Shown: one piece after another, positions 1 through 64,000 of the stretch
Layout: every line of letters starts with the position of its first letter
Numbering within the stretch: the stretch's first letter is position 1
DNA from: Candidatus Zhuqueibacterota bacterium
GTDB taxonomy: Bacteria; Zhuqueibacterota; Zhuqueibacteria; JANLFK01; Oleimicrobiaceae
Length of the DNA: 64,000 nt
Direction: 5' to 3'
Assembly (NCBI GenBank): GCA_024655945.1
Contig: JANLFK010000002.1
Span: 242,610 to 306,609, forward strand
The notes under the pieces: model-generated
Told to the model about the DNA's origin: nothing
The model's database searches: none
The model's input: the letters and a program-made list of their open reading frames with translations, nothing else
Program-made: the position numbers and the translations under genes

Positions 1-494
1 CCGTGTGCGCGCGCAAAGGCCACCACCGCTTGCAGGTCCGCCACCTCCAGCAAGGGGTTGGTCATCACCTCGACATAGATCGCCTTTGTCGTGGGCCGCA
101 GGGCCTGGCGCCACGAGTCGGGGCGATTGCCGTCAACAAAGCTCACCTCGATCCCCAGAGCGGGGAGGTCGACAGCGAAAAGCTCGAGCGTGCCGCCGTA
201 GAGGCAATTCTGCGCCAAGAGGTGGTCGCCGGACTTGAGGAGGGCGAGCACCGTCGTGCTGATGGCGGCCATGCCACTGGCCGTCACCACTGCTGCCTCG
301 GCGTTCTCTAACGCCGCCAGCTTATTCTGCAGCACTTCGTGCGTGGGCGTGTTGTTGTAGCGACCGTAGCGCAGCACTTCGCCAGGCGCGCCGCGGTATT
401 GAAACGTGGCCGACTGGAAAGTGGGCAAGGTGACCGCGCCCAGGATGCGTGGAGATGGCTCACCGGCAAGGACTAACTTTGTGTCTATCTTCAT
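1..494 (-). CDS. PLP-dependent Cys/Met-metabolism enzyme (cystathionine gamma-synthase / methionine gamma-lyase / O-acetylhomoserine sulfhydrylase family). ATG at 494; C-terminus runs off the window edge, so partial.
   Basis: Reverse translation from 494 gives MKIDTKLVLAGEPSPRILGAVTLPTFQSATFQY...NTPTHEVLQNKLAALENAEAAVVTASGMAAISTTVLALL, the typical N-terminus of this PLP family. The plus-strand ORFs 3..311 and 5..238 are antisense artefacts. Confidence 0.8.
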   Translation of the reverse strand, partial: MKIDTKLVLAGEPSPRILGAVTLPTFQSATFQYRGAPGEVLRYGRYNNTPTHEVLQNKLAALENAEAAVVTASGMAAISTTVLALLKSGDHLLAQNCLYGGTLELFAVDLPALGIEVSFVDGNRPDSWRQALRPTTKAIYVEVMTNPLLEVADLQAVVAFARAH

Positions 495-535
495 TCCGTA
501 ACCTCCGCGGGCAGGCCCGCAGCCGGGGCAAGGAC

Positions 536-1642
536 TCAATCCTGCTCGGCGCGCACCTCGACTTCCAAGTGGTAGTGCTTAGCTTCTCCTGGCCCGAGCA
601 TGACCAGCGTGCCACGCTGCCGCTCGGCAACCCGCCCCTCAACATGACAGTTGGCAGGCTCAATGCCCAGGGCGTACACCCCAGCGGCAGGCATCTTCCA
701 CTCCACAAGGCGAGGAAGCGTGCTCCTTTCCCACCGCAGGGAAACCGACAATGCCACCTCGCGCCCAGCGACGGGGAAACGAGGGTTGCTCACAGTCACC
801 TCGGCCAGCTCCCGCGCCCCAGCGGACAAGCCGTCGAGTTCGTGGTAATAAACACGCTCGGTGTAGCCAACAGTGGGCGGATCGAATCGGTCAAAGCCCG
901 CCACGGGGACTTCCTTGTCGCGCGGGACAACTTTCCCCTTGGGGAAGCGCAGCACGGTCTGCTCCGACATCAGAGGGAAGCCGAAGTTAAAGTGGTAGAG
1001 GATCATGTGGGGCACTGGGGTGAAGCCAGCGTTTTCCACGCAGTCGTCGATGACGATGCGGTTCTTGCCGGCCAGGCTGCGGATCGTCCGATGCAGGCGC
1101 AGGTTCTCGGCAAAGATGCGCGTCTGCTCGACCAGGCCGGTGATCGTCATCTCGTATTCGTCTCCGCGCCACTCTGCCGTTACCCCCACCTGCCGGGCCG
1201 GGAGGTGATGGACGCGGCCGTGGAGGCCAAGCTCTTCTTCGCCATCCTGGCAGGGTGCTCCCACTTGCGTCAGGCCACAGGTGATGAGCAATCCGCCCGG
1301 CGCGGTGCGCAGCCATTCCAAGCCCCGCGGGTCGAAGTAAGCGGGGTGCACTTCGCCCGTCACCGCTTGCCAGCTCAGCGGTACGCCATAGAACTCGGTC
1401 AGCCCGATGTCCAGCGCCCGCGACGGATTCACGAAGTAGCTCAGCCCTGCTCCGGTGCGCACCCAAAGCACTTCCACGCCGGCCTCAGGTCCTTCGGCAA
1501 GGCGCATCCTGCGCACCCCGATATGGTTCTCGACTCTCCCCCAGCGAGCCTCAAGCTCCCGTCTTGTCCAGCTGCGCGCGTCGAGCTCCATGACATCACT
1601 CGTCTGTCCACTACCTGCCAGGTGTGCCATCACAGGCGACAA
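536..1642 (-). CDS. DUF4432 / aldose-1-epimerase-like (galactose-mutarotase fold) protein
   Basis: 368-aa ORF. The fold assignment is by overall resemblance only. The start could instead be the internal Met at about 1591. Confidence 0.6.
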   Translation of the reverse strand: MSPVMAHLAGSGQTSDVMELDARSWTRRELEARWGRVENHIGVRRMRLAEGPEAGVEVLWVRTGAGLSYFVNPSRALDIGLTEFYGVPLSWQAVTGEVHPAYFDPRGLEWLRTAPGGLLITCGLTQVGAPCQDGEEELGLHGRVHHLPARQVGVTAEWRGDEYEMTITGLVEQTRIFAENLRLHRTIRSLAGKNRIVIDDCVENAGFTPVPHMILYHFNFGFPLMSEQTVLRFPKGKVVPRDKEVPVAGFDRFDPPTVGYTERVYYHELDGLSAGARELAEVTVSNPRFPVAGREVALSVSLRWERSTLPRLVEWKMPAAGVYALGIEPANCHVEGRVAERQRGTLVMLGPGEAKHYHLEVEVRAEQD

Positions 1643-1935
1643 TTGCTACACCCTGATGCTCTCCCGCCTCGGGGGCACGAGCCAGGGGAGCGTCAGCGAC
1701 CACCAATGCGAGCCGGGCTACCTTTCTCCAGGGAACCCGGTGTGGCCAGTTCCGGTGCAAAGGGTCCGGAGGCCGGCTCCCTCCCCCGCAGCACTGACGC
1801 AACACGTGGGAGCCCTCGCCGGCAACGTCGCTTGGAACTCCCACCTCGGGCAGCAGGTCTGTCACGCTCTTGGGTTCGCCTGCAAGGCTTCTCACCGAAA
1901 GCAAGATCGGAGCCCCTTGGCTCGACACTCTCCTT

Positions 1936-2571
1936 CTACAGAGCCAACGAGACCGCGCTGGCCGTGGCGACCACGGCGACAAGCGCGGCGTAGGAGTACG
2001 CAGGCCTCACTGCCACCACATGTGCCCAGCGGCTCCGCAAACTGCGCGCCAAGCTCTGCCCGAGCCGGAAGGAGGCACTGCTCACGATTGCCGCTAATCC
2101 ACCTTGGGCCAGCACGTAACGCATGATCTTGGGCAAGCCTCCCTGTGTCCACCAGTGATAGCGAACCACATAGGTCATGATGAGCGCGAAGAGGAGGAAG
2201 AAAAACCAAGTGGCCACGCCCACCAGGAGCGGCTGGGTGCTTGGGCCCGCCTTCACCCGGGGACCAAGCACCGAAACGGTGACTTCCACAAAGAAGGCAA
2301 GAAGCACCACGGCAAAGATCTGACAGCCGAAGAAGGGGACGTTCAGGAACTTGAAGAACGCCGCAACCAGCCCTGCGACAAGAATGGCGCCCGGCCTGCT
2401 CTCCAGCACATGGAGCATTCCTACCAGCATCACGGCGAAGGAAGGGAGCACCACAGCCCGGGCCGCGGTGCCGCTCCATGCAAGAGTGGCATCCATCAGC
2501 ACTTCTGCCATGCCCCAGAGACTCCCGAGCATAATCGCCGCCATGAGCCAGCTCCGCTTGGTCACCATCCT
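1936..2571 (-). CDS. Small polytopic membrane protein (5-6 predicted TM helices), possibly an ECF-type substrate-capture (S) component. Lies immediately downstream of AOR.
   Basis: ORF 1936..2682 trimmed to the Met of MVTKRSWLMAAIMLG (2571) so that it does not overlap the AOR stop. Runs of hydrophobic segments are visible. Confidence 0.5.
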   Translation of the reverse strand, partial: RMVTKRSWLMAAIMLGSLWGMAEVLMDATLAWSGTAARAVVLPSFAVMLVGMLHVLESRPGAILVAGLVAAFFKFLNVPFFGCQIFAVVLLAFFVEVTVSVLGPRVKAGPSTQPLLVGVATWFFFLLFALIMTYVVRYHWWTQGGLPKIMRYVLAQGGLAAIVSSASFRLGQSLARSLRSRWAHVVAVRPAYSYAALVAVVATASAVSLAL

Positions 2572-2603
2572 TGTTCCTCCATTCCTTCGAAGGTGCTGCC
2601 CAG

Positions 2604-4424
2604 TCACCGCATCAAGTCCAGCATGTCGGCAATGCCCAAGTTGCGCAGGGTCTCGGCCTTGGGCACACCGTTCTCGTCCCAACCCATGAGCTTGTAGTAC
2701 TCAGCCCTGAGCCTGTCCAGCTCCACCACCTGCCCCTTCGCTGGCCCAGCCGGAAGTGGCTCCGCCACGCACCTCTTGGGCAGAGTGTCGTCGTGGGCGG
2801 TAAAACCCTCACGCAGGTTGTACAAGCGCGCCAGGTTGATGATTCGCTCGCCCACATGGTCCAGTTCGCGCGGGCTGGCGTACTCCAGGCCGGTGCAGGG
2901 ATTGACCATCTGCCAGACTTCCTTGAGGGTGATACCAAATTTGACGAAATAGCAAAGGATGAGGCAGTTGACCACGGCGCTGTCGGTCTGGTTCACTTTG
3001 AACAAGGCTGCCTTCCCTTCCGGCGTCAGCGGGTCGGCACCGCCAAGGATTTCCACCAAGGGGGAGCCGCGCAAGTGGCATGCGCCCCGCTCGGAGATGG
3101 CGTAGCTCAGGCCGACCCCTTTGGCGGCACGAGGCAGATAGCCGGGCATCTCTAAACCCTTGACGTGCATGGCAAAATCTGCGCTGCCAGGGAAATGCGC
3201 GCTGATTTCGCGTACCCCTTTCTCCACTAGCTCTCCGATCCCTTCGCCCTTGGCAATCTTCTCGGTCAATTGCACCAAGGCCTCGCCACTGCCCCACACC
3301 GCCTCGATCCCGTCCAGCTCCGCCTTGCCCACCATGCCCCGCTCGTAGAGCTCCATGACGAAGCCGATGATGTTGCCCACGGTGATGGTATCGACGCCGT
3401 ACATGTCGCACAGGTAGTTGGCATAGATAATCGCCTCGTGGTCGGCAACGCCGCAATTGCTGCCCAAGGCAAAAATCGTTTCATAGTCGGGTCCGTCGAT
3501 GGCGGTGTCGAACTTTGGCGAGTAGGCGATCTTCGAGCAGGCGATGGGGCAGCCTTCGCAGGCGATGTCCTTCTTCCAGTAGTGCTTGCGCCATACTTCG
3601 CCTGCCAGCGCCTCCGCTTTGTCGAATTGGCCATACTGGAAATTGCGGGTGGGCAAGGCGCCGGCGGCGTTGACCAACAAGACGATATTCGGGGTGCCAA
3701 AGTCAACCATTCGTTTGACCTGGCTGCTCATGCGCAGCATGCGGTGGGCAATCCAGACAGCCTCCTCGTACTCCTGGCGGTTGGCAACCTGCACCGAACC
3801 GGTTCCTCGCACGGCGATCCCCTTGAGCTTCTTGGAGCCCATGACTGCGCCGGTGCCTGCTCGCCCAGCGGTGCGCAGGCCGCAAAACACGCCCGAAAGA
3901 GTGGCCAACCGCTCGCCCGCGGGGCCGATCACTGCCGTCTGCACGTCTTGGCCATAACGTTCGCGCAGGGCGTTTGCAGTCTCGGCAGTGTTCTTTCCCC
4001 AGAGGTCAGATGCGTCCACTATTGCCACTGACTGGTTATCCAGAATCAGGGCCTTGGGCTCTTTGGCCGCACCCTTGATGACCACGGCGTCGTAGCCTGC
4101 GTACTTCAGGGTCTGACCAAAGAAGCCCCCGCAGTAGGAATCCATGTAAGTGCCGGTCTTTGGGCTCTTCGCCATCACGCAGAGCCGGCTCGAGGTGGGC
4201 GCGATGGTACCGGTCAGCGGACCCGTGGCGAAGATGAGCAGGTTGTCGGGACCGAGGGCGTCCACCTTAGGCGCCATGCGGGTGTAAAGCAGGTAGGAGC
4301 CAAGTCCTTTGCCCCCCAGGTAGAGGCGGGCTATGTCCTCTTCCAACTCCTCTACGCTGCACGCACCGCTGCTGAGGTCGACGGTGAGAATCTTGTTGGC
4401 GTAGCCTCTATTGTGCATGGACAT
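2604..4424 (-). CDS. Tungsten-containing aldehyde:ferredoxin oxidoreductase family protein (AOR/FOR/GAPOR family)
   Basis: 606-aa ORF. The N-terminus ...YANKILTVDLSSG..., the length and overall architecture are typical of the AOR family. Confidence 0.9.
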   Translation of the reverse strand: MSMHNRGYANKILTVDLSSGACSVEELEEDIARLYLGGKGLGSYLLYTRMAPKVDALGPDNLLIFATGPLTGTIAPTSSRLCVMAKSPKTGTYMDSYCGGFFGQTLKYAGYDAVVIKGAAKEPKALILDNQSVAIVDASDLWGKNTAETANALRERYGQDVQTAVIGPAGERLATLSGVFCGLRTAGRAGTGAVMGSKKLKGIAVRGTGSVQVANRQEYEEAVWIAHRMLRMSSQVKRMVDFGTPNIVLLVNAAGALPTRNFQYGQFDKAEALAGEVWRKHYWKKDIACEGCPIACSKIAYSPKFDTAIDGPDYETIFALGSNCGVADHEAIIYANYLCDMYGVDTITVGNIIGFVMELYERGMVGKAELDGIEAVWGSGEALVQLTEKIAKGEGIGELVEKGVREISAHFPGSADFAMHVKGLEMPGYLPRAAKGVGLSYAISERGACHLRGSPLVEILGGADPLTPEGKAALFKVNQTDSAVVNCLILCYFVKFGITLKEVWQMVNPCTGLEYASPRELDHVGERIINLARLYNLREGFTAHDDTLPKRCVAEPLPAGPAKGQVVELDRLRAEYYKLMGWDENGVPKAETLRNLGIADMLDLMR

Positions 4425-5688
4425 GTCGCGCTCTCCGCTTCCACTCCGTGAGGACGATGGCGCCGCGCTTGCACCATTTTACGCACTCAGGGTCGCCCTC
4501 GCACAGGTCACAGACCACAGGGTAGCCATCCTCGGTGGAGATCAGGTCAAACGGGCAGGCCTCCACACAGGCGCCGCATTGCGTGCACAGGCTCCGTTCC
4601 AGAACGAGGCGCGAGTCAGGCCCAATGGTGAGTGCCCCGGTCTGGCAGGCATCCACACACTGGCCACACAGGGTGCAGACCACCGGACGGATAGGGCTGA
4701 GTTCGTCCCCTAGTGCAGGAAACTGGATACGCAGGCGCGCGCGTGTCTGGCCGTACCCTGGGCTGTGCGCGCGGACGCAGGCCACCTCACAGAGTTGGCA
4801 GCCCACGCACTGTGACGGAACCGGCTTGAGCCGCTGACCAAGGGCCCGCCGCTCTCCCAGGATCTCTGCAATGGTCTTGCCACCGTGCACCAAGGCGACG
4901 ATGTCGGCCACCATCTTCTGAGGGTCCTTGGCCTTGGTGACGTTGCGGCCAAACACCGTGCCGCTGGCGCCGGCGCGCAGTGCCTCGTCCACCAGCTCCA
5001 AAGCGTCGCGCGGCACGTCCGACTTGGCACCGCCTAAGACCAGCACGGGCACACCCGCCTGATCTACTAACTGCTTGAATGACTTCACGTCGCCGGTGTA
5101 GGGGATTTTGAGCGCGTCGGCGCCGATTTCCGCAGCGATGCGCCCCGAGGCGATGAGGATCTCGGCAATATTCACACCGGTGACCATGCCGCCCACGGCC
5201 ATGGGTTCAATGATCAGCGGCAGCCCCATCCTGCGGCACTCCTTGGCAAAGTCAGCCGCCTGCTCGATGTTGATGGCCTCGAACTCATCCCCGTAGCCGA
5301 TGAAGTAGTAGATGGTAATGGCCGAGGCGCCCATGAGCAACGCGTCGCGGGCGCGAGAGGTGGCCATTTTCTTGAAGTTCACCACCGGCAACACGTTGCT
5401 GACATTGGAGGCACCAAGGCGGGGCATGTTCATCCAGTCAGCACGGATGAGCATTGCCGGCGAGTCCTTGCCGCGCAGCAGGTGGCCATGGCGCACCGCC
5501 GTGCCAAAGCTGATGAGAATGCCGTCGGCCCCACCGCGCACCACCAGCTCCAAGATGCGCCGCAGCTCCATGACATTGGGCGTGACATCCGACATCCAGC
5601 CGTGGTCGGCGGCGACGCACACGGCTCGCCCGTCCTTCGGGTTGAACAGGCGGTTCAGCCGCGCCGTCTTACCTGGGGAGCGCACCAT
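4408..5688 (-). CDS. DhnA/FbaB-type class I aldolase (DeoC/LacD superfamily) fused to a C-terminal 2x[4Fe-4S] ferredoxin domain
   Basis: N-terminal part MVRSPGKTARLNRLFNPKDGRAVCVAADHGW... is DhnA-like. C-terminal part carries CVGCQLCEVAC and CTLCGQCVDACQ plus CTQCGACVEACP and CDLCEGDPECVKWC Cys motifs. Start set at the Met 36 codons into the ORF, giving a 20-nt overlap with the upstream gene. Confidence 0.8.
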   Translation of the reverse strand: MVRSPGKTARLNRLFNPKDGRAVCVAADHGWMSDVTPNVMELRRILELVVRGGADGILISFGTAVRHGHLLRGKDSPAMLIRADWMNMPRLGASNVSNVLPVVNFKKMATSRARDALLMGASAITIYYFIGYGDEFEAINIEQAADFAKECRRMGLPLIIEPMAVGGMVTGVNIAEILIASGRIAAEIGADALKIPYTGDVKSFKQLVDQAGVPVLVLGGAKSDVPRDALELVDEALRAGASGTVFGRNVTKAKDPQKMVADIVALVHGGKTIAEILGERRALGQRLKPVPSQCVGCQLCEVACVRAHSPGYGQTRARLRIQFPALGDELSPIRPVVCTLCGQCVDACQTGALTIGPDSRLVLERSLCTQCGACVEACPFDLISTEDGYPVVCDLCEGDPECVKWCKRGAIVLTEWKRRARHVHAQ

Positions 5689-6475
5689 CGCCAGCTCTCC
5701 TCTGGTGCAGATGATCGGCCAGCAGGGCCAACTGCCGGGCATAGTGGTCGCGGGCAACAGCCCTTTCCCCCACGACGATGCCGCGCAGGCCACTGTTAAG
5801 CACCTCGTCCACCTGGCTCGCCTCTGGGATCTCCTCTAAGCGGACAAGCACCGGCACGGCGATCCAACTGCCGATGGTGGCACAGGTGGCCGTCTCACAT
5901 TGTGGGATGATCAAAACATCCGCGCCCAGCTCCTGCATGAACGACACACCGAGTTTGACCGACTCCTCAAAGTTGCCAGGCCCCACCTTGAAGCCGATAG
6001 GGCGAATGTCCACCACCAGCGGCAGAGCTAAGCGATAGCAGTCACGCCCCAGTAGCGACAGCGCTTCGATGTTCTTTGCCTCAGCTTCGTCGTCAAACCC
6101 GAGGAAGAGACTGGCAACCGCCGCACTGGCACCCAACGCTAACGCATCTTCGGCATCCGAGATGAACAGATGCTTGAACTGCGCAGCCGGCAGACAAAAG
6201 TCCGGCCCGCGGTAGGCGTTGCTCCAGTCCACGCGCACCAAGGGGCTTGCCCGCCTCCTGCCCCCAAGCAGCTCGGCGTGATGCTCGGCCTGCCCCGGGT
6301 TCAGGATAACGCCGTCCAGGATCTCGGTCACCTTGCGGAGGACCTCGTCAATGTGCGTGAGTCCAGCGGTGGCGCCCACAGAAGCAGGCAGCGTGGTGTC
6401 CAAAAGGAGCGCCCTCCCGTCTGCTGCACTGATGAAGTCACTGATGCGGATCGTCTTGCCTATGTCGACTTCCAT
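5669..6475 (-). CDS. DhnA/FbaB-type class I aldolase paralog (fructose-bisphosphate aldolase / ADH-synthase family)
   Basis: 268-aa ORF. Paralogous to the N-terminal domain of the adjacent aldolase-ferredoxin fusion. Confidence 0.8.
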   Translation of the reverse strand: MEVDIGKTIRISDFISAADGRALLLDTTLPASVGATAGLTHIDEVLRKVTEILDGVILNPGQAEHHAELLGGRRRASPLVRVDWSNAYRGPDFCLPAAQFKHLFISDAEDALALGASAAVASLFLGFDDEAEAKNIEALSLLGRDCYRLALPLVVDIRPIGFKVGPGNFEESVKLGVSFMQELGADVLIIPQCETATCATIGSWIAVPVLVRLEEIPEASQVDEVLNSGLRGIVVGERAVARDHYARQLALLADHLHQRRAGDGALPR

Positions 6476-6547
6476 CCTTCCTCCGCGAGTCGGCCCGAAA
6501 TATGCCCCAATTCAAGCACCTGGACACCTCAAGAGCGTGCCGAACGC

Positions 6548-6778
6548 TCAGCTGTTCTTGGCGGCCTGTTCCCGTTTCTTCTTGCTCAGCGTGCAAATCT
6601 TAAGAGGAACGTAGAGCGGGCAAAAACCGACAATGCCGGTGAGGAGAAAGACCACTGCCACGATGCCGAGAATGATGGCCAATGTGCCCGAGATGAGGTT
6701 CAGAATGTACAGCAGCGCGATGACCAGCGCCACGAAGATGCGCACGGTCCTGTCGATGGAGCCCATGTTCTTCTTCAT
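6548..6778 (-). CDS. DUF2892 (YgaP-like) small inner-membrane protein
   Basis: 76 aa with the ...GFCPLY... motif typical of DUF2892. Confidence 0.75.
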   Translation of the reverse strand: MKKNMGSIDRTVRIFVALVIALLYILNLISGTLAIILGIVAVVFLLTGIVGFCPLYVPLKICTLSKKKREQAAKNS

Positions 6779-7094
6779 GATTTCCTCCGCTCTTGGGTGG
6801 GATGGTTGTTCAACTGTCGAAAGCGACTCTTGACTGCTCCAAGTCAGGGCGTCTCACCGCCCACATGGTCACTGCCTTTGTGCCTGGCGGAATTTACGAA
6901 ATAGCAAAGTCCCAGTCAAGCGAATTTGCTGGCGAACATGGGCAGTTCAGGCAGCACATGGCGGAGGGCGAAACGCTCCAGCTACGGCTCCGTCTTCCTG
7001 TGGGAGCCGCCTGCCTTGGCGGTTGAACAGAAAGGCAGCGAGCGCCTGGTGGCTCATTTCCCGCCGTCCTCTGGGGAGGCACTCCCCGGCGGTC

Positions 7095-8093
7095 TTAGAG
7101 GATGAGCTTGAGCAGCTCGAACGTGCCGGCCGCCACCAGTGCTGCGCCGGGCATGGTCAGAATCCAGGTGACGACAATGTGCAGAGCCACGCCCCAGCGA
7201 ACCGCGGAAAGACGATGCGTGGCACCAACGCCCATTATGGCGGTGGAAATGACGTGGGTCGTGCTGATCGGGGCGCCGAGCAGCGTGGCCATAAGAATTA
7301 CCGCACCCGCGGAAAACTCGGCGCTGAACCCGTGCACCGGGCGGAGCTTGACCATCTTCATGCCCATCGTCCTGATGACCCGCCACCCCCCCACCGAGGT
7401 GCCCAAGCCCATGAAAAGAGCCGAACCCACGATGACCCAGGTCGGGACGTGAAACTCCTTGATGAAGCCTCCCACCAACAGCGCCGCGGTGATGATACCC
7501 ATGGCATTCTGCGTGTCGTTGGTCCCATGGCTCAGCGCCATGAAGGCAGCAGAACCAATCTGGCCGAAGCGGAAGAACCTATTGACGCGGGAGGGCATCA
7601 TGTTTCTCACGATCCAGAAGATAAGCACAAGCAGGATGTACCCCCAGACGAAGCCCAAGACCGGCGACACAAGCATAGCGATGAATATCTTCTTCAGCCC
7701 TGCCAGCTTTACCACACCCAGTCCGTGGGCCGCACCTGCCGCGCCCACAATGCTCCCCACCAGCGCATGGGTGATGCTGATGGGTATGCCCGCATAGGTG
7801 CACCCGGCGCTCCACACACTTGCGCCCACCAATGAGGAGATGACTACCATCTGGTCCATGGCCGAAGGGTCTACGACCCCTTTACCCATGGTCCTGGCCA
7901 CGGCGGTGGTGAGAAAAGCTCCCAGGACGTTCATGAGCCACGCTAAGAAGATGGCCTGAGCGGGAGTCAAAGCGCGGGTGGAAATGGTGGTGGCGATGGC
8001 ATTGGCCGCATCGTTCATGCCATTGAAAAAATCATACGTCCACGCGAGGGCGACGACAATAGCCAAGAAGGTCAGACTGTCGAAGGGGTGCAT
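7095..8093 (-). CDS. Inorganic phosphate transporter, PiT (PHO4) family
   Basis: N-terminus ...WTYDFFNGMNDAANAIATT... and the mid-protein ...HGTNDTQNAMGII... are the duplicated PiT signature. Confidence 0.9.
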   Translation of the reverse strand: MHPFDSLTFLAIVVALAWTYDFFNGMNDAANAIATTISTRALTPAQAIFLAWLMNVLGAFLTTAVARTMGKGVVDPSAMDQMVVISSLVGASVWSAGCTYAGIPISITHALVGSIVGAAGAAHGLGVVKLAGLKKIFIAMLVSPVLGFVWGYILLVLIFWIVRNMMPSRVNRFFRFGQIGSAAFMALSHGTNDTQNAMGIITAALLVGGFIKEFHVPTWVIVGSALFMGLGTSVGGWRVIRTMGMKMVKLRPVHGFSAEFSAGAVILMATLLGAPISTTHVISTAIMGVGATHRLSAVRWGVALHIVVTWILTMPGAALVAAGTFELLKLIL

Positions 8094-8103
8094 CGCCTCC
8101 TGC

Positions 8104-8715
8104 TCACACGTTCTTCACCGAAATCGCCTCCAGCACATTGGCCACGTCCTCGCAACGGTCGGTGGCCAGCTCCAGGTCCTGATAGAAATCCTTAAGCTTG
8201 ATTATCTCAATGGGGTCAGCGTAGTTGTGGAAAAGCTTGGCAAGACCGTGGCGGAACACCCTGTCCCCTTCGTTCTCCAGGCGATTGATCTCGATGCAAT
8301 GCACGCACATCTGCGCCGGGTGGCGAAGGAGGCTCACGCCGCGCACAATCTCGGCCGAAGCCTCGGCGATGATTTTCGCCAGTTTCACGGCATCTTCGCC
8401 ACGGTTGGTCAATTCGAAGAGATAGACGCGATCGGCGGCAGAATCAACCAGGTCAATCACATCGTCCAGGGCGCGACAGAGGGCGTAGATGTCCTCGCGA
8501 TCGAAAGGGGTGACAAAAGTGGTGTTCAGTTTGTTGATGATTTCGTGGGTGAGCTTGTCGCCCTTGTGCTCCAGCTCCTTGATCTGACGACCAAAGCGCT
8601 CGGCTTCCTTCCCGGACTCGAGCATCTGCACAAGGAGCTGCGCCGCTTCCTGAATGTTGGCGGCAGCCTCGGCAAACATCTCAAAGAATCGCTCGTGCTT
8701 CGGAAGAATCCTCAT
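8104..8715 (-). CDS. DUF47 (PhoU-like, TIGR00153) protein, the usual PiT partner
   Basis: Start placed at MRILPKHERFFEMF. Forms the conserved DUF47-PiT pair with a 10-nt gap. Confidence 0.85.
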   Translation of the reverse strand: MRILPKHERFFEMFAEAAANIQEAAQLLVQMLESGKEAERFGRQIKELEHKGDKLTHEIINKLNTTFVTPFDREDIYALCRALDDVIDLVDSAADRVYLFELTNRGEDAVKLAKIIAEASAEIVRGVSLLRHPAQMCVHCIEINRLENEGDRVFRHGLAKLFHNYADPIEIIKLKDFYQDLELATDRCEDVANVLEAISVKNV

Positions 8716-9081
8716 CGTTTGCGCACCTCGCCATGAAAGTAGACGGCTGTCACGGAACAAAGACGGCCGGACAATATACAAAACCCAACTTTCCCTGTCA
8801 AGACATTATTTCCGTTGCAGTAGGTTTGCCACTGACGCCGTCCTGCTTTGTACCCGCATCGTGGCCCGCCCCCTGCGCCGGGTACCAACCGCCGCCTGCA
8901 CGGCTTGCTTCCTCGCTCGCCAACGTCTCCATCCCGGCGAACGACCTGCACACACGTGGCCACGTCGCGGAGCCGGCGCCCATCGTGCCGGCACAAGAAC
9001 GCCGCCCAGTCTGGACAGGCATGGGCGGCGTCTTGATGTGGACGACAGAGCAATGCTCTTCTGGCTCGCGTTGCGCGGGAT

Positions 9082-10281
9082 TTACGCCCTCGCGTATCCT
9101 TCCCAGCGCTGGCGCAACTGGGGGTCCCGCACAGTCTCGAGCAGGTAATCGGCAAACTCGTGGCCGGTGGCTCCCGTGTCTCGCCCTGTGATGACCAAGC
9201 GCTTCTCGAATTGCCCGCAGATATCCAGGGCCATCTCCAGGCGCTCGGCCTTGTCCGGGTAGCCGATGTGGCGCAGCAGCATTGCGCCGGCGCGGATCAT
9301 ACTGCAGGGGTCTGCGTACTTGCCCCTTCCCTCTTTGATCATGCGCGGCGCCGAGCCATGGATCGCCTCAAACATGGCGTAGCGCTTGCCGATGTTGGCG
9401 CTGCCGGCAGTGCCCACCCCGCCTTGGAACTCCGCCGCCTCATCGGTGAGGATGTCGCCGTAGAGGTTCTGAAGGACAATGACCCGGAACTGCGTGCGCC
9501 GCTTCGGGTCCACAAGCTTGGCAGTCATGATGTCGATGTACCAGCCTTCCCAGGAAATCTCGGGGTAATCTTTGGCGACTTCGCCGGCGACCTCCAAGAA
9601 CAGCCCGTCAGTGGTCTTCACCACATTCGCCTTGGTGACCACGGTAACGCTGTTGATTTTGTTCTTGTGCGCATAGTCGAACGCCATGCGAATGATGCGC
9701 TCGGCCCCCTGGCGTGTGGTCACGGTGAAATCGAAGGCCAGGTCTTCGGTCACCTGGATGCCCTTGCTCCCCAAGATGTAGGCGCCCTCGGTGTTCTCAC
9801 GGAAAAAGATCCAGTCGATTCCCTCCTTGGGCACCTTTACCGGACGGACATTGGCAAACAGGTCCAAGGCACGCCGCATGGCGACGTTGGCGCTCTCAAT
9901 GTTGGGGTAAGGTCCCCCCTTCTCCGGCGTGGTAGTGGGGCCCTTCAGGATTACGTGGCACTTCTTGATCTCCTCGAGCACATCATCAGGGATCGCCTTC
10001 ATGTGCTTCACGCGATTCTCGATGGTCAATCCCTCGATGGTTCGGAAGAGGACTTTGCCGGACTTGATTTCGTCGGCCAGCATCTCCTCCAGCACCCGCT
10101 GTGCCTCAGCCGAGATGATGGGTCCAATCCCGTCGCCGCCGCACACCCCGATGATGATGGGCTTGAGGATAGAGTAGTCGATCCAGTCCTGGGCCTGCTT
10201 CATCTGCTCCACGCGGGCCAGCTGCTCCTCGACAAGCTTGCCAAAATGAGCCTTTGCCCTTTCGATTGCTTCCTGGTTCAT
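9082..10281 (-). CDS. icd: NADP-dependent isocitrate dehydrogenase (isocitrate/isopropylmalate dehydrogenase family)
   Basis: Family motifs are present. Start chosen at MNQEAIERAKAHFGK, which has a GGAGG RBS 5 nt upstream. Confidence 0.88.
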   Translation of the reverse strand: MNQEAIERAKAHFGKLVEEQLARVEQMKQAQDWIDYSILKPIIIGVCGGDGIGPIISAEAQRVLEEMLADEIKSGKVLFRTIEGLTIENRVKHMKAIPDDVLEEIKKCHVILKGPTTTPEKGGPYPNIESANVAMRRALDLFANVRPVKVPKEGIDWIFFRENTEGAYILGSKGIQVTEDLAFDFTVTTRQGAERIIRMAFDYAHKNKINSVTVVTKANVVKTTDGLFLEVAGEVAKDYPEISWEGWYIDIMTAKLVDPKRRTQFRVIVLQNLYGDILTDEAAEFQGGVGTAGSANIGKRYAMFEAIHGSAPRMIKEGRGKYADPCSMIRAGAMLLRHIGYPDKAERLEMALDICGQFEKRLVITGRDTGATGHEFADYLLETVRDPQLRQRWEGYARA

Positions 10282-10329
10282 CTTTTCCTCCACTGCACGA
10301 CTTGGTCGCTGCTCCCTGCTTGCCAACGG

Positions 10330-12267
10330 CTATTGCTGCCCTCTCGTGTAGTTCAGCAAGCCGCCGGCAAGGATGATCGCCCGCTGTCGTTCGCTCAACT
10401 CGTAGACCAACTCCAGTTCCTCGCCTGTGGCTACTTTGCGCGCTATGAGCGGTTGCCCTTTCAGCAGCCGCATCTTTAACTCGGGCAGCTCGAGTTGGTC
10501 CCCCTGGGCAAGACGCTCATAGTCCTCTTCGACCTTGAAACGCAGCGGCAGGATGCCAAAGTTGATGAGGTTGGCCGTGTGAATGCGCTCCAAGCTCTTA
10601 GCAATCACCGCCTTGACGCCGAGGTACATGGGACAGAGCGCGGCATGTTCTCTGGACGAGCCCTGGCCGTAGCTCCAACCGCCCACCACGATGTTGAACA
10701 CCCCCCTTTCCTTGTTCTTCATACAGCGCTCCGGGAAGGTAGGGTCGATCGGCTCGAACACGAAGGTTGCATACTTGGGCACGTTGGAGCGGTACTTGAG
10801 GCGCGAGCCGGCAGGCATGATGTGGTCGGTGGTGATTTTGTCGCCCACCTTCAGTGCCACTTCCACGCGCAAGGCATCTGGCAAAGGCGTGTTGGTGGGC
10901 GGGTCACCGATGTTGGGGCCACGCAGAATCGTCACCTTTTCTGGGTGCTCCGCAGGCGGAAGAATCAAACTGTCATCAATGGTGAACCGCTCCGGCATGG
11001 GGATGGCCGGATAGGGCATCCCTAAGTCGCGGGGATCGGTGATCCCGCCGGTGAGTGCACAAGCGACGGCCGTCTCCGGGCTGACCAAGTAGACCTGTGC
11101 CGACTTTGTGCCGGAGCGGCCCTCAAAGTTGCGATTGTTGGTGCGGATGGAGACGGCATTGGTGGGAGGAGCCTGGCCGTTGCCGATGCAAAAGCCGCAT
11201 GTTGCTTCCATGATGCGCGCGCCCGCGGCAATGAGGTCGCTCAGCGCGCCGCTGGCGGCAATCATGCGCAGCACCTGCTTGGACCCCGGAGCAACAACAA
11301 AGCTGACCTCCGGATGCACAGTTCGCCCTTTCAACACCGCGGCCACGGTCAGCAGGTCCTTCACCGAGGAATTCGTGCAGCTACCGATGCACACCTGGTC
11401 AACCTTGGTACCCGCTATGTCCCGAACGCGGCACACATTGTCGGGGCTGTGCGGCTTGGCAATCATCGGCTCGATGGTGGAAAGGTCCAGTTCGATCACC
11501 CGGTCATACTCGGCGTCTGGGTCAGGAGCAAGCAGCACCCACACGTGCTCGCGCCCCTGTGCCTTCAGGAATCGCCTGGTTACCTCATCGCTGGGGAAAA
11601 GCGACGTGGTCACTCCCAGTTCGGCGCCCATGTTGGTGATGGTCGCCCGCTCTGGGACCGACAGCGTGGCGATGCCTGGCCCGCCGTATTCGATCATCCA
11701 GCCCACATTGCCCTTGGTCGTGAGCATCTCAAGCACCTTGAGGATGACGTCCTTGGCGGCGACCCACGGCTGCAGTTGACCGGTGAGCAGGATCTTCAGG
11801 ACCCTTGGATAGGTGAGGTAAAAGGCGCCACCACCCATGGCCACCGCCACGTCCAGTCCGCCCGCGCCGATGGCCATCATCCCCAGGCCGCCGCCCGTGG
11901 GGGTGTGGCTGTCTGAGCCGAGCAGCGTCTTGCCCGGCACGCCAAATCGTTCCAAGTGCACCTGGTGGCAGATGCCATTTCCCGCCTTGGAGAGATAGAT
12001 CCCGTACTTGGCAGCCACCGACTGCAGGTAGCGGTGATCGTCGGCGTTCTCGAATCCGTCCTGGAGCGTGTTGTGGTCGATGTAGCTCACCGACAGCTCG
12101 GTCTTGACGCGAGGAATCCCCATGGCTTCGAACTGAAGATAGGCCATGGTGCCGGTGGCATCCTGGGTGAGCGTCTGGTCGATGCGGATAGCCACCGGCT
12201 CGCCGGCCTTCATTTGGCCTTCCACCAGGTGAGCAGCAACAATCTTTTGAACAAGATTCTGTCCCAT
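10330..12267 (-). CDS. Aconitate hydratase (aconitase family, 645 aa)
   Basis: N-terminus MGQNLVQKIVAAHL... and aconitase-family Cys ligand regions (e.g. ...CIGSCTNSS...) are present. Confidence 0.9.
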   Translation of the reverse strand: MGQNLVQKIVAAHLVEGQMKAGEPVAIRIDQTLTQDATGTMAYLQFEAMGIPRVKTELSVSYIDHNTLQDGFENADDHRYLQSVAAKYGIYLSKAGNGICHQVHLERFGVPGKTLLGSDSHTPTGGGLGMMAIGAGGLDVAVAMGGGAFYLTYPRVLKILLTGQLQPWVAAKDVILKVLEMLTTKGNVGWMIEYGGPGIATLSVPERATITNMGAELGVTTSLFPSDEVTRRFLKAQGREHVWVLLAPDPDAEYDRVIELDLSTIEPMIAKPHSPDNVCRVRDIAGTKVDQVCIGSCTNSSVKDLLTVAAVLKGRTVHPEVSFVVAPGSKQVLRMIAASGALSDLIAAGARIMEATCGFCIGNGQAPPTNAVSIRTNNRNFEGRSGTKSAQVYLVSPETAVACALTGGITDPRDLGMPYPAIPMPERFTIDDSLILPPAEHPEKVTILRGPNIGDPPTNTPLPDALRVEVALKVGDKITTDHIMPAGSRLKYRSNVPKYATFVFEPIDPTFPERCMKNKERGVFNIVVGGWSYGQGSSREHAALCPMYLGVKAVIAKSLERIHTANLINFGILPLRFKVEEDYERLAQGDQLELPELKMRLLKGQPLIARKVATGEELELVYELSERQRAIILAGGLLNYTRGQQ

Positions 12268-12318
12268 GATGGCCCTTCACACTCCTTTTCTCGACGAGGA
12301 GACACCTCGACAGGCAAA

Positions 12319-12350
12319 GGGGCTGCCCTCAAGGGCACGAGGGCAGCCCC
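12319..12350 (-). other. Perfect 12-bp inverted repeat (GGGGCUGCCCUC / GAGGGCAGCCCC, 8-nt loop) between the citrate synthase stop and the aconitase start. Candidate intercistronic stem-loop or weak terminator/attenuator.
   Basis: Seen directly in the sequence. On the minus strand it is followed only by TTTG, so it is not a strong intrinsic terminator. Confidence 0.4.
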
Positions 12351-12361
12351 AGGCCGCAAGA

Positions 12362-13642
12362 CTACGCTGCGCCGACTTGCTTCTTGACCCAATCGGTTCC
12401 TACCGACTTCGGGCGCTCGATGGGTGCACCCATGGCGCGACCGACGATCAGTTGCGCGCACATGCCCAGAGCTCGCGAGACGCCGAACAGCACCGTGTAG
12501 TAGTCGAACTCCTTGAGGCCGAAGTAGTAGAGTAGCGCCCCTGAACCGGCGTCGACATTAGGCCAGGGGTTCTTGGCCTTGCCATGGGCCTGCAGCACCT
12601 CCGGCACCACCGCAAACAGCCGGTCGACGATCTGGAACACCTTGTCCTGCGCGCAGACGCGCTTGCCAAAGGCGTGGAAAGCGGTGAAGCGTGGGTCGGT
12701 GGCCCGCAGCACCGCATGTCCATAGCCAGGAATGACCTTGCCTGAATTCAGGGTGTCCCAGGCGAACTTTTTCAGCTCCTCATCGCTGGGCACGCCTTTG
12801 TACTTCTCCAGGATCTCCAACACGAATTTCAGGCATTCCTGATTGGCGAGCCCGTGCAGAGGGCCGGCCAACCCGTTCAGTCCCGCAGAAACCGCATAGT
12901 AGGCATCCGAAAGAGCCGAGCCCACCAGGTGGCAGGTGTGAGCGCTCACGTTGCCGCTCTCGTGGTCGCTGTGCAGCACCAGGTACAGGCGCATCAAGTT
13001 GGCGAACTCCCCGGTGGGGTCATCGAACCCCAGCATGCGCACATAGTTCGCACTCCAATCCAGCTCTGGGTCGCCCTTGATAAGCTTGCCATCCTTGAAA
13101 CGGATGCGGTACACACCCGCCGCCACCGCCGGCAGCCGTGCCAAGAGATTGAGCGAGTCCTCCAGCATCGGCTCCCAGTACTCGGTCTTGGTCATGCCCT
13201 CGTCGTAGCGCTTGCGGAACAGCGATTCGCGCTCCATCACCAGGATGGCCGTGTCGAACATGGCCATGGGGTGCGAATCCTTGGGCATCGCGCGCAGCAC
13301 AGCCCACACATACTCCGGGACCTTCGCGCGCTTGGTGAACTCATTGCGCAGGTCCTCCAGAGCGGCCTTGTCGGGCAGCTCTCCGGTGCACAGCAGATAA
13401 AACACCTCCTCGGGCGTCTCGTCGGTGAGCTGGGCGATGGGTATGCCTCTGATAATGAGCCCCTTCTCTGGATCCACCAAAGAAGTGTCGCAGATCAGAG
13501 ACTTGACACCGCGCATGCCGCCGTAGGCCTGGGCCACGGTGACTTCGGAGATGACCTTGTCACCGTGGGTTTTGACCAGGTTGGCAATGTCTTCTCGCAA
13601 ACGCGGGATCTGCTCAGCCAGTTTCTGCTTCAAGGTTGCCAT
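12362..13642 (-). CDS. Citrate synthase (eukaryotic-like ~430-aa type)
   Basis: MATLKQKLAEQIPRLRED... and the overall citrate synthase signature. A strong RBS AAAGGAGGGTG lies upstream. Confidence 0.92.
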   Translation of the reverse strand: MATLKQKLAEQIPRLREDIANLVKTHGDKVISEVTVAQAYGGMRGVKSLICDTSLVDPEKGLIIRGIPIAQLTDETPEEVFYLLCTGELPDKAALEDLRNEFTKRAKVPEYVWAVLRAMPKDSHPMAMFDTAILVMERESLFRKRYDEGMTKTEYWEPMLEDSLNLLARLPAVAAGVYRIRFKDGKLIKGDPELDWSANYVRMLGFDDPTGEFANLMRLYLVLHSDHESGNVSAHTCHLVGSALSDAYYAVSAGLNGLAGPLHGLANQECLKFVLEILEKYKGVPSDEELKKFAWDTLNSGKVIPGYGHAVLRATDPRFTAFHAFGKRVCAQDKVFQIVDRLFAVVPEVLQAHGKAKNPWPNVDAGSGALLYYFGLKEFDYYTVLFGVSRALGMCAQLIVGRAMGAPIERPKSVGTDWVKKQVGAA

Positions 13643-13837
13643 GCGCCACCCTCCTTTTGGTGCGAAGCCCTACTGACCTAAATATCCCTTAGAAACCGAC
13701 TTTGATGTTCGCTCCACCGACTGCTCGCAACGAGCGTGCTTGCTTCCGAACTGCTTCCCTGCCGCCGGTGCTCTGGGCAAGACAGCATCTCTCCGGCAAC
13801 GGGCATAGCGCATCCTGCCGGCGCCGCTCAGCCAGCA

Positions 13838-14263
13838 TCAACGTGCACCCGAGGCGCGGAAGGGGCTCGGCCCAAGTCTTCTCACGGTGTCCACAAAGTT
13901 GTTGACCATCTGCTGGAACTTGGGCGCCTCGGTGGCCAGGATCCACTCTAATCGGAGCCTTCGCGGGTCAACGCCGAACTGCCGCAGCATGCTGCGCAAA
14001 AGGGCAAACCGCCGCATCGTGCGGAAGTTGCCGCCGACGTAGTGACAATCGCCTGGATGACAACCGGCGATCATCACGCCGTCGGCGCCACGGCGCAGCG
14101 CTTCGATGACAAACTCTGGCTCCACGCGCGAGGTGCACTCCATGCGCACCACGGCAAAGTTCGGCTGCATGGGCAGCCGCGCCACGCCTGCCAGGTCCGC
14201 AGCCGCATCGGCACACCAGTCACAACAAAGCACCAAAACTTTAGGTTCGAACGCCGCAGTCAC
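13838..14263 (-). CDS. mvhD: MvhD-like (methyl-viologen-reducing hydrogenase delta subunit family) [2Fe-2S] protein
   Basis: N-terminus ...PKVLVLCCDWCADAAADLAG... and the ...AGCHPGDCHY... Cys motif typical of MvhD. Confidence 0.85.
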   Translation of the reverse strand: MTAAFEPKVLVLCCDWCADAAADLAGVARLPMQPNFAVVRMECTSRVEPEFVIEALRRGADGVMIAGCHPGDCHYVGGNFRTMRRFALLRSMLRQFGVDPRRLRLEWILATEAPKFQQMVNNFVDTVRRLGPSPFRASGAR

Positions 14264-14292
14264 GCCTCTCTCCTTGCCTCAGATTCCGTCTC

Positions 14293-17200
14293 TCAGCTCA
14301 GCGCCGCGCCGATCACCGCCATGAGCTGGTCGCGGGTCCTGCCCTGCTGTCGCATGGCGCCACTGGCACAGGCCGCCACACAGCAGCCGCAGCCAGTGCA
14401 CATGGCCTGGATGACCTCGGCGCGCTCCTTGTAACGCCCGTTCTCGCGCACGCGGTTGATGCGAATGGCATCGAACTCGCAGGCGCCTTCACAGATTCGG
14501 CAACCCGTGCAGAGCTCTTCGTCAGGGTGAGCGTACACCCCTTGCCAGGACAGTTCACCGCGTGTCAGCAGTGCCGTGACCCGCGCCGCAAGGGCATGGG
14601 CATGGGTCACCGACTCGCGCAACGAGCGTGGCGAGTGCGCCAGGCCGCCGACAAACACGCCTGCGCGGGCAAGGTCAAGCGGCCGGAACTTGCTGTTGAC
14701 TTCGGCAAAAAACCCATCTTCATCCAATGGCACGCGCAATACCTTGCTCAGTCTGCCGTTCTTGGCCGCGACCACACCGGTGGAAAGAACCACCAAGTCT
14801 GCGGTGAACAGGAGCATCTCGTCGATGATCTTGTCCAGCACAAGCACTTCCAGTTTGCCATTCCGCTGTCTGACCACCGGCTTCTGGGCTAAGTCGTAGC
14901 GGAGAAAGATTACCCCGGCCTCCCTGGCCTTGGTGTAGTATTCCTCGCTGAAGCCGTAGGTCATAATGTCCCGATTGAGCACGTAGACCGCCAGGTCTGG
15001 GTTGGCCGTCTTGAGGGCAAGGGCATTCCGGATGGCCTGCGAACAGCAGATGCGGCTACAGTAGGGCCGCCGCTCATCGCGGGAGCCCACACACTGAATC
15101 ATGACCACGCACTTGAGCCGCGAGGGGTTCAGTTTGCCCTTGGCGAGCCGTTGCTCCAGCTGGGTCTGGGTGAGCACCCGGCGGTTTTTCCCATACAGGT
15201 ACTCCTTGGGTTGGTACTCGACGGCACCTGTGGCCACCACCACCACCCCATGCTGCAGCTGGCGCTTCGCCCCGGAGGCCCGCCGCACCGTCGTGCGGAA
15301 GTTGCCCACGAACCCATCAAGACGTGTGACCTCCGAGCGGAGATGGACGGTGATGCGCGGATTGGCTCTGACCTTCTCGATAGTCTTCCGCACAAAATCG
15401 GCGACGTCCAGTCCCTCCAGGGTGCGGTCGAAGAGCAGCGCGTTGCCCCCGAGCTCTCCGCTTTTCTCCACCAAGTGGACGGCGAAGCCCTGGGCGGCGA
15501 TGTCCAGGGCGGCAACCATGCCGGTCACCCCGCCGCCGATGACCAGCGCCCGGGGCGTGACCTTGAGCACGCCCGGCGGTGCGGCAGTCGTGCTGCGCAG
15601 GCGCATGGCCGCTGCGTGGAGCAGGAACCTTGCCTTCTCGAGTGCCATTCCGCGGTCGGCGTGAATCCAGCCCACCTGCTCCCGCAACGGAACTACCTCC
15701 AACATGCGGCGATCAACTCCTGCCTCCGCCAACATCTGGGCGAAACGGTCTTCGTACAGGTGAGGTGAGCAGGCGCCAAACAGCACCCGGTTCAGCCCCT
15801 GCGCTCGGATGGCCTCTTTGACCCCCGCCAGGGTCGACTGGAAGCAGAGCAGGTCCACCACCGCTACATGCGCAACTCCGGGGAGGTTCCTTGCCGCACT
15901 GGCCAAGGCCTGCAGGTCGAGAACCTCCCCGACCTCTCCCTGGCACCTGCAGAGAAAGACTCCAATGCGCGCTTCTGCGCCTCGATGCTCTGCGGGGCTC
16001 AACGCCTGGTGTGCGCCGCCATGGTCACGCCGGCCAGGCTTGACCACGAGGGCTGCTTGTGCGGCAGCGGCAAGGCCCTGCGCCACGCTCTCGGGAATAT
16101 CGCGGGGCGCAGTCAGCGCGCCACAGGCAAAGACCCCGGCCCTTCCGGTGCTCACCGCAGAGAAGCCCGGGTACGAGACAAAGCCGTGCCGGTTCACCTT
16201 TGCCCCTATGGCCGAGGCAAGCGCGGCGCTCTGCTCGGCAGGGCCCAATCCCACCGAAAGAACCACCAGTTCGAACTCGCGCCGCTGGAATGAGCTGTCC
16301 TCGGCCTCGTACACCACGACCAGATTCTTGCTCGCCGGGTGTTCCTCCACCGCGGACACGCGGCAGCGCGTGAACGCCACTCCCAGTTCCTGTTGGGCCT
16401 TCTGATACACGCGGTGATACCCCTTGCCGAAGGCACGCACGTCCATGTAGAAGATCTGCGACTGTATTCCTGCCGCCTTGAGGTGCGCTGCCTCCTTGAT
16501 GGCAAACATGCAGCACGCCGACGAGCAGTAGTCGTGCTCGGCGTCCCGGGAGCCCACGCACTGGAGAAAAGCCACCGAAGCCGGAACTTTGCCGTCGGAG
16601 GGACGGCGCACGGCCCCTTGCGTCGGCCCGCCCTCGCTGGTGAGCCGCTCCAGCTCGGTGCTGGTCACCACGTTAGCAAATCGGCCATAGCCAAACTGAC
16701 TCAGCGAGGAGGGGTCAAATTCTTTGAACCCAAGGGCAGCCACAATCGCCCCGACGTGGAGGTACTGGGTGGTCGGTCCGGCATCCAGGGAGATGGCGCC
16801 GGTGGGGCAAATGCGCACGCATTCACCGCAGCGCGTGCAAGCGGCCGCGTCGATGGTGTACAGGCGCGGAATACCCAAGCCGTGGCGCACGTACACCGCC
16901 TTGCGCACGCTCAGCCCCTGGTTGAACTCGTCCTGGACCTCCACTGGACATACCGGAATGCAGCGGCCACACGTGATGCACTTTTCCGGGTCCACAAACT
17001 GCGGGCTCGTCACCATGGTGGCCACGAAGGCGCCAGGCTTGCCTTCCAGCGCGGTGAGCTGGCTATCAAAGACCACCTTGACGTTCGGGTAGAGGAGCCC
17101 ACGCCGCAAGCAGAAGCCGGACACCCCTTCACCGGGCACGGCCGGCAATAGCTTGCACAAGCCGCAATCGTCGGTAGGGAACAGCCTGTCGAGCTGCAGC

Positions 17201-17340
17201 ACCTTGCCGCCTAGCATCGACGACTGGTCCACCAGGTAGACGGGCACCCCCATGTCCGCCAGTTCGATGGCGGCGCGAATCCCGGCAACGCCTGCTCCCA
17301 CCACCAGGACTGCTTGAGTCTTCTCGCTTCGCTCCGCCAC
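14293..17340 (-). CDS. hdrA: HdrA-family flavin/Fe-S protein (heterodisulfide reductase subunit A-like). Unusually large at 1015 aa, with two HdrA-like FAD modules and an internal MvhD-like segment.
   Basis: Two dinucleotide-binding GxGxxG motifs (VVGAGVAGIRAA, VIGGGVTGMVAAL). Several CxxCxxCxxxCP ferredoxin motifs. An internal ...RIGVFLCRCQGEVG... MvhD-like region. Confidence 0.9.
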   Translation of the reverse strand: MAERSEKTQAVLVVGAGVAGIRAAIELADMGVPVYLVDQSSMLGGKVLQLDRLFPTDDCGLCKLLPAVPGEGVSGFCLRRGLLYPNVKVVFDSQLTALEGKPGAFVATMVTSPQFVDPEKCITCGRCIPVCPVEVQDEFNQGLSVRKAVYVRHGLGIPRLYTIDAAACTRCGECVRICPTGAISLDAGPTTQYLHVGAIVAALGFKEFDPSSLSQFGYGRFANVVTSTELERLTSEGGPTQGAVRRPSDGKVPASVAFLQCVGSRDAEHDYCSSACCMFAIKEAAHLKAAGIQSQIFYMDVRAFGKGYHRVYQKAQQELGVAFTRCRVSAVEEHPASKNLVVVYEAEDSSFQRREFELVVLSVGLGPAEQSAALASAIGAKVNRHGFVSYPGFSAVSTGRAGVFACGALTAPRDIPESVAQGLAAAAQAALVVKPGRRDHGGAHQALSPAEHRGAEARIGVFLCRCQGEVGEVLDLQALASAARNLPGVAHVAVVDLLCFQSTLAGVKEAIRAQGLNRVLFGACSPHLYEDRFAQMLAEAGVDRRMLEVVPLREQVGWIHADRGMALEKARFLLHAAAMRLRSTTAAPPGVLKVTPRALVIGGGVTGMVAALDIAAQGFAVHLVEKSGELGGNALLFDRTLEGLDVADFVRKTIEKVRANPRITVHLRSEVTRLDGFVGNFRTTVRRASGAKRQLQHGVVVVATGAVEYQPKEYLYGKNRRVLTQTQLEQRLAKGKLNPSRLKCVVMIQCVGSRDERRPYCSRICCSQAIRNALALKTANPDLAVYVLNRDIMTYGFSEEYYTKAREAGVIFLRYDLAQKPVVRQRNGKLEVLVLDKIIDEMLLFTADLVVLSTGVVAAKNGRLSKVLRVPLDEDGFFAEVNSKFRPLDLARAGVFVGGLAHSPRSLRESVTHAHALAARVTALLTRGELSWQGVYAHPDEELCTGCRICEGACEFDAIRINRVRENGRYKERAEVIQAMCTGCGCCVAACASGAMRQQGRTRDQLMAVIGAALS

Positions 17341-17377
17341 GTGCGTCGTCCCTCGCGCTTCTGTTGGTGGATATCCC

Positions 17378-18265
17378 TTAGGCGGCAGCCGCCGGTGACA
17401 CCTTGGCCAAAACCGCGTCTGGCCGCACCTTGTTCAGGCGGACCCCAAGGTCCTTCGGGTCGTACCCCATGGCAAGTCCCAAGACCTGGGGATAGAAAAA
17501 GACCGGAAGGGCGATTTCACGCTGGAACTGCTCTTCCACCTTCTTCTGGTTGTCCTCGTAGAGCACGCTGCAGAACGGGCAGATGGAGATGAGCGCGTCG
17601 GCCCCGGCAGCCCGCACATCACTCAACTTCAGGCCCGACAGTCCAAGCGCCGTCGTCTGCTCCACACCTAAGATGGCGCCACCGCAGCAGTACTTCTTGG
17701 TCTCGTAGCGGATAACTTCGGCCCCGGTGACAGCCACCAGCTCGTCCAAAGAGCGCGCCGCCTCGGGGTCGTCGAAAGCGTCATAGTTCCCTTTTGGGCG
17801 CACGAAGTGGCAACCATAATGCGGAGCCAGTTTCAGCGTCGTCAGGGGTCTGGTCACGTGCCGACGCAAATTGTCGATGCCATAGTCTTCGTACAGAATT
17901 CGCGCAAAGTGTTTCACTTTGACCGTGCCCCGGTACTGGCGATTGATCTTGCGCAGCTGGCGGTTCACCTGTCGCAACAGTTCAGGGTGCTGCTGCAGCT
18001 CGAGATTGGTCTCGGTGAGCACCGCCGAACATGCGCTGCACAGGCAGCAGACGTCCAGCCCTTGCTCCTCGGCCACCGCCAAGTTGCGCGCCGCCATGAG
18101 CAGAGTGGTCTGCGCATTGGTGGACTTGACAGGAAAGCCGCAACAGGAGAAATCCTCCACGTCCACCAACTCGATCCCCAGCCCGCTGGCAACCGCCCGC
18201 ACGGCCACTTCATAGTTCTGGCTGCGGATCGGCACCGTGCAGCCGAGAAAGAGGGCGTACTTCAT
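17378..18265 (-). CDS. hdrB: HdrB-family protein (two CCG domains)
   Basis: MKYALFLGCTVP... N-terminus and CCG motifs (...FSCCGFP...). Confidence 0.88.
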   Translation of the reverse strand: MKYALFLGCTVPIRSQNYEVAVRAVASGLGIELVDVEDFSCCGFPVKSTNAQTTLLMAARNLAVAEEQGLDVCCLCSACSAVLTETNLELQQHPELLRQVNRQLRKINRQYRGTVKVKHFARILYEDYGIDNLRRHVTRPLTTLKLAPHYGCHFVRPKGNYDAFDDPEAARSLDELVAVTGAEVIRYETKKYCCGGAILGVEQTTALGLSGLKLSDVRAAGADALISICPFCSVLYEDNQKKVEEQFQREIALPVFFYPQVLGLAMGYDPKDLGVRLNKVRPDAVLAKVSPAAAA

Positions 18266-18825
18266 GGCTGATTGGCCTCCGCCGCTTCGGTGTACTTGCC
18301 CATCCCGGTCATGCGAAAGATCTCCTGCACCTCGGGGAATGTCTTCCTGACCGGGGGAAGGCCTAAGCGCTGGCGCTTCTTGTTGTCAAAATCCTCCACC
18401 TCATAGAGGCGGCCAAACCTGCCCACTAACTCCGCCTGCTGGCGGAAAGTGGGGTGCAAATAGCCCTCGCGCGCAGCGATGTTCTTCACGGCAGTCATGA
18501 TATCGGTCACGCGCACCCCTTGCGGACAACGGTCGGCGCAGGTGTAGCAGCCAGAGCAAAGCCAGATGAAGTCACTGCTCAGCACCCGCTCCCTCATGCC
18601 CAGCAAGATCATATGCACCAGCTGCCGGGGATTGTAGCGCGCGTCCACGGCGTGCACGGGACAGGCGGCTGTGCACGTGCCGCAGGCAAAACAGCGCGCA
18701 CTGAGCTCGCCCCCTGGCTCCTTAGCAACCTCTCGCCAGAAGCTGGGGGTCAACTCCTCGAATCTGGTCATCGGCTTGCTGCCCTTCACGTTCGCCACGG
18801 TCAAGCTCCTCATCGCCTGCGTCAT
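18262..18825 (-). CDS. hdrC: HdrC-family 2x[4Fe-4S] protein
   Basis: Motifs CFACGTCTAACP and CSGCYTCADRCP. 4-nt overlap with hdrB. The start may be the internal Met at about 18771. Confidence 0.82.
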   Translation of the reverse strand: MTQAMRSLTVANVKGSKPMTRFEELTPSFWREVAKEPGGELSARCFACGTCTAACPVHAVDARYNPRQLVHMILLGMRERVLSSDFIWLCSGCYTCADRCPQGVRVTDIMTAVKNIAAREGYLHPTFRQQAELVGRFGRLYEVEDFDNKKRQRLGLPPVRKTFPEVQEIFRMTGMGKYTEAAEANQP

Positions 18826-19875
18826 CTACCGTGCGTTCATAATGGCCATGGAAAAGTCCTCGGCGGTCACGCCTGGCGTTTCCACTTCGTGTTCATCGCA
18901 GAATTCGCCCACCCGCTGCACAATGTCCTCGGGCTGGCGCTTTATCCCCTTCAGGGAGTTCTCCAAGCCAGCCAGTTCCTCCTTGGGATAGAAGGTGAAA
19001 TCGCCGGAAATGCCGAGGTCTTTGATGCGCTCCCGCTCCACCTCCTGCACCGTGCGGATCAGGCCGCCTGGGGCCTTGTGGATGCCGAAGGAGATCTCCA
19101 CGCCCTCCCGGATCTTCACCCCTGTGGCCACGCGCGGCGTCTTCTTGAAGAGGAACTCGGGGGAATTGAACTCCTGCTCCAGCCGCGCCATGGTCGCCCA
19201 AAGCTCGCTGGTCATCTCGGCCGGCTCCAGGGGGCCCACCAGCCGCGTGAAGTGCCGCACCAAGGCGCGCTTGATCTCTTCGCGAGGGGGCAGAGCACCG
19301 AGCTCGCGCTTCATGGTGGTGAGGTTCTCCTCCATGCTCTTGAAAATCTTGTCGCGAAACTTTTCCTCCGGCACCTTGAGCACGCGCACCATGGTCTCAT
19401 AGTCAAAATCCAAGAGGATGCCGCCGACGAAAACCATGCAATCGCCGATGTTAGCGCCGCCTTCGCCGGCGATCTTCCGCCCTTCGCCGGTGACGATGTC
19501 ATTGACCGGCCGGAAGCGGGCCTTGATGCCGAACTCGCGATAGGTCTCCACCGGAGCCTGGGAGAACCACTCGTAGATTTCGCTGATTTTCTTGGGGAAG
19601 TGGGGGTTGGAGCGTCGCCAGATGAGCTGGTAGAAGATCTGGTTCCCATCCAGATAGGTGGTGCCGCCGCCTACCTCGCGGCGCATGGCGGGAATTTTCA
19701 CCTTCTCCAAATACTCCAGGTCAATCTCCTGCTTGGCGTCCTGGAAGTAGCCGATGCTCACCAGCGGGTCTTGCGGCGAGACGATGACCAGGCTCTCCAC
19801 GCCCATGCGCGCCAAGGCGTGGAAGATGAGCATCGAATTCTGACCGGGAAGCTTGTCCAAGTAAAAGAGCTGCAT
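18826..19875 (-). CDS. Lipoate/octanoate-protein ligase family protein (BPL/LplA/LipB catalytic domain plus LplA-type C-terminal domain)
   Basis: Start at MQLFYLD, preceded by GGAGG. A conserved ...GRKIAGEGG... lysine region resembles the LplA active-site Lys. Embedded between hdrC and the glcF-like gene. Confidence 0.78.
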   Translation of the reverse strand: MQLFYLDKLPGQNSMLIFHALARMGVESLVIVSPQDPLVSIGYFQDAKQEIDLEYLEKVKIPAMRREVGGGTTYLDGNQIFYQLIWRRSNPHFPKKISEIYEWFSQAPVETYREFGIKARFRPVNDIVTGEGRKIAGEGGANIGDCMVFVGGILLDFDYETMVRVLKVPEEKFRDKIFKSMEENLTTMKRELGALPPREEIKRALVRHFTRLVGPLEPAEMTSELWATMARLEQEFNSPEFLFKKTPRVATGVKIREGVEISFGIHKAPGGLIRTVQEVERERIKDLGISGDFTFYPKEELAGLENSLKGIKRQPEDIVQRVGEFCDEHEVETPGVTAEDFSMAIMNAR

Positions 19876-19965
19876 GCCCGACCTCCGTGTTCGTTTCACC
19901 AAGGGTCTCCCTTGCTCCGTCTCGGGCCTGCTATGCCCGTCATCCCCCAATGCAGTGCACCGCCT

Positions 19966-21045
19966 TCAAGCGCCAGCCGAGCGCAGCGCGTCCCACACCA
20001 AGTCTGCCACGTCGCGCACGACGATGTCGCCCTCCCCTGCCTCAGCCAAAGACGTAGCGCCCTTCTTGAGGGTTTGCTCGCAGGTGGCACAAGAGGTGAC
20101 GATGGTCTTCGCCCCTGTGGCCATGGCCTGACGCACCCGGTTGCGCGCCAATTGCGCGGAGAGCTGCTCGTTGGAGGAAAGAATGCCGCCACCGCCACCG
20201 CAGCAGCGCGTGGTGTTCTTGCTCTTCGGCATCTCCTTCACTTCCGCGCCAATCGCGCTCAGCACGCGCCGCGGCTCTTCCACCACCTTGGCACCGCGCG
20301 CCAAGTCACACGGGTCATGATAGGTGACCGTCACTTCCAGCTTCTTGACCTTGTCGGCCGGGAGCTTTTCGGCCACCGCCTGCAAGAAGTGGCGCGTCGG
20401 GATACCGTACTCCTCTTTGAGGAAAACCGTGCAGGTGGGACAGAAGGTGATGGTGGGCTCTTTGGCCAGCATCTGGGCCAAGCGCTTCTTGTGCTCCTCG
20501 AATTTGTGCACAAAGCCCAGAGAGACCAGGGGAAACCCGCAGCAGATCTCCTCCTGCACTTTGGGCTTGAGGCCGATCATCTCGAGTATCTTGAGGTACT
20601 TTTTCACCTTATTCGGCCGCGCCAAGAACTGGCAGCCGATGAATACGCGCACCTCCCCCTCCTGCTTGGGCAACATCACTTCCTGGTCCCCGAAGATGTT
20701 GCCCGAGGCCATCACGTTCTCTGCCAGCATGATCTGGCCGGGGAAGGCCAGCCCCATGTCCACCAGCTCGGCGCGCGCCGCCCGCACGATCTGCGGCACT
20801 TTGACCTTGGAGGGGCAGCGCCGCTCGCAGTCCCCGCACATGGTGCATTCGTAGATCCTCTGCGCCACGCTTTCGTCCGCCTGGATCTCGCCGGTGAGCA
20901 TGCCGTACGCCAAGATGTTGCGCCCCCGTGCCGAGGTGCCATCCCAAAGAATCTCGTCAAAGGGCGGACAGACGTTCTTGCAGTACCCGCACAGAGTGCA
21001 GGTGATGAGTTCGTTCAGCCACGGTTTCAGATATTCGCCTTTCAT
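19966..21045 (-). CDS. HdrD/GlcF-like Fe-S protein: 2x[4Fe-4S] plus two CCG domains (glycolate oxidase Fe-S subunit / LutA / Dld-II partner family)
   Basis: CTLCGYCKNVCPP and CTMCGDCERRCP motifs, ICCGFP and CCGGGGG CCG motifs. Its ATG overlaps the glcD-like TGA stop (ATGA), and a GGAGGTG RBS is present. Confidence 0.85.
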   Translation of the reverse strand: MKGEYLKPWLNELITCTLCGYCKNVCPPFDEILWDGTSARGRNILAYGMLTGEIQADESVAQRIYECTMCGDCERRCPSKVKVPQIVRAARAELVDMGLAFPGQIMLAENVMASGNIFGDQEVMLPKQEGEVRVFIGCQFLARPNKVKKYLKILEMIGLKPKVQEEICCGFPLVSLGFVHKFEEHKKRLAQMLAKEPTITFCPTCTVFLKEEYGIPTRHFLQAVAEKLPADKVKKLEVTVTYHDPCDLARGAKVVEEPRRVLSAIGAEVKEMPKSKNTTRCCGGGGGILSSNEQLSAQLARNRVRQAMATGAKTIVTSCATCEQTLKKGATSLAEAGEGDIVVRDVADLVWDALRSAGA

Positions 21046-22478
21046 TGCGACACCTCCACAGGGTACCGTAGGTGGGTGATGAACCCATTTTCCCACTCCT
21101 GAATCTTGTGCGGGTTCATGATGTTGTTTGGGTCCAAAGCGCGTTTGACAGCCTTCATCGCCGCGATCAAGCTGGCGCGCTCCTGGCGGAAGTACGGCGT
21201 CTTGGTAATGCCAATGCCATGCTCACCGGTCACCGTGCCGCCCAGCTCCAGCACAATGTCATAGATTTCCTGCACTGCCTTGTCCGCCTGCCGCCAGTGG
21301 TCCGGGTTGGTGGGATCCATGAGCACTTTGGTGTGCAGATTGCCATCACCGGCGTGGCCGTAGGCGGGGATTTCGATGTCGTAGCGGTCCGAGACCTCCT
21401 GGAAGCGCACCACCGCCTCCGGCACTTTGGAGATGGGCACGGACATATCATCAGCGAGCATCACCGTGGCGTATTCTTCGCGCAGGGCGCTCAGCGAGGG
21501 GATCATCTGCTTGCGCCCCTTCCACAGCTCCTCCAGGCGCTTGGGGTCCTCACTAAAGTCCATGGACACGGCGTTGTTCTTCTTGCACACCTCGGTGACC
21601 TTTGCCAGCTCCTCCCGCACCGCCTGCAGATTGTTCCCGTCCACTTCGATGAGCAGGATGGCATCGACCTCGGGCAGCCCCAGGCCGGTGGCCTTGTTGA
21701 CCGCCTTGATGCAGGTGCCCGACATCAGCTCCATGTTCGACGGCAGGATAGGCACAGCGATGATGTCGGACACCGTTTGCCCTGCCTCGCGGATATGGGC
21801 AAACGCCGCTACGCACCCTGCGCGGTAGGTGGCCAAGGGCACCAGCTTGAGGGTGATTTCGGTGACGATGCCCAAGGTTCCTTCCGAGCCGACGAAGAGC
21901 TTCTCGAACTGGTAGCCGCTGGCCCCCTTCACTGAACGGGCACCGCACCGGGCAATATCGCCGGTGGGCAACACCACCTCCAGGCCAAGCACGACGTCCC
22001 GCGTGGCCCCGTACTTCAGAGCCTTATCACCCGAGGCGTTACAAGCAACCATGCCGCCAAGCGTTGCCGCCTCGCTGCTGGCAGGACCGGGGATGAAGAA
22101 CTTGTACTTTTTCAGGGCCGCGTTTAGGTGGTCGCACACCACCCCTGGCTCCACCACGCAGATCAGGTCCTCGACGCAGATCTCTTTGATCTTCTTCATG
22201 CGCTGCAGGTCGACCACCACGCCGTGGTCGATGGGCACCGAATGTCCACAGAGGGCGGTGCCGGCACCGCGCGGCACCACGGGGAATTTGAATTCGTTGG
22301 CCAGCTTCACGATCTGGGCGACCTCCTGCGTGTTGATCGGCTGCACGACCACATCCGGCACCTCGCGGTGGATGCCACCGTCAAAGGCGTAGACGTAGCG
22401 CTCGGCGATGCTGGTCTTGCAGCGGTCTTCGCCCACAATGCTCTGCAGTCGTGCGATGACCTCTTTCTTGAGCGCCAT
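21042..22478 (-). CDS. FAD-linked oxidase, GlcD / D-lactate dehydrogenase family (FAD_binding_4 plus C-terminal domain)
   Basis: MALKKEVIARLQSIVGEDR... and the GlcD-like FAD-binding region. Confidence 0.86.
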   Translation of the reverse strand: MALKKEVIARLQSIVGEDRCKTSIAERYVYAFDGGIHREVPDVVVQPINTQEVAQIVKLANEFKFPVVPRGAGTALCGHSVPIDHGVVVDLQRMKKIKEICVEDLICVVEPGVVCDHLNAALKKYKFFIPGPASSEAATLGGMVACNASGDKALKYGATRDVVLGLEVVLPTGDIARCGARSVKGASGYQFEKLFVGSEGTLGIVTEITLKLVPLATYRAGCVAAFAHIREAGQTVSDIIAVPILPSNMELMSGTCIKAVNKATGLGLPEVDAILLIEVDGNNLQAVREELAKVTEVCKKNNAVSMDFSEDPKRLEELWKGRKQMIPSLSALREEYATVMLADDMSVPISKVPEAVVRFQEVSDRYDIEIPAYGHAGDGNLHTKVLMDPTNPDHWRQADKAVQEIYDIVLELGGTVTGEHGIGITKTPYFRQERASLIAAMKAVKRALDPNNIMNPHKIQEWENGFITHLRYPVEVSQ

Positions 22479-22512
22479 GATCTTTCTCCTCTCTTTCGGT
22501 TCTCCGTGCCGC

Positions 22513-23759
22513 TCAATCCAACAGTGGCACGGTGATGCTGCCATCCATCAAGAAGATCACCTGACAATCAGGTCCTTTTTCTGCCAGCGCCTCGTCCAAG
22601 GCCTCCTGCACGCTGCGGAACGGCTTGATGAAGATTGCCTCAAGGTCCTTGTCCGGCAGGTCGGTGACCCCCCAGACCTGTGCCCAGGTATTGATCTCCG
22701 CCATCTTCGCTGCCTTGTGATAGCCGAGTTTGAACTCCTTGCCGATTCTTTCGATGGTGGCCCGGGGGGAGTCGCAACTGGAAAGCAGATCGAAAAAAGT
22801 GCGCTCGCCGATGCCGGTGCGGCACTTGGAGACCATGATGAGAATCCCGCCCTCTTTGAGCGCTAACTTTCCGTTGTCCAAGGCCTTCTGCGATTGATAA
22901 AGGTCCACATCCATTGGGTAGGGTGCCACCGAGACCACCACATCGGCCTTGCCGCGGATTTTCACGGTAAAGACCTCGTTGGCCTTGGCAATGCACGCGC
23001 GGAAGGAAGCATGGAGATCGCCTGCTGCTGCTGCATAAATACGCCGGTCCCGATCCAGGACCGTTTGGATGGAAAAGATCTCCTTGTCGGCGATGCTGCG
23101 CAAGGCATCGATCATGTCCTCGTGCACCGGGTTGCCTTCCAGCACCAGCGCCTTAGCCTCCAGGCGCAGCGCGTGCTTGTGGTTCTGCTCAATGGTCGCA
23201 TAGGAGGCAATGCCCGGGAGGAAGGACTTGCGGCCGCCCGTGTAGCCGGCAAAATAGTGGGGCTCCACCGAGCCGATGATGACAATCTTGTCCGCCTCCA
23301 CGCCCATGCGGTTGACGTACATTTCGGTGCCGTTCACCGAGGTGCCGATGTGCACCATCTCCTCCTGCTTGCGGCAGTCGTGGACGTAGATGCGATCTTT
23401 CAAGTAGGGATAATGACGCCCAAAGATAAAGTCGTATTCCTCCTGCGTCGGTGCCCGGTGCACACCGGTGGCAATCAAGAAACGGCTTTTTGTGAGAGGA
23501 ATCTTCGGCTGCAGGATGTCGAGTATCTTGGCGGTAGGAGTGGGGCGCGTGCCGTCGTTGACAATGAAAAGAACGTCTCGGGCGTCAGACAGGAATTCGT
23601 CGAACGGGCGCGATTGCAGCGGCGACGAGATTGCCGCCATGAGTGTTGCCATCTCATCGCCGACCACTACAGAGTTGGGGTGAAGCACGTGCATCACGTG
23701 GTGGTCGGCGATCTCCACCTGCTGCGCCTCTCTGCCGTACGGGATCGCAAGTCTCACCG
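22513..23759 (-). CDS. LarA-family (nickel-pincer-nucleotide-dependent lactate racemase-like, DUF2088) protein
   Basis: Architecture and length are typical of LarA homologs. GTG start chosen at VRLAIPYG, with GGAGAG 7 nt upstream. A long Arg-rich N-terminal extension from the first ATG was rejected. Confidence 0.75.
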
Positions 23760-23851
23760 TCGCTCTCCTCGCGGAAAGTGGACAACGCTCTGCAGCACCC
23801 CTCGCGCTGCTTACCCCTCGTTCGGCGGAGCACAAAGACCGCGCGGGCCCA

Positions 23852-24286
23852 CTACTTCTTCTTTTCGCGCTCCACCCGCTCCTTCTCACCTTCAAGGTAC
23901 TTGGGGATGTCGCCAATCTTCATGAGGCCGGCAAGCTGGGCATCCAAGTCAGAGGCCTCGATGACCATGATCCACCCGTCACCATAGGGGGACTTGTTAA
24001 TCAGGTTGGCCGTATCCTCGAGGGCGTTGTTCACCTCGGCAATGGTGCCGGTGAGTGGGCTGACGATTTTGCCCACCCACTTGCTGGATTGCAGCTTGCC
24101 CACCGTCTCCCCTTCAGAGACCTCGTCGCCTTCGAAAGGCAGGTCCACGTAGACGATCTCCCCTGAGAGCTTTTGGTAAAAGTCCGTCATCCCCACTCTG
24201 GCGCGGCCATCGCCCTCGGGCTTGACCCAAGTGTGCTCCCTGTGGTAGTAGAGATCGTCCGGGTAGTCGTAACCTTCAATTTCCAT
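23852..24286 (-). CDS. GcvH-family lipoyl-carrier protein (glycine-cleavage H protein / LbpA-like). First gene of the operon.
   Basis: Start at MEIEGYDYPDDLYYHREHTWVK with a GGAGGGAGCC RBS. Lipoyl-lysine context ...GKLQSSKWVGKIVSPLTGTI... matches the GcvH E-S-V-K-A region. Confidence 0.85.
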   Translation of the reverse strand: MEIEGYDYPDDLYYHREHTWVKPEGDGRARVGMTDFYQKLSGEIVYVDLPFEGDEVSEGETVGKLQSSKWVGKIVSPLTGTIAEVNNALEDTANLINKSPYGDGWIMVIEASDLDAQLAGLMKIGDIPKYLEGEKERVEREKKK

Positions 24287-24351
24287 GGCTCCCTCCTTGG
24301 TGATGCCGCAATGCAGGACAATTTGCCGAGCGCCACCGCCCGGAAACTGCA

Positions 24352-24394
24352 CGCCCGTGCGTGGCCATCCCCGCTGGCACGGGCGCACGCGTGC
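24352..24394 (-). promoter_or_regulatory. Structured 5' leader of the gcvH-led operon: a 9-bp GC-rich inverted repeat (CGCCCGUGC ... GCACGGGCG, 16-nt loop) plus an overlapping 10-bp palindrome GCACGCGTGC, between the predicted TSS and the RBS.
   Basis: Seen in the sequence. No recognisable glycine-riboswitch consensus. Confidence 0.3.
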
Positions 24395-24408
24395 GGCAAG
24401 GCCGCGCT

Positions 24409-24437
24409 ATTATACAAAATTCCCCCCTCAAAGTCAA
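24409..24437 (-). promoter_or_regulatory. Near-consensus sigma70 promoter for the gcvH-larA-glcDF-lplA-hdrCBA-mvhD operon: -35 TTGACT (24437..24432), 17-bp spacer, TG-TATAAT -10 (24414..24409).
   Basis: The minus strand reads GCTTGACTTTGAGGGGGGAATTTTGTATAATAGCGC. These AT-rich hexamers stand out in a >60% GC background, about 120 nt upstream of the gcvH ATG. Confidence 0.6.
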
Positions 24438-24661
24438 GCAAAACCGGCCAGCTTCGTCGGAAACGAATGGTTTTCAAACTGCATGCCATGCGCCAAGACT
24501 TGACGCCGCCAAGGCACCTCCACATTTACAGGAAGTTAGCACACCTGACGATCGCCCTCGTGGCCATGTCGAAGCGAATGCTTCCCAAAACTGGGAATGC
24601 CCGGCAAAGCGGTTGGCATTTTTGGGAAAGACTCGCTGGCGCCCTCCTCCGCGCTTTCCGC

Positions 24662-24690
24662 TTGCTTGACAGGAGAAAATGTCGTAAAAT
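24662..24690 (+). promoter_or_regulatory. Candidate divergent promoter for the plus-strand gene at 24707: -35 TTGCTT, 17-bp spacer, -10 TAAAAT.
   Basis: Sequence CTTGCTTGACAGGAGAAAATGTCGTAAAATAGC. The alternative TTGACA pairing has only a 13-bp spacer. Very short leader before the ATG. Confidence 0.3.
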
Positions 24691-24706
24691 AGCAACACAG
24701 GGAAAC

Positions 24707-25549
24707 ATGAGGCGCAGTATGAACGACCAGGCTCGGCAACAGGAGAGCATTCGCACCATCATCAGCCAACGAGGGTTGCGCTATGCCGGCGATTCTCCGC
24801 TGGACAACGTGCTCTTGCCGGAGCCAGCAGACCCGCAGGCGTGTCAGGAATTCCTCCGATTCATGAAGCGCTATTCCTTCCGCTTGCTGCTGCGGGATGT
24901 CATCAAGTACCGCGCCGGCTTTCGCGCCGAGGACCTGCTGCACTACTGCTCGCCGCGCAAGGCCCAGCGCTACGTCGACTACTTGCTCCGGGCAAGGGTG
25001 ATTGCCCCAGGCGAAAGTCAAGACACCTTCCGGCTGCGAAACCAGGCGGTGTACAGTTTCGGGGACACCTTAGAGTGGTACGTGGCGCAGCTCTTTGCCC
25101 AGGCCTTTGCCGCCACTGTGGGCTGGGACGTCAAGGTCTACGATTTGCCGGCAGGCGGCGACTTTGACGTGGTTGCCCTCTTGGGTGAGCTGCTGGTCTA
25201 CGTGGAGACCAAGTCCAGCCCACCCAAGAACATCCATCAGCCGGTGGTGGCCGCCTTCTTCGACCGCGTCGAGGCTTTGGCGCCAGATGTGGCCATCTTT
25301 CTGGTGGACACCCACCTGCGCCTGGCTGACAAGATCAACAAGATGGTGCGCCACGAGCTCAGACGCAGGACAGGAGGCCAGGCGACGGTCAACTTGCGAC
25401 CACTACGCCGTGGCGTGTACGCGGCCTCGGCCGGGCTGTTCGTCATCAACGGCAAGCCGGACTTGACACTGAATCTGCGTCTCTGTTTGCGGCACTTTTG
25501 GGCGCAGCGCGCCCGACAACGGCTGTTTGGCTTGGCACCACAGGAGTGA
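24707..25549 (+). CDS. Hypothetical protein: N-terminal winged-helix-like region plus a C-terminal PD-(D/E)xK-like (Mrr-type) nuclease motif
   Basis: Trimmed from ORF 24173..25549 to MRRSMNDQ; the upstream part overlaps the divergent promoter and gcvH. Motif ...GGDFDVVALLGELLVYVETKSS... fits a D...ExK arrangement. An alternative start at 24566 is possible. Confidence 0.5.
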   Translation: MRRSMNDQARQQESIRTIISQRGLRYAGDSPLDNVLLPEPADPQACQEFLRFMKRYSFRLLLRDVIKYRAGFRAEDLLHYCSPRKAQRYVDYLLRARVIAPGESQDTFRLRNQAVYSFGDTLEWYVAQLFAQAFAATVGWDVKVYDLPAGGDFDVVALLGELLVYVETKSSPPKNIHQPVVAAFFDRVEALAPDVAIFLVDTHLRLADKINKMVRHELRRRTGGQATVNLRPLRRGVYAASAGLFVINGKPDLTLNLRLCLRHFWAQRARQRLFGLAPQE

Positions 25550-25559
25550 GGAGACAAAC

Positions 25560-26600
25560 ATGGAAATCGACCTTGCCAACGTCTTTCGCAAACGTCAGGC
25601 CGAGTCGCGCTCTCTCAGCGCCGAGAATCCCACAGGCGAAAAGGGAAAAGGGGCGATGGCAGAGCCGGATGCCCAGAGCCCTGCCAGGGAATTGGGACGC
25701 GGGTGGAAGGTGCGCCCCTGCATCAGCATCGCGCCGGGGCAGACCGCCACCCTGATGGACCACGACGGCCCGGGTGTGATCCGCCACATCTGGCTCACCT
25801 GCAGCGAAAAGTTCTATCGCGACCTCATCCTCAGATGCTTCTGGGACCACCTTGCCCAGCCTTCGGTGGAAGTACCTCTGGGCGATTTTTTCTGCAACTC
25901 CTGGGGCTGTCGGCAAAACATCCTGGCCCTCCCCATCAACGTCAATCCGTCCGGAGGGATGAACTGCTACCTCCCCATGCCCTTCCGTACCCACGCCCGC
26001 ATCACGGTGGAAAACCAAGCCCCGGAGGAACTGCCGCACTTTTTCTATACCATCAACTACACCCTGGAGCAAGTGCCCGAAGATGCCCTGTACTTGCATG
26101 CCCAGTGGCGGCGCTCCAATCCATTGCCCTACGGCTGTGACCATGTCCTCGTGGATGGCGTGCGCGGCCAGGGGCACTATGTAGGCACCTTCATGGCCTG
26201 GCAGCAAAACAACGCCGGTTGGTGGGGAGAGGGCGAAATCAAGATGTTTATCGACGGCGACCGGGACTTTCCCACCATCTGCGGCACGGGCACTGAGGAC
26301 TATTTCGGCGGCGCCTGGTGTTTCGGCGAGGACTTTAGCGGGCCTTTCTGCGGCTTTCACCAGGTGGTGAAAAAATCAGGCGAACCAGGCGCACGCATGA
26401 CCCTGTATCGCTTTCACGTGCACGATCCGGTCTTTTTCTCCGCCGAGCTCAAGGTGACCATGCAGGCCCTCGGCTGGCGGAGCGGGCGGCGCTTCCTCCC
26501 CCTGCAGGACGACATTGCCTCGGTGGCCTACTGGTACCAGACCCTGCCGCCGGCACCCTTTCCGCCTCTGCCGGACCGAAACGGGCGGGAGATCATTTGA
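25560..26600 (+). CDS. DUF2961 / glycoside hydrolase family 172-like protein
   Basis: Start MEIDLANVFRK with a GAGGAGA RBS. The ...HIWLTCSEKFYRDLILRCFWD...YFGGAWCFGE... region resembles DUF2961. Confidence 0.75.
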   Translation: MEIDLANVFRKRQAESRSLSAENPTGEKGKGAMAEPDAQSPARELGRGWKVRPCISIAPGQTATLMDHDGPGVIRHIWLTCSEKFYRDLILRCFWDHLAQPSVEVPLGDFFCNSWGCRQNILALPINVNPSGGMNCYLPMPFRTHARITVENQAPEELPHFFYTINYTLEQVPEDALYLHAQWRRSNPLPYGCDHVLVDGVRGQGHYVGTFMAWQQNNAGWWGEGEIKMFIDGDRDFPTICGTGTEDYFGGAWCFGEDFSGPFCGFHQVVKKSGEPGARMTLYRFHVHDPVFFSAELKVTMQALGWRSGRRFLPLQDDIASVAYWYQTLPPAPFPPLPDRNGREII

Positions 26601-26628
26601 CAGGCTGGGTAAACTTCGACCTCAGGCC

Positions 26629-27396
26629 ATGGCAAGAATTCAATTGAACATCCTCTTTTCAGATGACGCAGTGCTGGCCGTGGACAAACCACCAGGGCTG
26701 CTCACCATCCCGGACCGCTGGGATGCTGCGCGGCCCAACCTCCTGGCCGTGCTACGCGCCACTCATGCAGGGGAGCAGATCCTGCCGGTGCACCGCCTGG
26801 ACGAGGGCACAAGTGGGGTGGTGCTCTTCGCTAAGGGAAAGGAGGCCCACCGCGCGCTCTGCCTGCAGCTTCAAGAGCGCGCCATGGTCAAGGTCTATTT
26901 GGCCATAGTCCTCGGTGAAGTGGCGCAGAACGGCACAATTGGCCTGCCGCTGGCCGCCGATAGTCGGCGGCGTGGGCACGTGGTCGTACGCAGCTACGGC
27001 AAGAAATCACAAAGCGACTACCAGGTGCTGGAGCGTTTTCGCGGGTACACCTTGCTGCGCGTGGTGCCGCGCACCGGCCGGACGCACCAGATTCGCGCCC
27101 ACCTGCAGGCCATCGGGCACCAGCTGGCGGTCGACCGCTCCTATGGCGGCCGGCCTGCCCTCTACCTCTCGGAGCTCAAGACGCATTACAAGCGGAAACA
27201 AGACCAGGAAGAGCGACCACTCCTGAGCAGGCCGGCACTGCATGCGGCTGAGCTTCACTTCGTATCGCCGAGCAGTGGCAAGGTGGTGGTGCAGGCCCCG
27301 CTGCCCAAGGATTTTCGCGCCCTGCTGCACGCGTTGCGCAAATATCGGCCTCTGCCAGAGTGGGAATCCGGCCGGGCTGGCATGAGGAACATCTGA
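26629..27396 (+). CDS. RluA-family pseudouridine synthase
   Basis: ...VLAVDKPPGLLTIP... and ...HRLDEGTSGVVLFAKG... (catalytic Asp motif) and ...RTGRTHQIRAHL.... Confidence 0.85.
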   Translation: MARIQLNILFSDDAVLAVDKPPGLLTIPDRWDAARPNLLAVLRATHAGEQILPVHRLDEGTSGVVLFAKGKEAHRALCLQLQERAMVKVYLAIVLGEVAQNGTIGLPLAADSRRRGHVVVRSYGKKSQSDYQVLERFRGYTLLRVVPRTGRTHQIRAHLQAIGHQLAVDRSYGGRPALYLSELKTHYKRKQDQEERPLLSRPALHAAELHFVSPSSGKVVVQAPLPKDFRALLHALRKYRPLPEWESGRAGMRNI

Positions 27397-27593
27397 AGCA
27401 GCCACCGCACGAGAAAAGCCGCGCGCCTCAAGGGCCAGTCCGCCTGTGCTGGGCACGCCGGACTGATATGTCGCGCGGGCAACTTGCCGGAGGCCCTTTG
27501 GGCGCAGAACGGAAACGCAGGCGAGGCAATGCACGCAAAGAGAGCCCCGGAGCGGATGACGAGGCGTGGTGCGCGCTGTGTTGAGGACAAGGC

Positions 27594-28703
27594 GTGGCAA
27601 GCGAACGCTGCAAGCTCTGCGGTCAGCCAGGATTAGTCAGTCGGGCCCTGGGCGTCTGTGCCAGCTGCATAGTGCAGCGGGAGGTGCAGGCAAAGGAATT
27701 CGTGCGGCAGGCGCATCGTGCGGCGCGCCGACCCTTTGATGTGCCCGACGAAATGCCCAGGGCCGCAGAGGGTGTGGGTTGCAAGGGGTGTGGCAACAAT
27801 TGCCGCATGCCCCTTGGCGGGCGCGGCTACTGCGGGCTGCGGCGCAACGAGGGCGGCAGGCTCATGCAACTGGCGGGCACGCCGCGCGGCGCCCTGGTGA
27901 GCTGGTACCACGACCCCCTGCCCACCAATTGCGTGGCAAGCTGGGTCTGTCCAGCCGGCGCAGAAGTCGGCTATCCCGATTTCCCCTATGCTCCCGGGCC
28001 TGAGTACGGCTACACAAACCTCGCCGTCTTCTACAAGGCGTGTAGCTTTGATTGCCTGTTCTGCCAGAACTGGCACTACCGGGAAGCAAAGCCCACCAAC
28101 AGACAGCGCTCTGCGCAGGAGCTGGCAGCAGCCGTGGACCGGCGAACCGCCTGCATCTGTTACTTCGGCGGTGACCCTGCGCCTCAAGTGGCGCACGCCT
28201 TGGCCGCCTCGCGTCTTGCGCTCCGTGCCAACGCAGGGCGGCCGCTGCGCATCTGCTGGGAGACAAACGGCAGCGTCGGCCTCCCTGCGCTGCGCAAGAT
28301 GGCGGATCTCTCCCTGCGCAGCGGCGGCTGCATCAAGATCGACCTCAAAGCCTTCACGCCGCAGCTGCACGAGGCGCTGTGCGGCACGAGCAACGCCCAG
28401 ACCATAGCGAATGTGGCCTGGCTGGCAAGGCTCGCCCGGCAACGCCCCTCCGTGCCCCTCCTTGTGGTCAGCACTCTGCTTGTTCCGGGCTACGTGGAGG
28501 CCGACGAGGTTCGTCGCATTGCCGGCTTTATCGCCTCCCTGCACCAGGACACGCCCTATTCGCTGCTCGCCTTTTACCCCCAGTTCTTCATGAGTGACCT
28601 TCCTGCAACTTCGCGGGAACAGGCCTACTCCTGCGTGGAGGCGGCACGGGCTGCCGGGCTGCGGCGCGTCCACTTGGGCAACCAGCACCTGCTGGGCCTG
28701 TAG
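27594..28703 (+). CDS. Radical SAM protein, PflA / AmmeMemoRadiSam-like, with an extra N-terminal Cys-rich (Zn-ribbon-like) segment
   Basis: CxxxCxxC core ...ACSFDCLFCQNWHY.... N-terminal CKLCGQ...CASC. The start codon may be a nearby GTG. Confidence 0.75.
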   Translation: MASERCKLCGQPGLVSRALGVCASCIVQREVQAKEFVRQAHRAARRPFDVPDEMPRAAEGVGCKGCGNNCRMPLGGRGYCGLRRNEGGRLMQLAGTPRGALVSWYHDPLPTNCVASWVCPAGAEVGYPDFPYAPGPEYGYTNLAVFYKACSFDCLFCQNWHYREAKPTNRQRSAQELAAAVDRRTACICYFGGDPAPQVAHALAASRLALRANAGRPLRICWETNGSVGLPALRKMADLSLRSGGCIKIDLKAFTPQLHEALCGTSNAQTIANVAWLARLARQRPSVPLLVVSTLLVPGYVEADEVRRIAGFIASLHQDTPYSLLAFYPQFFMSDLPATSREQAYSCVEAARAAGLRRVHLGNQHLLGL

Positions 28704-29001
28704 GAAATCAGGCGCGGGGGAGGATTCGCCGGGAGCTGAACGCCCGCTGGCTCACGGAGAGGCGCGGCGCTGCTGTGCTCTGGCCGCAAGGAGCAAAGAG
28801 CACATTTCCCGAACCTGGAGCGGAAAGTTGGCCCACGCTCCTCCTCCCTTCTGCCGACTCCAGGAGAGATGTTCGGGAGCACGCCCGTGGCAATGGCCGC
28901 TCCCACCAGCAGGCCCCAGGAGGACAACCCCGGGCGCACTGCCGGTATCCTGTCGCGAGCGGAGGCTGCGCGCTTCACGCGCAGTCACTCACCGCTAGGA
29001 T

Positions 29002-30243
29002 TCACATCTTCGCCGTTGCCTGCTCCAGCCAGGCCAGCATGGCCTCCAGAGCAGCCAGCACCTCGTCGACTTCATGCTCCTGAATGGTCAGCGGCGGCAG
29101 CAGCTGGTTCACCGACTGGTCGTTGTTGGCGTAAATGCAGAGCAGCCCAAACCGGAACCCTGCCAAGGTGAGCAGGGGCCCCATCGCCTCGTGGGCAAGC
29201 TTCAGTCCCAGCATCAAACCGCGCTGGCGCACCTCCACCAACACCCCGCCGTGCCGCTCCTTCAGCCTTGCTAAGCCCTCGGCAAAGCGCGCCGCCATCC
29301 GCCGCACGTGCGCCAGGAATTCGGGCTCCTCGAGGATGGCGAGCACTTCCAGGGCGACGCGACAGCCGACCTCCGCGCCGCCAAAAGTGGAGATGTGGCT
29401 GAAAGGGTTCTCATGCAAGAAGGGGTTGAGGTGCTCCCTGTAGATGGTGGCGGAAATCGGATAGAGACCACCGGAGAGTCCTTTGGCGGTGACCAGAATG
29501 TCGGGAACTACGCCGAAGGTGTCGATGCCCCAGAGTGCCCCGCATCTGCCCAGACCGCTCTGCACCTCATCGATAATCATCACCGCCCCATGCCGATCGC
29601 ACAGCCGGCGCACCCCGGCAAAATAGTCCTCGGGTGGCACCACGATGCCCATGGTGGCGGGAATGGTCTCGAAGATGACGGCAGCGGTGTCAGCGTCCAT
29701 GGCGGCAGCCAATGCTGCCAAGTCACCAAAGGGCACTTGCACAAAGCCTGGTGCTAAGGGTGCAAAAGGCGCACTGTACTTGGCGTCCCCTGCGGCCAAG
29801 GCAAAGCCGGTGTGGCCGTGATACCCGCCGTTGGCACAGATGACCTTCGGCCTGCGCGTGTGGGCCCGCGCTATCTTGATGGCCATGTCAATGGCCTCGC
29901 CCCCTCCTACCCCGAACACCACCCTGCTCAGGTGCCCTGGACAGAGGGCCACTAATCGTTCCGCCAGCAGAGCACGCTGTTCGCTGATGAAGTGATGGTT
30001 GCCAATGTCCAGCTCCTCCAAGGCAGCCTCCAACGCGGCAACCACCCGCGGGTGGCGGTGACCGAGGTTGAACACCCCGCCATTGCAGTGACAATCGATG
30101 AGTCGTTGCCGGCCCGTCACATCCCAGACGTACACCCCCTCTCTCCTGCCAAACACAAAGTCGATGCCGGCTTTGCGAAAAAACTCCACCTTGCCACTGG
30201 ACACATGACGCGCAAAGCTCTCGATAATCCGCTCCTTGGGCAT
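29002..30243 (-). CDS. Class III (acetylornithine / GABA / omega-amino acid type) PLP aminotransferase
   Basis: ...GNHHFISEQRALLAERL...VVFGVGGGEAIDMAIKIAR... and ...IIDEVQSGLGRCG... motifs. The 308-aa ORF 29888..30814 in another frame is an artefact. Confidence 0.85.
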   Translation of the reverse strand: MPKERIIESFARHVSSGKVEFFRKAGIDFVFGRREGVYVWDVTGRQRLIDCHCNGGVFNLGHRHPRVVAALEAALEELDIGNHHFISEQRALLAERLVALCPGHLSRVVFGVGGGEAIDMAIKIARAHTRRPKVICANGGYHGHTGFALAAGDAKYSAPFAPLAPGFVQVPFGDLAALAAAMDADTAAVIFETIPATMGIVVPPEDYFAGVRRLCDRHGAVMIIDEVQSGLGRCGALWGIDTFGVVPDILVTAKGLSGGLYPISATIYREHLNPFLHENPFSHISTFGGAEVGCRVALEVLAILEEPEFLAHVRRMAARFAEGLARLKERHGGVLVEVRQRGLMLGLKLAHEAMGPLLTLAGFRFGLLCIYANNDQSVNQLLPPLTIQEHEVDEVLAALEAMLAWLEQATAKM

Positions 30244-30273
30244 GCCACCGATAACGGCCATCTCTGTCCTCCT

Positions 30274-31077
30274 CTAACGCTTGATCTTGTCCGGCAAAAT
30301 GTATGGGTACTCGCCTCCCAATAGCCGTGTGCGCAGGAAGCGGTCGATCTTCCTCATGCCGAGGTAGAGCCTCCAGATGAGGGCGTCCTCCCGGTAATAT
30401 GCGGCCACCTCCTTGTCGGCGATTGGGGCAATGTGCAAGTCGGCCGCCTCTTGCGCAAAAAAGGCATTGGCCACGCGGAGGACCAAGGGGATCAACTCCG
30501 GGCGCTGCTCTTTGTAGAAATTCGCCGCCAAATCCACCACCACCCGCCGAAAGTCGTAGTAGCGGTCCACAACGTCCTTGAGGAAAAAGAGGCGGAGGAT
30601 CCACACCAAGAAAGAGGGGGCGCTGCGCAGGAACAACTCCGTGTCCAACTGCTCCACCCCGCGCACGCGGAAGAGCGGGGTGCTGGTGTCGAGGTAGAGG
30701 AGCGGCGCCTGGGCAATGTCCTGCGCGCTCCCCTCCCATCGCGCAGGCGCCCAATTGGAAATCTGGCCGTCGATGGCAACCTGCAGGTGCTCCTGCCGCC
30801 GGTTGAAGAGCCACACCTTGCGCAGCTCCCTGAGCACGCGCCCCTCCAGGAAGCCGACCTCCTCCGGCGCGAGCCGGTGGATGAGGCGATTGCCGATGGA
30901 CTCGGCCGGCAATTGCGCCTGCACGATGTAGAAGACAGGCCGCCCCATGCGGCCGCGGATGACCTGGTACCCATGAGGCGGAAGCGCAAGGCCGATGTCC
31001 TCCTCCAACAGCCGGCAGTACTCCTGGTAGACCGAGGCGTAGCGACGCACCTCATCGTCATTCAGGAATAGAGGCAT
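30274..31077 (-). CDS. Hypothetical protein
   Basis: ORF 30274..31194, tentatively started at MPLFLNDDEV. No recognisable family. Positionally coupled to the aminotransferase. Confidence 0.4.
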   Translation of the reverse strand: MPLFLNDDEVRRYASVYQEYCRLLEEDIGLALPPHGYQVIRGRMGRPVFYIVQAQLPAESIGNRLIHRLAPEEVGFLEGRVLRELRKVWLFNRRQEHLQVAIDGQISNWAPARWEGSAQDIAQAPLLYLDTSTPLFRVRGVEQLDTELFLRSAPSFLVWILRLFFLKDVVDRYYDFRRVVVDLAANFYKEQRPELIPLVLRVANAFFAQEAADLHIAPIADKEVAAYYREDALIWRLYLGMRKIDRFLRTRLLGGEYPYILPDKIKR

Positions 31078-31532
31078 GCGCTTGAAGGCCAGGCCGCGCA
31101 GGCCATCCGCGTCAAATTGCGAACACCGTGCTGATTTCGCCAAAGCCGAGCACGCGCGCGGGAATGGCGCTCCGCTCTGGGACACGGGGGTCAAGTCCGC
31201 GCTCGAAGCGCTGAAGGAGCTCGGCGTCCACCGAAATTGACAAACCTCCTGTCGCCCTCATGTGCGCATCTTCTCCCTCTCCTTTCCTATGCCAAGCGCC
31301 GCGTGGCGAAGCATGTTGCTGCCAGACGCCCCTGCACGACAACGTGCCAAAACATGGCCTCCTGTCGACGAAGTCGCCGCAGGCAAGAAGCCATGCTGGT
31401 GGCGTGAGGCTCCAGCTCGTCGGTGACAAGCACAACAACGACCCTTGCGCGCAGAAGGCGGAGTGCGGCAGGCACCTCTTGCCGACGGCAAGGTCAGCCC
31501 GTCGGCCGCGGCGCGAGGCCAAAAGGCCGGCG

Positions 31533-32468
31533 CTATCTCTGGCCGCCGAATCCCTGCAGATTCACCAGCGGCACGATGTTCTGCGGCAGCACGCCCCACT
31601 GGATGTTCGGCGCCAGCTTCTGGACGAACTCCCACTGGATGATGGTGGGGTTCTTGCTCAGCGCTGCCTGTCGGATCTCGATGCTCTTGGCGTCGCCCTC
31701 GGCCGCGACAATCTTCTGCTCCTTGCGGATCTTCTCCTGCTCCAGCTTGTTCTTCTCGGTGGTGATGTTCTCCAAGGCGATTTGCTTCTCCTCGAGCGTG
31801 CGCGCGTACTCCGGCGTGAAGGTGATGTTGCGCAGCACCAGCTCGTCCAAGATCAGGCCGTTGGCGGCAAATTTCGGGGCGAGCTCGTCGAACAGCGCCT
31901 GCTGAGCATCGTAGCTGCGCCGGGTGTAGAGGTCGTACGAGGCGAACTTGGTGGGTACGCGCCGCCCCGAGCCACGGATCTCCGTCTTGACGACCTTCTC
32001 CACATAGTCGCGCTCGGTGCCGAGGTTCTGCAGGATCCAGGGCGCCATGCCGGGTTGGATCATGAAGCGCGCGGTGATGCCGACGCGGATCTGCTGCCCG
32101 TCCGAGGTCAGGGCGCTGATGACCACATCCGGAAAGTCAGCCCGGCTCTGACTCGGCTCGTCGGAGGCCTCGTAGGTCTTTTTGATGGTGGGGAAGATGA
32201 CCACCCGGTTTACCACCGGAATCACCACGTGCATGCCCGGGGGCAGCTCGCGATGCACGGCGCCGAGCCGTTTGACCACCCCCACCGTGCCGGCTTGAAT
32301 GATGACCACCGCATCAACGATGAGCACAAACAGCACGATCGCCGCTAAAGCCAGGAGAATCGTCTTGCTGCCAAAGGCGGGGAGCTTCATCCCTCTCTGG
32401 CGCAGCGAAGCCAGCACCAGCTGCAGGACGAATAGGACAATCAATGCTGTGATCAGGTAGCCTGCCAT
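31533..32468 (-). CDS. SPFH / band-7 (prohibitin/stomatin-like) membrane protein
   Basis: N-terminal TM helix, then the SPFH core, then a coiled-coil rich ...EKQIALENITTEKNKLEQEKIRKEQKIVAAEGDAKSIEI.... Confidence 0.85.
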   Translation of the reverse strand: MAGYLITALIVLFVLQLVLASLRQRGMKLPAFGSKTILLALAAIVLFVLIVDAVVIIQAGTVGVVKRLGAVHRELPPGMHVVIPVVNRVVIFPTIKKTYEASDEPSQSRADFPDVVISALTSDGQQIRVGITARFMIQPGMAPWILQNLGTERDYVEKVVKTEIRGSGRRVPTKFASYDLYTRRSYDAQQALFDELAPKFAANGLILDELVLRNITFTPEYARTLEEKQIALENITTEKNKLEQEKIRKEQKIVAAEGDAKSIEIRQAALSKNPTIIQWEFVQKLAPNIQWGVLPQNIVPLVNLQGFGGQR

Positions 32469-32833
32469 GATTACCTCCAAGCTTGGGGTACAAAGCTACA
32501 GCCGCCGAGCGTCGCAGCACACGACAGCCAGGCACAGAACCTCCCTCTCCCTGACCTAGCTACCCCCCGCCACTTTCGCTCCCTTGTCCCTCAAGAGCCC
32601 CATCTGCTGACAGCCCGTGTAGCGCAAACCTCTGCTTTGCGCCGCGCCCTACAACTTCCGCTGCCCTCGTTTCTGATGAACCCACTGCCAGGACAACGTC
32701 AACTCCTTCGAGCCTCCGGGGGGTGCGCCGGAGCACAAACGAGGCTACTGGCAAAGAGCCCAGCTCGTGCATCAGGAGCGTTCTCAGCAAAACCTCCGGG
32801 CGGTTCTACCAGGGTCCGTCTCTTCTCCTCGGC

Positions 32834-33835
32834 CTAAGGCCCGTTGCGAACCACTTCCTCGCGCAGCGGAAACAGGTCAAACGCCCCACCGGTGTGGATG
32901 AACAGCACCCTCTCACCGGGGCGGAACCGACCCCGCCTTATCTGATCCACCAGCCCGTACATGGCCTTGCCGGTGTAGACCGGATCTAGCAGCACTCCCT
33001 CCGTACGCGCCACCTGGCGGATGAAGGCTAACTCCTCAGGCCGACTCAGTCCGTACCCCAATCCCACATAGCCGTCGACAATCTCGATCTCCTCCGGGCT
33101 GTAAGCGAACTCCGCGCCGAATTGCGCCCGGAACTCTTCGATAATGCCAGCGATGCGGTGCACGAAATACGCCGCGTCGTCACACACGTTGATGCCCACC
33201 ACACGGGCGCGCAGGCCGCTTAGCTTGCTGGCCAGAAACATGCCCGCGTAGGTGCCGCCGGAGCCCACGGCAAAAACCACCGCATCAAACGACACGCCGA
33301 GCTCTTCCTGGTCACGGGCGATCTCCTGGCCGGCCTGCAGGTACCCCAGCGCGCCTACGGCATTGGAGGCCCCCTCCGGGATCACATAAGCACGCTCGCC
33401 GTCGCGCTCCAGCTCGGCCGCCTTCTCGGCCATGATCTCGTCGCGATGAGCATAATACTGCTCAGGGGTGATGAAGCTCATCTCCGCGCCCACCAACTTG
33501 GCGATGAGGGTGTTGCCGTCATAAACCTCAGGGGGTTCGCCCCGGAGCACAAGGTGGCACTTTAACCCAAGGCGTGCGGCTGCCACTGCCGTTGCGCGCG
33601 CATGGTTGGAATGAGTGCCCCCACAGGTGATGAGGACCGTCGCTCCGTGGCGCAGCGCGTCGGCAACGACGAACTCCAGTTTGCGCACCTTGTTGCCGCT
33701 GAGGGCAAACCCAGTGAGATCGTCCCGCTTGAGGTAGATTTCCGGCCCTTCCAAGCTGCTGGACAACCGGGGAAGGTGATGCACAGGCGTGGGAAGATGG
33801 GCAAGTGACACGCGCGGCGGAAACGCGAAATGCAC
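32834..33835 (-). CDS. D-cysteine desulfhydrase / ACC-deaminase family PLP enzyme
   Basis: ...LPTPVHHLPRLS...IYLKRDDLTGFALSGNKVRKLEFV... Start set at the GTG of VHFAFPP, with a GAGGAGGAT RBS 7 nt upstream. The TTG-initiated Arg-rich 35-aa extension was rejected. Confidence 0.75.
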   Translation of the reverse strand: MHFAFPPRVSLAHLPTPVHHLPRLSSSLEGPEIYLKRDDLTGFALSGNKVRKLEFVVADALRHGATVLITCGGTHSNHARATAVAAARLGLKCHLVLRGEPPEVYDGNTLIAKLVGAEMSFITPEQYYAHRDEIMAEKAAELERDGERAYVIPEGASNAVGALGYLQAGQEIARDQEELGVSFDAVVFAVGSGGTYAGMFLASKLSGLRARVVGINVCDDAAYFVHRIAGIIEEFRAQFGAEFAYSPEEIEIVDGYVGLGYGLSRPEELAFIRQVARTEGVLLDPVYTGKAMYGLVDQIRRGRFRPGERVLFIHTGGAFDLFPLREEVVRNGP

Positions 33836-33975
33836 GGCAGATCCTCCTCGTGGAATGTGGGAGACAGGCTCTGTAGCCCCGAGGGGACGAGATGGTCTAG
33901 CACGCCGTCTGGCGCTCCCCCGAGGCAGCAACCAGGACAAAAAGGCGCTGCCGTCCGTAGCAGCGCCTCACAGAT

Positions 33976-34917
33976 TCAACTCAAGATTTGGGCAGCAAGC
34001 AGGATGGCCCCAATCACCCCGGCGTCGTTGCCAAGCTCCGCCGGCCGGATCTGTAGCCCCTTCCAGGCAGTGGGCATTGCCCTTTCGCGCACCGCCTGCG
34101 CCACGCGGTCGATGAAAAAGGGGCCGGCATCGGCAACTCCGCCACCGATGACCACCATCTCCGGATTGAGGGCATTGGCGAAGCTGGCAATGCCCGCGCC
34201 GAGGTACTGGCTGGTCAGCTCAACGGCGGCCACGGCCTCCGGCTCGCCCAACTTGGCGCGTTCAAAAACTAACTTGGCATCTACCTCGGAGGGTACCGGC
34301 TTGCCGGCCTGCTGAAGCCGGGCCGTATACTCCCGCACGGTAGCTGGTGCGGAGGCGTACTGCTCCAGACAGCCGCGCCCGCCGCATGGGCAAGGCCGAC
34401 CGTTGAACTCTACCAGCGTGTGGCCGAGCTCGGCGCCGGCAAAATGGTTGCCGCGGTAGATTTCGCCGTTCAGGTACAGCCCGCCGCCAATGCCCGTGCC
34501 CACGGTTAGGCACACCACGTGGCGACAGCCCTTGGCGGCGCCCACGGTCACCTCTGCCAAGGTCATCAAATTGGCATCGTTGTCCGCGAACGTGGGAAGG
34601 CCGAAATGGCAGGCCATCCTCCCGGCGATCTCCACGTTTGCCCAGTGCGGAAGATTGGGGCTCTGCCCCACCAGTCGGCCCCTGTGCACATCGATCACTC
34701 CTGGGCTGCCCACCCCGACAGCCTGCACCACGCCCCCGTACTGTTCGGCGGCCACGAGCAGTTCCTCCACGGCAGCGAACATATTTTCAAAGATGACGTC
34801 CGCCGGGGCCGTGGCCTCAGAAGGACGCTTCCCTTTCTGCAAGAGGCGACCTTTCATGTCGCCCAAGGCCGACTTCAAGAAGGTTCCACCCAGATCCAGC
34901 CCTATGATGAGCTTCAT
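33976..34917 (-). CDS. ROK-family sugar kinase (glucokinase-like)
   Basis: MKLIIGLDLGGTFLK... N-terminus and ...CPCGGRGCLEQYAS... Zn motif. GGTGGAG RBS. Confidence 0.85.
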   Translation of the reverse strand: MKLIIGLDLGGTFLKSALGDMKGRLLQKGKRPSEATAPADVIFENMFAAVEELLVAAEQYGGVVQAVGVGSPGVIDVHRGRLVGQSPNLPHWANVEIAGRMACHFGLPTFADNDANLMTLAEVTVGAAKGCRHVVCLTVGTGIGGGLYLNGEIYRGNHFAGAELGHTLVEFNGRPCPCGGRGCLEQYASAPATVREYTARLQQAGKPVPSEVDAKLVFERAKLGEPEAVAAVELTSQYLGAGIASFANALNPEMVVIGGGVADAGPFFIDRVAQAVRERAMPTAWKGLQIRPAELGNDAGVIGAILLAAQILS

Positions 34918-34957
34918 GGCGCCGCTCCACCTTCGCCTTGCCTGTGAAAAGTAGCCA

Positions 34958-35266
34958 TCACGCCTTGAGCTCGTAGTAGCCATCTTTGACCTTTTCAATG
35001 GTGATCTTGTGGCCATAGCGGAGAGGGATGCTGCCCACGAAGGGGCGCAGGTCGATGCGATAGCTCCTGGTCGGCTTGCGCGGGCCCATGCTCCAGCACT
35101 CCACTGCGGCCACGGCCACCTCGTGGTACTTGCCGCCCACCTTCAACTTGAACGGTTTGCCCGGCGCAGGGAAAAGCTCCAAGCTCCCCTTTTGCACCAA
35201 AAGGTACTGCCCCCGCACCTCTTCATCTGACAACTTGCGAACGCAGACAGGGCGCTCCTTTGCCAC
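34958..35266 (-). CDS. Small hypothetical protein (102 aa)
   Basis: ORF only; no recognisable motif. Confidence 0.35.
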   Translation of the reverse strand: MAKERPVCVRKLSDEEVRGQYLLVQKGSLELFPAPGKPFKLKVGGKYHEVAVAAVECWSMGPRKPTRSYRIDLRPFVGSIPLRYGHKITIEKVKDGYYELKA

Positions 35267-35337
35267 AGGTCTTCCCTCCAGAGTTGTACCAAAGAAATGG
35301 CTGCGCAGCGTTTGTCACTTAGCGGAAGAAGGGAGCC

Positions 35338-35811
35338 TTACAGTTCCGCCACAATGGCGTTCAGGTCGGTCAAGTGCTGCTGTTCCTCCCGGATGGTGAC
35401 GTCGACATGCTTGCGCTCCGCGTCCGGGACATGCTTGCGCAGTTCCTCCAGCAGGAGCAGGGTGCTCCGCTCCGTCTCAATGGCCAGCTTGACGGCGTCG
35501 ACGTCGGACTTTTCCTGGGCCATTGCCGCCGCAGCCTCGGCGTCGGGAAAAATCTTGTAGTTGAGCAGCGCCTTGACATAGGCGTCGTACTCGCCAGGGT
35601 AGCTTTCTGCCACCTCGGGTTCACCCAAGCGCTCCAGGAGTTCGGTGAACAACTTCTCGTGGTGGCGCTCCTGCTCGGCGATGCGGGCAGCCGCCTCCCG
35701 CAGCTTCTTGGAGCTCGCCTTTTTGGCCAGGGCGGTGTAGTAGGCCGCCCCGTTCTGCTCCTCGGTGATGTTCATCTTGACGATCTCGTTGGCGTAGAAT
35801 AGGTGTGCCAT
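35338..35811 (-). CDS. Ferritin-like / rubrerythrin-like four-helix-bundle protein
   Basis: Paired ...E...ExxH... patterns (...IAEQERHHEKL... and ...IREEQQHLTDL...). Confidence 0.55.
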   Translation of the reverse strand: MAHLFYANEIVKMNITEEQNGAAYYTALAKKASSKKLREAAARIAEQERHHEKLFTELLERLGEPEVAESYPGEYDAYVKALLNYKIFPDAEAAAAMAQEKSDVDAVKLAIETERSTLLLLEELRKHVPDAERKHVDVTIREEQQHLTDLNAIVAEL

Positions 35812-35851
35812 GGCTTTCTCCTCGCTGATTCCAGTCTGCTATCTGCGACTA

Positions 35852-36466
35852 TCACTCCCACGGTCGGTGCAACAATACCTCAGGGCGGCGCTCGAACCCC
35901 AAGTCCTCCTTGCCGGCATGGTAGCGCTGGCGGAAGGAGCGTTTCACCTCGCCCAGGTCGGTGTCGATGTAGTCGACCTCATCACTGCCCTCGCGTCTTC
36001 GGATCCACTGCAGCGACCCGTTTTGCATGCGATCGATGAAGAGGATGCCGTCGATGTGGTCGATTTCGTGTTGGAAGATGCGGGCCAACAGTCCCCGCGC
36101 GACCAATTCCACCTGCCGCCCTTCCGGGTCGAGTCCGCGCACCACCACCTTGTTGGCGCGTTCCACCTGCGCCTGCAGTCCCGGCAGGCTCAAGCACCCC
36201 TCCGAGTCGACGTTGGTGCGCGCGCTCCAGCTCACAATCTCCGGGTTGATGAGGATGTGCAGCTGCTCCTCGTAGGCCACCACGATGATGCGCCTGGGGA
36301 GCCCGACCTGGTTTGCTGCCAGTCCGACCCCGTCCGCCTCGCGCATGGTGTGTACCATGGCCGGGATGATGGCGCGGACCTCGTCGAGAGCCTCCACCGG
36401 CGCGGCCGGCGTGCGTAGCACCGGATCGCCGTACACCCTCACCTGCAGGAGCCTGCTCTCCTCCAT
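35852..36466 (-). CDS. def: Peptide deformylase with a ~35-aa C-terminal extension
   Basis: ...GVGLAANQVG..., ...EGCLSLPG..., ...QHEIDHIDG... motifs. Start at MEESRLLQV. Confidence 0.85.
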   Translation of the reverse strand: MEESRLLQVRVYGDPVLRTPAAPVEALDEVRAIIPAMVHTMREADGVGLAANQVGLPRRIIVVAYEEQLHILINPEIVSWSARTNVDSEGCLSLPGLQAQVERANKVVVRGLDPEGRQVELVARGLLARIFQHEIDHIDGILFIDRMQNGSLQWIRRREGSDEVDYIDTDLGEVKRSFRQRYHAGKEDLGFERRPEVLLHRPWE

Positions 36467-36470
36467 GCCC

Positions 36471-37559
36471 TCACCCTTGCGCCTTGACGCCCTGCTTCTG
36501 CCTTTGCCGCTGCATGGCCAGATACTCTTCAAACCGCGTCCAGAACGGATCAACCCTCGGGTGAAGCAGCGGTCGCCCCACACCCGCCTCGACGATGGTC
36601 AACCCTTCTTCGGCAGGCAAGACCTCGCCGACAAGGGAGCTGACAATCCCCGCGCTCTGCAGCGCCTGAACGATTGCCTCGGCGCGCTCCTTGCGCACTA
36701 TCGCGATAAGCGTGCCTTCGCTGATGGCCTTGTATGGGTCGATGTCGAAGACGGCGCACGTCTTGCGTACAATCTCCTGGAGGACGATGCGCTCCTTGTT
36801 GACCCGCACGCCATAGTTCCCGGCCATGGCCATTTCGAACAGGCCGCCGAGCACGCCGCACTCGGTGGCATCGTGCATGGCCACCACGCCGTCAGTCTCC
36901 GCGGCAATGCGCGCGTCTTTGACCACCGACATTTGGTAGAAGACGTCCTGTGCCTGGCGCACAGCGGCCGCGCCCAGTTCCTTCTCGATGAACTCCGGGA
37001 ACTGCACTGCCATGAGGCCGGTGGTCTCCACTGCCGGCCCTTTGGTGATGAGCACCAAGTCGCCAGGCCGCACGTTGCGGGGATCGGCCAATTGCTCCGG
37101 GCGCCCCACGCCGAACATGGTGGCGCCACCCACCATCGGGTAGGAGCAACCGGCATAGCGGGCGGTGTGGCCGCCGACAATGGCGATGCCCAGCTTGGCG
37201 GCCTCGGAGTGGATGGTGTCCCAAATGATTTCCAGTACGTCTTCATTCATCTCTGGCGGCAGGTTGAGGTCGATGGTGAGGTGCGAAGGAGGGATGCCGC
37301 TCACGGCCACGTCGCTGGCCAAGATGTGCAGGGCAAACCAGGCAGCGCGCTCCCAGCCGAGCGAGGGTTGGATGAAGACCGGGTCGGAGGAGAACACCAG
37401 CACGTGTTCCCCGACGCGCAGGGCTCCAAAATCCACGCCATGGCGTGGGCCCAGCAGGACGTTGGGGTCCTTGGCACCCAACCGGGGAAAGATCACCTTG
37501 TCGAAAAAGTCGAAATCAATCTTGCCAAGAGGTGGCAAAAGGGGCCTACTCCTCTCCAT
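36471..37559 (-). CDS. AIR-synthase-related (PurM/HypE-like) protein
   Basis: PurM-like N- and C-domains. Start [19 protein letters not shown] with an AAGGGAGAG RBS. Confidence 0.7.
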   Translation of the reverse strand: MERSRPLLPPLGKIDFDFFDKVIFPRLGAKDPNVLLGPRHGVDFGALRVGEHVLVFSSDPVFIQPSLGWERAAWFALHILASDVAVSGIPPSHLTIDLNLPPEMNEDVLEIIWDTIHSEAAKLGIAIVGGHTARYAGCSYPMVGGATMFGVGRPEQLADPRNVRPGDLVLITKGPAVETTGLMAVQFPEFIEKELGAAAVRQAQDVFYQMSVVKDARIAAETDGVVAMHDATECGVLGGLFEMAMAGNYGVRVNKERIVLQEIVRKTCAVFDIDPYKAISEGTLIAIVRKERAEAIVQALQSAGIVSSLVGEVLPAEEGLTIVEAGVGRPLLHPRVDPFWTRFEEYLAMQRQRQKQGVKAQG

Positions 37560-38052
37560 GCGCCATACTCTCCCTTCCTTTTCGCTCCGCCTCGGCCCGG
37601 AGACGGCGTCGTTCCCCGGCTTCCGTCCAGCGCCGGCGTTCCTCCTCAGTCTCGAGGGCCACGTCCGCAACCCTTATCGGACGCCCATCCTCGCCCAACG
37701 CCACAAAAGTCAGGTACCCAGAACATGCGTGGTACGCAGCCTTGGCGTAGGTATCTTCCGCCCACACCTTGACGCCCACCTCCATGGAACTGCCAAACAC
37801 CCGGTTCACCTTCGCCTTACATACCACGACTTGTCCCACTCTGATTGGTTTCAAAAAGCGGACCTCCTGTACCGCCACCGTGGCTACGCGCGTGCCGGTG
37901 TGACGCCTGGCGGCGATGGTAGCCACCATGTCCATGATCTGCAGAATCCTGCCCCCGAACACGCTGCCGATGCTATTGGCGTCTGCTGGCAGGGCCAGCA
38001 GGACCGTCTCGGCTTCACCGGATCTGATGCCGGCGGCGCGTTCCGGTTTCAT
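37546..38052 (-). CDS. Hotdog-fold acyl-CoA thioesterase (YciA-like)
   Basis: ...[22 protein letters not shown]... 4-nt overlap with lipA upstream. Confidence 0.7.
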
Positions 38053-38915
38053 GACAGCACCCCTGCCTGTCGGGCGGCATGGTACGAACTGCGCACCAAT
38101 GGGCCCGCTTCCACGTGAGCAAAGCCCATGGCCAGTCCTGCGGCGCGCAGTTGCTCGAATTCCTGTGGTGGGACAAAGCGGTCCACCGGCAGATGTTGGG
38201 CGCTCGGCTGCAAATACTGGCCGGTCGTCAAAATGCTGCACCCCGCGCCACGGAGGTCAGCCATGGTTGCCAGCACCTCCTCGCTGCTCTCGCCCAGTCC
38301 CACCATCAGGCCGGACTTGGTCACGACGCCTGCCTGGGCGGCCTGGGCCAGCAGGCCGAGGGAACGTCGGTAATCCGCCTGTGGACGAACCAAGGGATAA
38401 AGCCGGGGCACCGTCTCGACGTTGTGGTTCAACACGTGCGGCGCCGCGGCCAGCACCTCGGCGAGGGCCTCCTGCGAACCGGCGAAATCGGGAACCAGCA
38501 CCTCCACCTTGCAGTCGGGTCGCCGCGCGCGCACCGCCCTGATGGTGGCGGCGAAATGGCTCGCTCCGCCATCTGGCAGGTCGTCGCGGGTCACCGAGGT
38601 GATGACCGTATAGTCGAGGGCAAGAAGTGCCACCGCCTCTGCCACGCGGCGCGGCTCGTCGCCATCCAGGGGGAGCGGTGCACCATGGTCTACGGCGCAG
38701 AAGCCACAAGCGCGGGTGCATACGTTCCCCATGATCATGAAAGTGGCCGTGCGCTGCGCCCAACACTCGCCGATGTTCGGGCAGCGGGCGCTCTGGCAGA
38801 CGGTGTGCAACCGGTGCTTTGCCACCAAGGCGCGCACGGCGCAGAACCCTTCCCCGCTGGGAAGCCTCACCTTCAGCCACCCGGGGCGCCTTCTCTGTTG
38901 TCCAACACGACCCAT
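38049..38915 (-). CDS. lipA: Lipoyl synthase
   Basis: ...[13 protein letters not shown]... auxiliary cluster and ...[10 protein letters not shown]... radical SAM motif. Confidence 0.9.
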
Positions 38916-38937
38916 GCTGAGCTGCACCGTCCTCGTG

Positions 38938-39612
38938 CTATTCCGCCGCCTGATGCGACGGGAGATAGTACTTGCGAAACGCCTCGTAGGACCATGGCAT
39001 CTTCTCTGCAAAGATGCGCATGATGGCCTCGGCGTAGGCGCGAATTTCCTCTTGAGCGTGGCGCTCCGCCCGCAGGATGAGAAAGTTCATGAGCGAGCGG
39101 GCGTTTACCGTCCAGTAAAACTGCGTGTAAAGGGCCAAGGGCAAGACAATGCGGGCATGCTCCTTGGCCACACCTTGCGCGAGCAGCCTCTGGTAGAGGG
39201 CATAGCTCCGCTGGTAGTGCTCCACCATCTCCTGCCGCAGCGGCCGGTTGGCCTCTTCTGGCAAGAGCTCGAACTGATAGTCGAGACCTCTCTCCTTGCG
39301 CAGCCGTTCGGGGACGTAGAACTCGTGCTCAAGGCGCGTGTAGCGGCCGGAGATCTCGTTGTAGCTGGCCATTCGGTGACGGAACCATTGCCTGGCCACG
39401 AAGATGGGGCACTTGATGTGAAAGGTGAAGACACTGTGCTCGAACGGCGTCTCGTGGCGGTGGCTGAGGAGATAGTCGATGAGCTGACGGTCCTTGAGCT
39501 CACCTTTGCTCTCTTGCCCCACGGAGACGCGCGCTGCCCGCACCACCGCCTGGTCGCCACCCATAAAGTCCACCAGGCGCACAAAACCATGATCCAGGAC
39601 CGCCTGCACCAT
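38938..39612 (-). CDS. thyX: FAD-dependent thymidylate synthase
   Basis: ...[14 protein letters not shown]... ThyX RHR motif. Confidence 0.88.
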
Positions 39613-39943
39613 CGTCCCTGCCGGGGCGACTTCTCCGGGTTTTCTTTCTTGGTCCGTCACGCAGCACTCCTCCGCCGTGCAGCGCCCCTTCGTGGGCCAA
39701 AGAGTCCACAGGAGGTAAGGGTAGACTTCTTGGCCAATCTCTGGCCCCAGTGAAGAGCGCATCCCCAAGGATGGAAGGCAACCTCCCCCGCCGAACGCGA
39801 CGCAGTTACCCGCCGCAGCTCCTCACGGTGACCATGCGGGACCACCGACCAGGCAGAGCAAAAGGCAAGGTGCGCACTGCCTTCGCCATCGGCCGCCACC
39901 CTTGGCAAGAGACTGTGCAACGACGACACTCCCATTCCTGGTC

Positions 39944-40405
39944 TCAGCCCACGCTTGCTCTGTCAAGCAGTTCGAGATACGGCTGGTACTCCAGGCCCGA
40001 GCGCACTAAGTAGGTGGTGAGCAGAATCTTCACCGATTGCTGCAACTGGCTCGCATCCCACGGTTTTTCCACATAGCGGTCGATGTGCGCCTCGTTGATG
40101 GCGTAGATGGTGTCCTCGTGCGTGGCCAAACCGGTGAGAAGCATTTTCTTCGTGTTGGGAAAGCGGCCGGCCTGGGTTAACTCTGCCAGCAGGTCGATGC
40201 CGTTCTTGCCGGGCATGATGTGGTCGCAGATGATCAAAGCGAGGTGGTCGCCCCGTCGTTCCATCTCCGCCAGCACCTCCTCGGCTTCGGCGGCCGATTC
40301 GCATTCAACGATGGCACACACCGAGGTAAGCGGCTCCAGGTCCTTGCGCAAGGCAGCCAACACCTCACGCTGATCGTCAACGCATAGCACCTTTAGCTTC
40401 TCCAT
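39944..40405 (-). CDS. Single-domain response regulator (CheY-like receiver)
   Basis: MEKLKVLCVDDQREVL... with phospho-accepting Asp in ...LIICDHIMPG... and the conserved Lys region. Confidence 0.85.
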   Translation of the reverse strand: MEKLKVLCVDDQREVLAALRKDLEPLTSVCAIVECESAAEAEEVLAEMERRGDHLALIICDHIMPGKNGIDLLAELTQAGRFPNTKKMLLTGLATHEDTIYAINEAHIDRYVEKPWDASQLQQSVKILLTTYLVRSGLEYQPYLELLDRASVG

Positions 40406-41783
40406 AGCCTCCTCTGATCGGTAACGTCACGGTGAACACGGTCCTGCCAGGGCGCGATTGCACGCTCACGCGACCGCCATAGTTGGTGACGATGCGTTCC
40501 ACGATGGTCAGCCCCAATCCCAAACCGAAATCCAAGCCCTGTTCCTTTGTCGTGTAGTTGGGCTGAAAGATCTTTGGCAGCACGCGCTTGGGGATGCCCG
40601 GGCCATTGTCCTGGACGGAGACCTGAATCACCTCGTCGGTGGCCCGGCTGGTAATGACCACCTCGCCCTTTTTGCTGCTATCGGTGGCAAGGCTTTCCAC
40701 GGCGTTGCGGATGAGGTTGCTCCACACCTGCACCAATTCGCCCTTGCTGGCGGCGATGGGCGGCACTTCACCCAAGTTGAGTTTCAGGTCCACCTTGCGC
40801 AGAGGGCTGCTGAGCAGGATGAGCGCCTCGCCAATCGACTTGTTCACCTCCAACTCCGGCTCGATGGCGGTCTCTTGCGTGGCTAAGTACTTCACGGACT
40901 TGACCACGTGTGCCGCATGTTGGGCGGCCACCGCCATGTCCCGGAAGGTGGCGCCAAGCTGCCAGTAGTAATGCACCACGTCGCCCACTGCCTGGAGGTG
41001 TCTCCCGAAGCGAGCCAGTTGCTCGGCGGACAGCCCCGTTTCAGCGAGCTTGTGGGCGGTCTCGGGGCTCAGGCCGTAGGCCTGCTCCAATATCTCCGCC
41101 TGCTGCCGCACCTCGCGCGTGGACTGCCAGCGGCCCTTTTCCAGCCCCAGACGAAAGTACTCGAGCTGCTCGGGCGACTGGTCGCGCAGGGCCCGAATCA
41201 AGTTCTCCCGCAGCCATTCGGTGTTCCGCTCCAACACGGCCACTGCGTTGTTCAGCTCGTGGGCGATGCCAGCCGCCATCTGCCCAAGGGAAGCAAGACG
41301 CTCAGTGTGAATCAGGCGGCGCAGGGCCCGTTCCTTTTCCCGGGCAATCTGCAGTTCCCTTTGCTGCCGGTACTTCAGGTCCATGACCACCACCGGCATG
41401 AACTGCTCAAACAGAGAGCTTCCCCTGGACGGATCCTTTACCGGCTGATGCTGGTCGATGTAGGCCACCTCGGCATCGCGCTCCACGATCACCGTGGCCG
41501 AGCTGACGAAGGTGCGCGAAAAGTAGCTGTACACCCCCACGAACTTGTTGCGCGTCGCCCGGAAGAGTTCGTACTGGCCCCCACCAGGGGCCCGCGCACA
41601 GCCGACCAGCACGCCCTTGAGGACCAGGTAGAGGCGATCGTTGTATCCCCCCTGCACCATGAGCCTTTCGCCCTTGCGGAGGCTAAGCCGCCTCGAAGGA
41701 TCAGAAAAGTAGGTGCTGATCAGCCACGATAGATCGGGGCTTTTCGCGTCCAACTTGGTCGTGGTAACTGCCATGGGCCTCAT
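40377..41783 (-). CDS. Sensor histidine kinase with N-terminal cyclic-nucleotide-binding domain (cNMP plus HisKA plus HATPase_c)
   Basis: ...ERLMVQGGYNDRLYLVLKGVL... cNMP-like region. H-box ...AGIAHELNNAV.... G-boxes ...NGPGIP... and ...GLGLGLTIV.... Confidence 0.85.
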   Translation of the reverse strand: MRPMAVTTTKLDAKSPDLSWLISTYFSDPSRRLSLRKGERLMVQGGYNDRLYLVLKGVLVGCARAPGGGQYELFRATRNKFVGVYSYFSRTFVSSATVIVERDAEVAYIDQHQPVKDPSRGSSLFEQFMPVVVMDLKYRQQRELQIAREKERALRRLIHTERLASLGQMAAGIAHELNNAVAVLERNTEWLRENLIRALRDQSPEQLEYFRLGLEKGRWQSTREVRQQAEILEQAYGLSPETAHKLAETGLSAEQLARFGRHLQAVGDVVHYYWQLGATFRDMAVAAQHAAHVVKSVKYLATQETAIEPELEVNKSIGEALILLSSPLRKVDLKLNLGEVPPIAASKGELVQVWSNLIRNAVESLATDSSKKGEVVITSRATDEVIQVSVQDNGPGIPKRVLPKIFQPNYTTKEQGLDFGLGLGLTIVERIVTNYGGRVSVQSRPGRTVFTVTLPIRGGYGEAKGAMR

Positions 41784-42051
41784 CGTGAGCTTGGTCTCCT
41801 GCCCGCACGCAGGGTGCTAATATGCGAAATATTTCTGCAATATTCAAGCGGGAAATGGCAGAGGTCTCGGGTGCAGCAACTGCGAGCAGAACCGCTTGGC
41901 GAGCGCCGGTTGGCCATCTGCCCAAGAACAGGAGATGGCTCACCTGGGGCTGAGTCGCCCCACGGCCGAGATTTCGCTTGCGTTTGAGCCGAGAGGTCGC
42001 TACATTGCCACTGCCGAGCCGTCTGGGTGCACGCACAAGGAGGGAAAGGGT

Positions 42052-42501
42052 ATGTTGCAAGAGTTCAAGAAGTTCATTATGCGTGGCAACGTGGTGGCTA
42101 TGGCGGAAGGGATCGTCGTGGGAGCCGCGTTTGGCACCATCGTCAAGTCCTTTGTCGAGGATATTCTCATGCCACCCATCGGCCTGCTCCTTGGCAAAGT
42201 GGACTTTACCAACTTGTACGTTGTGCTCTGCAAAGGAACCAGTACCAATCCTTACGCCAGCCTTGCGGCGGCAAATCAGGCCGGAGCTGCCACCTTCAAC
42301 TATGGAGTCTTCATTACCACATTGATCAATTTCTTGATAATCGGGTTTGCGCTCTTCCTGGTGGTGAAAGGGGTCAACGCCTTGCGGGCAAAAGAGGAGG
42401 CGCCTCCCCTGGCGCCCACAACCAAGGAGTGCCCGGAATGCCTGTCGGTGATCCCCCTCAAGGCAATGCGTTGTGCACACTGTGGCATCGGGCTCCAGTG
42501 A
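42052..42501 (+). CDS. mscL: Large-conductance mechanosensitive channel MscL with a C-terminal CxxC...CxxC zinc-ribbon extension
   Basis: [31 protein letters not shown]... Strong AAGGAGGG RBS. C-terminus ...[19 protein letters not shown].... Confidence 0.85.
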
Positions 42502-42579
42502 GAAGTCGTGGCAGATCTCAGGGCAGGCTGCGCCCCGGCTCGGCACCTCCCAGCGCTTCGCCAAAGTGAGCAAGTCAAT

Positions 42580-43323
42580 TCACCCGGCTCGCCACAAGGC
42601 TTCGTACCCCATTGCCACCACTTCGCGCACTACCGGGATGTTGGCCAGCCTGAGGGGCCGCAAGCCAAAGCGGGTGCGGTAGATTGGGCGTACTATGAAA
42701 AGTTCTCTCCTCACCAGCCGGAAACCGGTTGCCCTGCACAGCCGCTCACAGTGAGCGATGCTCAGGCCCAGTCGGCGATTTGTCACGATGCTGTTCACCT
42801 GGTACTCTGCCTCATGCAGGACTCTCCCCAGGGCGCCAACCAGTGGCGCGGGCAGCAAATGAACAAAGGGGACAAAACGGAGCACAGAGCGACCCACTTG
42901 CTGGTGGCCGGCAAAAGCGGAGTACTTCGGGGGAAAGGACACAAAGAGGTAGCCCCCCGCGTTGAGCAGCGCGCGGATGTTGTGCAGCGCCGCGGCTCGC
43001 TCGGCGATGTGTTCGATCACGTCCCGCATCACCACCAGGTCGAAACCGGTACCCACCACCTGGCGGCAGCGCGGGTCGGTGATGTCGCCCACGCACACGT
43101 GCAGGTCTGGGTTCTTGCGCCGGGCAATGGCCACGCGCGCGGGCGAAAGCTCCAGCCCCACTGCCTCTATCCCCTGCTCGTGGAGCACATCGAGGAGCCC
43201 TGCCTCGGCACAACCGACTTCCAAAACGCGCATGCCGGCAAAGCCGGGAAGGTGCTCCCGAAAGTAGGGCAACAGATAGGACTTGGCAAAGGCCTGTTGC
43301 TCTTGAAAGTGCTTCTCCGCCAT
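42580..43323 (-). CDS. Class I SAM-dependent methyltransferase
   Basis: ...VLEVGCAEAG... motif I and ...FDLVVMRDVIEH.... Confidence 0.8.
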   Translation of the reverse strand: MAEKHFQEQQAFAKSYLLPYFREHLPGFAGMRVLEVGCAEAGLLDVLHEQGIEAVGLELSPARVAIARRKNPDLHVCVGDITDPRCRQVVGTGFDLVVMRDVIEHIAERAAALHNIRALLNAGGYLFVSFPPKYSAFAGHQQVGRSVLRFVPFVHLLPAPLVGALGRVLHEAEYQVNSIVTNRRLGLSIAHCERLCRATGFRLVRRELFIVRPIYRTRFGLRPLRLANIPVVREVVAMGYEALWRAG

Positions 43324-43347
43324 TCGTGAACCTTAGGTTACCCGCTG

Positions 43348-44763
43348 CTATCTTGCCGGGTAGAGGTAGTTCTCCGCCACTTTGATGCGTTTCACCGCGC
43401 CGGTGCGGTCGACTTCGAACACCACAGGCTCTCCGTCACTGCTGCGCCGGAATCTGTCCTTTCCCACTGGCTGGAGTTCCACCAAAGCCTCTGCAGGATC
43501 GTCTTCCGGCGGATAGCTGTACCCGTAGAGGTAGAGCCGCCCGTCGAGAATGAGCACGTCGGTCCGCCAATGGGTGGGGTCCTGGTAACTGCCCACAAAG
43601 CGCACCCAGGTGGAGTCGAAAGCTGGCGGGGCCGGAGGAGCTTCCTCAGCCGCCAGGGCCGGTGCCACCACCTCCAGCGCCTTGGTGGCGATGGCGCCAG
43701 GGTCAAAGTCTTCGGTGTTGATGAAGACAATCGCCGCTAACTTCTCCTCCGGGGAGAAAATGACCTGCGAGCGGAAGCCGGCCACCCACCCAGCGTGGCC
43801 GACCAACGTCCTGGATCCGGCACGCCGCACGCTGCAGCCGAGGCCATAGCCGCTCTGCCAATCGGGACGCAGCCAGTGCACACGATGCATCTCCCGCAAC
43901 GTGCTCCCCTTGACCACTGCAGAAGGCGACAAGTCGTCGTACCTGAACTGCAAGGAACAAAAACGTGCCATGTCCTCGATGTTGGTGGCGAGGTTCGCGG
44001 CCGCCGTGAGCCCACGCGAATCGGTGAATGGGGCAACCTCCCGTTGCCGCCCTTCCATGTGGCGCAGGTAGCCGGTGGCCAAACCTGTGGTGGTGGCCGC
44101 CACTTCCACGCGCGTCGCCCGCATGTCCAACGGGCGCAGAATGTGTTCCTCCACGTACTCGGCATAGCTTGTGCCGCTTGCCGCGGCGACTACCTCGCCA
44201 AGAAGCGCCATCCCCAAGTTCGAATATTTCCAGCGGCTCTCCGGCTGATAGACCATCTCCTGGTTAGGCAAGGCAGCCATCACCTGCTCCCTAGTCGGAA
44301 AGACGTGGTCGGTCCAGTATGGGAAGGCTGCCTCCCGGGGAAGCCCAGAGGTGTGGGTGAGGAGCTGGCGAATGGTCACCGGTGGCCATCCTGGCTGCTG
44401 GCCCTGAATGGCAAACCACGGCAGATGCTTTTGCACCGGATCATCGAGGGCGAGTTTCCCTGCGTCGCGTAGTTGCATAATGGCCGTGGCGGTGAACAAC
44501 TTGGTGATTGAGGCAACGCGGAACAGCGTCCGTGGGGTAACCGGTGCTTTCGTGCCGAGATCGGCGTAGCCGAACCCCTTGGCGTAGATCAACTCCTGGT
44601 CGTGCACGATTCCCACCGCCACGCCGGGCAAGTGGTAGTACTCGCTGAGCTCCTGGACCCACTTCTGAAGAAGAGTCAGCTTCGCATCAACACTCCCCTC
44701 CTTTGCCGTCTGCGGGAAGGCGGTTGCGGCACAGAGCAGTGCCAGGAGGATGAATCTCTTCAT
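43348..44763 (-). CDS. Secreted serine hydrolase of the beta-lactamase / PBP superfamily
   Basis: Signal peptide MKRFILLALLCAATAF. SxxK motif ...ASITKLF.... GGAGG RBS. Confidence 0.85.
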   Translation of the reverse strand: MKRFILLALLCAATAFPQTAKEGSVDAKLTLLQKWVQELSEYYHLPGVAVGIVHDQELIYAKGFGYADLGTKAPVTPRTLFRVASITKLFTATAIMQLRDAGKLALDDPVQKHLPWFAIQGQQPGWPPVTIRQLLTHTSGLPREAAFPYWTDHVFPTREQVMAALPNQEMVYQPESRWKYSNLGMALLGEVVAAASGTSYAEYVEEHILRPLDMRATRVEVAATTTGLATGYLRHMEGRQREVAPFTDSRGLTAAANLATNIEDMARFCSLQFRYDDLSPSAVVKGSTLREMHRVHWLRPDWQSGYGLGCSVRRAGSRTLVGHAGWVAGFRSQVIFSPEEKLAAIVFINTEDFDPGAIATKALEVVAPALAAEEAPPAPPAFDSTWVRFVGSYQDPTHWRTDVLILDGRLYLYGYSYPPEDDPAEALVELQPVGKDRFRRSSDGEPVVFEVDRTGAVKRIKVAENYLYPAR

Positions 44764-44786
44764 GTTTGGCCTCCGTTCCCAAGTTT

Positions 44787-45737
44787 TCATCGCATGCCTG
44801 CGGCAGGGACCACCACACGCGCCGTCACGGGAAAATGGTCCGAGGGGTAGCGGCCACCGGCATTGGTGTAATCGATATGCGCGCCTCTGACCTTGACGCT
44901 CGGAGCAGCAAAGATGTAGTCGATCTTGGCACCGCTGCGGTCACCCGTGAAGCCGTGGAAGGTGCCAATGGCCGAAGTGTCTGCGTGGATAGCAGAGTAG
45001 GTATCGACCAACGGCAGCGGGTTGTTGGCTACCTTCCCATCACCAAGGGCAAGTTTCGCGCTGCCCTTCAGGAAGGCGACTACCGGATTGCGCGGGCCAG
45101 CATTGAGGTCGCCCATCACGAACACCGGTGCGGTTGAGCTACGCGTGCCGATTCTCTCTGCGAGAAGCTGTACACTGCGCTCGCGAGACCTCTGCGAGAC
45201 ATGATCGAGGTGGAGGTTGAAGACGTAGAAGGCCACACCTTTCCCCGGGTGGCGCAGGCGCGCCCAGGTGCAGATGCGCGGAAGCTCGTTGCCCCAGCTC
45301 GTGGAGCCAGGCACCTCCGGGGTATCGGAGAACCAAAAGGCTCCGCTCTCTTCGACAGCGAAGCGGTCCTTTCTGTAAAGGAGGGCTGCGTATTCGCCCG
45401 CCTCCGCCCCGTCGTCGCGCCCCACGCCCACATAGCCGTAGCGCGGCAGAGCCTGGCAGATCTCTTGGAGTTGGAAATGCAAGGCCTCTTGCAGCCCAAC
45501 CACATCGGCGTCATTCTTCTCCAGCACTTGGAACACCAGCTCGCGCCGGTGCGACCAGCTGTTTGGCCCATCCTCTGCAGTGCCGTAGCGGATGTTGAAC
45601 GTCATCAAGTTCAGCTCCAGCCCAGCCAGGCGTCGCCCAAGACCCAACAGCCCACACCCAGAACAAGCGAGCATGACGGCGATGGCCAGGGCTCTGTGCA
45701 CCTTCAGCCCACGATCCTGAAGAGAACGAAGTAGCAT
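44787..45737 (-). CDS. Endonuclease/exonuclease/phosphatase (EEP) family lipoprotein
   Basis: Lipobox ...MLACSGC.... EEP motifs ...NLMTFNIR..., ...GDLNAGP..., ...SDHFPV.... GGAGG RBS. Confidence 0.8.
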   Translation of the reverse strand: MLLRSLQDRGLKVHRALAIAVMLACSGCGLLGLGRRLAGLELNLMTFNIRYGTAEDGPNSWSHRRELVFQVLEKNDADVVGLQEALHFQLQEICQALPRYGYVGVGRDDGAEAGEYAALLYRKDRFAVEESGAFWFSDTPEVPGSTSWGNELPRICTWARLRHPGKGVAFYVFNLHLDHVSQRSRERSVQLLAERIGTRSSTAPVFVMGDLNAGPRNPVVAFLKGSAKLALGDGKVANNPLPLVDTYSAIHADTSAIGTFHGFTGDRSGAKIDYIFAAPSVKVRGAHIDYTNAGGRYPSDHFPVTARVVVPAAGMR

Positions 45738-45780
45738 GAGGAGGCACCCCTTTGGTCTCTGCCAGCCTTTGCCTCGCCAA

Positions 45781-46743
45781 TCAGAGCGAGGCGACGTACT
45801 CCCGGAGACGGAGCACCTTTTCCGGCTCTGCCTCGTAAGGAAGCACCCCGGTACCAATGCACGCCCGCGGATGCCGCATGGCCAGTTGCGCGACGCGATC
45901 AGCCTCCCGGAAGATTGCCGCCTCATCGCCATGGACCAAGACCCAAGGGTCCATGTTGATACGCACGGTCACGTCCGAGTAGGTCTGGGCGACCTTCATG
46001 AAAGCCTGTTGGTCCGTTTCGGACGGGCAGATGACGTAGCCGGCGCCGGTGCGGAAGAGCATGTCAGCCACCGGCGCAGTGTCGCCGCCCACAATGCATG
46101 GTGCTGGCCGACCGAGCAGTTCCGCGGCAGCTTGCACCAAGAGGGCAAGTGCGGGAAACTCCACCTCTTCGAACAGGCGCGGCGAAAGGAGCGGCGGCGT
46201 GGCTGCCGATTCGAAGATGGTCACTCCGAGGCCGCACGCCCGCGCAGCCGCACAAAATCGACGCTGCCCCGCCACCAGATGCAGGAGCGCCCGCTTCACG
46301 GTGTCTGGATCGCTGAGGAGTTCGCAGAGGAGCGTCTCGAAGCCCACCAGATTGCTGGCCAACGAGAAGGGCCCGCTGACCGGGATGTTCACTGTGGCCG
46401 CTGGAAACGCCTGGCGCAAGCGTTGCCCAACCTCCAACACCATCGGGATACGCCCGGCGCGCGAAGGGTCCAGCGTGGGCAAGTCCAGGATGGCCCTCAC
46501 TTCAGCGCAAGGATGGCCGGTGACGGCAGGAAGCCCTTGCTCTTCCGGTTGCGCGACCACGGCGCCATAGGCCTCTGGCTCCAAGTTGTACACATCGATT
46601 CCCACCACAACCGGCGTGTGCCTGTAGAGGCGGAAGGCGGCGGCATGGGCCTGGAACAGCAACTCGGCGCTGCGGGAGGCCTCCCACGGCGTCCTGCCAA
46701 TGAGCCGCGCGGCATGCTCGTATACAGCTGGGGCGAAATCCAT
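45781..46743 (-). CDS. Uroporphyrinogen-decarboxylase-family (URO-D/MtaA-like) protein
   Basis: Trimmed to MDFAPAVYEHAARLIG to clear the HIT gene. Family assignment is by general resemblance only. Confidence 0.6.
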   Translation of the reverse strand: MDFAPAVYEHAARLIGRTPWEASRSAELLFQAHAAAFRLYRHTPVVVGIDVYNLEPEAYGAVVAQPEEQGLPAVTGHPCAEVRAILDLPTLDPSRAGRIPMVLEVGQRLRQAFPAATVNIPVSGPFSLASNLVGFETLLCELLSDPDTVKRALLHLVAGQRRFCAAARACGLGVTIFESAATPPLLSPRLFEEVEFPALALLVQAAAELLGRPAPCIVGGDTAPVADMLFRTGAGYVICPSETDQQAFMKVAQTYSDVTVRINMDPWVLVHGDEAAIFREADRVAQLAMRHPRACIGTGVLPYEAEPEKVLRLREYVASL

Positions 46744-46765
46744 GGCGCAGACTCTTCGCATTCTG

Positions 46766-47200
46766 CTACCGGCCAGAGTGGAGGGCGGCTTGCAACGAGG
46801 CGGCGATGGCATCCAACTTCGCGCGTGGTGCCAGCCGGCCATAGTCCGGGCCGAAGCGCAAACCAAAGCCATCCCCCCGGTACCTGGGGACCACGTGCAG
46901 ATGCACGTGAAAAACCTCTTGACCTGCAGCTCGGCCATCGGCCAGGTGCAGATTGACCCCTTCGCAGCGCAGGCCACTGGCGCGCAGGGCGCGCGCCACC
47001 TTTTGCGCCACGCGAAACATCTGCGCGCCCGCCTCCGGGTCCAGGTCGGCCAGGCCCGACGCGTGCTGGGCCGGGATAACCAGCACATGTCCCGGGTTCA
47101 CCGGCCGGATGTCCAGGAATGCCCAACACTGTTGGTCGCGATGCACCACGCTGGCCGGTCTACTTCCAGCCACAATCTCACAAAAGACGCATTCCGCCAT
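46766..47200 (-). CDS. HIT-family (histidine triad) hydrolase
   Basis: ...CVFCEIVAG... and ...HVHLHVVPR.... Confidence 0.88.
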   Translation of the reverse strand: MAECVFCEIVAGSRPASVVHRDQQCWAFLDIRPVNPGHVLVIPAQHASGLADLDPEAGAQMFRVAQKVARALRASGLRCEGVNLHLADGRAAGQEVFHVHLHVVPRYRGDGFGLRFGPDYGRLAPRAKLDAIAASLQAALHSGR

Positions 47201-47378
47201 CTCTGTGCCTTTTCATGCCGTAACTGACTTGTCCCACCATCTCTCCGTTCCAAGCCCGCGCGTGCACAGCGCCACCTCGTGCCAAGTGAAGCGAAGCCGC
47301 CGCGCCCTTTCCGCTATCTTCCGCCCAAGGAAGGCCTGGTGCGTTGGCTAAGAAGTGCCTGGTGCTCGCTGGCCTTTC

Positions 47379-48533
47379 TCACCGTGGCGGCCCGTAATCG
47401 AAAGGCAGTTGCTCGGCGAGCCTATCGTGCGACCAACGCCCGTAGCGCACTAAGTCAGCAGGCTCCGGCGCATACCCCGCCAAGTTCACCAGCACCGTGT
47501 CGCGGGCTAACTTGATGAGCGACACCTGATAGCTCCTTTGACTAAACTCATCGGGTTCCAAGATGTAGACCACTTTGAGAAACCCAGGAAAGTGCAGCCT
47601 CACCGTGAACCCGTCCTCGCCAGGTGAGAAGAGCTGCACCTGCTTGGACCTGCTGTCATAGCTGCTCTGCCGGTAGCTGTACAGTTTCGGCGTCCGCCAC
47701 ACCGAAAAGCCCTCCTCCTTGGTGGTGCCGTTGACCAGCGCCTTCAGGAAGTGGCGAAACGAACCGCGGTAGGCGCGCAAACGGTTCTGTTGCCAGGTTC
47801 GCGCCTCTTCTGGGCCGGAAGGCTCCAGCTCAGTGAACTGTGTCTTTGTCTGGTAGTGAGAGGCATCACCACGCACGGAGAATGAGATGAGCAGGGCATG
47901 GATCCGGTAACCCAAACCCCGATTGATGATTTCCAACGGTGCGCCGGCAGAGGCCTGCAGCACCTTGCCCTGCTGGTCCCTGGTGAACTCCAGCACCTCT
48001 GGGTTGAGAATCTCGCTCTGCCTGGCATTGGCGCTTGTTCCCAAGAAGGCACGGCAAAAGTGCTCCAAATCTGCCCGCCACTGATCCAGGTCTTCGGCGC
48101 GCACTTCTATGGGCGGCACTTCTATCACCGTCGGCTCCAAGGAGAACTCGACAACCCTGCCGTCGTCCTGGGGCATGCGCAGCAGGACAGATTCGGCGCG
48201 GTAGCCGATGCGCGAGGCGACCAGCTCGAACTGCCCCTCCGGTATCCTCCGGATGAGGAAGGAGCCGTTGCTGTCGCTGGCGGCCCCGATCGTGCTCTGC
48301 GCTATGAATACGTTCACCAGAGGGAGCGGCTGTCCGGTGGAAGCATCTCTCACCTTGCCGGAAACGGCAAAGCGACCGGCATGGCTCGGAGGTGGCCCGC
48401 CGAAGACTGCAGAGGGCAGGTGCACAACTAACACGCTTGCCCAGAGCTGCCGCAGCCAGAAGCCAGAAGAGCGCCCGCCAGTCACCGGCCTGCACCTTAG
48501 CCGACGGTCCGCCGTGGAAGCCGACCTGTTCAC
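47379..48533 (-). CDS. Secreted protein with an N-terminal carboxypeptidase-regulatory-like (Ig-like/transthyretin) domain. Paralog A of a tandem pair.
   Basis: ...VSGKVRDASTGQPLPLVNVFIAQSTIGAASDSNGSFLIRRIPEGQFELVASRIGY... Shared C-terminal ...RYGRWSHDRLAEQLPFDY.... Confidence 0.7.
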   Translation of the reverse strand: MNRSASTADRRLRCRPVTGGRSSGFWLRQLWASVLVVHLPSAVFGGPPPSHAGRFAVSGKVRDASTGQPLPLVNVFIAQSTIGAASDSNGSFLIRRIPEGQFELVASRIGYRAESVLLRMPQDDGRVVEFSLEPTVIEVPPIEVRAEDLDQWRADLEHFCRAFLGTSANARQSEILNPEVLEFTRDQQGKVLQASAGAPLEIINRGLGYRIHALLISFSVRGDASHYQTKTQFTELEPSGPEEARTWQQNRLRAYRGSFRHFLKALVNGTTKEEGFSVWRTPKLYSYRQSSYDSRSKQVQLFSPGEDGFTVRLHFPGFLKVVYILEPDEFSQRSYQVSLIKLARDTVLVNLAGYAPEPADLVRYGRWSHDRLAEQLPFDYGPPR

Positions 48534-49675
48534 TTCTCCTCCGGCAGGTAGTCGAAAGGCAGCGCTTCGGCCATGCGATCTCGCGCCCAGCGCCCATAGC
48601 GCACCAACACCCCCTCCTCACCTGTGTAGCCAGGCTCGTAGACGATCACCGTATCGGTGAGAGCCTCCAGACAGGAGGTTTGCGCCGGAGCAAAGGAGAA
48701 CTCATCCGATTCTTTGTAATAGACGACCTGAAGGTACTTGCCAAAGTGCAGCTTGGTCTCCCCAGGGAAGTCGCCGGGCGAGAAGAGCTTCTGCAGGGCC
48801 TCTTTGCCGAGGTAGACAAAGTACGCCCTCTCAGACGGCGAGCGCACCGCTCCGGCGGCAAAGCCCTCCTCACTGAGCCGCAGCCCGACCAGGGCCTGGT
48901 AGAAATGCCGAAAAGAGCCGCGGTAGGCCTCCAGTCGCCTCTTTGTCCACTCCTTGCGCTCTTGCTGGCTGCGCGCCGCCAGCTCTTCAAAGATCGGCTT
49001 GACCACGTACTCACACCTGCCGTGGCCGAAGGTGAAGCGCAGCAGCACCGTCGTTATCCGATAGCCGAGCGCTTCGTTCACAATCTCCAAGGCCTCGCTC
49101 GCTGTGGCCGTCAGCACGCCAGACTCCTTGTCCTGCGCAAAGTCGAGGTACTCTGGGTTGATGATGCGGCAGCGCTGCGCATTGGCCGTCTGGCCAAGGA
49201 ACTCGCGGGTGAAGATGCTGAGGTTCCGCTCCCAGTCCTTGGCGCGCGGCGCCTCCACTTCCACCGCAGGCAATTGCAGCACCCGTGGCTCGAGGCGAAA
49301 GTTCAGCTCCATTGTGCTCGGCGCGGCAAACCGCAGCGGCACCGTCTGCACCTTGTACCCCATCATTGACACCACCAGCTCGTGGCTGCCTATGGGGACA
49401 GTGCTAATTCGGTAAAAGCCCTCGCGGTCGGTGGTGGTGCCAATCATGGTGTTGGCCAAGAAGACATTGACGAGCATCAGCGGCTTGCCAGACTGGGCAT
49501 CAACCACCCGGCCATACACGGTACACTTCCCCTCCGGCACCGCTCCCTGTCCCGCAAGTGTCATGCTGCAGCAAACGCCGGCAAGCAACAGGCTCGAAAC
49601 CCTGCTCAGCGAACAACATGCCAGCCGGCGGGGCCAAACGCTTGTCCCTTTCCGCACCATGGACGACCGGAGCAA
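48530..49675 (-). CDS. Secreted protein with an N-terminal carboxypeptidase-regulatory-like domain. Paralog B, with a 4-nt overlap with paralog A.
   Basis: ...VYGRVVDAQSGKPLMLVNVFLANTMIGTTTDREGFYRISTVPIGSHELVVSMMGY... Shared C-terminal ...RYGRWARDRMAEALPFDY.... Confidence 0.7.
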   Translation of the reverse strand: MLRSSMVRKGTSVWPRRLACCSLSRVSSLLLAGVCCSMTLAGQGAVPEGKCTVYGRVVDAQSGKPLMLVNVFLANTMIGTTTDREGFYRISTVPIGSHELVVSMMGYKVQTVPLRFAAPSTMELNFRLEPRVLQLPAVEVEAPRAKDWERNLSIFTREFLGQTANAQRCRIINPEYLDFAQDKESGVLTATASEALEIVNEALGYRITTVLLRFTFGHGRCEYVVKPIFEELAARSQQERKEWTKRRLEAYRGSFRHFYQALVGLRLSEEGFAAGAVRSPSERAYFVYLGKEALQKLFSPGDFPGETKLHFGKYLQVVYYKESDEFSFAPAQTSCLEALTDTVIVYEPGYTGEEGVLVRYGRWARDRMAEALPFDYLPEEK

Positions 49676-49681
49676 GAGAGC

Positions 49682-52470
49682 CTATGGCACCGCTCGCGCT
49701 GTTGCCCGTGGCGAGGCCTCGTCTGCTCGTGGCTTCTCTTGCGGCTCAACCAAGAGGCCTACGGCGCGGTCTTCCTCGGCATTCGTGAGCACCTGCAACA
49801 GCCTGCCACCACTGGCCTTGGGCACGTCGATCACGCGCACCACCTGGGCCAACCACGCATACTCCGGAAGGAGCACAGGCAGCTGGTGCTCGGCGTGGAG
49901 CAAGAACTCCTCGTTGAACACCACGCCATCGTCGTCTGGATAGAGCGGCAGGTAGCGAATGGACGACTCCACCAGGTCCTGGAAGAAGTGGGTGCCAAAA
50001 GAGAGCTCGGGCACATAGTTGCCCTTTGGTCGGGCAATCTCGATAAGCATAGCTGCGCAGTTGATGTCCGAGTAGGTGACGTTCACTCCCAGCTTGATGT
50101 CACCCCTGCTGCCCCAGCGCCCTGGCCCCATGAGGATGAAGCGCCGCTTGGGGAGGCGTTTGTTCAGCAGGCCGACGACTCGCCCCACCTGGAGGAGCTG
50201 CCCGTGGTCGGCCAGCGCGTCATAGGCGTTGGGGTCCACGTAGACAATGTGCGAAATGGCTGGCACTGCTCCGTTGGAGACATACCGGTTGGCCGTGAAG
50301 AGCAATTGCTCCTTAGGGATATCTCGCGGGATAGCCGAAGGAGCCGCGCCTCGCGACCGACTCTGCGGCCGTCATGAGCGAACTCAATGTCCACCGGCAT
50401 GCCGAAGGCGTCCCGCAGCACCGCCAACATCGTCCTGATCTGGGCGACAAAGTCGTTGCGCAATAGCCCCTCGAACGTTACCACGACGTCAGCCTGGCTC
50501 AGGTCGGTGTTGTAGAGCGAGGTCGGATGGTGCAACATCTGCCCATCGTAGAGCGATATTAGCCACTCCAATCCCGGGATTTCATCGCCATGGCGGCGCA
50601 CCAACTGGCGAAAGTCCACGGTCTGGAAGGAATTGGTGCGCAGGTTGATGAGGTCGACCCGCTTTGTGGAGTAGCGAACGATCTCATCGGGCGTGGTATT
50701 GACGCGCAGTTGTGGCTGCCCTGGGGCAATCAAGGTGGGGTAGTCGTCGGCAATGCGGTCCACTGCCCTTGTGCCAAGTCCCGGCACCATTCTGATGACC
50801 CCGTCTTCACGCCGAATGCGCGGGGACCAGCAGAATTCGTTCTGGCTGAAGGCGACGCCGGCGAACGTGGGCAGGAAATAGTCTGCCACCCGGTTGCCCA
50901 CCACCTCCTGCATCATGATGCCCATCTCTTCGTAAAAGTCCAGCAAGCCGTGCTCGATGCGGTACTCGATGGGGTCCGGGGCAAAGGTGGAGGCATACAC
51001 TTCGGCAATCGCATCCATGAGCGCCTCCAGGCGTGCCTCCTTGCTGCCCTGATTGGCCAGGAACAGGCTCTTGTACTTGCCCGAGAACACGGCCCCGGCG
51101 CGATCCTCTAACAGACTGGAACTGCGCACCACGATGGGCCGCTCGCCAAGATCCTCCAACACGGCGCTCAACCCACTGACGATGCGCGGCGGGAAGTGGG
51201 AATGCTTGAAGATCTGGATCAGATTCGGATACTCGAAGCGGATCTCCTCAAGGTCCTTGTACTTCTGCTCATGGACATCTTCCCAGCCGTTGTAGTTCAG
51301 AAAATGCGTGAGGCTATCTGAGGTGATGTACCAAGTCCTGGGGGTGCGCACGCTGCGGAGAAGGGGATACCTGCCCTCCAGGCGGCGAATGACGCGCTCG
51401 GCCAGGAAGAGCCCTGCGCTCTTGCCCCCCAGATGGCCGTGACTCTCTTCGTGATAGACGATGCGGTCGGTGAGCGCGAAAATGTCGCTGAGCGTCACAT
51501 ACTGCTTGGCGACATTAATGAATTCCAACTGCTCGTAGAACAGGCGGCGGATCAGCGAGACCAGAACCCCCTTTTCGTTGGCAGGGGAAAGCTCAACATC
51601 GGCACTGGAACTGAGCCGGTAGCGAGAGATGGCGTTGATGACCTCGCTGAGGGTGGAGCTGGGATTGTCGATGGCGCGCACGAAAAACATCGCCTTGTCC
51701 TCCCGGATCCACCGCTGGATAGCCAGCACGATCTGCTCGCCGCTCAGATGCTCGGCAGCAATCTGGAAAACGCTGTCGCTGAGCTCAAGAATGCGCTCCA
51801 TCGACTGCTTCTGGCTGGGACGATTGGGGGCTTCGGCCTGCAGTTGGTCGGCGAGGGGCTCGGCGTAGCCGAAATCGTGGAGGAGCCTGACCGCAGGCTC
51901 ATTGCCCGCACGGCACAGCTGGCGGAGCATCTTGCGCGCCAGGTAGATGTAGAGCTTGCGGTCTGTCTTGCGCAGCGTTTCCACGATGGCCCGCCACCTT
52001 TCGCTCTCGCGCCCGCCGACGCCCTCTCCGATCCCATCCCATTTGCAGTAAAGGCGCTTCAACTCCAGATAGAGAATCGCGTGCGCCAGCCGGTCAGCAA
52101 GCGTACGCAACAACCTATCCTCTTCTGGAAGAAAATAGCCATCTCTCCCTTTGGGCACCTCGCTGGCATATGAGACCACGAGGCGGCCCACGCTTTTGTC
52201 CTGCACCACCAAGTCGGCGCTCTGCGCGATGGGGCTATCGAGGTATCCCTCCGTCTGAAAGACCTGCCCCTCGTACTCAATCTTCGCCTGGCAGGGCTCC
52301 GGGTACTGCCACCCGGTCGGGATGACCTTGACAACCTGGCGCAGAAGAGCGTCAAGGTCCATTGAGGTATCGGCCAACACCTGCTCTACCCGATAGACGC
52401 AGTTGAGCTCCTTTTCGCGCTCCTTGAGTTCGCGAATCAGGTTCTCGATGTGCTTGTCTTGGTCTGCCAT
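49682..52470 (-). pseudogene. PEP/pyruvate-binding-domain protein (PEP-utilising enzyme, PPDK/PpsA N-terminal-domain family, ~930 aa), interrupted by a frameshift near 50305-50375
   Basis: The 768-aa ORF (50164..52470) becomes nonsense after ...DIEFAHDG. The expected continuation ...QLLFTANRYVSNG... is in ORF 49682..50305 in another frame. Both frames are open across the junction, which is consistent with a single indel. Confidence 0.6.
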
Positions 52471-52589
52471 GGTCGACCCCTTGTGATAATGTGCCCGCCA
52501 CCACCGCGACGGACGTCAAAGTTTGCCGTGCGACATAAATATAACACATCTTCTCGGCAAGCGCAACCATGAAAATTGTGCTCACCAAC

Positions 52590-52616
52590 GAAAAAGGCGT
52601 CCCTCTCGGACGCCTC
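52590..52616 (-). terminator. Rho-independent terminator downstream of gdhA: 8-bp GC stem (GGACGCCU / AGGCGUCC), 5-nt loop, followed by UUUUU on the minus strand
   Basis: Plus-strand AAAAAGGCGTCCCTCTCGGACGCCT at 52591-52615. A second palindrome, CCGGCCCCGCGGCCGG, sits at 52631-52646. Confidence 0.55.
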
Positions 52617-52682
52617 TCTGTGGGCTTGCACCGGCCCCGCGGCCGGTGGAACTCATCCTTTTCTTGCGGGTGATGGCCTTGC

Positions 52683-53969
52683 CTACACCCAGCCACGCAT
52701 CCTCGTGGCCTGCGCCACGCGATCAATGGAGATGACGTACGCCGCATCGCGCATGTAAAGGTTGCGGCGTCTGGCGAGCTCGTACACGGCGTGGAACGCG
52801 GTGGTCATCTTCTCATCGAGCCGCTGCAACACCTCCTCCTTTGTCCAGAAAAAGTTGGTATTGCACTGCACCTGTTCGAAGTAACTACAAGTGACGCCGC
52901 CGGCGTTGGCCAGAAAATCCGGGATGAGGAAGATGCCCCGTTCCTGGATGACCTTGTCGGCCTCAAGCGTGGTCGGCCCATTGGCACCTTCGGCGATGAG
53001 TGTGACGCGCTTGCTAATCTTGCCGACAGTCGTCTCGTTGATCTGGTTCTCCAGAGCAGCGGGGATGAGGATATCGACGTCCTGCTCTATCCAGGCGTCG
53101 CCAGGGAGGATTTCGTAGCCAAGCTCCTGCGCCTTGGCTTTGTCAATAGCTCCGAGCCGGTCCGTGATGGGCCAGAGCTCCTGCATGTCCAAACCCGACT
53201 CGCGCCTGAAGGTGTAGGCCGCCTTATCGGCCTCATCCCAATATGAGGCAGCGATGACTTTGCCGCCCAGTTTCTGGAACAGGTCGATGGCGTACTGCGC
53301 GACATTGCCAAACCCTTGGCAGCTCGCTGTCGTGCCCTTGATGTCGATGCCCAACTCTTTGAGAGCCTCGCGCACCGTGTAGACGACGCCGTAGCCGGTC
53401 GCCTCGGTCCTTCCCAACGACCCGCCGATCCCCACCGGTTTGCCGGTGATGACCCCAGGGTACTTGCCGGCGTGCATGGTCTCGTACTCGTCCATCATCC
53501 ACACCATGTGCTGCGGGTTGGTGTAGACATCCGGCGCAGGCACATCGCGGACTGGCCCGATGTCCCAGCCGACCTGCCTGACCCAGCCGCGGCACAACAG
53601 TTCCTGCTCTCGCATGCTCAGGTGGTGCGGGTCACAGACCACTCCTCCTTTGCCGCCGCCCAGAGGGATGTCTACCACCGCGCACTTCCAGGTCATCCAC
53701 ATGGCCAGAGCGCGGACGGTGTCAATGGTCTCGGAGGGATGAAACCGAACGCCGCCCTTGGCCGGGCCACGGGCATCATTGTGCACGACGCGAAAGCCAC
53801 GAAAGACCTTTACCTCGCCAGAATCCATCCTCACCGGGATGCTGAAATGATACTCTCGCTGCGTATTGCGGAGCAACTCCTTGGTCCCCTGGTCCAATTG
53901 CAGCATCTCGGCAACCTTGTCGAACTGCGCTTGTGCCGTTTCGAAGGGGTTATAGCCCTTTGCCTTCAT
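52683..53969 (-). CDS. gdhA: NAD(P)-dependent glutamate dehydrogenase
   Basis: ...GGVRFHPSETIDTVRALAMWMTWKCAVVDIPLGGGKGG... GDH signature. Confidence 0.92.
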   Translation of the reverse strand: MKAKGYNPFETAQAQFDKVAEMLQLDQGTKELLRNTQREYHFSIPVRMDSGEVKVFRGFRVVHNDARGPAKGGVRFHPSETIDTVRALAMWMTWKCAVVDIPLGGGKGGVVCDPHHLSMREQELLCRGWVRQVGWDIGPVRDVPAPDVYTNPQHMVWMMDEYETMHAGKYPGVITGKPVGIGGSLGRTEATGYGVVYTVREALKELGIDIKGTTASCQGFGNVAQYAIDLFQKLGGKVIAASYWDEADKAAYTFRRESGLDMQELWPITDRLGAIDKAKAQELGYEILPGDAWIEQDVDILIPAALENQINETTVGKISKRVTLIAEGANGPTTLEADKVIQERGIFLIPDFLANAGGVTCSYFEQVQCNTNFFWTKEEVLQRLDEKMTTAFHAVYELARRRNLYMRDAAYVISIDRVAQATRMRGWV

Positions 53970-54211
53970 AACTCCTCCCTGTTAGGTTTGTGCGGCCCAC
54001 CTCGCTCCTCAAGTGCCGTCCGCCACCTCTTTGCCTGGTTGTGCATCGTGGCGGCCGGCGCCCAAATATAGGCAAATAGAGGCAGTTAAACAACAGCTTT
54101 TTGCACTCAGAAGAGCAGCCAAAGGACACTCCGCCGTTCGCGCACAAGCCACGGCCGCTGCGAAACTCCCTCCGGCATCTGACTCTTCGCGCAAAAGAGC
54201 CCTCTGCAGGC

Positions 54212-55561
54212 TCACTTCTTCGATTCCATTTCCAGAAAGCTCGCTGCCAAATGTGCCAGAGCGCGCACGCCGACCACCAGCGCACTCTCGTCCACAAAAA
54301 AGCGAGGGGAGTGATTCTCGGCTACCGTGTCCGGGTCGGCGTCACGGGGTGCGACGCCGAGGTTGAAAAAGAGCCCTGGGATTCTTTGCGCATAGTAGGC
54401 AAAATCCTCTGCCGTGGTCTTTGGCGGTACCTGGAGCGCTTCGCCGCCTGCGGACACCTGGCGCAGCACCGGCACCATGCGCTTGGTCAGATCGGGGTCA
54501 TTGACCAGCACCGGGTAGCCCTTGATGATCTGCACTTGCGCCGTGGCACCAGCGGCTTCGGCGATGGAAGTGGCGGTGCGTGTGATGCGGCGGTGTAAAT
54601 CCTCTCGCGTCTGCTCCCCGAAACTCCGGATGGTGCCCCACAGCTCCACCTGTTCAGGGATGATATTGTTGCGCACCCCGCCGTGAATGCTGCCGATGGT
54701 CACGATGGCGGGCGCCTCGGTGAGGTTGATCTGGCGGCTGACGATGGTCTGCAGCCCCAGGATGATCTGCGCGCTGACCACCACCGGGTCCACGCCGCGC
54801 CAGGGCGCCGCACCGTGCGTCTGCCGCCCCTTCACGGTAATACGCAGCTCATCCACCGCTGCCATTGCCGGGCCCGGGCAGTAAGCAATTGTACCGGCCG
54901 GGAAAGGAAACACATGCAGGCCGAAAATAGCCGAGGGCGCGGGATTCTCCAGTACCCCTTCGGCGATCATCGGCGCCGCGCCGCCTTGTTCACCCTCTGG
55001 CGCTCCCTCCTCTGCCGGCTGGAAGATGAACTTCACCGTGCCGGGGAGCTCGGCGCGCAGGCGCGAGAGCACCGCAGCCGCACCAAGGAGCATCGCCATA
55101 TGCGCATCGTGGCCGCAGGCGTGCATCACCCCCACCTCTTGCCCGCGGAAGGTAGTGCGCACGCGCGAGGCAAAGGGGAGATCCAGTTCCTCGGTCACCG
55201 GCAAGGCATCCATATCCGCGCGCAACGCCACCACCGGGGAATCCTTCGCGCCCCGGAGCAGGCCAACTACGCCGGTGTGCGCCACGCCGGTGCGCACCTC
55301 CAGCCCCAGGCGCTGCAGCTCTGCGGCAACGACCCCCGCCGTTCGGAACTCGCGATTTGACAGCTCAGGGTGGCGATGAAAATCACGGCGCCAGGCAATC
55401 ACCTGCTCTTGGACTTCCGCCGCCAGACGGTCTATTTGGCCGCCGAGTGTGCTCGGCTTCGCCCCGCGCGGGCGGCCTTCTGCACCATCCGCGTAGGCCA
55501 GCAGCAAGCCCACCACGGAGACCAGGCAACAAACCAGATGCGCCTCACCCACAATGGCCAT
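54212..55561 (-). CDS. M20D-family amidohydrolase (hippurate-hydrolase / aminoacylase-like) with signal peptide
   Basis: ...MHACGHDAHMAMLLGAA... metal-binding motif. Start MAIVGEAHLVCCLV with a GAGGAGG RBS. Confidence 0.85.
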   Translation of the reverse strand: MAIVGEAHLVCCLVSVVGLLLAYADGAEGRPRGAKPSTLGGQIDRLAAEVQEQVIAWRRDFHRHPELSNREFRTAGVVAAELQRLGLEVRTGVAHTGVVGLLRGAKDSPVVALRADMDALPVTEELDLPFASRVRTTFRGQEVGVMHACGHDAHMAMLLGAAAVLSRLRAELPGTVKFIFQPAEEGAPEGEQGGAAPMIAEGVLENPAPSAIFGLHVFPFPAGTIAYCPGPAMAAVDELRITVKGRQTHGAAPWRGVDPVVVSAQIILGLQTIVSRQINLTEAPAIVTIGSIHGGVRNNIIPEQVELWGTIRSFGEQTREDLHRRITRTATSIAEAAGATAQVQIIKGYPVLVNDPDLTKRMVPVLRQVSAGGEALQVPPKTTAEDFAYYAQRIPGLFFNLGVAPRDADPDTVAENHSPRFFVDESALVVGVRALAHLAASFLEMESKK

Positions 55562-55592
55562 ATCCACAACCTCCTCGGTTTTTCTTCCGCGA

Positions 55593-56444
55593 TCAGACGG
55601 ACACGATTTGCGTGTCGAATGCAAAGCTGACCGGCAGACCTTCCTCCTGTAATCTCGCCTCCAGCAGGCGCAGGTCGTCGTAGGACAGGTCGCACGGCTC
55701 TTCAATGTGGGTTAGGATTACCCTCTTTGCCGCCAAGCTCCGCACCAGCTCCAGGGTCTGCGCGAAGGTGGCCTCGGACTGGAGAATGGGGTGGTCAGCA
55801 GCCACAAGCCTGGCGCCACTGAGCGGATGAAACTCAGGAATCCCCATCGGCAGCACCGCAAGGTCCACCCCTGCCACCTCAGGGCCTGCTTGCCAGCCGA
55901 TATGCTCGTCAGCGACCACCAGCAGGCGCGCTTGGCCTTCCTCCACAAGAAAGGCGTATACAAAACCCACCGCTAGCGGGATGGGCCTTATGCGCGCGCC
56001 GTTGATGAGGAGTTCCTCCCCTTCCGCCAGTTCCACCACGCGCACCACCCCCTTCTCCTGCAGGTAACTGAAGTGGTTCCATAGGCCAAGTCCGCGCCGA
56101 AAGTCGGCAGCCACGCGCGGCGGCAGGTACACGTCGCAGCAGCGTGGCGCTTGGGGCCAATGCAGCCAGTCCATGTTCATCTCGAAGACCCGGCGCCCTG
56201 CAGTGTGATCCGGGTGCCAGTGCGAGTACAGGCAGCCGTTGACATGCCGCACCGCGGAGCGCGCCAGCTGCCAAGCGCTTTCCTCGGGTGTGTCAATGAG
56301 GATGTCCGGGCCGTGAATGAAAAGGCTTGGCCCAGAACGAGAATAGGGCACCCCGCGTTCGCGCGCCTGGGCGCAGACCCGACACGAACACAGCGGGCGA
56401 GGGATGGTGGTGGCACCTCCGGTACCGAGAAACTCGATAAGCAT
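55593..56444 (-). CDS. MBL-fold metallo-hydrolase (PhnP/GPMB-like)
   Basis: MLIEFLGTGGA... and HxHxDH motif ...SHWHPDHTAG.... Confidence 0.8.
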   Translation of the reverse strand: MLIEFLGTGGATTIPRPLCSCRVCAQARERGVPYSRSGPSLFIHGPDILIDTPEESAWQLARSAVRHVNGCLYSHWHPDHTAGRRVFEMNMDWLHWPQAPRCCDVYLPPRVAADFRRGLGLWNHFSYLQEKGVVRVVELAEGEELLINGARIRPIPLAVGFVYAFLVEEGQARLLVVADEHIGWQAGPEVAGVDLAVLPMGIPEFHPLSGARLVAADHPILQSEATFAQTLELVRSLAAKRVILTHIEEPCDLSYDDLRLLEARLQEEGLPVSFAFDTQIVSV

Positions 56445-57101
56445 TCCTGCCTCACTGCTCAGTCGCCAAGTGCACAAAGGCCGCCAGGTCAGCCTTCAGC
56501 GCCACCAAAGAAGGCTTGTGGCGGCACATGATGTGGCCACCCTGGGAGCGACTCGTGCGTGCCCAGCGGACCGAAAAACTCTTTCCTCACCGCCCCACGT
56601 GGCACGCCGTCTATGCCATGGAGCGTAACACAATGGTCCACCAGTTCGTCGGGCGGCAGGCGGTCGTAGGGTCGGGGCGGGCCGCGGCGGCAGTCTGTCC
56701 TGCGGCGCACTCGTTGAACATGACGCGTCAGGCACATGGCTGCAACGCTGATGCCGCCGACAGATGGGGACATGAGCGTGCCGGCCGTGTGCAGGACAGC
56801 GGTCTTGCCGGCACAAATAGGGTCAGGCAAGGTAAACACCCGTCCCAGCTTACCGCCAAAGCTCACGCTCGCGACTGCAGGCAGCGCCCGTCCCTCTTTC
56901 CCCAGCCCGGCCTCTTGCGCTGGCGCGCCGACAAGGGAGAACATCTTGATCGTCGAACTCCATCCCGGCCGAGTCTGCTCACTTGTGCCCACGGGCAAGC
57001 GGCCTCTGCCCACGTGCTCTGTGGCGGAGGCGTCGTTCTCCTCCCGCGCTGCGGGCAAATCTGCAGAGTCCCCGTGCGCCGCATGGGATCGCGCTCGCGG
57101 C

Positions 57102-57725
57102 TCAGTGATCAGAGCTGACCCGGCCGGGCAGTATTTCGCCGCGAGCCTCCTCTTTGTCGCCATTCACCCAAACGACAAAGCTCCGACCCCGCACCACAGT
57201 CACGTCCAACCCCTGTGATGAAAGCAAAGAGGCAAGCTTCTCACCCGGAAGAAAACCACTGCGCATCCCCAAAAGCCTCTCTCCCACGGCCAAGCACTTG
57301 ATTGCCAGCCGGCTGATGTCTGGCTCCTCGATCACCAGACGCCCTCCTCCGCCGAGCACGGCGGCAAGCTCGTTGATTGCCAGCTCTTGGGCGGCGAAGT
57401 GGTGAAGCGCGTCCACAGCGAGAACGCGGGCGAAGGTCGCGGGCCGAAAAGGCAGACGCGCAGCATCGGCAACCACGGCCCACACCCGCCGCCCGCGAGG
57501 AACCCGGCGCACCATGGCCAGCGAGCGATCGACCACCACGGCCCCGCCTACATAGCCGGCAAACCCGTGTGAGATCCTCCCGGTTCCCCCTCCCACATCG
57601 AGGAGGAGCCCGGCACAAGGCAACCGCAGATGCCTCCGCAGGGCCTCAAGGTCGGCGACAGGTATCAGCCGGTCGTAGACCGGTGCGACAATTGAGAAAA
57701 AGTCCACTGGCCTCTCCTGGGCCAC
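57102..57725 (-). CDS. Class I SAM-dependent methyltransferase (Methyltransf_11-like)
   Basis: ...LLLDVGGGTGRIS... motif I. Confidence 0.75.
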   Translation of the reverse strand: MAQERPVDFFSIVAPVYDRLIPVADLEALRRHLRLPCAGLLLDVGGGTGRISHGFAGYVGGAVVVDRSLAMVRRVPRGRRVWAVVADAARLPFRPATFARVLAVDALHHFAAQELAINELAAVLGGGGRLVIEEPDISRLAIKCLAVGERLLGMRSGFLPGEKLASLLSSQGLDVTVVRGRSFVVWVNGDKEEARGEILPGRVSSDH

Positions 57726-57733
57726 ATGCGCCT

Positions 57734-58723
57734 CTACACGCGGCGTTTGAACCCTTCGCCCAGCACCTCGTGCACGTTGCTGATAATCATGAAGCAGTTG
57801 GGATCGATCTCTTTCACCATCTCAATGAGCTGGTTGACCTCCTTGCGGTTGACCACGGTATAGAGCACTTCTCGGTCTTGGCCCGTGTACAGACCGCGCC
57901 CCTTCAAGGCGGTGGCACCACGGCTGAGGCGGTTCATGATGGTTTCGGCCACCTGGTCGCTCTTCGCCGAGACAATGAGCGCAGACCGCGCATAGTCCAT
58001 CCCATCGAGGATGACATCGATGATGCGGCTGGAGACAAAAAGGAGAAAGAATGCGTAGAGAGTAAGCACCAGGACAGGTTTCGCCACGGCCAGGCCGCGC
58101 CAGTGGATGACTGCCCCAGCCAAGCTGATGACGGCAAAGTCGATCGCCATAATCGCCTGTCCCGGCTTGATGCCGTGCTTCTTCTGCAAAATGGCCGCCA
58201 CAATATCCGAACCGGCAGTGCTGCCCTTGAACTTGAAAATGATCCCCAGGCCTATGCCGAGGAGCACGCTCCCGCAGAGCACCAAGAACAGGAAGTCGTG
58301 TTCGATCAAGTTGCGGATCGCGGCCGTGTCCTGCAGGCGGATGTGCCGTAAACCAGGGATCTCGCCGCGCACGAGGTCAACAAAGAGCGAGTTGGTAGAA
58401 AAACCGTAGAAGGTCCGCACCCCGAACTGGGGCCCCAGCTGGCGGACACCCCACACGTAGAGCGGCACATTCAGCAGCCACATCAGCGCCCCGACCGGAA
58501 TAGCGCCACCAGAGAGGTAGTGGATGGTCATGGACAGCCCGCTGACGCCGCCTGGCACCACATGGGCGTCGACCAAGAAGACCCCAATGCCCAGTGCCAT
58601 CACGAAAGAACCAACAGTTATGAACAGGTAGTCACGCACCGGGCGCAGCCGCAGGCAAAGGGCTCGCAGGCGGGCAGAGATGAGCCCTCGCTTGCTCACG
58701 GAGGTTTCTTCCTCACAGTTCAC
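57734..58723 (-). CDS. YitT-family (DUF161 + DUF2179) membrane protein
   Basis: Polytopic N-terminal part and a C-terminal DUF2179-like ...VLYTVVNRKEVNQLIEMVKEIDPNCFMIISNVHEVLGEGF.... The start is uncertain. Confidence 0.78.
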   Translation of the reverse strand: MNCEEETSVSKRGLISARLRALCLRLRPVRDYLFITVGSFVMALGIGVFLVDAHVVPGGVSGLSMTIHYLSGGAIPVGALMWLLNVPLYVWGVRQLGPQFGVRTFYGFSTNSLFVDLVRGEIPGLRHIRLQDTAAIRNLIEHDFLFLVLCGSVLLGIGLGIIFKFKGSTAGSDIVAAILQKKHGIKPGQAIMAIDFAVISLAGAVIHWRGLAVAKPVLVLTLYAFFLLFVSSRIIDVILDGMDYARSALIVSAKSDQVAETIMNRLSRGATALKGRGLYTGQDREVLYTVVNRKEVNQLIEMVKEIDPNCFMIISNVHEVLGEGFKRRV

Positions 58724-59199
58724 TCACAGGGGCCTTTTGCATCTGCCCAGGGGGGCGGGCCGCAAGGGCCAGTGGCGTCCTCGCTCTCCGGGAGGCGCTG
58801 TGTGTGCACGCGCCTGAGCATCATGTATCCCCCGGCAAGGGCGACGAGGAGTGCGGCGATCCCCAGCAGCACCAATGGGGGCACCTCCTTGTAATCAAGA
58901 ACGATCACCTTGCGCGCCAGGGCGGTCATCGCCACCAAGAAGACTACCTCTACGCAGAGTCGTGCCTGCCGAAGGTAGGCACGGACGGTGGCTAAGAGCT
59001 CAAGTCCTATCAGGATCATGAGGAAGAAACCAAAAACCTCCAGCATCTCTTCGATGTCCAAGAGCATCAAAGGGGGGTTCAGGAGCTCCCTCACCAGGAT
59101 GACCACCAGCTCGACCGTCGCGGCGGCAATGGCCACCATCATCATGACCACGACGGCGGTGGTCACGCAGCGTTCGAAAACGTAAATGACCCTCGTCAT
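58720..59199 (-). CDS. PsiE-like (phosphate-starvation-inducible protein E family) small membrane protein
   Basis: ORF 58720..59559 trimmed to MTRVIYVFERCV. Four hydrophobic helices. Confidence 0.55.
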   Translation of the reverse strand: MTRVIYVFERCVTTAVVVMMMVAIAAATVELVVILVRELLNPPLMLLDIEEMLEVFGFFLMILIGLELLATVRAYLRQARLCVEVVFLVAMTALARKVIVLDYKEVPPLVLLGIAALLVALAGGYMMLRRVHTQRLPESEDATGPCGPPPWADAKGPCE

Positions 59200-59389
59200 G
59201 AGCCACCTCTTCTCGCGTGCTCCCGCGCTTACCTCCCGGGCTTTCTCGCGGCTGCGACAAGATACCAAACTTGCGACCAAATCGCAACTGATTTTTTCCT
59301 GAGACCGCCAAGAGCAACAACGAAAAAGGTCACACCGCCTCGGGTGCGACCTTCTTTGCAGATCGGACTCGGCAGGGCGCCGCAACGCC

Positions 59390-59593
59390 TCAGACCTTTT
59401 CCACTCGTATCCTGTACCCGGCGATCCTGACTTCCTCAGCACGGCAGCTACACTCGGCTGCGCCAGGCGGTTTGGGTTTGCGGGAGGTGTTGAAACATTG
59501 CATGATGGCCTCCTCCTCACTGCGGGCCACGCGCAGATTCCAACATGGGGAATCCCCAAGGTAATACACCATGTACAACTTCAGCTCTTCCAT
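59390..59593 (-). CDS. Small hypothetical protein downstream of iscU (about 67 aa from MEELKLYMVYYLGDSPCWN)
   Basis: ORF only. Start trimmed to avoid overlapping the iscU stop. Confidence 0.3.
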   Translation of the reverse strand: MEELKLYMVYYLGDSPCWNLRVARSEEEAIMQCFNTSRKPKPPGAAECSCRAEEVRIAGYRIRVEKV

Positions 59594-59606
59594 CCCTACC
59601 TCCGGC

Positions 59607-60008
59607 TTAAACCTTCTCGCCTGCCGCAACGCGCTTCCGATAATCGTCGATGGCCGCTTTCAGGGCGTCTTCTGCCAGCACCGAGCAGTGCATCTTTACC
59701 TTAGGCAAGCCGCCCAGAGCCTCTGCCACGGTCTTGTTGGTGATCGCCAAGGCTTCCTCCAAAGTCTTGCCCTTGACCATCTCGGTAACCATGGAGCTGG
59801 TAGCAATGGCCGCCCCACAGCCAAAGGTCTTGAACTTGGCATCGACGATACGATTGTTCTCCACGCGGATGGTGAGTTTCATCACATCGCCGCAGGCGGG
59901 ATTGCCCACCACTCCCACGCCGTTGGCATTCTCCACCACCCCCACATTGCGTGGATGCTCGTAGTGATCCATTACCTTTTCGGTGTACTCACTGGTGATG
60001 TCCGTCAT
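59607..60008 (-). CDS. Fe-S cluster assembly scaffold, IscU/NifU N-terminal-domain type
   Basis: ...GNPACGDVMKL..., ...FKTFGCGAAIATSS... and ...HCSVLAEDALKAAI.... Confidence 0.9.
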   Translation of the reverse strand: MTDITSEYTEKVMDHYEHPRNVGVVENANGVGVVGNPACGDVMKLTIRVENNRIVDAKFKTFGCGAAIATSSMVTEMVKGKTLEEALAITNKTVAEALGGLPKVKMHCSVLAEDALKAAIDDYRKRVAAGEKV

Positions 60009-60038
60009 GTGGCATTTCTCCTTGCCAGAGAGGGGGCA

Positions 60039-61250
60039 TCAGTGGCGGTGCGGCCCCCAGCTGATGGCGTCTATGTCCACGCCCTCCTTGGCCATCTCGT
60101 ACAGCGGACTCATCTCCCTGAGTTTGGCCACGCTCGTCTTGAGCCGCTCCACAAGGAGGTCAACGTGCTCCGCAGTGTTGCTCCGTCCAAGGCCGAAGCG
60201 CAACGAGCAATGCGCCAGCGACTCGGGAACCCCGATGGCCCGTAACACATAGGAGGACTGCAACGACGCTGAGGTGCACGCCGAGCCCGTGGACAGGGCA
60301 AACTCCTTCAAGGAGAGGATCAATGACTCGCCCTCCACAAAGGCGAAGCTGTAGTTGAGGTTGTTGGGGAGGCGCTGCGTGGGATGCCCGTTCAGCTTCA
60401 CATAGTCGAGCGAGGACTCGATTCCCTGCCGCAATCGCTCCCGCAACTGGGTGAGTCGTGCCGCTTCCTCCTTCAGGTCACGCTTGCCGATCTCCGCGGC
60501 CTTGCCCAAGCCGACGATGCCCGGCACGTTGAGCGTCCCTGAGCGGTAGCCTCGTTCGTGACCGCCGCCATCCATTTGCGCCACCAGCTTCACCCCTTTG
60601 CGGATGTACAGCGCACCGACCCCTTTCGGCCCGTAGATCTTGTGCCCAGAGATGGACAACAGGTCGATGTGCTCCCTCTGCACGTCCACGGGCACCCGCG
60701 CCAACGCCTGCACCGCGTCGGAGTGAAAGAGGATGCCCCGCTCTTTGGCAAGCTCGCCAATGGCAGCGATAAGCTGCAGGGTGCCAATCTCGCTATTTGC
60801 GTACTGGATGCTCACCAGGATGGTCGAATCGTCCATGAGCTCGCGAAGGCCCTCGAGGTCCACCACCCCGAACTCATCGATGGGCGCAAAGACGATTTCG
60901 AAGCCTTCCTTCTGCAACTTCTTGGCCGTGTCCAACACGGCCTTGTGCTCGGTGGCGATGGTGATGATCCGCCGCCCTTTATCCTTGAGCTGTTGCGCCA
61001 CTCCTTTCAGGGCAAGATTGTCCGACTCGGTAGCGCCACTGGTGAAAATAATCTCCTCGGCCGAGGCCGCCCCCACCAACGCCGCCACCTGCTCCCGGGC
61101 CTTCTCCACGGCAGTGCGGGCAACGGTGCCGTAGACGTGGGTCGTACTGGATGGGTTGCCAAATTCGTCGGTCAGATAGGGCAACATTGCCTCCAGCACC
61201 TCTGGGAGCAGCGGCGTGGTCGCATGGTGATCCATGTAGATAGGGTTCAT
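60039..61250 (-). CDS. Cysteine desulfurase (IscS/NifS class V aminotransferase)
   Basis: MNPIYMDHHATTPL..., PLP-Lys region ...SGHKIYGPKG... and active-site ...STGSACTS.... Confidence 0.92.
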   Translation of the reverse strand: MNPIYMDHHATTPLLPEVLEAMLPYLTDEFGNPSSTTHVYGTVARTAVEKAREQVAALVGAASAEEIIFTSGATESDNLALKGVAQQLKDKGRRIITIATEHKAVLDTAKKLQKEGFEIVFAPIDEFGVVDLEGLRELMDDSTILVSIQYANSEIGTLQLIAAIGELAKERGILFHSDAVQALARVPVDVQREHIDLLSISGHKIYGPKGVGALYIRKGVKLVAQMDGGGHERGYRSGTLNVPGIVGLGKAAEIGKRDLKEEAARLTQLRERLRQGIESSLDYVKLNGHPTQRLPNNLNYSFAFVEGESLILSLKEFALSTGSACTSASLQSSYVLRAIGVPESLAHCSLRFGLGRSNTAEHVDLLVERLKTSVAKLREMSPLYEMAKEGVDIDAISWGPHRH

Positions 61251-61313
61251 AGCTCCTTCGCCTCTCTTCTGTCTCCTGGATGATGAACCCCTGTCACCGT
61301 GACTCGCGCCTTA

Positions 61314-62180
61314 TCAGGCGAGGAGGTCGCGAAGGGTTCGCAAGTTCGCTGCAAAGTCTTTCTCTTCTCCCGGCGTCTCCAAGAGCATGGGGATGTGCTG
61401 CAGTCTCTCCTCCTTCAGCAGCAGCCGGAAGCCTTCCAGCCCGATCTCCCCTTTGCCGATGTGTTCATGCCTGTCGATGCGACTTGCCAATTCCCGCTTT
61501 GAGTCGTTCAAGTGAATCACCTGCAAATGCGCAAGACCGATCAGGCGGTCAAACGTAGCCAGGGTTTCCGCCAGCCCTTCGGGGGAACGGAGTTCGTAGC
61601 CGGCGGCAAACACATGACAGGTGTCCAGGCATACTCCCACCCGCGACCGCGGGGTGGTCATCTCCAGCAGGGCAGCCAATTGCTCGAAAGTGTAGCCGAG
61701 AACCGACCCTTGGCCTGCGGTCGTCTCGTAGAGCACCATTACCTGCTGCGTGCCGCTCCTGTCTATTGCGGTGCTCACCCCCTCAGCGATAAGCCGAAGC
61801 CCCTTTTCCTCTCCATCGCCCATGTGTGCGCCTGGGTGCATCACCAAGTAGGGGGCGCCAATCTGCTCCGCGCGCAGGAGCTCGCCGACGAGGCTGTCCA
61901 AGGAGCGCGTTCGCACCGCCTGGTCAGGACTGGCCAAATTGATGAGATACGAGTCGTGAGTGACCACGCACGCCAGCCCCGACTGCTGGAACTCTGTGCG
62001 GAAAGCGGCGATCTCCTCCTCGCTCAGGGGTGGCGCCTTCCACTGCACCTGGTTCTTGGTGAAGATCTGGATGGCATCGCACCCGATGGCCAAGCCTCGA
62101 GCCGGGGCCCTGTGCAACCCCCCGGCAATGGAAACGTGCGCCCCGAGGATCGGTCGTGGTTGGCTCGTTGGCGTCTCCAC
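61314..62180 (-). CDS. nfo: Deoxyribonuclease IV (endonuclease IV, AP endonuclease family 2)
   Basis: ...GAHVSIAGG..., ...HDSYLINLAS..., ...VCLDTCHVFAAGY..., ...IHLNDSK.... Confidence 0.88.
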   Translation of the reverse strand: METPTSQPRPILGAHVSIAGGLHRAPARGLAIGCDAIQIFTKNQVQWKAPPLSEEEIAAFRTEFQQSGLACVVTHDSYLINLASPDQAVRTRSLDSLVGELLRAEQIGAPYLVMHPGAHMGDGEEKGLRLIAEGVSTAIDRSGTQQVMVLYETTAGQGSVLGYTFEQLAALLEMTTPRSRVGVCLDTCHVFAAGYELRSPEGLAETLATFDRLIGLAHLQVIHLNDSKRELASRIDRHEHIGKGEIGLEGFRLLLKEERLQHIPMLLETPGEEKDFAANLRTLRDLLA

Positions 62181-62186
62181 GAATGC

Positions 62187-63515
62187 CTACGCCTCAATGC
62201 TGATACGCTGCGCAGTGACGCTGGTCACCGTGCCGCTGATACTGGCATGCATATGGGCGGAGATACCCGCAGGGCTCATCGCGGCCACCAGCTCCCCTTT
62301 GCGCACCTTCTGCCCCACCCTGACCACTGGCCTGGCCGGAGCCCCTGCGCCCTGGGCAAGCGACAGGACTACGCGCGGCACAGCGGCAACTTCCTCCTGA
62401 AGCGGTGCCGGACGCCGGTAGCGCTCCAGACCCAGGCGGCGTACCAGCATGTCCACGGGCACTTTCCTTGCTGAGCGATCGGCGGGCGGCTGCGGCGACG
62501 AAGAAACGGAAGGCAGCTTCACGCCCCGCGCACGCATTTGCCCCTTCAGATGGGCATTGTAGCGGTCGGGGGAGAGTCCCATCGGGCAGGCGAATAAAGT
62601 GCCGCATAGACCACATTCACAACACAACAATGCCCCGGTGACCACGTCGGCTGCGACGTCCGAGGCATATGCTACTCCCTGCATAATCTTGTGGGGAAAG
62701 AGGTCGTGGCCAAGCAAGTAGCGGGGACAGTATTGGGTGCAAAACGAACACTGCTCACAGACCGATTTGGCTCTGGCCAATGAGTGCTCGAGCGGCGTCT
62801 GTTTGCTGAGCACGACTGGGTGGTCTGAGGGGAGGACGTAGAGTCCCGTCGTGGTCTTGTCCACACCGTCGTCGGGCCCGGCAATCGTGCCCATCATCGG
62901 GCCACCGCGCACGACCACAGGGCCGACGCAGATGGCGCCGCCGCAGAGCTCCATGGCAACAGGCACCGGCGTGCCGATGGGGAGGCGCAAGGTCTGGGGA
63001 CGCCGCACTTCTCCGACCACGGTAACAAAGCGGTCCAACACCGGCTGCCCCTGCGCAGCATCGGCCACGTGCAGGAGGGTGTGCACGTTCTGCACCACCG
63101 CGCCCACGTGGATCGGGAGTTTCCCGGCGGGCACCACACGGCTCAACACTTCGTAGACCAACACCTGCTCGTCCCCGGCTGGGTAGTGGTCTTGGAGGGT
63201 GTGGAGACGTATGCTCTGGGGGATTTTCGCAAGGGCCTGCTCAAGGGCTGCAATGGCCTTGCCGTATTTGGCTTTGACAGCCACGACTCCTTGGCTTGCG
63301 CCAGTGGCTGTCATTGCCAGAGCAAGACCGCGCAGTACGCGGTCGGTAAAGGCGGTCATGATCTGCTGGTCGCACTGCAGCAAGGGCTCGCACTCGGCGC
63401 CGTTGGCGATGACCACCTCGCACCGCGCGCCCAGCTTGATGTGCGTGGGAAAACCCGCTCCGCCGGCCCCCACCACGCCGGCCATACGCACCTGTTCGAC
63501 CAGAGACTGGCTCAT
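62187..63515 (-). CDS. RnfC/PduS-like Fe-S flavoprotein: 51K-type NAD(H)/FMN-binding region, SLBB, 2x[4Fe-4S], and an RnfC_N-like barrel placed at the C-terminus
   Basis: ...GAGGAGFPTHIKL..., CEQCSFCTQYCP and CCECGLCGTLFACP. C-terminal ...VRVGQKVRKGELVAAMSPAGISAHMHASISGTVT... Start at MSQSLVEQ. Confidence 0.7.
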   Translation of the reverse strand: MSQSLVEQVRMAGVVGAGGAGFPTHIKLGARCEVVIANGAECEPLLQCDQQIMTAFTDRVLRGLALAMTATGASQGVVAVKAKYGKAIAALEQALAKIPQSIRLHTLQDHYPAGDEQVLVYEVLSRVVPAGKLPIHVGAVVQNVHTLLHVADAAQGQPVLDRFVTVVGEVRRPQTLRLPIGTPVPVAMELCGGAICVGPVVVRGGPMMGTIAGPDDGVDKTTTGLYVLPSDHPVVLSKQTPLEHSLARAKSVCEQCSFCTQYCPRYLLGHDLFPHKIMQGVAYASDVAADVVTGALLCCECGLCGTLFACPMGLSPDRYNAHLKGQMRARGVKLPSVSSSPQPPADRSARKVPVDMLVRRLGLERYRRPAPLQEEVAAVPRVVLSLAQGAGAPARPVVRVGQKVRKGELVAAMSPAGISAHMHASISGTVTSVTAQRISIEA

Positions 63516-63562
63516 TGTGATGGCGTCGCCCCGGCCAAGGAGCCAGGCCGGGGCGCGCACGG

Positions 63563-64000
63563 CTATCCCAAATAGGGGCGAAGCTTCTCGCTGCGCGAAA
63601 TGTGGCGCAAGCGACGCAAGGCCCGATCCTTGATCTGCCTGATCCGCTCGCGGCTCAGGTGCATCACCTCCCCGATCTCCCCCAACGTCAGGGGACGGTA
63701 TTGACCGATGCCGAAGAAGAGGCGCAGTACCTCGGCTTCCCGCTTGTCCAGAGATTTGAGCGCGTTTTCAATCTCCTCCCGCAGCGACTCGCTGACCAGC
63801 GGCGAGTCGGGTTCCGGAAGGTCCTTGTCGGGCAGGCGGTCAACGACCCGAATGTCCTCATCGCCCCAGCTGACACTGTCCTCCAACGACACGTCGCGGC
63901 CCCACAAGCGCATGTTCCTGAGCAGGGTCGAGGAGTCGGTCTTTAGCTCCGAAGCGATCTCCTCGATGCTCGGATCGCGCCCCAGATCCTGCTCCAAGGC
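63563..64000 (-). CDS. Sigma-70-family RNA polymerase sigma factor. The C-terminal regions 3-4 are in the window; the N-terminus lies beyond the window end.
   Basis: Region 4 HTH ...LTLGEIGEVMHLSRERIRQIKDRALRRLRH.... Confidence 0.8.
   Translation of the reverse strand, partial: ALEQDLGRDPSIEEIASELKTDSSTLLRNMRLWGRDVSLEDSVSWGDEDIRVVDRLPDKDLPEPDSPLVSESLREEIENALKSLDKREAEVLRLFFGIGQYRPLTLGEIGEVMHLSRERIRQIKDRALRRLRHISRSEKLRPYLG

Follow-up and report, generated by a model that had tools for sequence, protein, structure and literature searches.

A conserved bacterial gene triad predicted to join a DhnA-type aldolase to the electron-relay subunit of an AOR-family oxidoreductase

Related systems and the layout of the locus

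In archaeal glycolysis, an FBP aldolase acts ahead of GAPOR, a ferredoxin-linked enzyme of the AOR family that oxidizes the resulting aldehyde, and the nonphosphorylative Entner-Doudoroff branch follows the same order, with a KD(P)G aldolase preceding the AOR-dependent oxidation of glyceraldehyde. In DmpFG and BphIJ, a toxic aldehyde made by an aldolase is channeled to an aldehyde-oxidizing partner within a two-enzyme complex. Aldolases of the DhnA family form ring-shaped decamers, and a common TIM-barrel fold is found in T. tenax FBPA, E. coli FbaB, M. jannaschii MJ0400, and LsrF, the last of which is a thiolase. Among AOR-family enzymes, the class II WORs are defined as WorL together with WorS, which carries four [4Fe-4S] clusters (PMC13328260). 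These systems, including C. bescii GOR and P. furiosus WOR5/ASOR, resemble the AorAB core from Aromatoleum in that a large pterin subunit and a small electron-relay subunit with four [4Fe-4S] clusters are encoded by adjacent genes.

Both of these subunits have adjacent homologs by sequence in the locus described here, which comes from a Candidatus Zhuqueibacterota contig. Within the window, i.e., the whole stretch of 64,000 nucleotides that was analyzed, the minus strand carries five genes, transcribed in the order ald1, aldolase-ferredoxin fusion, AOR, membrane protein, and DUF4432, and the initial annotation had their location and order right. The triad formed by the first three genes departs from the class II WORs and AorAB in that its small subunit has an N-terminal, 285-residue aldolase that is predicted to be active, and in that it adds a third gene for a dead aldolase paralog, while it has neither the FAD/NAD subunit (AorC) of Aromatoleum AorABC nor a Bfu module.

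The triad genes overlap: the end of ald1 (5669-6475, minus strand; 268 amino acids) shares 20 nt with the start of the fusion gene (4408-5688, minus strand; 426 amino acids), the end of which shares 17 nt with the start of the AOR gene (2604-4424, minus strand; 606 amino acids). A GGAG ribosome-binding site is found at both overlaps, and a GGAGGA site stands ahead of the ald1 ATG at 6475. By this layout, the three genes are translationally coupled. A GTG at 5793 was considered as the start of the fusion and rejected in favor of the ATG at 5688, which is preceded by its GGAG site. A possible start of the operon is framed by two sites, one promoter-like (6919-6891) and the other terminator-like (7047-7033) and located past the PiT gene. 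Just upstream of ald1 is a small YgaP-like transmembrane open reading frame (6548-6778, minus strand; 76 amino acids; JGI gene call, PF11127), and its membership in the unit is uncertain.

The predicted subunits

The aldolase domain of the fusion (approximately residues 1 to 285; 4834-5688, minus strand) is a class I Schiff-base TIM barrel of the DhnA type, as evidenced by a Pfam DeoC match (2e-22), PDB sequence matches to MJ0400 (1e-35), T. tenax FBPA (1e-29), and LsrF (1e-19), and Foldseek TMt scores of 0.86, 0.84, and 0.80, respectively, for the same three proteins. In FBP-cleaving enzymes, the catalytic residues are Tyr146, Asp24, and Lys177 (PMC4881948). K194 (equivalent to Lys177), D28 (equivalent to Asp24), GG219-220, and GRN247-249 are invariant in 14 aligned fusion proteins and nearly so in 69 locus copies, the motifs for the P1 phosphate are kept, and mean column identity across phyla is 62%. 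Unlike other DhnA members, the domain reads IIEPxAxGG where FBP-cleaving aldolases have WSYPRGG, such that the Tyr146/Arg148 YPRG signature is absent: M, L, or I replaces Tyr146, Y or V replaces Arg148, and an invariant glutamate, Glu161, stands two residues before the Tyr146 position, where Trp144 would be. It also carries a family-specific R-x-D-W-x-N-x-x-R insertion, falls below every NCBIfam cutoff for DhnA members, and differs further in its fusion with a polyferredoxin and in having a pseudoenzyme as partner. A check of the active-site lysine and tyrosine gave a divided answer, in which Lys177, Asp24, and the phosphate motifs stood and Tyr146 and Arg148 did not. On its residues, the domain is probably an active class I Schiff-base aldolase, and the loss of Tyr146 could signify a chemistry other than aldol cleavage.

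The C-terminal domain of the fusion (approximately residues 286 to 426; 4408-4833, minus strand), which had been described as a ferredoxin with two [4Fe-4S] clusters, turned out to hold four cysteine motifs, at residues 294, 338, 368, and 393, that are conserved across phyla. Its PDB matches include AOR-family small subunits: AorA (8c0z_C; 1.4e-15, residues 278 to 418 against 30 to 174 of 192), WOR5-S (6x1o_B; 8.5e-14), BamC (4z3w_E; 1.6e-12), and WorS (9mqx_E; 7.7e-11). These matches identify the domain as a homolog of the polyferredoxin that serves AOR-family enzymes as their small subunit (AorA, WOR5-S, and BamC) and, because of this homology, not as a mimic of free ferredoxin.

The large subunit matches Pfam AFOR_N (3.7e-76) and AFOR_C (4.9e-129) and, in the PDB, A. 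mobile WorL (1.9e-138), P. furiosus AOR (4.4e-134), AorB (1.7e-121), and FOR (1e-90). It keeps Thr243, Glu313, Tyr427, His448, and the CxxCxxxC cluster motif, so that all of its aldehyde-oxidizing residues are intact by alignment; the metal is presumably W or Mo. It is approximately 41% identical to characterized broad-specificity AORs. The initial annotation had proposed a GAPOR-style enzyme; instead, broad-specificity AORs are nearest among solved structures, a comparison that leaves C. bescii GOR (CbGOR) outside, and the archaeal GAPOR model of NCBIfam reaches 50 bits against a cutoff of 1300, over residues 51 to 134 only. Family-specific residues of the AOR are compatible with a phosphate pocket being either present or absent. 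The AORs of the triad form their own clade, monophyletic in 100 of 100 neighbor-joining bootstraps, which points to apparent coinheritance with the fusion.

The first gene had been read as a second DhnA-type aldolase, and its fold bears this out while its active site does not. Ald1 matches NCBIfam PRK07226 across its full length (1.9e-17, far below the cutoff), is approximately 31% identical to the aldolase domain of the fusion, and gives an AF2 model (pLDDT, 89.5; pTM, 0.89) that aligns with MJ0400 at a Foldseek TM of 0.83. Nevertheless, the Schiff-base lysine and the phosphate loop are found in none of 63 homologs, where the Lys177 position is I, A, or V, the Asp24 position is mostly serine, and neither the GGxK loop, which is deleted, nor GRN is retained. 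Ald1 is therefore predicted, from alignment and model, to keep the DhnA barrel while being catalytically dead, and its presumed role is structural, as a partner of the active aldolase domain.

Conservation and genomic context

We fetched 80 loci from a species-representative genome collection, and all triad loci come from metagenome-assembled genomes. The order ald1-fusion-AOR is kept in essentially all 80, across at least seven phyla, with hosts among KSB1, Bacteroidota, Ignavibacteriota, Aminicenantes, Planctomycetota, Thermotogaceae, and many Chloroflexota; this recurrence is far beyond chance. The fusion, which the initial annotation had not seen described, is in fact often deposited (937 database matches), albeit under generic names only. 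We found no description in the literature of an aldolase arranged with an AOR small subunit, and aldolases go unmentioned in a 2026 classification of WORs (PMC13328260) and a 2025 review (PMC12096430).

Sugar kinases, isomerases, glycosidases, and transporters are the usual neighbors of the triad. In the loci of relatives, PfkB or FGGY kinases lie directly upstream or downstream, and other neighbors include D-lyxose isomerase, fucose-isomerase-like and xylose-isomerase-like barrels, glycosidases, ABC and SSF transporters, and LacI. Many Anaerolineae carry a LarA-like racemase and a GlcD/GlcF-like dehydrogenase in the triad operon, which fits a chiral hydroxy-acid product. In loci from Ignavibacteriales and Bacteroidota, G6PD and 6PGL come directly after the AOR. 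Some loci have a class II aldolase beside the triad (FucIso-FBA_II-FGGY-DUF4432-triad), which makes a scheme where the fused aldolase supplies the aldehyde less tidy there. Within the 64-kb window, no kinase or isomerase adjoins the module, so its sugar context is borrowed from relatives. The window also contains TCA-cycle genes, with a PEPCK gene just past its left end.

The membrane protein (1936-2568, minus strand; 210 amino acids) has five to six hydrophobic segments and no match in Pfam or NCBIfam. It has only six homologs, all annotated as hypothetical, and directly follows the AOR in six to seven related loci; a TauE/SafE permease takes this position in 19 Anaerolineae loci. It may transport the substrate or the product. 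The DUF4432 protein (536-1591, minus strand; 351 amino acids; Pfam DUF4432, 9.7e-92), which is aldose-1-epimerase-like, has a sole PDB relative, 3ty1, a "hypothetical aldose 1-epimerase" (5.5e-22). A gap of 344 nt separates its gene from that of the membrane protein, and about 12 loci, drawn from several phyla, have it close to the triad, where it is recurrent but not universal.

A proposed complex and competing explanations

We lean toward a reading in which the three overlapping genes encode one channeled complex for oxidative aldol cleavage, whereby a ketose phosphate would yield dihydroxyacetone phosphate (DHAP) and an aldehyde, and the latter would become a carboxylate with the reduction of ferredoxin. 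We do so because the Fe-S domain is homologous to AOR small subunits; because the aldolase keeps Lys194, Asp28, GG, and GRN and the AOR its catalytic residues; because the genes overlap and their order is conserved across phyla; because the triad AORs are monophyletic; because a dead paralog with an intact fold is retained everywhere; and because the neighbors in relatives are sugar catabolic. The same homology, coupling, synteny, and retained residues favor the core logic first put forward for this locus, i.e., that the aldolase may release an aldehyde, the AOR oxidize it, and the fused Fe-S domain take up the electrons.

The complex would comprise the AOR-family large subunit, the four-cluster polyferredoxin extended N-terminally by the active class I DhnA-type aldolase, and the dead paralog, probably coassembling with the active barrel. 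The aldolase would use Lys194 and the conserved pocket for the C1 phosphate to bind a phosphorylated ketose and would cleave it to DHAP and an aldehyde, which the AOR would receive directly at its pterin site and oxidize to a carboxylate. Soluble ferredoxin would then receive two electrons, relayed through the [4Fe-4S] cluster of the AOR and onward through the four in the fused domain. Exergonic oxidation would pull the unfavorable cleavage while the reactive aldehyde is kept out of the free pool. Physical assembly, channeling, direction, and substrate are all inferred. The substrates are most likely pathway-specific ketose-1-phosphates that yield nonphosphorylated hydroxy-aldehydes (e.g., glyceraldehyde, lactaldehyde, or glycolaldehyde, with sulfolactaldehyde limited to some lineages), and the conversion of FBP to glyceraldehyde-3-phosphate is less likely. 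The pathway logic equals that of archaeal GAPOR/FBP aldolase and KD(P)G aldolase/AOR, although the enzymes there are separate and GAPOR is monomeric and of another clade, whereas in the bacterial triad the two activities would be physically joined. DmpFG and BphIJ offer an analogy for channeling from aldolase to oxidizer but pair a pyruvate aldolase of class II with an acylating dehydrogenase that depends on NAD/CoA, without a pterin cofactor, Fe-S wire, fusion, or pseudosubunit.

The initial proposal, a GAPOR-style glycolytic module, we now consider doubtful. In the form weighed here, fructose-1,6-bisphosphate (or tagatose-1,6-bisphosphate) would be split by the aldolase, and the AOR would turn glyceraldehyde-3-phosphate into 3-phosphoglycerate with ferredoxin. 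The DhnA-family fold and intact P1-phosphate site stand, as does the precedent of CbGOR, a bacterial WorL-WorS enzyme that oxidizes glyceraldehyde-3-phosphate (PMC13328260); G6PD and 6PGL after the AOR, PfkB kinases that often adjoin the triad, and a module that stands alone in the window near TCA-cycle genes and PEPCK fit as well. Against these are the low and partial GAPOR score, the broad-specificity AORs nearest in structure, the replacement of Tyr146 and Arg148, both catalytic in FBP-active DhnA aldolases, an archaeal FBP aldolase model at 124 bits against a cutoff of 430, and mostly sugar-specific operons that argue for a nonglycolytic aldehyde. The ADH synthase MJ0400, the best NCBIfam and PDB match of the aldolase, might instead suggest that the aldolase is such an enzyme (AroA'), belongs to the archaeal-type route to aromatic amino acids, and merely sits beside a generic detoxifying AOR. 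This we disfavor as exceedingly improbable: the score is 153 bits against a cutoff of 299, the tyrosine of MYPRG is missing, no dehydroquinate synthase II appears among the recurrent neighbor families (which were not searched directly for that enzyme), and coincidence would leave the covalent fusion and strict cross-phylum synteny unexplained. An AOR grouping with generic AORs, aldolases grouping with ADH synthase, and an unconserved gene pair did not occur together; the first two hold in part, and the pair is strongly conserved.

Sulfoglycolysis, at least in Anaerolineae, would have PfkB make sulfofructose-1-phosphate, the aldolase release sulfolactaldehyde, the AOR oxidize it to sulfolactate, and TauE/SafE export sulfonate or sulfite. 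YihV, YihT, and YihR are the kinase, aldolase, and mutarotase-like counterparts in sulfoglycolysis, and the PfkB kinase, class I aldolase, and mutarotase-like protein of the triad loci parallel them; the TauE/SafE gene comes immediately after the AOR in those 19 Anaerolineae loci, and sulfofructose phosphate aldolases are among the fold matches, if distant (TM of approximately 0.6). This is nonetheless very unlikely: the aldolase resembles MJ0400 and FBPA far more closely than YihT; TauE, a family of broad function, is absent from the lineage of the window, where an unrelated membrane protein takes that position; and triad neighborhoods did not consistently show a YihQ-type sulfoquinovosidase or genes for desulfonation. 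The pathway might also run backward, with reduced ferredoxin driving the AOR from carboxylate to aldehyde and the aldolase condensing the aldehyde with DHAP for an ATP-free synthesis of ketose phosphates, where favorable condensation would pull the unfavorable acid reduction. The window contains an RnfC-like gene, a sign of an economy based on ferredoxin, tight physical coupling would be needed at vanishingly low aldehyde concentrations, and PMC9295118 describes AORs as the only known reducers of nonactivated acids. However, catabolic neighbors (glycosidases, uptake systems, kinases, isomerases, and LacI repressors) and triad neighborhoods without recurring biosynthetic partners leave this a slim prospect.

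For the oxidative complex that we favor, an aldolase fused to the electron-wire subunit of an AOR means that the released aldehyde could be oxidized at once, in an arrangement that recurs in many uncultured bacterial phyla.

Gene layout of the triad

Five minus-strand genes run consecutively across 536-6475. The first, ald1 (5669-6475, 268 aa), encodes a DhnA-fold paralog and is followed by a gene for an aldolase-ferredoxin fusion (4408-5688, 426 aa), which matches Pfam DeoC (2e-22) and several Fer4 models, with four Fer4 motifs. The gene for an AOR large subunit (2604-4424, 606 aa), in which Pfam AFOR_N (3.7e-76) and AFOR_C (4.9e-129) both match at full length, completes the triad. Beyond it are genes for a membrane protein (1936-2568, 210 aa) and an aldose-1-epimerase-like DUF4432 protein (536-1591, 351 aa; Pfam DUF4432, 9.7e-92).

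The three triad genes are translationally coupled and co-inherited. The ald1 stop and fusion start overlap by 20 nt, as do the fusion stop and AOR start by 17 nt. The fusion start codon is the ATG at 5688, preceded by a GGAG ribosome-binding site, and not the more upstream GTG at 5793. In tblastn, the order ald1-fusion-AOR was recovered in essentially all loci uncut by contig ends among 80 that were fetched.

The membrane-protein gene begins 35 nt past the AOR gene, and a 344-nt gap then separates DUF4432. This gap (1592-1935) is noncoding and has no Rfam match; it is similar in size in a close relative (locus L002), and the genes are nearly contiguous in a more distant KSB1 locus (L005). An Rfam scan of 1-9500, which covered elements such as the Moco/Wco riboswitch, likewise returned no matches at E<=1. 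The membrane protein matches no family in Pfam or NCBIfam, and just six homologs turned up, all hypothetical; it provided no clue to a substrate. A promoter-like site (6919-6891) lies upstream of ald1, as does a small YgaP-like ORF. The cluster is directly preceded by genes for a PiT phosphate transporter and a PhoU_div (DUF47) regulator (7095-8781, minus strand), a pair that also precedes the triad in L002. No tungstate transporter or cofactor genes were found within the 10-kb flanks.

The fusion protein and its partners

At the core of the triad is a predicted protein that covalently links the electron-transfer subunit of an AOR and an aldolase whose residues for covalent catalysis and phosphate binding are kept. 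The initial annotation had read the C-terminal part as a 2x[4Fe-4S] ferredoxin; it instead carries four CxxCxxCxxxC-type motifs (at residues 294, 338, 368, and 393), which are kept across phyla. Judged by sequence, this polyferredoxin domain is a homolog of the small subunits dedicated to AOR-family enzymes, as evidenced by matches to AorA (8c0z_C, E 1.4e-15, almost end to end), the WOR5 small subunit (6x1o_B, 8.5e-14), BamC (4z3w_E, 1.6e-12), and A. mobile WorS (9mqx_E, 7.7e-11). A 2026 classification defines class II WORs by a WorL and a four-cluster WorS (PMC13328260). Here, an adjacent WorS/AorA-homologous small subunit with four [4Fe-4S] clusters is predicted as a domain of a larger protein, and the triad is, by homology, a class II WOR whose WorS acquired an aldolase. 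It differs from other members of the class by this aldolase-extended WorS and by a pseudo-aldolase as predicted third subunit.

The aldolase domain matches MJ0400 (1e-35), the T. tenax FBP aldolase (1e-29), and LsrF (1e-19) in the PDB, and its predicted fold gives TMt values of 0.86, 0.84, and 0.80, respectively; LacD and YihT are distant (~0.6). Lys194 aligns with the Schiff-base Lys177 of DhnA aldolases and Asp28 with Asp24, and both are invariant in an alignment of 14 fusion proteins (A1). Among locus copies, K194 is present in 65 of 69 and D28 in 67 of 69, the exceptions being mostly gaps. The GG and GRN of the C1-phosphate site are also invariant in A1 and near-invariant in the locus copies. 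In DhnA aldolases, the catalytic Tyr146 resides in a 'YPRG' segment (PMC4881948). The 'W-S-Y-P-R-G-G' of these enzymes becomes 'E-P-(M/L/I)-A-(Y/V)-G-G' in the fusion, replacing both Tyr146 and Arg148, so that the Lys/Tyr comparison proposed in the initial annotation held for the lysine, together with Asp24, and failed for the tyrosine, where Met, Leu, or Ile is found. Two residues upstream of the Tyr146 position lies an invariant glutamate, Glu161. Glutamate is the acid/base residue of classical class I aldolases and of LacD, and we infer by analogy that Glu161 takes this role.

Every NCBIfam DhnA model scores the fusion well under its cut-off. ADH synthase (AroA') was rejected as an identity on its score (TIGR01949, 152.9 bits; cut-off, 299.45), the missing Tyr, and context. 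An exhaustive search placed the fused form as the core of a small subfamily, whose unfused relatives (36-45% identity) have E-P and R-x-D-W motifs as well. Context was checked for two of them, P0190 and P0192, and both lie in polyol or sugar clusters. One locus (L084:4886-6849) has an unfused relative beside a Zn-dependent alcohol dehydrogenase, in a cluster that also holds an FGGY kinase, an ABC sugar transporter, and a LarA-like gene; relatives here are 42-45% identical with the same two motifs. This suggests that polyol or sugar catabolism involves a broader DhnA subfamily that has yet to be studied.

The initial annotation's two DhnA-type aldolases do share the DhnA fold, and only one of them has the catalytic residues. 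ald1 is ~31% identical to the fusion aldolase domain and is predicted to form the same TIM barrel (pLDDT, 89.5; TM, 0.83 to MJ0400). Across 63 homologs, Ile, Ala, or Val occupies the position of the Schiff-base lysine, and Ser mostly takes that of Asp24; a deletion removes the GGxK phosphate loop, and GRN is not kept. Its score against TIGR01949 is 55.1 bits (cut-off, 299.45). A family-specific R-x-D-W-x-N-x-x-R segment is common to ald1 and the active domain. ald1 is read as a clear paralog of the fusion aldolase domain that is not a catalytic aldolase.

The AOR active site is, as shown by alignment, of the aldehyde-oxidizing type. Thr243, Glu313, Tyr427, and His448 (PfAOR numbering) are conserved residues of aldehyde-oxidizing enzymes (PMC13328260), and in a phmmer alignment to 1aor, all four were aligned and identical, as were the [4Fe-4S] cysteines. 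Sequence identity is 41-42% with A. mobile WorL, P. furiosus AOR, and AorB and drops to 37% with Haloferax WOR83. In a neighbor-joining tree of 59 triad AORs, four characterized AORs, WOR83, and one nontriad paralog, the triad AORs are monophyletic (100/100 bootstraps). Among triad-specific AOR positions, listed from sequence alone, there was no clear new cluster of basic residues near known active-site positions. A Chloroflexia locus (L030:8085-10362) has a second AOR (42% identical) ~1 kb downstream of the triad AOR, followed by a separate, unfused WorS-like gene; this pair is an ordinary class II WOR outside the triad clade.

Distribution and genomic neighborhoods

A one-genome-per-species scan yielded 101 relatives, of which 80 loci were fetched, all from MAGs. 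These loci span KSB1, Bacteroidota/Cytophagia, Ignavibacteriota, Zhuqueibacterota, Aminicenantes, Planctomycetota, Thermotogaceae, and many Chloroflexota. The window itself lies on a 475-kb contig of JGI metagenome 3300038743, and the closest relatives that carry a name are Calditrichaeota and KSB1 MAGs. The recurrent neighbors of the triad are sugar catabolic. PfkB or FGGY kinases directly adjoin it; D-lyxose isomerase and fucose-isomerase-like and xylose-isomerase-like barrels recur nearby, as do glycosidases (GH27, GH31-like, and GxGYxYP), ABC and SSF transporters, LacI, ROK, and G6PD with 6PGL. DUF4432 is found near the triad in ~12 loci from several phyla.

Many Anaerolineae members share an operon of 12 to 14 genes that encodes PfkB, a pair of isomerase-like barrels, a GlcD-like FAD oxidase plus a CCG Fe-S protein, UPF0261, creatininase, a LarA-like racemase, the triad proteins, TauE/SafE, and another UPF0261 together with a PEP-hydrolase-like protein. 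UPF0261 is a kinase domain (PMC12624787). In loci L031, L050, L056, L062, L066, and L069, the two barrels are xylose-isomerase-like. This operon is an uncharacterized sugar or polyol pathway in its own right. A second subset of loci has the order FucIso, class II aldolase, FGGY kinase, DUF4432, triad. In the lineage of the window, the unclassified membrane protein and DUF4432 come after the triad, and an adjacent kinase is absent.

The window also holds a separate operon at 19966-23757 (minus strand) for a 414-aa LarA-like racemase, a 478-aa GlcD-like FAD oxidase, and a 359-aa CCG-type Fe-S protein, with GcvH upstream and a lipoate-protein ligase gene downstream. These genes were considered as orthologs of their Anaerolineae triad-operon counterparts and rejected; they are probably not orthologous, and since identity is only 24-29%, the operon is poor evidence for a shared pathway.

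Proposed mechanism and significance

We propose that ald1, the fusion, and the AOR assemble into one complex, as suggested by the fusion to an AOR-binding subunit and by translational coupling. Because DhnA aldolases are decamers (PMC4881948), the dead paralog ald1 and the active barrel probably build a DhnA-type ring together. The aldolase domain would split a ketose phosphate into DHAP and an aldehyde, which would be handed to the pterin site and oxidized, and the electrons would pass through five [4Fe-4S] clusters to ferredoxin. The acid/aldehyde couple has an E0' near -580 mV, and aldehyde oxidation would pull the endergonic aldol cleavage. Pathway-specific ketose-1-phosphates that yield glyceraldehyde, lactaldehyde, or glycolaldehyde are the most likely substrates, given that the AOR resembles broad-specificity AORs and that the aldolase lacks the FBP signature and lies in sugar-specific operons. 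LarA and a GlcDF-like dehydrogenase in triad operons fit a chiral 2-hydroxy-acid product, such as lactate.

Other readings change the substrate or the direction. The complex might act on FBP, with GAP oxidized by the AOR, which is close to the GAPOR-style module of the initial annotation. The triad has the WorL-plus-WorS architecture of CbGOR, the GAP-oxidizing WorLS of C. bescii (clade 20). HMM placement of the AOR as a GAPOR fell through (NF040818, 50.3 bits against a cut-off of 1300, residues 51-134 only), and the fusion scores 124.5 bits against a cut-off of 430 for the archaeal FBP aldolase equivalog NF040816; we consider this reading unlikely. Sulfolactaldehyde as the aldehyde, a reading tied to the TauE-linked Anaerolineae set, is a good deal less probable still.

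Operation in the reverse, reductive direction is rated marginally lower again. Equally improbable is its elaborated form, a reductive aldol synthase driven by ferredoxin, in which a hetero-oligomeric aldolase ring would organize several AOR units and their Fe-S wires. The AOR would then turn a free carboxylate (e.g., 3-phosphoglycerate, glycerate, lactate, or glycolate) into an aldehyde that the fused aldolase traps with DHAP, and ketose phosphates would be formed independently of ATP. That the aldolase domain makes methylglyoxal from DHAP, with oxidation then giving pyruvate, is speculation.

Oxidative cleavage of ketose-1-phosphates, the reading that we prefer, has the enzymological logic of the DmpFG aldolase-dehydrogenase channeling complexes, and its pathway logic is like that of archaeal FBP aldolase with GAPOR or of KD(P)G aldolase with AOR. 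Literature searches for a link of an aldolase to an AOR, an AOR small subunit, or a polyferredoxin, and on DUF4432, found nothing relevant, and the word aldolase is absent from the WOR classification paper (PMC13328260) and reviews. Databases give only generic names ('class I fructose-bisphosphate aldolase,' '4Fe-4S dicluster domain-containing protein,' or 'hypothetical protein').

Elsewhere in the window, an RnfC-like gene (62187-63560, minus strand; Complex1_51K, SLBB, and RnfC_N) suggests that the host organism has an Rnf complex and an energy economy based on ferredoxin. A gene for an HdrA-like flavoprotein/Fe-S protein of 1015 aa, followed by an MvhD/FlpD-like gene (13838-17340, minus strand), lies directly upstream of citrate synthase, aconitase, and isocitrate dehydrogenase (9082-13642); the pair is possibly a flavin-based electron-bifurcation module by TCA-cycle genes. 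Also, a 768-aa protein (50164-52470, minus strand) that adjoins glutamate dehydrogenase has PPDK_N (PEP/pyruvate binding) as its sole domain match, an unusual composition for a relative of PEP synthase or PPDK.

A physiological role has been defined for only five of 92 clades of tungsten oxidoreductases (PMC13328260). With an AOR small subunit joined to the enzyme that presumably supplies the substrate, the role of a whole bacterial AOR clade can be approached directly and by test, here in the breakdown of sugars by anaerobes that are abundant and uncultured (Anaerolineae, KSB1, Ignavibacteriota, and Aminicenantes). The system is relevant to researchers of tungsten enzymes and anaerobic sugar metabolism. 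It may also interest biocatalysis, for oxidative sugar-phosphate cleavage or, in reverse, acid-to-sugar synthesis. If the proposal is true, it would add a new case of channeling, in which one complex combines a Schiff-base aldolase with a conserved pseudo-enzyme partner and a pterin/Fe-S oxidoreductase. These bacteria would then also obtain low-potential electrons on ferredoxin from a sugar's aldehyde half while avoiding free toxic aldehydes.

Follow-up and report, generated by a model that had tools for sequence, protein, structure and literature searches.

The window, a 64,000-nucleotide stretch of a Candidatus Zhuqueibacterota genome, contains an operon of nine closely spaced, co-directional genes on the minus strand (13838-24286) that run, 5' to 3', gcvH-like, larA-like, glcD-like, hdrD/glcF-like, lplA-like, hdrC, hdrB, tandem hdrA and mvhD. 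Operon coordinates were taken from JGI gene calls and then re-derived, with the ATG at 24286 preferred as gcvH start for its AAGGAGG ribosome-binding site over the JGI call at 24352. The genes, coordinates and strand given in a preliminary description of this DNA were thereby recovered, except that its count of ten genes should read nine, the number that it names itself. Pfam profile searches gave domain assignments for all nine proteins and returned each of the gene families named there. The features are as follows.

24409..24437, minus strand: sigma-70-like promoter candidate (TTGACT-17 nt-TATAAT; 11/12 matches, ~120 nt upstream of the gcvH ATG)
24287..24408, minus strand: 5' leader of ~120 nt, ending in the AAGGAGG ribosome-binding site (sequence inspection)
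23852..24286, minus strand: GcvH-like lipoyl carrier, 144 aa, K-W subfamily, motif LQSSKWVGK (PF01597, 129 bits)
22513..23757, minus strand: LarA-family NPN-dependent 2-hydroxyacid racemase, 414 aa (Lar_N and LarA_C domains)
21042..22478, minus strand: GlcD-type FAD-dependent D-2-hydroxyacid dehydrogenase, 478 aa (FAD_binding_4 and FAD-oxidase_C)
19966..21045, minus strand: HdrD/GlcF-type Fe-S subunit, 359 aa (Pfam domains; start overlaps glcD as ATGA)
18826..19875, minus strand: lipoate-protein ligase-like protein, 349 aa, catalytic and C-terminal accessory domains (LplA-B_cat 125 bits, Lip_prot_lig_C 27.8 bits)
18262..18825, minus strand: HdrC, 187 aa, two [4Fe-4S] motifs (TIGR03290 121, below the cutoff of 160)
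17378..18265, minus strand: HdrB, 295 aa, two complete CCG motifs (two CCG domains; TIGR03288 270.7, below the cutoff of 345)
14293..17340, minus strand: tandem HdrA, 1015 aa (three-stretch alignment to methanogen HdrA, 8rvu and 5odc)
13838..14263, minus strand: MvhD/FlpD-type [2Fe-2S] electron-transfer subunit, 141 aa (PF02662, 161.9 bits)
12362-13642, minus strand: citrate synthase, downstream of the operon (gene call and Pfam)
10330-12267, minus strand: aconitase, downstream of the operon (gene call and Pfam)
9082-10293, minus strand: isocitrate dehydrogenase, downstream of the operon (gene call and Pfam)

Intergenic gaps within the operon measure, in order, 94, 34, -4, 90, 0, -4, 37 and 29 nt, with the hdrC ATG directly abutting the lplA TAG and ATGA overlaps at two junctions (glcD/glcF and hdrC/hdrB), in agreement with the tight spacing first described; translational coupling at such junctions links the genes. 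Scanning both strands of 12-26 kb for sigma-70-like sites at a threshold of 9/12 revealed TTGACT-17-TATAAT as the sole site, a count that is not significant by itself because shuffled sequences yield 2.3 +/- 2.0 sites at that threshold; the sigma-70 consensus, moreover, may not be the rule in this FCB-group host, and internal promoters inside the 90-94 nt gaps are possible. The leader has no Rfam match and folds no better than shuffled sequence (z = -0.04). No terminator-like site falls between operon genes, all 17 matches lying within coding sequence, and with the one promoter-like site in 12-26 kb this is in keeping with the single-promoter operon proposed at the outset. The 195 nt gap from mvhD to the citrate synthase gene is likewise free of terminator-like sites, and we note, as context only, that the citrate synthase-aconitase-isocitrate dehydrogenase genes (9082..13642; citrate (Si)-synthase 567.8 vs cutoff 344) may be co-transcribed with the operon.

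Within the HdrCBA-MvhD module, the HdrB cysteines (9/41/42/76/79 and 152/193/194/229/232) are ligands for two non-cubane [4Fe-4S] clusters. The tandem HdrA comprises a first module with a FAD domain and inserted ferredoxin, and a second with an N-terminal domain, FAD domain and C-terminal ferredoxin, both carrying GxGxxG and CxGSRD...CSxxCC motifs. It is 42% identical to, and colinear with, the HdrL of a related locus (L055) except for HdrL residues ~176-808; HdrL-type proteins carry an NfnB/GltD-like insert of ~630 aa that the window HdrA lacks. MvhD also hits VhuD and the MvhD portion of HdrA2; no mid-potential partner for it is encoded in the window, and the annotated parts contain no hydrogenase or NAD(P)H module.

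The GlcD-type dehydrogenase scores 406.6 against TIGR00387 glcD (cutoff 567.9), and its nearest solved relatives are a 'glycolate oxidase' (9qgz, 267 bits), Acetobacterium woodii LctD (7qh2_C, 258) and mouse LDHD (243). Its Fe-S partner combines two ferredoxin CxxCxxCxxxCP motifs with two complete five-cysteine CCG motifs, and its best NCBIfam match (146.6 bits, below cutoff) is TfrB, the thiol-oxidising CCG subunit of methanogen thiol:fumarate reductase. The racemase keeps equivalents of catalytic H108, H174, K184 and H200; its best NCBIfam match is malate racemase LarAH6 (379.5 bits vs cutoff 500), it scores 299 against the LarA profile (cutoff 460), and among solved structures Mar2 (6d6z) is its best relative. 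At its specificity positions (H-Y-F, Q-K, G-Y-H-K) two of three residues are of the Mar (malate) type, and malate and TCA genes adjoin related clusters. We infer lactate or malate as the substrate.

The ligase scores 135.5 against TIGR00545 (cutoff 280) and aligns weakly with solved LplAs (best 82 bits). Its GRKIAG lysine is invariant in 21 orthologues, and orthologues from different phyla, bacterial and archaeal alike, share 56-66% identity; it is probably dedicated to lipoylating the GcvH-like carrier. That carrier keeps the lipoyl lysine. It passes the TIGR00527 gcvH equivalog cutoff (127.3 vs 115.85) and aligns to the solved GcvHs of M. tuberculosis (E 5e-29) and T. thermophilus (E 4.5e-26), both of which would suit a housekeeping H protein of glycine cleavage or the reductive glycine system, with Hdr standing in for the L protein (dihydrolipoamide dehydrogenase). 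We consider this highly improbable. The canonical ESVKA(A/V)SD hairpin is replaced by the K-W motif (lipoyl Lys then Trp, S-x-K-W-x-G-K), found in 27/27 GcvHs of these loci and, with the lysine, in all of the best 120 database matches, while 77/77 aligned K-W proteins have the lysine. The K-W proteins form a clade separate from housekeeping H proteins in a neighbour-joining tree that carries no support values, and mean identity of the window protein is only slightly higher to them (42%) than to canonical GcvH (38%). Neither GCV_T nor GDC-P recurs among 150 neighbouring ORF families of ~60 clusters or occurs in the annotated parts of the window; the constant partners are GlcD, CCG proteins and LarA. 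The K-W GcvH thus appears to be a dedicated carrier type, and the grouping with housekeeping H proteins that the preliminary description had named as grounds for refutation was not observed.

Hdr-like proteins together with a GcvH-like protein and a ligase are the hallmark of sulfur-oxidising sHdr systems, in which the lipoate-binding protein LbpA is essential (PMC6067878), and rhodanese or Sulf_transp make up 2/150 neighbour families in related loci, so that a variant of sHdr-LbpA has to be weighed. Its probability is close to negligible in our estimation: bacterial LbpA has two strictly conserved cysteines and the window carrier has none; sLpl is without the small C-terminal domain that the two-domain window ligase possesses (Lip_prot_lig_C); HdrA is the long, ferredoxin-domain type accompanied by MvhD; and GlcD plus LarA indicate hydroxyacids. 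No TusA, DsrE or rhodanese was present in the gene lists of 8.8-29.9 kb and 42.7-64 kb or among ORFs >250 aa at 30-42.7 kb, so the contrast with sHdr drawn earlier, including the missing sulfur carriers, stands. By sequence the carrier is neither of canonical GcvH type nor an LbpA.

We evaluated synteny around LplA orthologues in 80 species-level genomes, counting partners within 5 kb on the same strand; all related loci are in metagenome-assembled genomes. This revealed GlcD, a HdrD/GlcF-type CCG protein or Hdr subunits near the ligase in 57/80, GlcD plus a CCG or Hdr partner in 40, GlcD and Hdr together, as in the window, in 24, GcvH in 22 and none of the partners at 19. The sample spans Zhuqueibacterota, Thermodesulfobacteriota, WOR-3, Stahlbacteria, TA06, Zixibacteria, Aerophobetes, Caldisericota, Clostridia, Thermoplasmatota and Promethearchaeota, and searching from GcvH homologues agreed, with 6/6 contexts holding MvhD, HdrL, HdrCB, LplA, a GlcD-CCG fusion or LarA. 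The genes have therefore not come together by chance, a doubt that the preliminary description had raised against itself. Archaeal HdrC and HdrB encoded beside LplA share 54-66% identity with those of the window, Mvh-adjacent second copies only 31-43%, which we read as a sign that the module may have been transferred whole. We likewise read the Thermodesulfobacteriota loci (GntR-GlcD-GlcF-GcvH-HdrD-like-NarI/QmoC-like membrane protein-LplA) and Thermoplasmatota loci (MvhGA-HycI-MvhD-GlcD-GlcF-LplA-HdrCB-HdrL-MvhD) as alternative output modules on the same core. In WOR-3/Stahlbacteria and most Thermoplasmatota the ligase is present with no GcvH within 10 kb.

Our best explanation, which we believe somewhat more than we doubt, is a soluble redox system in which a lipoyl-GcvH, charged by the ligase, would shuttle between a racemase-fed GlcD/HdrD-like pair and HdrABC-MvhD. 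GlcD with its HdrD-type partner would interconvert a D-2-hydroxyacid and its 2-oxoacid, LarA would turn the L-substrate into the D-form that GlcD requires, and two electrons would be exchanged with the protein-bound dithiol/disulfide of GcvH, lipoylated by the embedded ligase, at the HdrD-like CCG site. The same carrier would be oxidised or reduced at the HdrB CCG site of a methanogen-type HdrCBA-MvhD, where the HdrA flavin would couple this high-potential branch to ferredoxin and, via MvhD, to a mid-potential partner, such that protein-bound lipoamide, as putative redox substrate of the CCG sites, would take the role that CoM-S-S-CoB has in methanogens. Lipoylation, shuttling and bifurcation are thus all predicted properties. 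The likeliest direction appears to be hydroxyacid oxidation with electron confurcation, in which a hydroxyacid and reduced ferredoxin together yield a mid-potential product; this would make the system an Hdr counterpart of the Ldh-EtfAB of A. woodii; the lct operon of that organism unites a LarA racemase with a GlcD-type LDH and a bifurcating module, and its LctD is the second-best solved match of the window GlcD.

The standard potentials do not fit a simple shuttle, which counts against this explanation. Lipoamide lies at ~-290 mV, pyruvate/lactate at ~-190 mV and oxaloacetate/malate at ~-170 mV, so that hydroxyacid-driven lipoyl reduction would be uphill by ~100 mV unless channelling or removal of the product tips the balance; with ~-140 mV, CoM-S-S-CoB is a far better high-potential acceptor than lipoamide. 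Also against the explanation are the related loci with a ligase but no nearby GcvH, the 19 ligase loci with none of the partners, the carrier's passing of the canonical gcvH cutoff and its similar identity to canonical proteins, GCV_H domains lacking the lipoyl lysine in a fusion protein described below, and the absence from the window of a mid-potential partner for MvhD. From dihydrolipoyl to 2-oxoacid the transfer is downhill, which favours the possible reverse direction with the 2-oxoacid as terminal acceptor of bifurcation. The same parts and lipoyl shuttle would then have HdrA bifurcate electrons from H2, NAD(P)H or formate, delivered via MvhD, to ferredoxin and, through HdrCB, lipoyl-GcvH and GlcF/GlcD, to oxaloacetate or pyruvate as high-potential sink, conserving energy that an exergonic keto-acid reduction would otherwise waste, with LarA turning the D-product into the L-form of central metabolism. 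Relatives that tie the module to Mvh [NiFe] hydrogenase or to HdrL with its NfnB-like NAD(P)H module share the layout of the methanogens' forward Mvh-Hdr reaction, and the racemase's malate-type residues, the downstream TCA-cycle genes and a related locus reading LarA-MDH-MDH-LarA-GcvH-GlcD::CCG (L087; both MDHs above equivalog cutoff) point the same way. We nevertheless hold this reductive course to be credible but rather improbable: a racemase in a catabolic-looking operon, as in A. woodii lct, and the LldR/PdhR-like GntR regulators of Thermodesulfobacteriota resemble hydroxyacid-utilisation operons, the window is without the hydrogenase or NAD(P)H module, and downstream citrate synthase, aconitase and isocitrate dehydrogenase are an oxidative segment that would consume oxaloacetate.

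Both directions presuppose that GcvH carries electrons between CCG sites, and a further, unlikely reading dispenses with this, passing electrons from GlcD/GlcF to Hdr directly through Fe-S clusters. GcvH might then serve GlcD/GlcF as a structural or regulatory subunit; in a fusion protein (P0241) three GCV_H domains, all missing the lipoyl lysine, are joined to GlcD, Fer4 and two CCG domains, so the fold may bind GlcD/GlcF without lipoate chemistry. The lysine is, however, universal among the aligned K-W proteins and best database matches, and in many genomes the gene between glcF and hdrC encodes a ligase whose catalytic lysine is invariant. Alternatively, Hdr might hold the lipoyl protein in its reduced state to serve thiol-dependent functions, for example OsmC/Ohr-type peroxidases, which depend on lipoyl groups; three related loci (L086, L088, L089) have an OsmC gene, placed between hdrB and hdrL or beside gcvH, but the window operon has none. 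The WOR-3/Stahlbacteria loci, GlcD-LplA-HdrCBA with no separate GlcF, would allow HdrCB to be the Fe-S partner of GlcD, whereas the Thermodesulfobacteriota GcvH, flanked by two HdrD-type proteins, argues for an electron shuttle.

The lipoate-dependent, Hdr-mediated 2-hydroxyacid system originally proposed is partly supported: it withstood all three of the refutation tests offered with it (synteny, operon structure and the GcvH clade), whereas the redox role of lipoamide and the direction of electron flow are parts that we still infer, and malate competes with the lactate or glycolate named there as substrate. Our literature search found no description of this system, but the claim that the pathway had not been described has to be qualified, since the link of GcvH to HdrB had been raised before, Kohtz et al. 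2022 (PMC9723716) having speculated that a Culexarchaeia GcvH beside HdrB could carry the unknown disulfide. Recurrence of the combination in many uncultured bacteria and archaea points to protein-bound lipoate as the disulfide substrate long sought for Hdr outside methanogens.

Evaluating the operon against the preliminary description, which had counted ten genes, we found nine co-directional genes on the minus strand, whose Pfam assignments agreed with all the families named there and whose coordinates agreed with the deposited gene calls of the source contig (475 kb, JGI metagenome 3300038743). The nearest homologue of the lplA-like product (hereafter the ligase) was 96% identical and came from a 'Candidatus Oleimicrobiaceae' MAG of the Zhuqueibacterota (formerly KSB1; FCB group), and the one paper found on Zhuqueibacterota mentions neither Hdr, lactate nor lipoate.

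Genes of the operon and the genes that follow it (window coordinates, strand, feature)
23852-24286, minus strand, gcvH-like gene (Pfam GCV_H)
22513-23757, minus strand, larA-like gene (Pfam Lar_N and LarA_C)
21042-22478, minus strand, glcD-like gene (Pfam FAD_binding_4 and FAD-oxidase_C)
19966-21045, minus strand, hdrD/glcF-like gene (two ferredoxin motifs and two CCG)
18826-19875, minus strand, lplA-like gene (Pfam LplA-B_cat and Lip_prot_lig_C)
18262-18825, minus strand, hdrC
17378-18265, minus strand, hdrB (two CCG)
14293-17340, minus strand, hdrA
13838-14263, minus strand, mvhD (Pfam FlpD)
9082-13642, minus strand, citrate (Si)-synthase, aconitase and isocitrate dehydrogenase, downstream of mvhD

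The tiny gaps and ATGA overlaps first described were borne out, with spacings from gcvH-like to mvhD of 94, 34, -4, 90, 0, -4, 37 and 29 nt, ATGA junctions at glcD/glcF and hdrC/hdrB, and an hdrC start that abuts the lplA stop. For the single promoter there was likewise one candidate, as a sigma-70-like TTGACT-17-TATAAT at 24437-24409 (11 of 12 matches; shuffles give 2.3 ± 2.0 sites at the scan threshold of 9/12, and promoter rules may differ in this lineage) was the sole such site on either strand between 12 and 26 kb. Terminator-like sites were absent from the intergenic gaps of the operon, and also from those leading from mvhD through citrate synthase and aconitase to isocitrate dehydrogenase (195, 94 and 36 nt). 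A riboswitch or structured leader upstream of gcvH was ruled out, with no Rfam match in the ~120 nt leader or anywhere else in the window and a leader fold that was not unusual (z = -0.04). A lipoyl synthase near the operon was also rejected, the radical-SAM gene at 27672-28703 giving weak AmmeMemoRadiSam/activase-like matches only. Elsewhere in the window are a NifS/NifU pair (60039-61250, minus strand) and a lone RnfC-like gene (62187-63515, minus strand; Complex1_51K, SLBB, RnfC_N), with no other rnf gene in the annotated part.

The GcvH-like protein (hereafter the carrier) possesses the motif QSSKWVGK, as against the canonical H-protein hairpin ES(V/T)K(A/S)(A/V)SD, and in alignments its lysine falls at the lipoyl-lysine position of solved GcvHs. 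Tryptophan directly follows the lipoyl lysine in all 27 GcvHs of the related loci and in 120 of the 120 top database matches ([E/Q]-S-x-K-W-[VLI]-G-[KR], the K-W signature), and both K-W and canonical proteins were among the best 150 representatives of a 1.84-billion-protein library. The preliminary description had made its proposal depend on a carrier distinct from housekeeping H proteins, and this is what a neighbour-joining tree of 157 sequences, built without support values, returned: 75 of the 77 K-W proteins grouped in a single clade (precision 0.89, recall 0.97), separately from the KA/KS proteins. The carrier passes the gcvH equivalog TIGR00527 (127.3 vs a cutoff of 115.85) and contains no cysteine. 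A glycine-cleavage context for the operon was ruled out, GCV_T and GDC-P being absent from the annotated parts of the window and from the 25 commonest Pfam families (each matched by two or more ORFs) among 150 ORFs of the neighbourhoods, a census that singletons could escape. Public annotation pipelines label K-W carriers 'glycine cleavage system protein GcvH' (database match table), a label that probably misleads metabolic reconstructions of these MAGs. One fusion protein of the representative library (P0241, 1391 aa) carries GlcD, Fer4 and two CCG domains after three GCV_H domains; the lipoyl lysine is lost in all three GCV_H domains, which therefore argue for physical association and not for lipoate chemistry.

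Among the redox proteins, HdrB has two complete five-cysteine CCG motifs (cysteines 9/41/42/76/79 and 152/193/194/229/232; two Pfam CCG domains), and the HdrD-like protein keeps two as well. Such motifs are ligands of the non-cubane [4Fe-4S] clusters, which make up the disulfide-reducing site of HdrB in methanogens. Two CxxCxxCxxxCP motifs are present in HdrC and two in the HdrD-like protein. HdrA is a tandem fusion and not a single HdrA, with GxGxxG (FAD) and the CxGSRD...CSxxCC cluster motif in both modules and ferredoxin motifs at residues 121-178 and 944-991. Its residues 10-387 match the methanogen HdrA FAD domain with inserted ferredoxin, residues 455-686 the N-terminal domain and the start of the second FAD domain, and residues 870-1014 the end of that domain and the C-terminal ferredoxin. 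It is 42% identical to, and colinear with, 1480-1660 aa 'HdrL'-type proteins of related loci, from which it differs in having no ~630-residue Fer4_20/Pyr_redox_2 (NfnB/GltD-like) insert; giants of this size with the internal NAD(P)H module occur in seven loci (L055 at 12379-17364, L058, L077, L035, L088, L090 and L091), while the HdrA of locus L081 instead carries a fused MvhD. MvhD itself gave a 162-bit FlpD match. Scored against NCBIfam equivalogs, the Hdr subunits (HdrA 794.7 vs 1100, HdrB 270.7 vs 345.15, HdrC 121.2 vs 160), GlcD, the ligase and the larA-like product (hereafter the racemase) all fell below their cutoffs and GcvH alone passed, and the best match of the HdrD-like protein was TfrB (thiol:fumarate reductase; 146.6 vs 385).

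The GlcD-like protein is about equally near to the solved 'glycolate oxidase' 9qgz, Acetobacterium woodii LctD (7qh2_C; 258 bits, the second-best solved structure) and mouse D-LDH (LDHD), with D-2-hydroxyglutarate dehydrogenase more distant. The operon does not score as a GlcDEF glycolate oxidase (GlcD 406.6 vs 567.9, GlcF 74 vs 333) and has no separate GlcE gene. Directly upstream of glcD, the larA-like gene encodes a racemase that keeps the NPN-binding and catalytic residues (equivalents of R75, H108, H174, K184, H200 and K298), its motifs GVHR, EPHYFAGYTGGRKS, NH and YQSQK aligning with Mar2 and LarA; LarA homologues are known neighbours of COG0277 and COG0247 genes. Its nearest solved relative is the malate racemase Mar2 (379.5 vs the MAR cutoff of 500; 299.1 vs the LarA cutoff of 460). 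Against the specificity residues of Desguin et al. 2020 (FF, V and W in LarA; YK, Q and K in Mar2), it has Y-F, Q and H-K, so that two of three positions are Mar-like (Q before the catalytic Lys, H-K in helix 14) and one is LarA-like (Y-F after His174). The ligase combines LplA-B_cat (125 bits) with Lip_prot_lig_C (27.8 bits, residues 291-367 of a 374-aa ORF), a region that also gives an LplB-like match (60.5 bits). Its K134 is invariant in 21 orthologues and aligns with the conserved lipoyl-AMP-binding lysine of 1vqz; the alignment to solved LplAs is weak (best 82 bits) and the score against TIGR00545 is 135.5 vs a cutoff of 280.

A profile search with the ligase gave 80 species-level loci, all from MAGs, across many bacterial lineages, Thermoplasmatota and one Promethearchaeota chromosome. 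Every ORF in these loci was compared with the window proteins, and those left unmatched were clustered.

Same-strand partners at most 5 kb from the ligase (n = 80 genomes)
GlcD: 46/80
Hdr subunits: 33/80
HdrD/GlcF-type protein: 30/80
GcvH: 22/80
At least one redox partner: 57/80
GlcD plus a CCG or Hdr partner: 40/80
GlcD plus Hdr: 24/80

Recurrent architectures around the ligase
A (window type): GlcD-GlcF-LplA-HdrC-HdrB-HdrA/HdrL(-MvhD), with or without GcvH and LarA
B (Thermodesulfobacteriota): GntR-GlcD-GlcF-GcvH-HdrD-like-NarI/QmoC-like membrane protein-LplA
C (WOR-3, Stahlbacteria): GlcD-LplA-HdrC-HdrB-HdrA-MvhG-MvhA-HycI
D: GcvH-LplA plus a GlcD::CCG fusion

Loci reached from close GcvH homologues
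L086: MvhD-OsmC-GcvH adjoining a [NiFe] hydrogenase
L087 (WOR-3 MAG JAOUFJ010000012, 3101-11059): LarA-MDH-MDH-LarA-K-W GcvH-GlcD::Fer4::CCG fusion (832 aa)
L088, L089: GlcF-LplA-HdrC-HdrB-OsmC-HdrL-MvhD-GcvH
L090: HdrL-MvhD-...-GcvH-LarA-GlcD::CCG-LplA
L091: HdrL-MvhD-...-GcvH...GlcD-GlcF

The preliminary description had named chance juxtaposition as the explanation that would defeat it; because synteny around the ligase is conserved (partners in 57 of the 80 loci) and the independent walk from GcvH homologues met the same modules in six of six contexts, that explanation is ruled out, and on comparative genomics the nine genes are well supported as a putative functional unit. Another 19 of the 80 ligase loci are without any of these partners, among them L022 with its unrelated mix of a Pyr_redox_2/dimerisation protein, thioredoxin and metallo-beta-lactamase, so that ligases of this clade also occur outside the system. 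Thermoplasmatota have MvhG-MvhA-HycI-MvhD and a further HdrACB set ahead of architecture A. Where archaeal loci hold two HdrCB sets, the ligase-adjacent copy is 54-66% identical to the window proteins and the Mvh-adjacent copy 31-43%, a gap which suggests that the module crossed between domains as a unit.

Both malate dehydrogenases of L087 pass the TIGR01763 cutoff, and the same LarA/Ldh-family pattern lies upstream of GlcD-GlcF-LplA-HdrCB in locus L070. L088 and L089 (2637-3098) have a gene for an OsmC-family peroxiredoxin between hdrB and hdrL, and L086 (2380-2820) has one directly beside the K-W gcvH; as OsmC/Ohr enzymes are lipoyl-dependent, the reduced carrier may serve a second purpose. 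Following HdrL-MvhD there is a recurrent trio of an FrhB-like Fe-S protein, a Fer4_22 protein and an NAD_binding_1/DHODB_Fe-S_bind (NfnA/PyrK-like) protein (loci L042, L051 and L055 at ~17.4-20.7 kb; L090 at 5857-8999; L091 at 4746-8345), probably a further module by which electrons enter or leave. Oriented divergently to the type B cluster (L003 at 1-3611; L002/L010 at 1-3612), alpha and beta subunits resembling succinyl/malyl-CoA ligases, none of which reaches its cutoff, and a lyase of the CitE/HpcH type lie beside GntR-GlcD-GlcF-GcvH, which could point to citryl-CoA or malyl-CoA chemistry and hence to a glycolate/glyoxylate or malate substrate. In a Syntrophomonadaceae MAG (L083, 2471-6062), a GcvH-like gene is flanked by three LplA-like paralogues, and upstream lies an HdrB-like gene.

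Features of four known systems come together here: methanogen Hdr-Mvh, sHdr-LbpA, Ldh-Etf and TfrAB. With methanogen HdrABC-MvhAGD (H2:CoM-S-S-CoB, ferredoxin oxidoreductase; PDB 5odc, 8rvu) it shares the two CCG motifs of HdrB, the two [4Fe-4S] motifs of HdrC, the FAD, CxGSRD...CSxxCC, inserted and C-terminal ferredoxin domains of HdrA and the presence of MvhD, and relatives of the operon have MvhA, MvhG and HycI beside the cluster. Unlike that complex, the window HdrA is a tandem of two incomplete modules (an HdrL without the NfnB insert), the Hdr subunits score below the equivalog cutoffs, the operon adds GlcD, the HdrD-like protein, ligase, lipoyl carrier and racemase, and no hydrogenase is encoded in the window. 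The host is a bacterium (Zhuqueibacterota-like), and CoM and CoB are therefore not expected.

Sulfur-oxidising sHdr-LbpA-sLpl(AB) systems, in which Hdr-like proteins are genetically linked with a lipoate-binding protein of the GcvH type and a dedicated ligase (Cao et al. 2018, PMC6067878), resemble the operon in this triad and in a lipoate role outside 2-oxoacid dehydrogenases and glycine cleavage. Membership was nevertheless ruled out by the LbpA cysteines, ligase architecture and HdrA type: the two cysteines strictly conserved in bacterial LbpAs (PMC6067878) are missing from the carrier, which has the K-W motif; the ligase retains the small accessory domain that the single-domain sLpl does not have; and the HdrA is long and comes with MvhD but with no second HdrC2B2 pair. 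The partners differ too, being GlcD/GlcF and LarA. The absence of TusA, DsrE and rhodanese, as first described, was upheld in the gene and Pfam lists for 8.8-29.9 and 42.7-64 kb of the window and in the large ORFs at 30-42.7 kb.

The Ldh-EtfAB system of A. woodii (lctABCDEF; PDB 7qh2) likewise places a GlcD-type FAD dehydrogenase, a LarA racemase and a flavin-based bifurcating module in one operon, and the Thermodesulfobacteriota version of our system also has a GntR-type regulator. Here, however, the bifurcating module is HdrABC-MvhD and not EtfAB (neither EtfA nor EtfB is found in the operon or any annotated part of the window), an HdrD-type CCG subunit, lipoyl carrier and ligase are interposed, the operon has no permease and the window no NAD-binding module. 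TfrAB of Methanothermobacter pairs a flavoprotein with an HdrD-like CCG subunit and couples organic-acid redox to thiol/disulfide chemistry, with Hdr regenerating the thiol; its flavoprotein is of the fumarate reductase family, where that of the operon belongs to the GlcD (VAO) family, and it uses free CoM-SH and CoB-SH in place of a lipoyl protein.

Two CCG-type sites for disulfide reduction, a lipoyl carrier, and a ligase lying between them are most economically read as a lipoyl shuttle, whose dithiol/disulfide would carry electrons from GlcD and the HdrD-like subunit to HdrB or the other way. HdrA would couple this lipoyl/HdrB branch to ferredoxin and, via MvhD, to a mid-potential partner, which is not encoded in the window and whose place in relatives would be taken by Mvh hydrogenase or by HdrL's NfnB-like module. 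Architecture B independently supports the shuttle, because its GcvH sits between GlcD/GlcF and an HdrDE-like membrane pair, an arrangement that would mirror methanogen HdrDE working in the direction of quinone. The chief objection comes from thermodynamics. Standard potentials are ~-290 mV for lipoamide and ~-190 to -170 mV for lactate or malate, and the hydroxyacid-to-lipoyl step is therefore uphill, barring product removal or a shifted carrier potential. We favour hydroxyacid oxidation given the racemase in the operon and the LldR/PdhR-like regulators of type B clusters, a direction in which the enzyme would be confurcating and analogous to Ldh-EtfAB. The reverse direction, bifurcation with a 2-oxoacid (oxaloacetate or pyruvate) as the high-potential sink, is equally compatible with the relatives tied to a hydrogenase or NAD(P)H module. 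As for the substrate, GlcD looks lactate-/glycolate-like, the racemase looks partly malate-like, and malate dehydrogenases, malic enzyme and TCA-cycle genes adjoin several clusters; were the hydroxyacid malate, the oxaloacetate produced would feed citrate synthase, the enzyme of the next gene.

In many uncultured anaerobes unable to make CoM or CoB, few energy-metabolism genes are expressed more highly than those for HdrABC-type complexes. Papers on Asgard archaea and Culexarchaeia (PMC9723716) explicitly call the Hdr disulfide substrate unknown. We propose tentatively, with a confidence that stops a little short of even, that methanogen-type HdrABC/HdrL-MvhD complexes of bacteria and archaea other than methanogens, among them Thermoplasmatota, Asgard archaea, WOR-3, Thermodesulfobacteriota and Zhuqueibacterota, have lipoylated K-W GcvH as their physiological dithiol/disulfide substrate. 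The idea has a precedent in Culexarchaeia, where GcvH lies beside HdrBC and the Ehe hydrogenase and where Kohtz et al. 2022 (PMC9723716) speculated in one sentence that a GcvH-bound lipoyl disulfide may be the HdrB disulfide in organisms without CoM and CoB. That context differs in having a membrane hydrogenase, SdhA and CdhA and no ligase, GlcD/GlcF or LarA, and the speculation came without cross-phylum synteny or a K-W clade. The earlier statement that this is not a described pathway therefore needs softening where the GcvH-HdrB idea is concerned; a literature search outside subscription-only journals gave only the Culexarchaeia passage and the general association of LarA homologues with COG0247/COG0277, and no description of the GlcD/HdrD-LplA-HdrCBA-MvhD-GcvH(K-W) system, its breadth or the K-W clade was found.

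With a defined lipoyl carrier (signature S-x-K-W-x-G-K), a dedicated ligase and a conserved partner dehydrogenase now in hand, the Hdr disulfide question becomes testable with recombinant proteins, and the finding matters for annotation because K-W GcvH genes are now labelled 'glycine cleavage system H protein'. If true, the K-W GcvH reading would answer the 'unidentified heterodisulfide' question in non-methanogens and define a new modular family, in which one lipoyl shuttle joins HdrD-type dehydrogenases (GlcD/GlcF, D-2-hydroxyacids) to three alternative outputs, namely bifurcating Hdr, a membrane-bound quinone-linked HdrDE-like module and lipoyl-dependent peroxidases. It would also provide an Hdr-based counterpart of the Etf-based confurcating lactate dehydrogenase and a physiological context for LarA-family racemases, a large group with many malate racemases whose in vivo role is obscure. 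To our knowledge, a non-classical lipoate role has so far been known from sulfur oxidisers only, and it would here reach into the carbon metabolism of fermenters and syntrophs, in bacteria and archaea alike.

Follow-up and report, generated by a model that had tools for sequence, protein, structure and literature searches.

The closest described counterparts of the locus reported here are the sHdr systems, in which an Hdr-like complex is combined with a lipoyl carrier and a specific, cluster-encoded lipoate ligase (PMC6067878, PMC10332631). The carrier, LbpA, has two strictly conserved cysteines (PMC6067878), and the ligase, sLpl(AB), does not accept the lipoyl domain of E. coli as a substrate. 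Disulfides have also been invoked in lactate metabolism. In one proposal, HdrD/GlcD links the oxidation of lactate to the reduction of a disulfide (PMC6421429); in another, a lactate dehydrogenase of Desulfovibrio engages in thiol/disulfide transfer (PMC3949148). The oxidation of lactate (∼−190 mV) is made possible by disulfide coupling or confurcation (PMC6421429, PMC3949148). For Culexarchaeia, which are without CoM and CoB, it has been speculated that HdrB uses GcvH as its disulfide partner (PMC9723716). A literature search for the gene combination described below returned only the sHdr papers, the Culexarchaeia speculation and the HdrD/GlcD remarks.

The window, by which we mean the whole 64-kb stretch of DNA analysed, comes from a bacterium of the FCB-group Zhuqueibacterota. 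It contains an operon of nine genes on one strand, separated by gaps of −4 to 94 bp, in the order gcvH, larA-like, glcD, glcF/hdrD-like, lplA, hdrC, hdrB, hdrA and mvhD. The features are as follows.

24409-24437, minus strand: sigma-70-like promoter match (TTGACT-17-TATAAT, 11/12), ∼120 bp upstream of gcvH; a consensus match only
23852-24286, minus strand: GcvH-type lipoyl carrier, operon gene 1 (144 aa; lipoyl-Lys K69, then W70; zero cysteines)
22513-23757, minus strand: LarA-family nickel-pincer 2-hydroxyacid racemase (top NCBIfam match malate racemase LarAH6, below its cut-off)
21042-22478, minus strand: GlcD-family FAD-linked D-2-hydroxyacid dehydrogenase (Pfam/NCBIfam)
19966-21045, minus strand: GlcF/HdrD/TfrB-like iron-sulfur subunit (two CxxCxxCxxxC motifs and two complete CCG-domain cysteine motifs)
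18826-19875, minus strand: Lpl(AB)-type lipoate/octanoate-protein ligase (catalytic domain ∼aa 26-209, LplB-like accessory domain ∼aa 264-348, K134, RREVGGG at aa 65-71)
18262-18825, minus strand: HdrC-like subunit (two [4Fe-4S] motifs), its start adjoining the lplA stop
17378-18265, minus strand: HdrB-like subunit (two complete CCG-domain motifs, the ligand set of disulfide-reducing noncubane clusters)
14293-17340, minus strand: HdrA-like flavo-iron-sulfur protein (1015 aa; duplicated HdrA architecture, ferredoxin inserts; HdrA2 model 795 bits, below cut-off)
13838-14263, minus strand: MvhD/FlpD electron-transfer subunit, last operon gene (Pfam/NCBIfam)
38049-38915, minus strand: LipA lipoyl synthase, unlinked, 18 kb away

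The promoter match upstream of gcvH is the sole one in 11.8 kb. Motif scans together with Pfam and NCBIfam searches identify a full bifurcating-type HdrABC-MvhD set (HdrB with two CCG motifs, HdrC with two [4Fe-4S] motifs, the HdrA flavoprotein and MvhD). The NCBIfam equivalog scores of these subunits are all below cut-off, as expected for a non-methanogen. The operon thus encodes two disulfide-type CCG sites, one in the GlcF-like protein and one in HdrB, each with two complete CCG motifs.

The ligase gene encodes 349 residues. GGAGG precedes the ATG at 19875, and the TAG stop directly adjoins the hdrC ATG at 18825. An LplA-family gene therefore does lie where the sequence-only reading had placed it, between hdrC and the GlcF-like gene with its Fer4 and two CCG domains. 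The Pfam catalytic domain LplA-B_cat, of the cofactor-transferase fold PF21948/PF03099, matches residues 26–209 with an E-value of 4.4e-36 (125 bits, cut-off 27), and Lip_prot_lig_C matches with 28.1 bits (cut-off 24). The accessory domain is fitted better by the archaeal LplB model than by this bacterial C-terminal Pfam model; the NCBIfam LplB model aligns over positions 1–85 of 86 with 60.7 bits, slightly below its cut-off of 65. Since this domain is present and no LipB, LipM or LipL model in Pfam or NCBIfam matched at E ≤ 0.001, the protein appears not to be of the octanoyltransferase or amidotransferase type. HMM classification thus assigns it LplA-type catalytic and accessory domains, at scores below the curated equivalog cut-offs. 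The segment GRKIAGEGG (residues 132–140), pointed out earlier as the conserved lysine region, contains Lys134, which aligns with the catalytic, lipoyl-AMP-binding lysine of the LplAs of E. coli, the S. pneumoniae type (1vqz) and T. acidophilum. Likewise, RREVGGG aligns with the RRSSGGG of known LplAs, and both the catalytic lysine and the RRxxGGG motif are invariant among 21 family members. The canonical E. coli LplA, which has the same domain order, and the bipartite LplA/LplB of T. acidophilum share these features and the same fold families (PF21948 and the accessory domain); the present ligase differs from canonical LplA in sitting within an energy-metabolism operon.

The protein is only distantly related to enzymes of established function. 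Sequence identity is 24% to E. coli LplA and 24–30% across characterised ligases, PDB matches reach E-values of 1e-19 to 1e-22 at best, and the score falls below the cut-off of every NCBIfam ligase model (for TIGR00545, lipoyltrans, 135.9 bits against 280). By these measures it is a member of a diverged subfamily and not a canonical LplA equivalog. The low scores and identities could also be read as a diverged LplA fold that is no longer a working lipoate ligase, and that handles another acyl group, removes lipoate or serves as a structural or chaperone subunit of Hdr; the gene is even kept beside hdrC in WOR-3 genomes that have no GcvH nearby. We consider this very unlikely, as all known lipoyl-AMP-binding residues are invariant, the protein has kept the accessory domain that adenylation requires, and the closest outgroups are found in bona fide lipoate-assembly clusters. 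Thus, the domain and motif matches confirm that the product is an LplA-family ligase with an intact predicted active site, not a chance pattern.

Among the coding-like ORFs of the 64 kb, no LipB, LipM, LipL, second LplA, second GcvH, E2, Lpd, GcvT or GcvP was found, and a six-frame search of the 64 kb with the window LplA, the window GcvH and E. coli LplA as queries detected no further ligase or GcvH. The earlier statements that lipB is missing from the window and that lipA stands apart from the operon both hold, the latter gene being identified by TIGR00510 with 375 bits (cut-off 310). Apart from the H-protein of the operon, the 64 kb encode no lipoyl acceptor. No sulfurtransferase domain (TusA, DsrE, Rhd) was detected in any scanned ORF of the window. 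The sole radical SAM gene nearby (27594-28703) was considered as a LipS1/S2 candidate and rejected, being weakly similar to AmmeMemoRadiSam and activase proteins; there is no LipS1, LipS2 or LipT around the operon.

The H-protein scores above two curated GcvH cut-offs (TIGR00527, 128.2 bits against 115.85; NF002270, 129.4 against 117), so that its sequence alone cannot tell a carrier from a bona fide glycine-cleavage H-protein. Its lipoyl lysine is followed by a tryptophan, and this K-W motif is found in 12 of 12 H-proteins encoded with the module (the GcvH, GlcD and CCG/Hdr genes associated with the ligase). The motif also occurs in the H-proteins of Lpl(AB)/LipS-type clusters and is missing from E. 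coli GcvH. A lipoyl site common to these two groups fits a cognate ligase-acceptor pair, and the operon H-protein is probably the acceptor of the ligase.

Orthologs of the ligase were identified at 55–96% identity in 80 genome loci. The complete chromosomes CP070802, CP070834 and CP070774 are among the sequences with the module. Their hosts include Thermodesulfobacteriota, Zixibacteria, Aerophobetes, TA06, WOR-3, Stahlbacteria, Caldisericota, Acidobacteriota, Hydrothermota and Thermoplasmatota, so that the clade, which is tightly conserved (55–66% identity), spans more than 10 bacterial phyla and the Thermoplasmatota archaea. In a neighbor-joining tree it is monophyletic with respect to the outgroups, and its deepest branches already have the module context. 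Clustering at 50% collapses it to one representative (461 bits), the next relative scoring 319 bits. Among the 64 loci whose context extends for 6 kb or more, a GlcD, CCG/Hdr or GcvH gene lies within 6 kb of the ligase in 46, and the directly adjoining same-strand gene belongs to the module at 39 of 76 loci. The module versions of WOR-3, Stahlbacteria and Thermoplasmatota also contain subunits of an Mvh-type [NiFe] hydrogenase, and GntR/FCD regulators are among the neighbors of the module. The nearest outgroups, at 43–45% identity, reside in LipS1/S2-type lipoate-assembly clusters, beside an E2 gene or in unrelated surroundings: two of the five contexts inspected are clusters of Lpl, GcvH, an FAD protein and two radical SAM proteins, one adjoins E2, and none of the five contains Hdr or GlcD. 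The synteny with GlcD, CCG and Hdr genes is therefore specific to this ligase clade.

Counted singly within 6 kb (n = 64), GlcD and a CCG/iron-sulfur protein each occur in 39 loci, and HdrA/MvhD in 22. GcvH is found in only 22 of the 64, and in 18 of them, among which is one compact deltaproteobacterial subclade, no module gene lies near the ligase; these two counts weigh against the dedicated ligase and redox carrier proposed below, as does the lack of GcvH in the neighborhoods of the WOR-3 and Stahlbacteria versions. A 543-aa CCG::GcvH fusion at one locus (L016) was considered as Rosetta-stone evidence and rejected as most likely an assembly artefact: the Nanopore-style contig contains several split genes, and the 120 best database homologues include no fusion, all being ∼368 aa and covering 65% of the query. 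No lipoyl domains were found inside the giant HdrA/MvhD fusions.

The same observations bear on whether the ligase serves the cell at large. LplA, GcvH and the unlinked LipA could constitute a general lipoylation route, with GcvH as a relay as in Bacillus and Staphylococcus and the operon position reflecting co-expression only. Combinations of Lpl and LipA are a known assembly route (PMC10332631). The score of the H-protein, the canonical LipA in the window, the outgroup relative next to the E2 of a 2-oxoacid dehydrogenase, and the paralogous subclade and several other loci without Hdr/GlcD context would all agree with such a role. We nevertheless think it unlikely, given the clade-specific, same-strand synteny with GlcD, CCG and Hdr genes over more than 10 phyla and two domains of life. 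Moreover, neither a LipL-type amidotransferase nor E2, GcvT or GcvP is encoded in the window or recurs in the 80 loci, a second, different LplA lies directly beside the module at one locus (L069), and one genome (MAG130) carries two copies of the clade (L003 and L019).

A role in C2 or glycine metabolism would have GlcD/GlcF act as a glycolate oxidase supplying glyoxylate and then glycine, GcvH and the ligase serve glycine cleavage or a reductive glycine route, and Hdr act only as an electron sink. The GlcD model is indeed the top match of the operon flavoprotein (407 bits, below the cut-off of 568), and the H-protein is canonical by HMM score. However, gcvT, gcvP and lpd are absent from the 64 kb and from the recurrent neighbors in the 80 loci. 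Genes of 482 and 453 aa upstream of glcD in WOR-3 were considered as GcvPA/PB and rejected, as they encode a histidine kinase and a sigma-54 response regulator (activator). The LarA-type racemase and the GntR/FCD regulators point instead to lactate- or malate-type substrates, and the iron-sulfur subunit, whose top NCBIfam match is the thiol-oxidising TfrB, is closer to TfrB/HdrD-type models (147 bits) than to E. coli GlcF (74 bits). We regard a C2/glycine role as very unlikely indeed.

The sHdr-LbpA-sLpl(AB) systems of Hyphomicrobium denitrificans and Thioalkalivibrio (Cao et al. 2018; Tanabe et al. 2023) resemble the present locus in combining a CCG-domain Hdr complex, a GcvH-like carrier and a fused Lpl(AB) ligase. 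By published description, sLpl(AB) is reported to fall in the group of LipS1/S2-type clusters, and the nearest outgroups of the present ligase (45% identity) lie in such clusters; a search of a plasmid collection for sLpl(AB) references yielded generic LplAs only, at identities up to 32%. The differences are considerable. The present carrier lacks the conserved cysteines of LbpA, and indeed any cysteine. HdrA is long, of the bifurcating type with ferredoxin inserts, and accompanied by MvhD, whereas the HdrA of sHdr is short. A single hdrCB pair with GlcD/GlcF and LarA replaces the sHdr gene order (hdrC1B1A-hyp-hdrC2B2 or type II). TusA, DsrE, rhodanese and LipS1/S2/LipT are missing, with LipA in place of the last, and the hosts are anaerobes or fermenters rather than sulfur oxidisers. 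Of the analogy to sLpl ligases of sulfur-oxidation loci drawn in the sequence-only reading, the ligase-carrier-Hdr pairing therefore stands, whereas the locus itself, judged by its gene content, is not an sHdr sulfur-oxidation locus.

The operon of S. aureus that encodes GcvH-L and LplA2 (with SirTM and a macrodomain protein) also pairs a second, specialised H-protein with its own LplA-family ligase outside housekeeping operons (PMC4518038, PMC12440151). It differs from the present locus in being controlled by ADP-ribosylation, in serving oxidative-stress defence, in having a bacterial-clade LplA, and in having no known Hdr, CCG or GlcD component. The MvhADG/HdrABC complex of methanogens has HdrA, HdrB (two CCG motifs), HdrC and MvhD in common with the present locus. 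Here, in contrast, the hosts are non-methanogens, the cluster itself includes a ligase and a flavoprotein dehydrogenase, and the proposed substrate would be a protein-bound, intramolecular lipoyl disulfide instead of CoM-S-S-CoB. HdrD/GlcD and LDH-Etf complexes share the GlcD-type flavoprotein and the CCG iron-sulfur subunit (PMC6421429, PMC3949148); these descriptions include no lipoyl carrier or ligase and do not name the thiol/disulfide partner.

Based on the clade-specific synteny across more than 10 phyla and archaea, the outgroups without Hdr and the K-W pairing, the earlier suggestion that the H-protein of the operon has a maturation enzyme dedicated to it gains support. We consider it fairly probable that the ligase is dedicated to this H-protein and that the lipoyl carrier then links the GlcDF dehydrogenase to HdrABC-MvhD. 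The ATP-dependent, fused Lpl(AB)-type ligase, predicted to be expressed on the same transcript as its target carrier, would convert lipoate or octanoate to the acyl-AMP and transfer the acyl group to Lys69 of the H-protein. If octanoate is used, the unlinked LipA would insert two sulfurs, converting octanoyl-GcvH to lipoyl-GcvH. The lipoyl-H-protein would then act as a protein-bound dithiol/disulfide between two CCG-type sites, and not as a glycine-cleavage subunit. One site would belong to the GlcD/GlcF-like D-2-hydroxyacid dehydrogenase, which would be fed by the LarA-type racemase and may use lactate or malate, and the other to a bifurcating or confurcating HdrABC-MvhD, with lipoyl-GcvH taking the place of the CoM-S-S-CoB of methanogens.

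The relevant potentials are ∼−290 mV for lipoamide, −190 mV for pyruvate/lactate, −414 mV for H+/H2 and ∼−450 to −500 mV for ferredoxin. By these standard values, bifurcation involving H2 and ferredoxin, or the oxidation of a 2-hydroxyacid by confurcation, would be feasible but tight. Bifurcation would be barely exergonic, because CoM-S-S-CoB is a far stronger oxidant than lipoamide.

HdrABC/MvhD or HdrD/GlcD complexes are encoded by many non-methanogens, both bacterial and archaeal, that cannot make CoM or CoB. As the disulfide on which these enzymes act, DsrC accounts for sulfate reducers only. The recurrent pairing of ligase and carrier suggests that protein-bound lipoate is the disulfide handled by these complexes, and a ligase clade that travels with Hdr complexes and a lipoyl carrier names a concrete candidate, lipoyl-GcvH. 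More tentatively, lipoamide on a GcvH-type carrier may be the physiological “heterodisulfide” of HdrABC-MvhD (with Mvh hydrogenase) and of GlcD/HdrD-like dehydrogenases in non-methanogenic anaerobes (Syntrophaceae, WOR-3, Stahlbacteria, Aerophobetes, Caldisericota, Zhuqueibacterota and Thermoplasmatota), its own ligase clade making the substrate and the ligase-carrier-dehydrogenase-Hdr cassette having moved as a whole between Bacteria and Archaea; we hold this broader proposal to be possible rather than probable. If true, the unusual role of lipoate in sHdr sulfur oxidation would extend to reductive and fermentative electron-bifurcating metabolism, and would explain how syntrophs and fermenters manage the energetically demanding step of oxidising lactate or malate. 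This LplA clade, together with K-W-type H-proteins, may also serve as an annotation marker for such modules in metagenomes.

The ligase gene lies in one apparent operon of nine same-strand genes separated by gaps of -4 to 94 bp, in a region where the minus strand carries almost every long coding-like ORF (window G+C 59–65%):

24286-23852, minus strand: gcvH (operon gene 1)
23757-22513, minus strand: larA-like racemase gene (operon gene 2)
22478-21042, minus strand: glcD (operon gene 3)
21045-19966, minus strand: GlcF/HdrD/TfrB-like gene, Fer4 and two CCG domains (operon gene 4)
19875-18826, minus strand: lplA (operon gene 5)
18825-18262, minus strand: hdrC (operon gene 6)
18265-17378, minus strand: hdrB (operon gene 7)
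17340-14293, minus strand: hdrA, 1015 residues (operon gene 8)
14263-13838, minus strand: mvhD (operon gene 9)

This order bears out the placement of the ligase, in the sequence-only reading, between hdrC and a glcF-like gene inside an Hdr/GlcDF block. The lplA ORF (349 residues) starts at an ATG at 19875, downstream of a GGAGG box, and ends in a TAG that directly abuts the ATG of hdrC. A sigma-70-like promoter match, by consensus only, is located ∼120 bp upstream of gcvH and is the sole one in 11.8 kb. Complete CCG-domain cysteine motifs occur twice in the GlcF-like protein and twice in HdrB; HdrC contains two ferredoxin motifs. Genes for citrate synthase, aconitase and isocitrate dehydrogenase are found downstream of the operon (9082-13642), with citrate synthase immediately next to it. 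The closest named relative is a Candidatus Oleimicrobiaceae MAG (Zhuqueibacterota, FCB group), at 96% identity. Elsewhere in the window, a 276-residue gene without a Pfam match (24719-25549, plus strand, a JGI call) is divergent from gcvH, and, at 2604-5793, the gene for a tungsten-type aldehyde:ferredoxin oxidoreductase has a 17-nt overlap with a gene whose product joins a DeoC-like aldolase to a 2x[4Fe-4S] ferredoxin domain.

The protein contains an LplA/LipB catalytic domain (Pfam, E 4.4e-36) and a lipoate-ligase C-terminal domain that scores marginally over the Pfam cut-off. Lys134, within the GRKIAGEGG motif, aligns with the lipoyl-AMP-binding lysine of E. coli LplA and of LplAs of solved structure, and RREVGGG aligns with the RRxxGGG motif; both Lys134 and RRxxGGG are invariant among 21 aligned family members, confirming the assignment to the LplA family made from the motif. 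Sequence identity to E. coli LplA is 24%, and the best PDB E-values are ∼1e-22. HMM classification against NCBIfam places the protein among the ligases and not with LipB, LipM or LipL, whose models have no match, although every ligase score is under its curated cut-off: TIGR00545 gives 136 bits (cut-off 280), and the LplB model for the archaeal small subunit gives 60.7 bits (cut-off 65) over its full length. With its domains and catalytic residues intact, the protein is therefore a real, yet diverged, LplA-family ligase, and the gene product is very probably functional as a lipoate/octanoate-protein ligase.

No second ligase, LipB/LipM, E2, Lpd, GcvT or GcvP was found in any other coding-like ORF of the window, and a six-frame search with the window LplA, the window GcvH and E. 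coli LplA as queries revealed no second LplA or H-protein there. The earlier statements that no lipB is seen in the window and that lipA is separate thus hold, the former in ORF scans of the 64 kb and the latter with LipA confirmed at 38049-38915.

The operon-encoded carrier scores above the curated GcvH cut-offs and retains the lipoyl lysine. A glycine-cleavage operon can nevertheless be rejected, as gcvT and gcvP are absent from the window and are not recurrent in the 80 ortholog loci described below. The sequence-only reading had likened the gene to the sLpl ligases of sulfur oxidizers. The sHdr-LbpA-sLpl(AB) system, in which cluster-encoded ligases specifically modify an Hdr-associated lipoyl carrier (PMC6067878, PMC10332631), is indeed the closest established system, but the window locus itself is not an sHdr locus. 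Its HdrA is of the long type and is accompanied by MvhD, only a single HdrCB pair is present, and neither sulfurtransferases nor LipS1/S2 or LipT occur among the window ORFs. Moreover, LbpA by definition carries two conserved cysteines (PMC6067878), and since the window H-protein contains zero cysteines, it is not an LbpA. A radical SAM gene (27594-28703, plus strand) was considered as LipS1/S2 and rejected; it shows weak AmmeMemoRadiSam/activase similarity instead.

Homologues of the ligase number in the thousands, the best 120 all being 62–66% identical. An ortholog survey with one genome per species yielded 80 loci (55–96% identity) from Thermodesulfobacteriota (many Syntrophaceae), Zixibacteria, Aerophobetes, TA06, WOR-3, Stahlbacteria, Caldisericota, Acidobacteriota and Hydrothermota, and from the archaeal Thermoplasmatota. 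HMMs built from the operon proteins of the window were run against all ORFs of these loci. At least 6 kb of context was available for 64 loci, and in 46 of these (72%) one or more module genes lie no farther than 6 kb from the ligase: GlcD in 39, a CCG/Fe-S protein in 39, GcvH in 22 and HdrA/MvhD in 22. The immediate same-strand neighbor is a module gene in 39 of 76 loci (HdrC downstream, 19; GlcD upstream, 13; CCG protein upstream, 13; GcvH upstream, 6). Three architectures recur:

Syntrophaceae and other deltaproteobacteria: GntR/FCD regulator, GlcD, CCG protein, GcvH, CCG protein, 282-residue protein, LplA
WOR-3 and Stahlbacteria: sigma-54 two-component system, GlcD, LplA, HdrC, HdrB, HdrA::MvhD fusion, [NiFe] hydrogenase small and large subunits
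Thermoplasmatota: hydrogenase protease, MvhD, GlcD, GlcF-like, LplA, HdrC, HdrB, giant HdrA with a GltD/NfnB-like module

The conserved 282-residue protein, whose gene separates lplA from the second CCG gene in Syntrophaceae (13 loci; e.g. locus L081, 8810-9658), matches no Pfam family and resembles, weakly, the C-terminal membrane part of QmoC; it might serve as a membrane anchor, which would make that version quinone-linked. In WOR-3 and Stahlbacteria (L050, 12648-17300 region; L071, 15839-17302; L075, 7110-8075), the HdrA::MvhD fusion has 706 residues, a histidine kinase and a sigma-54 activator lie upstream of the ligase-HdrCB unit, and no GcvH is encoded within 10 kb. The giant HdrA (1244–1650 residues) of Thermoplasmatota and Caldisericota carries a Fer4_20 plus Pyr_redox_2 module (L034, 3947-8650; L040, 12415-17367; L080, 12560-16294), whose GltD/NfnB-like character suggests NAD(P)H as a partner of these complexes. 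A second LplA-type protein of 520–530 residues is found in L082 (1392-2984), recorded as LplA-B_cat fused to DUF116 within a LipS-type cluster, and in L069 (17262-18824), a Thermoplasmatales locus where it directly follows the module HdrA, such that two different ligases adjoin in one archaeon. An apparent CCG::GcvH fusion in L016 (4294-5925; 543 residues, Fer4, two CCG and GCV_H) is most likely an indel artefact, as neighboring genes are split and no fused homologue occurs among the 120 best hits.

Identities between the window proteins and the archaeal versions are high for every subunit (e.g. with locus L040: LplA 59%, HdrC 66%, HdrB 55%, GlcF 47%, GlcD 45%), implying that the cassette, along with its ligase, was transferred between Bacteria and Archaea.

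In a database of 1.8 billion representatives from clustering at 50% identity, a single entry (461 bits) stands for the whole ligase clade, and the next relatives follow from 319 bits (45% identity) with scores grading downwards. Of five outgroup ligases whose context was looked up, two belong to Lpl-GcvH-Lpl-FAD protein-2x radical SAM clusters, which are assembly clusters of the LipS1/S2 type that Tanabe et al. 2023 described, one adjoins a 2-oxoacid dehydrogenase E2, and two have unrelated contexts; none of the five has Hdr or GlcD nearby. In a neighbor-joining tree, the module-linked ligases are monophyletic with respect to these outgroups, and the deepest branches (Caldisericota, Aerophobetes) already have the module context. 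Loci without the module are mainly one compact deltaproteobacterial subclade (L006, L009, L014, L019, L020, L021, L028, L029, L031, L079), which has lost the Hdr/GlcD context and appears to be a secondary paralogue; both copies (L003 and L019) occur in MAG130. Neighbors in this subclade (e.g. L020, 5530-12467) are Lpd-like pyridine-nucleotide disulfide oxidoreductase, peroxiredoxin, MBL, MOSC, HAD-like and DUF364 genes, and could represent a lipoyl-dependent peroxidase setting.

The carrier shows a matching signature. The tryptophan after the lipoyl lysine is invariant in all 12 aligned module H-proteins (S-x-K-W-[VL]-G-K), and the K-W site is also present in the H-proteins of both LipS-type outgroup clusters (L082, 2975-3397; L085, 2510-2941); E. 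coli GcvH has ESVKAASD at this site. Ligase lineage and carrier type thus co-vary, which fits a cognate pair, and K-W may mark carriers for recognition by the Lpl(AB) ligase lineage. The earlier proposal of a dedicated maturation enzyme for the operon GcvH gains support from this co-variation and from the clade-specific synteny, and on these comparative grounds the ligase is probably dedicated to the module H-protein.

As judged from the apparent operon and its conserved arrangement, an intact ligase would be co-transcribed with a lipoyl carrier and two CCG-type, putatively disulfide-active enzymes. The ligase would load lipoate or octanoate onto Lys69 of the H-protein; in the case of octanoate, LipA would finish the cofactor. 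Lipoyl-GcvH would then shuttle two electrons as dithiol/disulfide between HdrB of HdrABC-MvhD and a GlcD/GlcF-like D-2-hydroxyacid dehydrogenase that receives its substrate from the LarA-type racemase. We propose tentatively, and with less than even confidence, that lipoyl-GcvH is the disulfide substrate of the module Hdr/GlcDF enzymes. Standard potentials are ∼-290 mV for lipoamide, -190 mV for pyruvate/lactate, ∼-170 mV for oxaloacetate/malate, -414 mV for H+/H2 and ∼-450 to -500 mV for ferredoxin. By these values, a bifurcation driven by H2 or NAD(P)H, with ferredoxin and lipoyl-GcvH as acceptors and subsequent 2-oxoacid reduction, would be feasible with a small driving force, as would the reverse, in which lactate or malate is oxidized by confurcation. 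The substrate may be malate rather than lactate, as hinted by the best match of the racemase, a malate-racemase model (379 bits, cut-off 500), by citrate synthase following the module in the window and in L030 (7134-8435), and by a citrate-binding ATP-grasp protein that recurs upstream in 8 Syntrophaceae loci (e.g. L012, 1072-2331).

Parts of this scheme have precedents. GcvH encoded with HdrB/HdrA2B2C2 in Culexarchaeia was speculated to be the carrier of an unknown disulfide (Kohtz et al. 2022, PMC9723716), coupling of lactate oxidation with the reduction of a disulfide was suggested for HdrD/GlcD (PMC6421429), and a thiol/disulfide intermediate was proposed for Desulfovibrio lactate dehydrogenase (PMC3949148). 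The full text searched, which covers few subscription journals, contains no description of an LplA clade located within GlcD/Hdr clusters of anaerobes, so that one may exist elsewhere. The logic of an Hdr complex with a lipoyl carrier and its own ligase would here appear in bifurcating-type Hdr and 2-hydroxyacid dehydrogenase modules.
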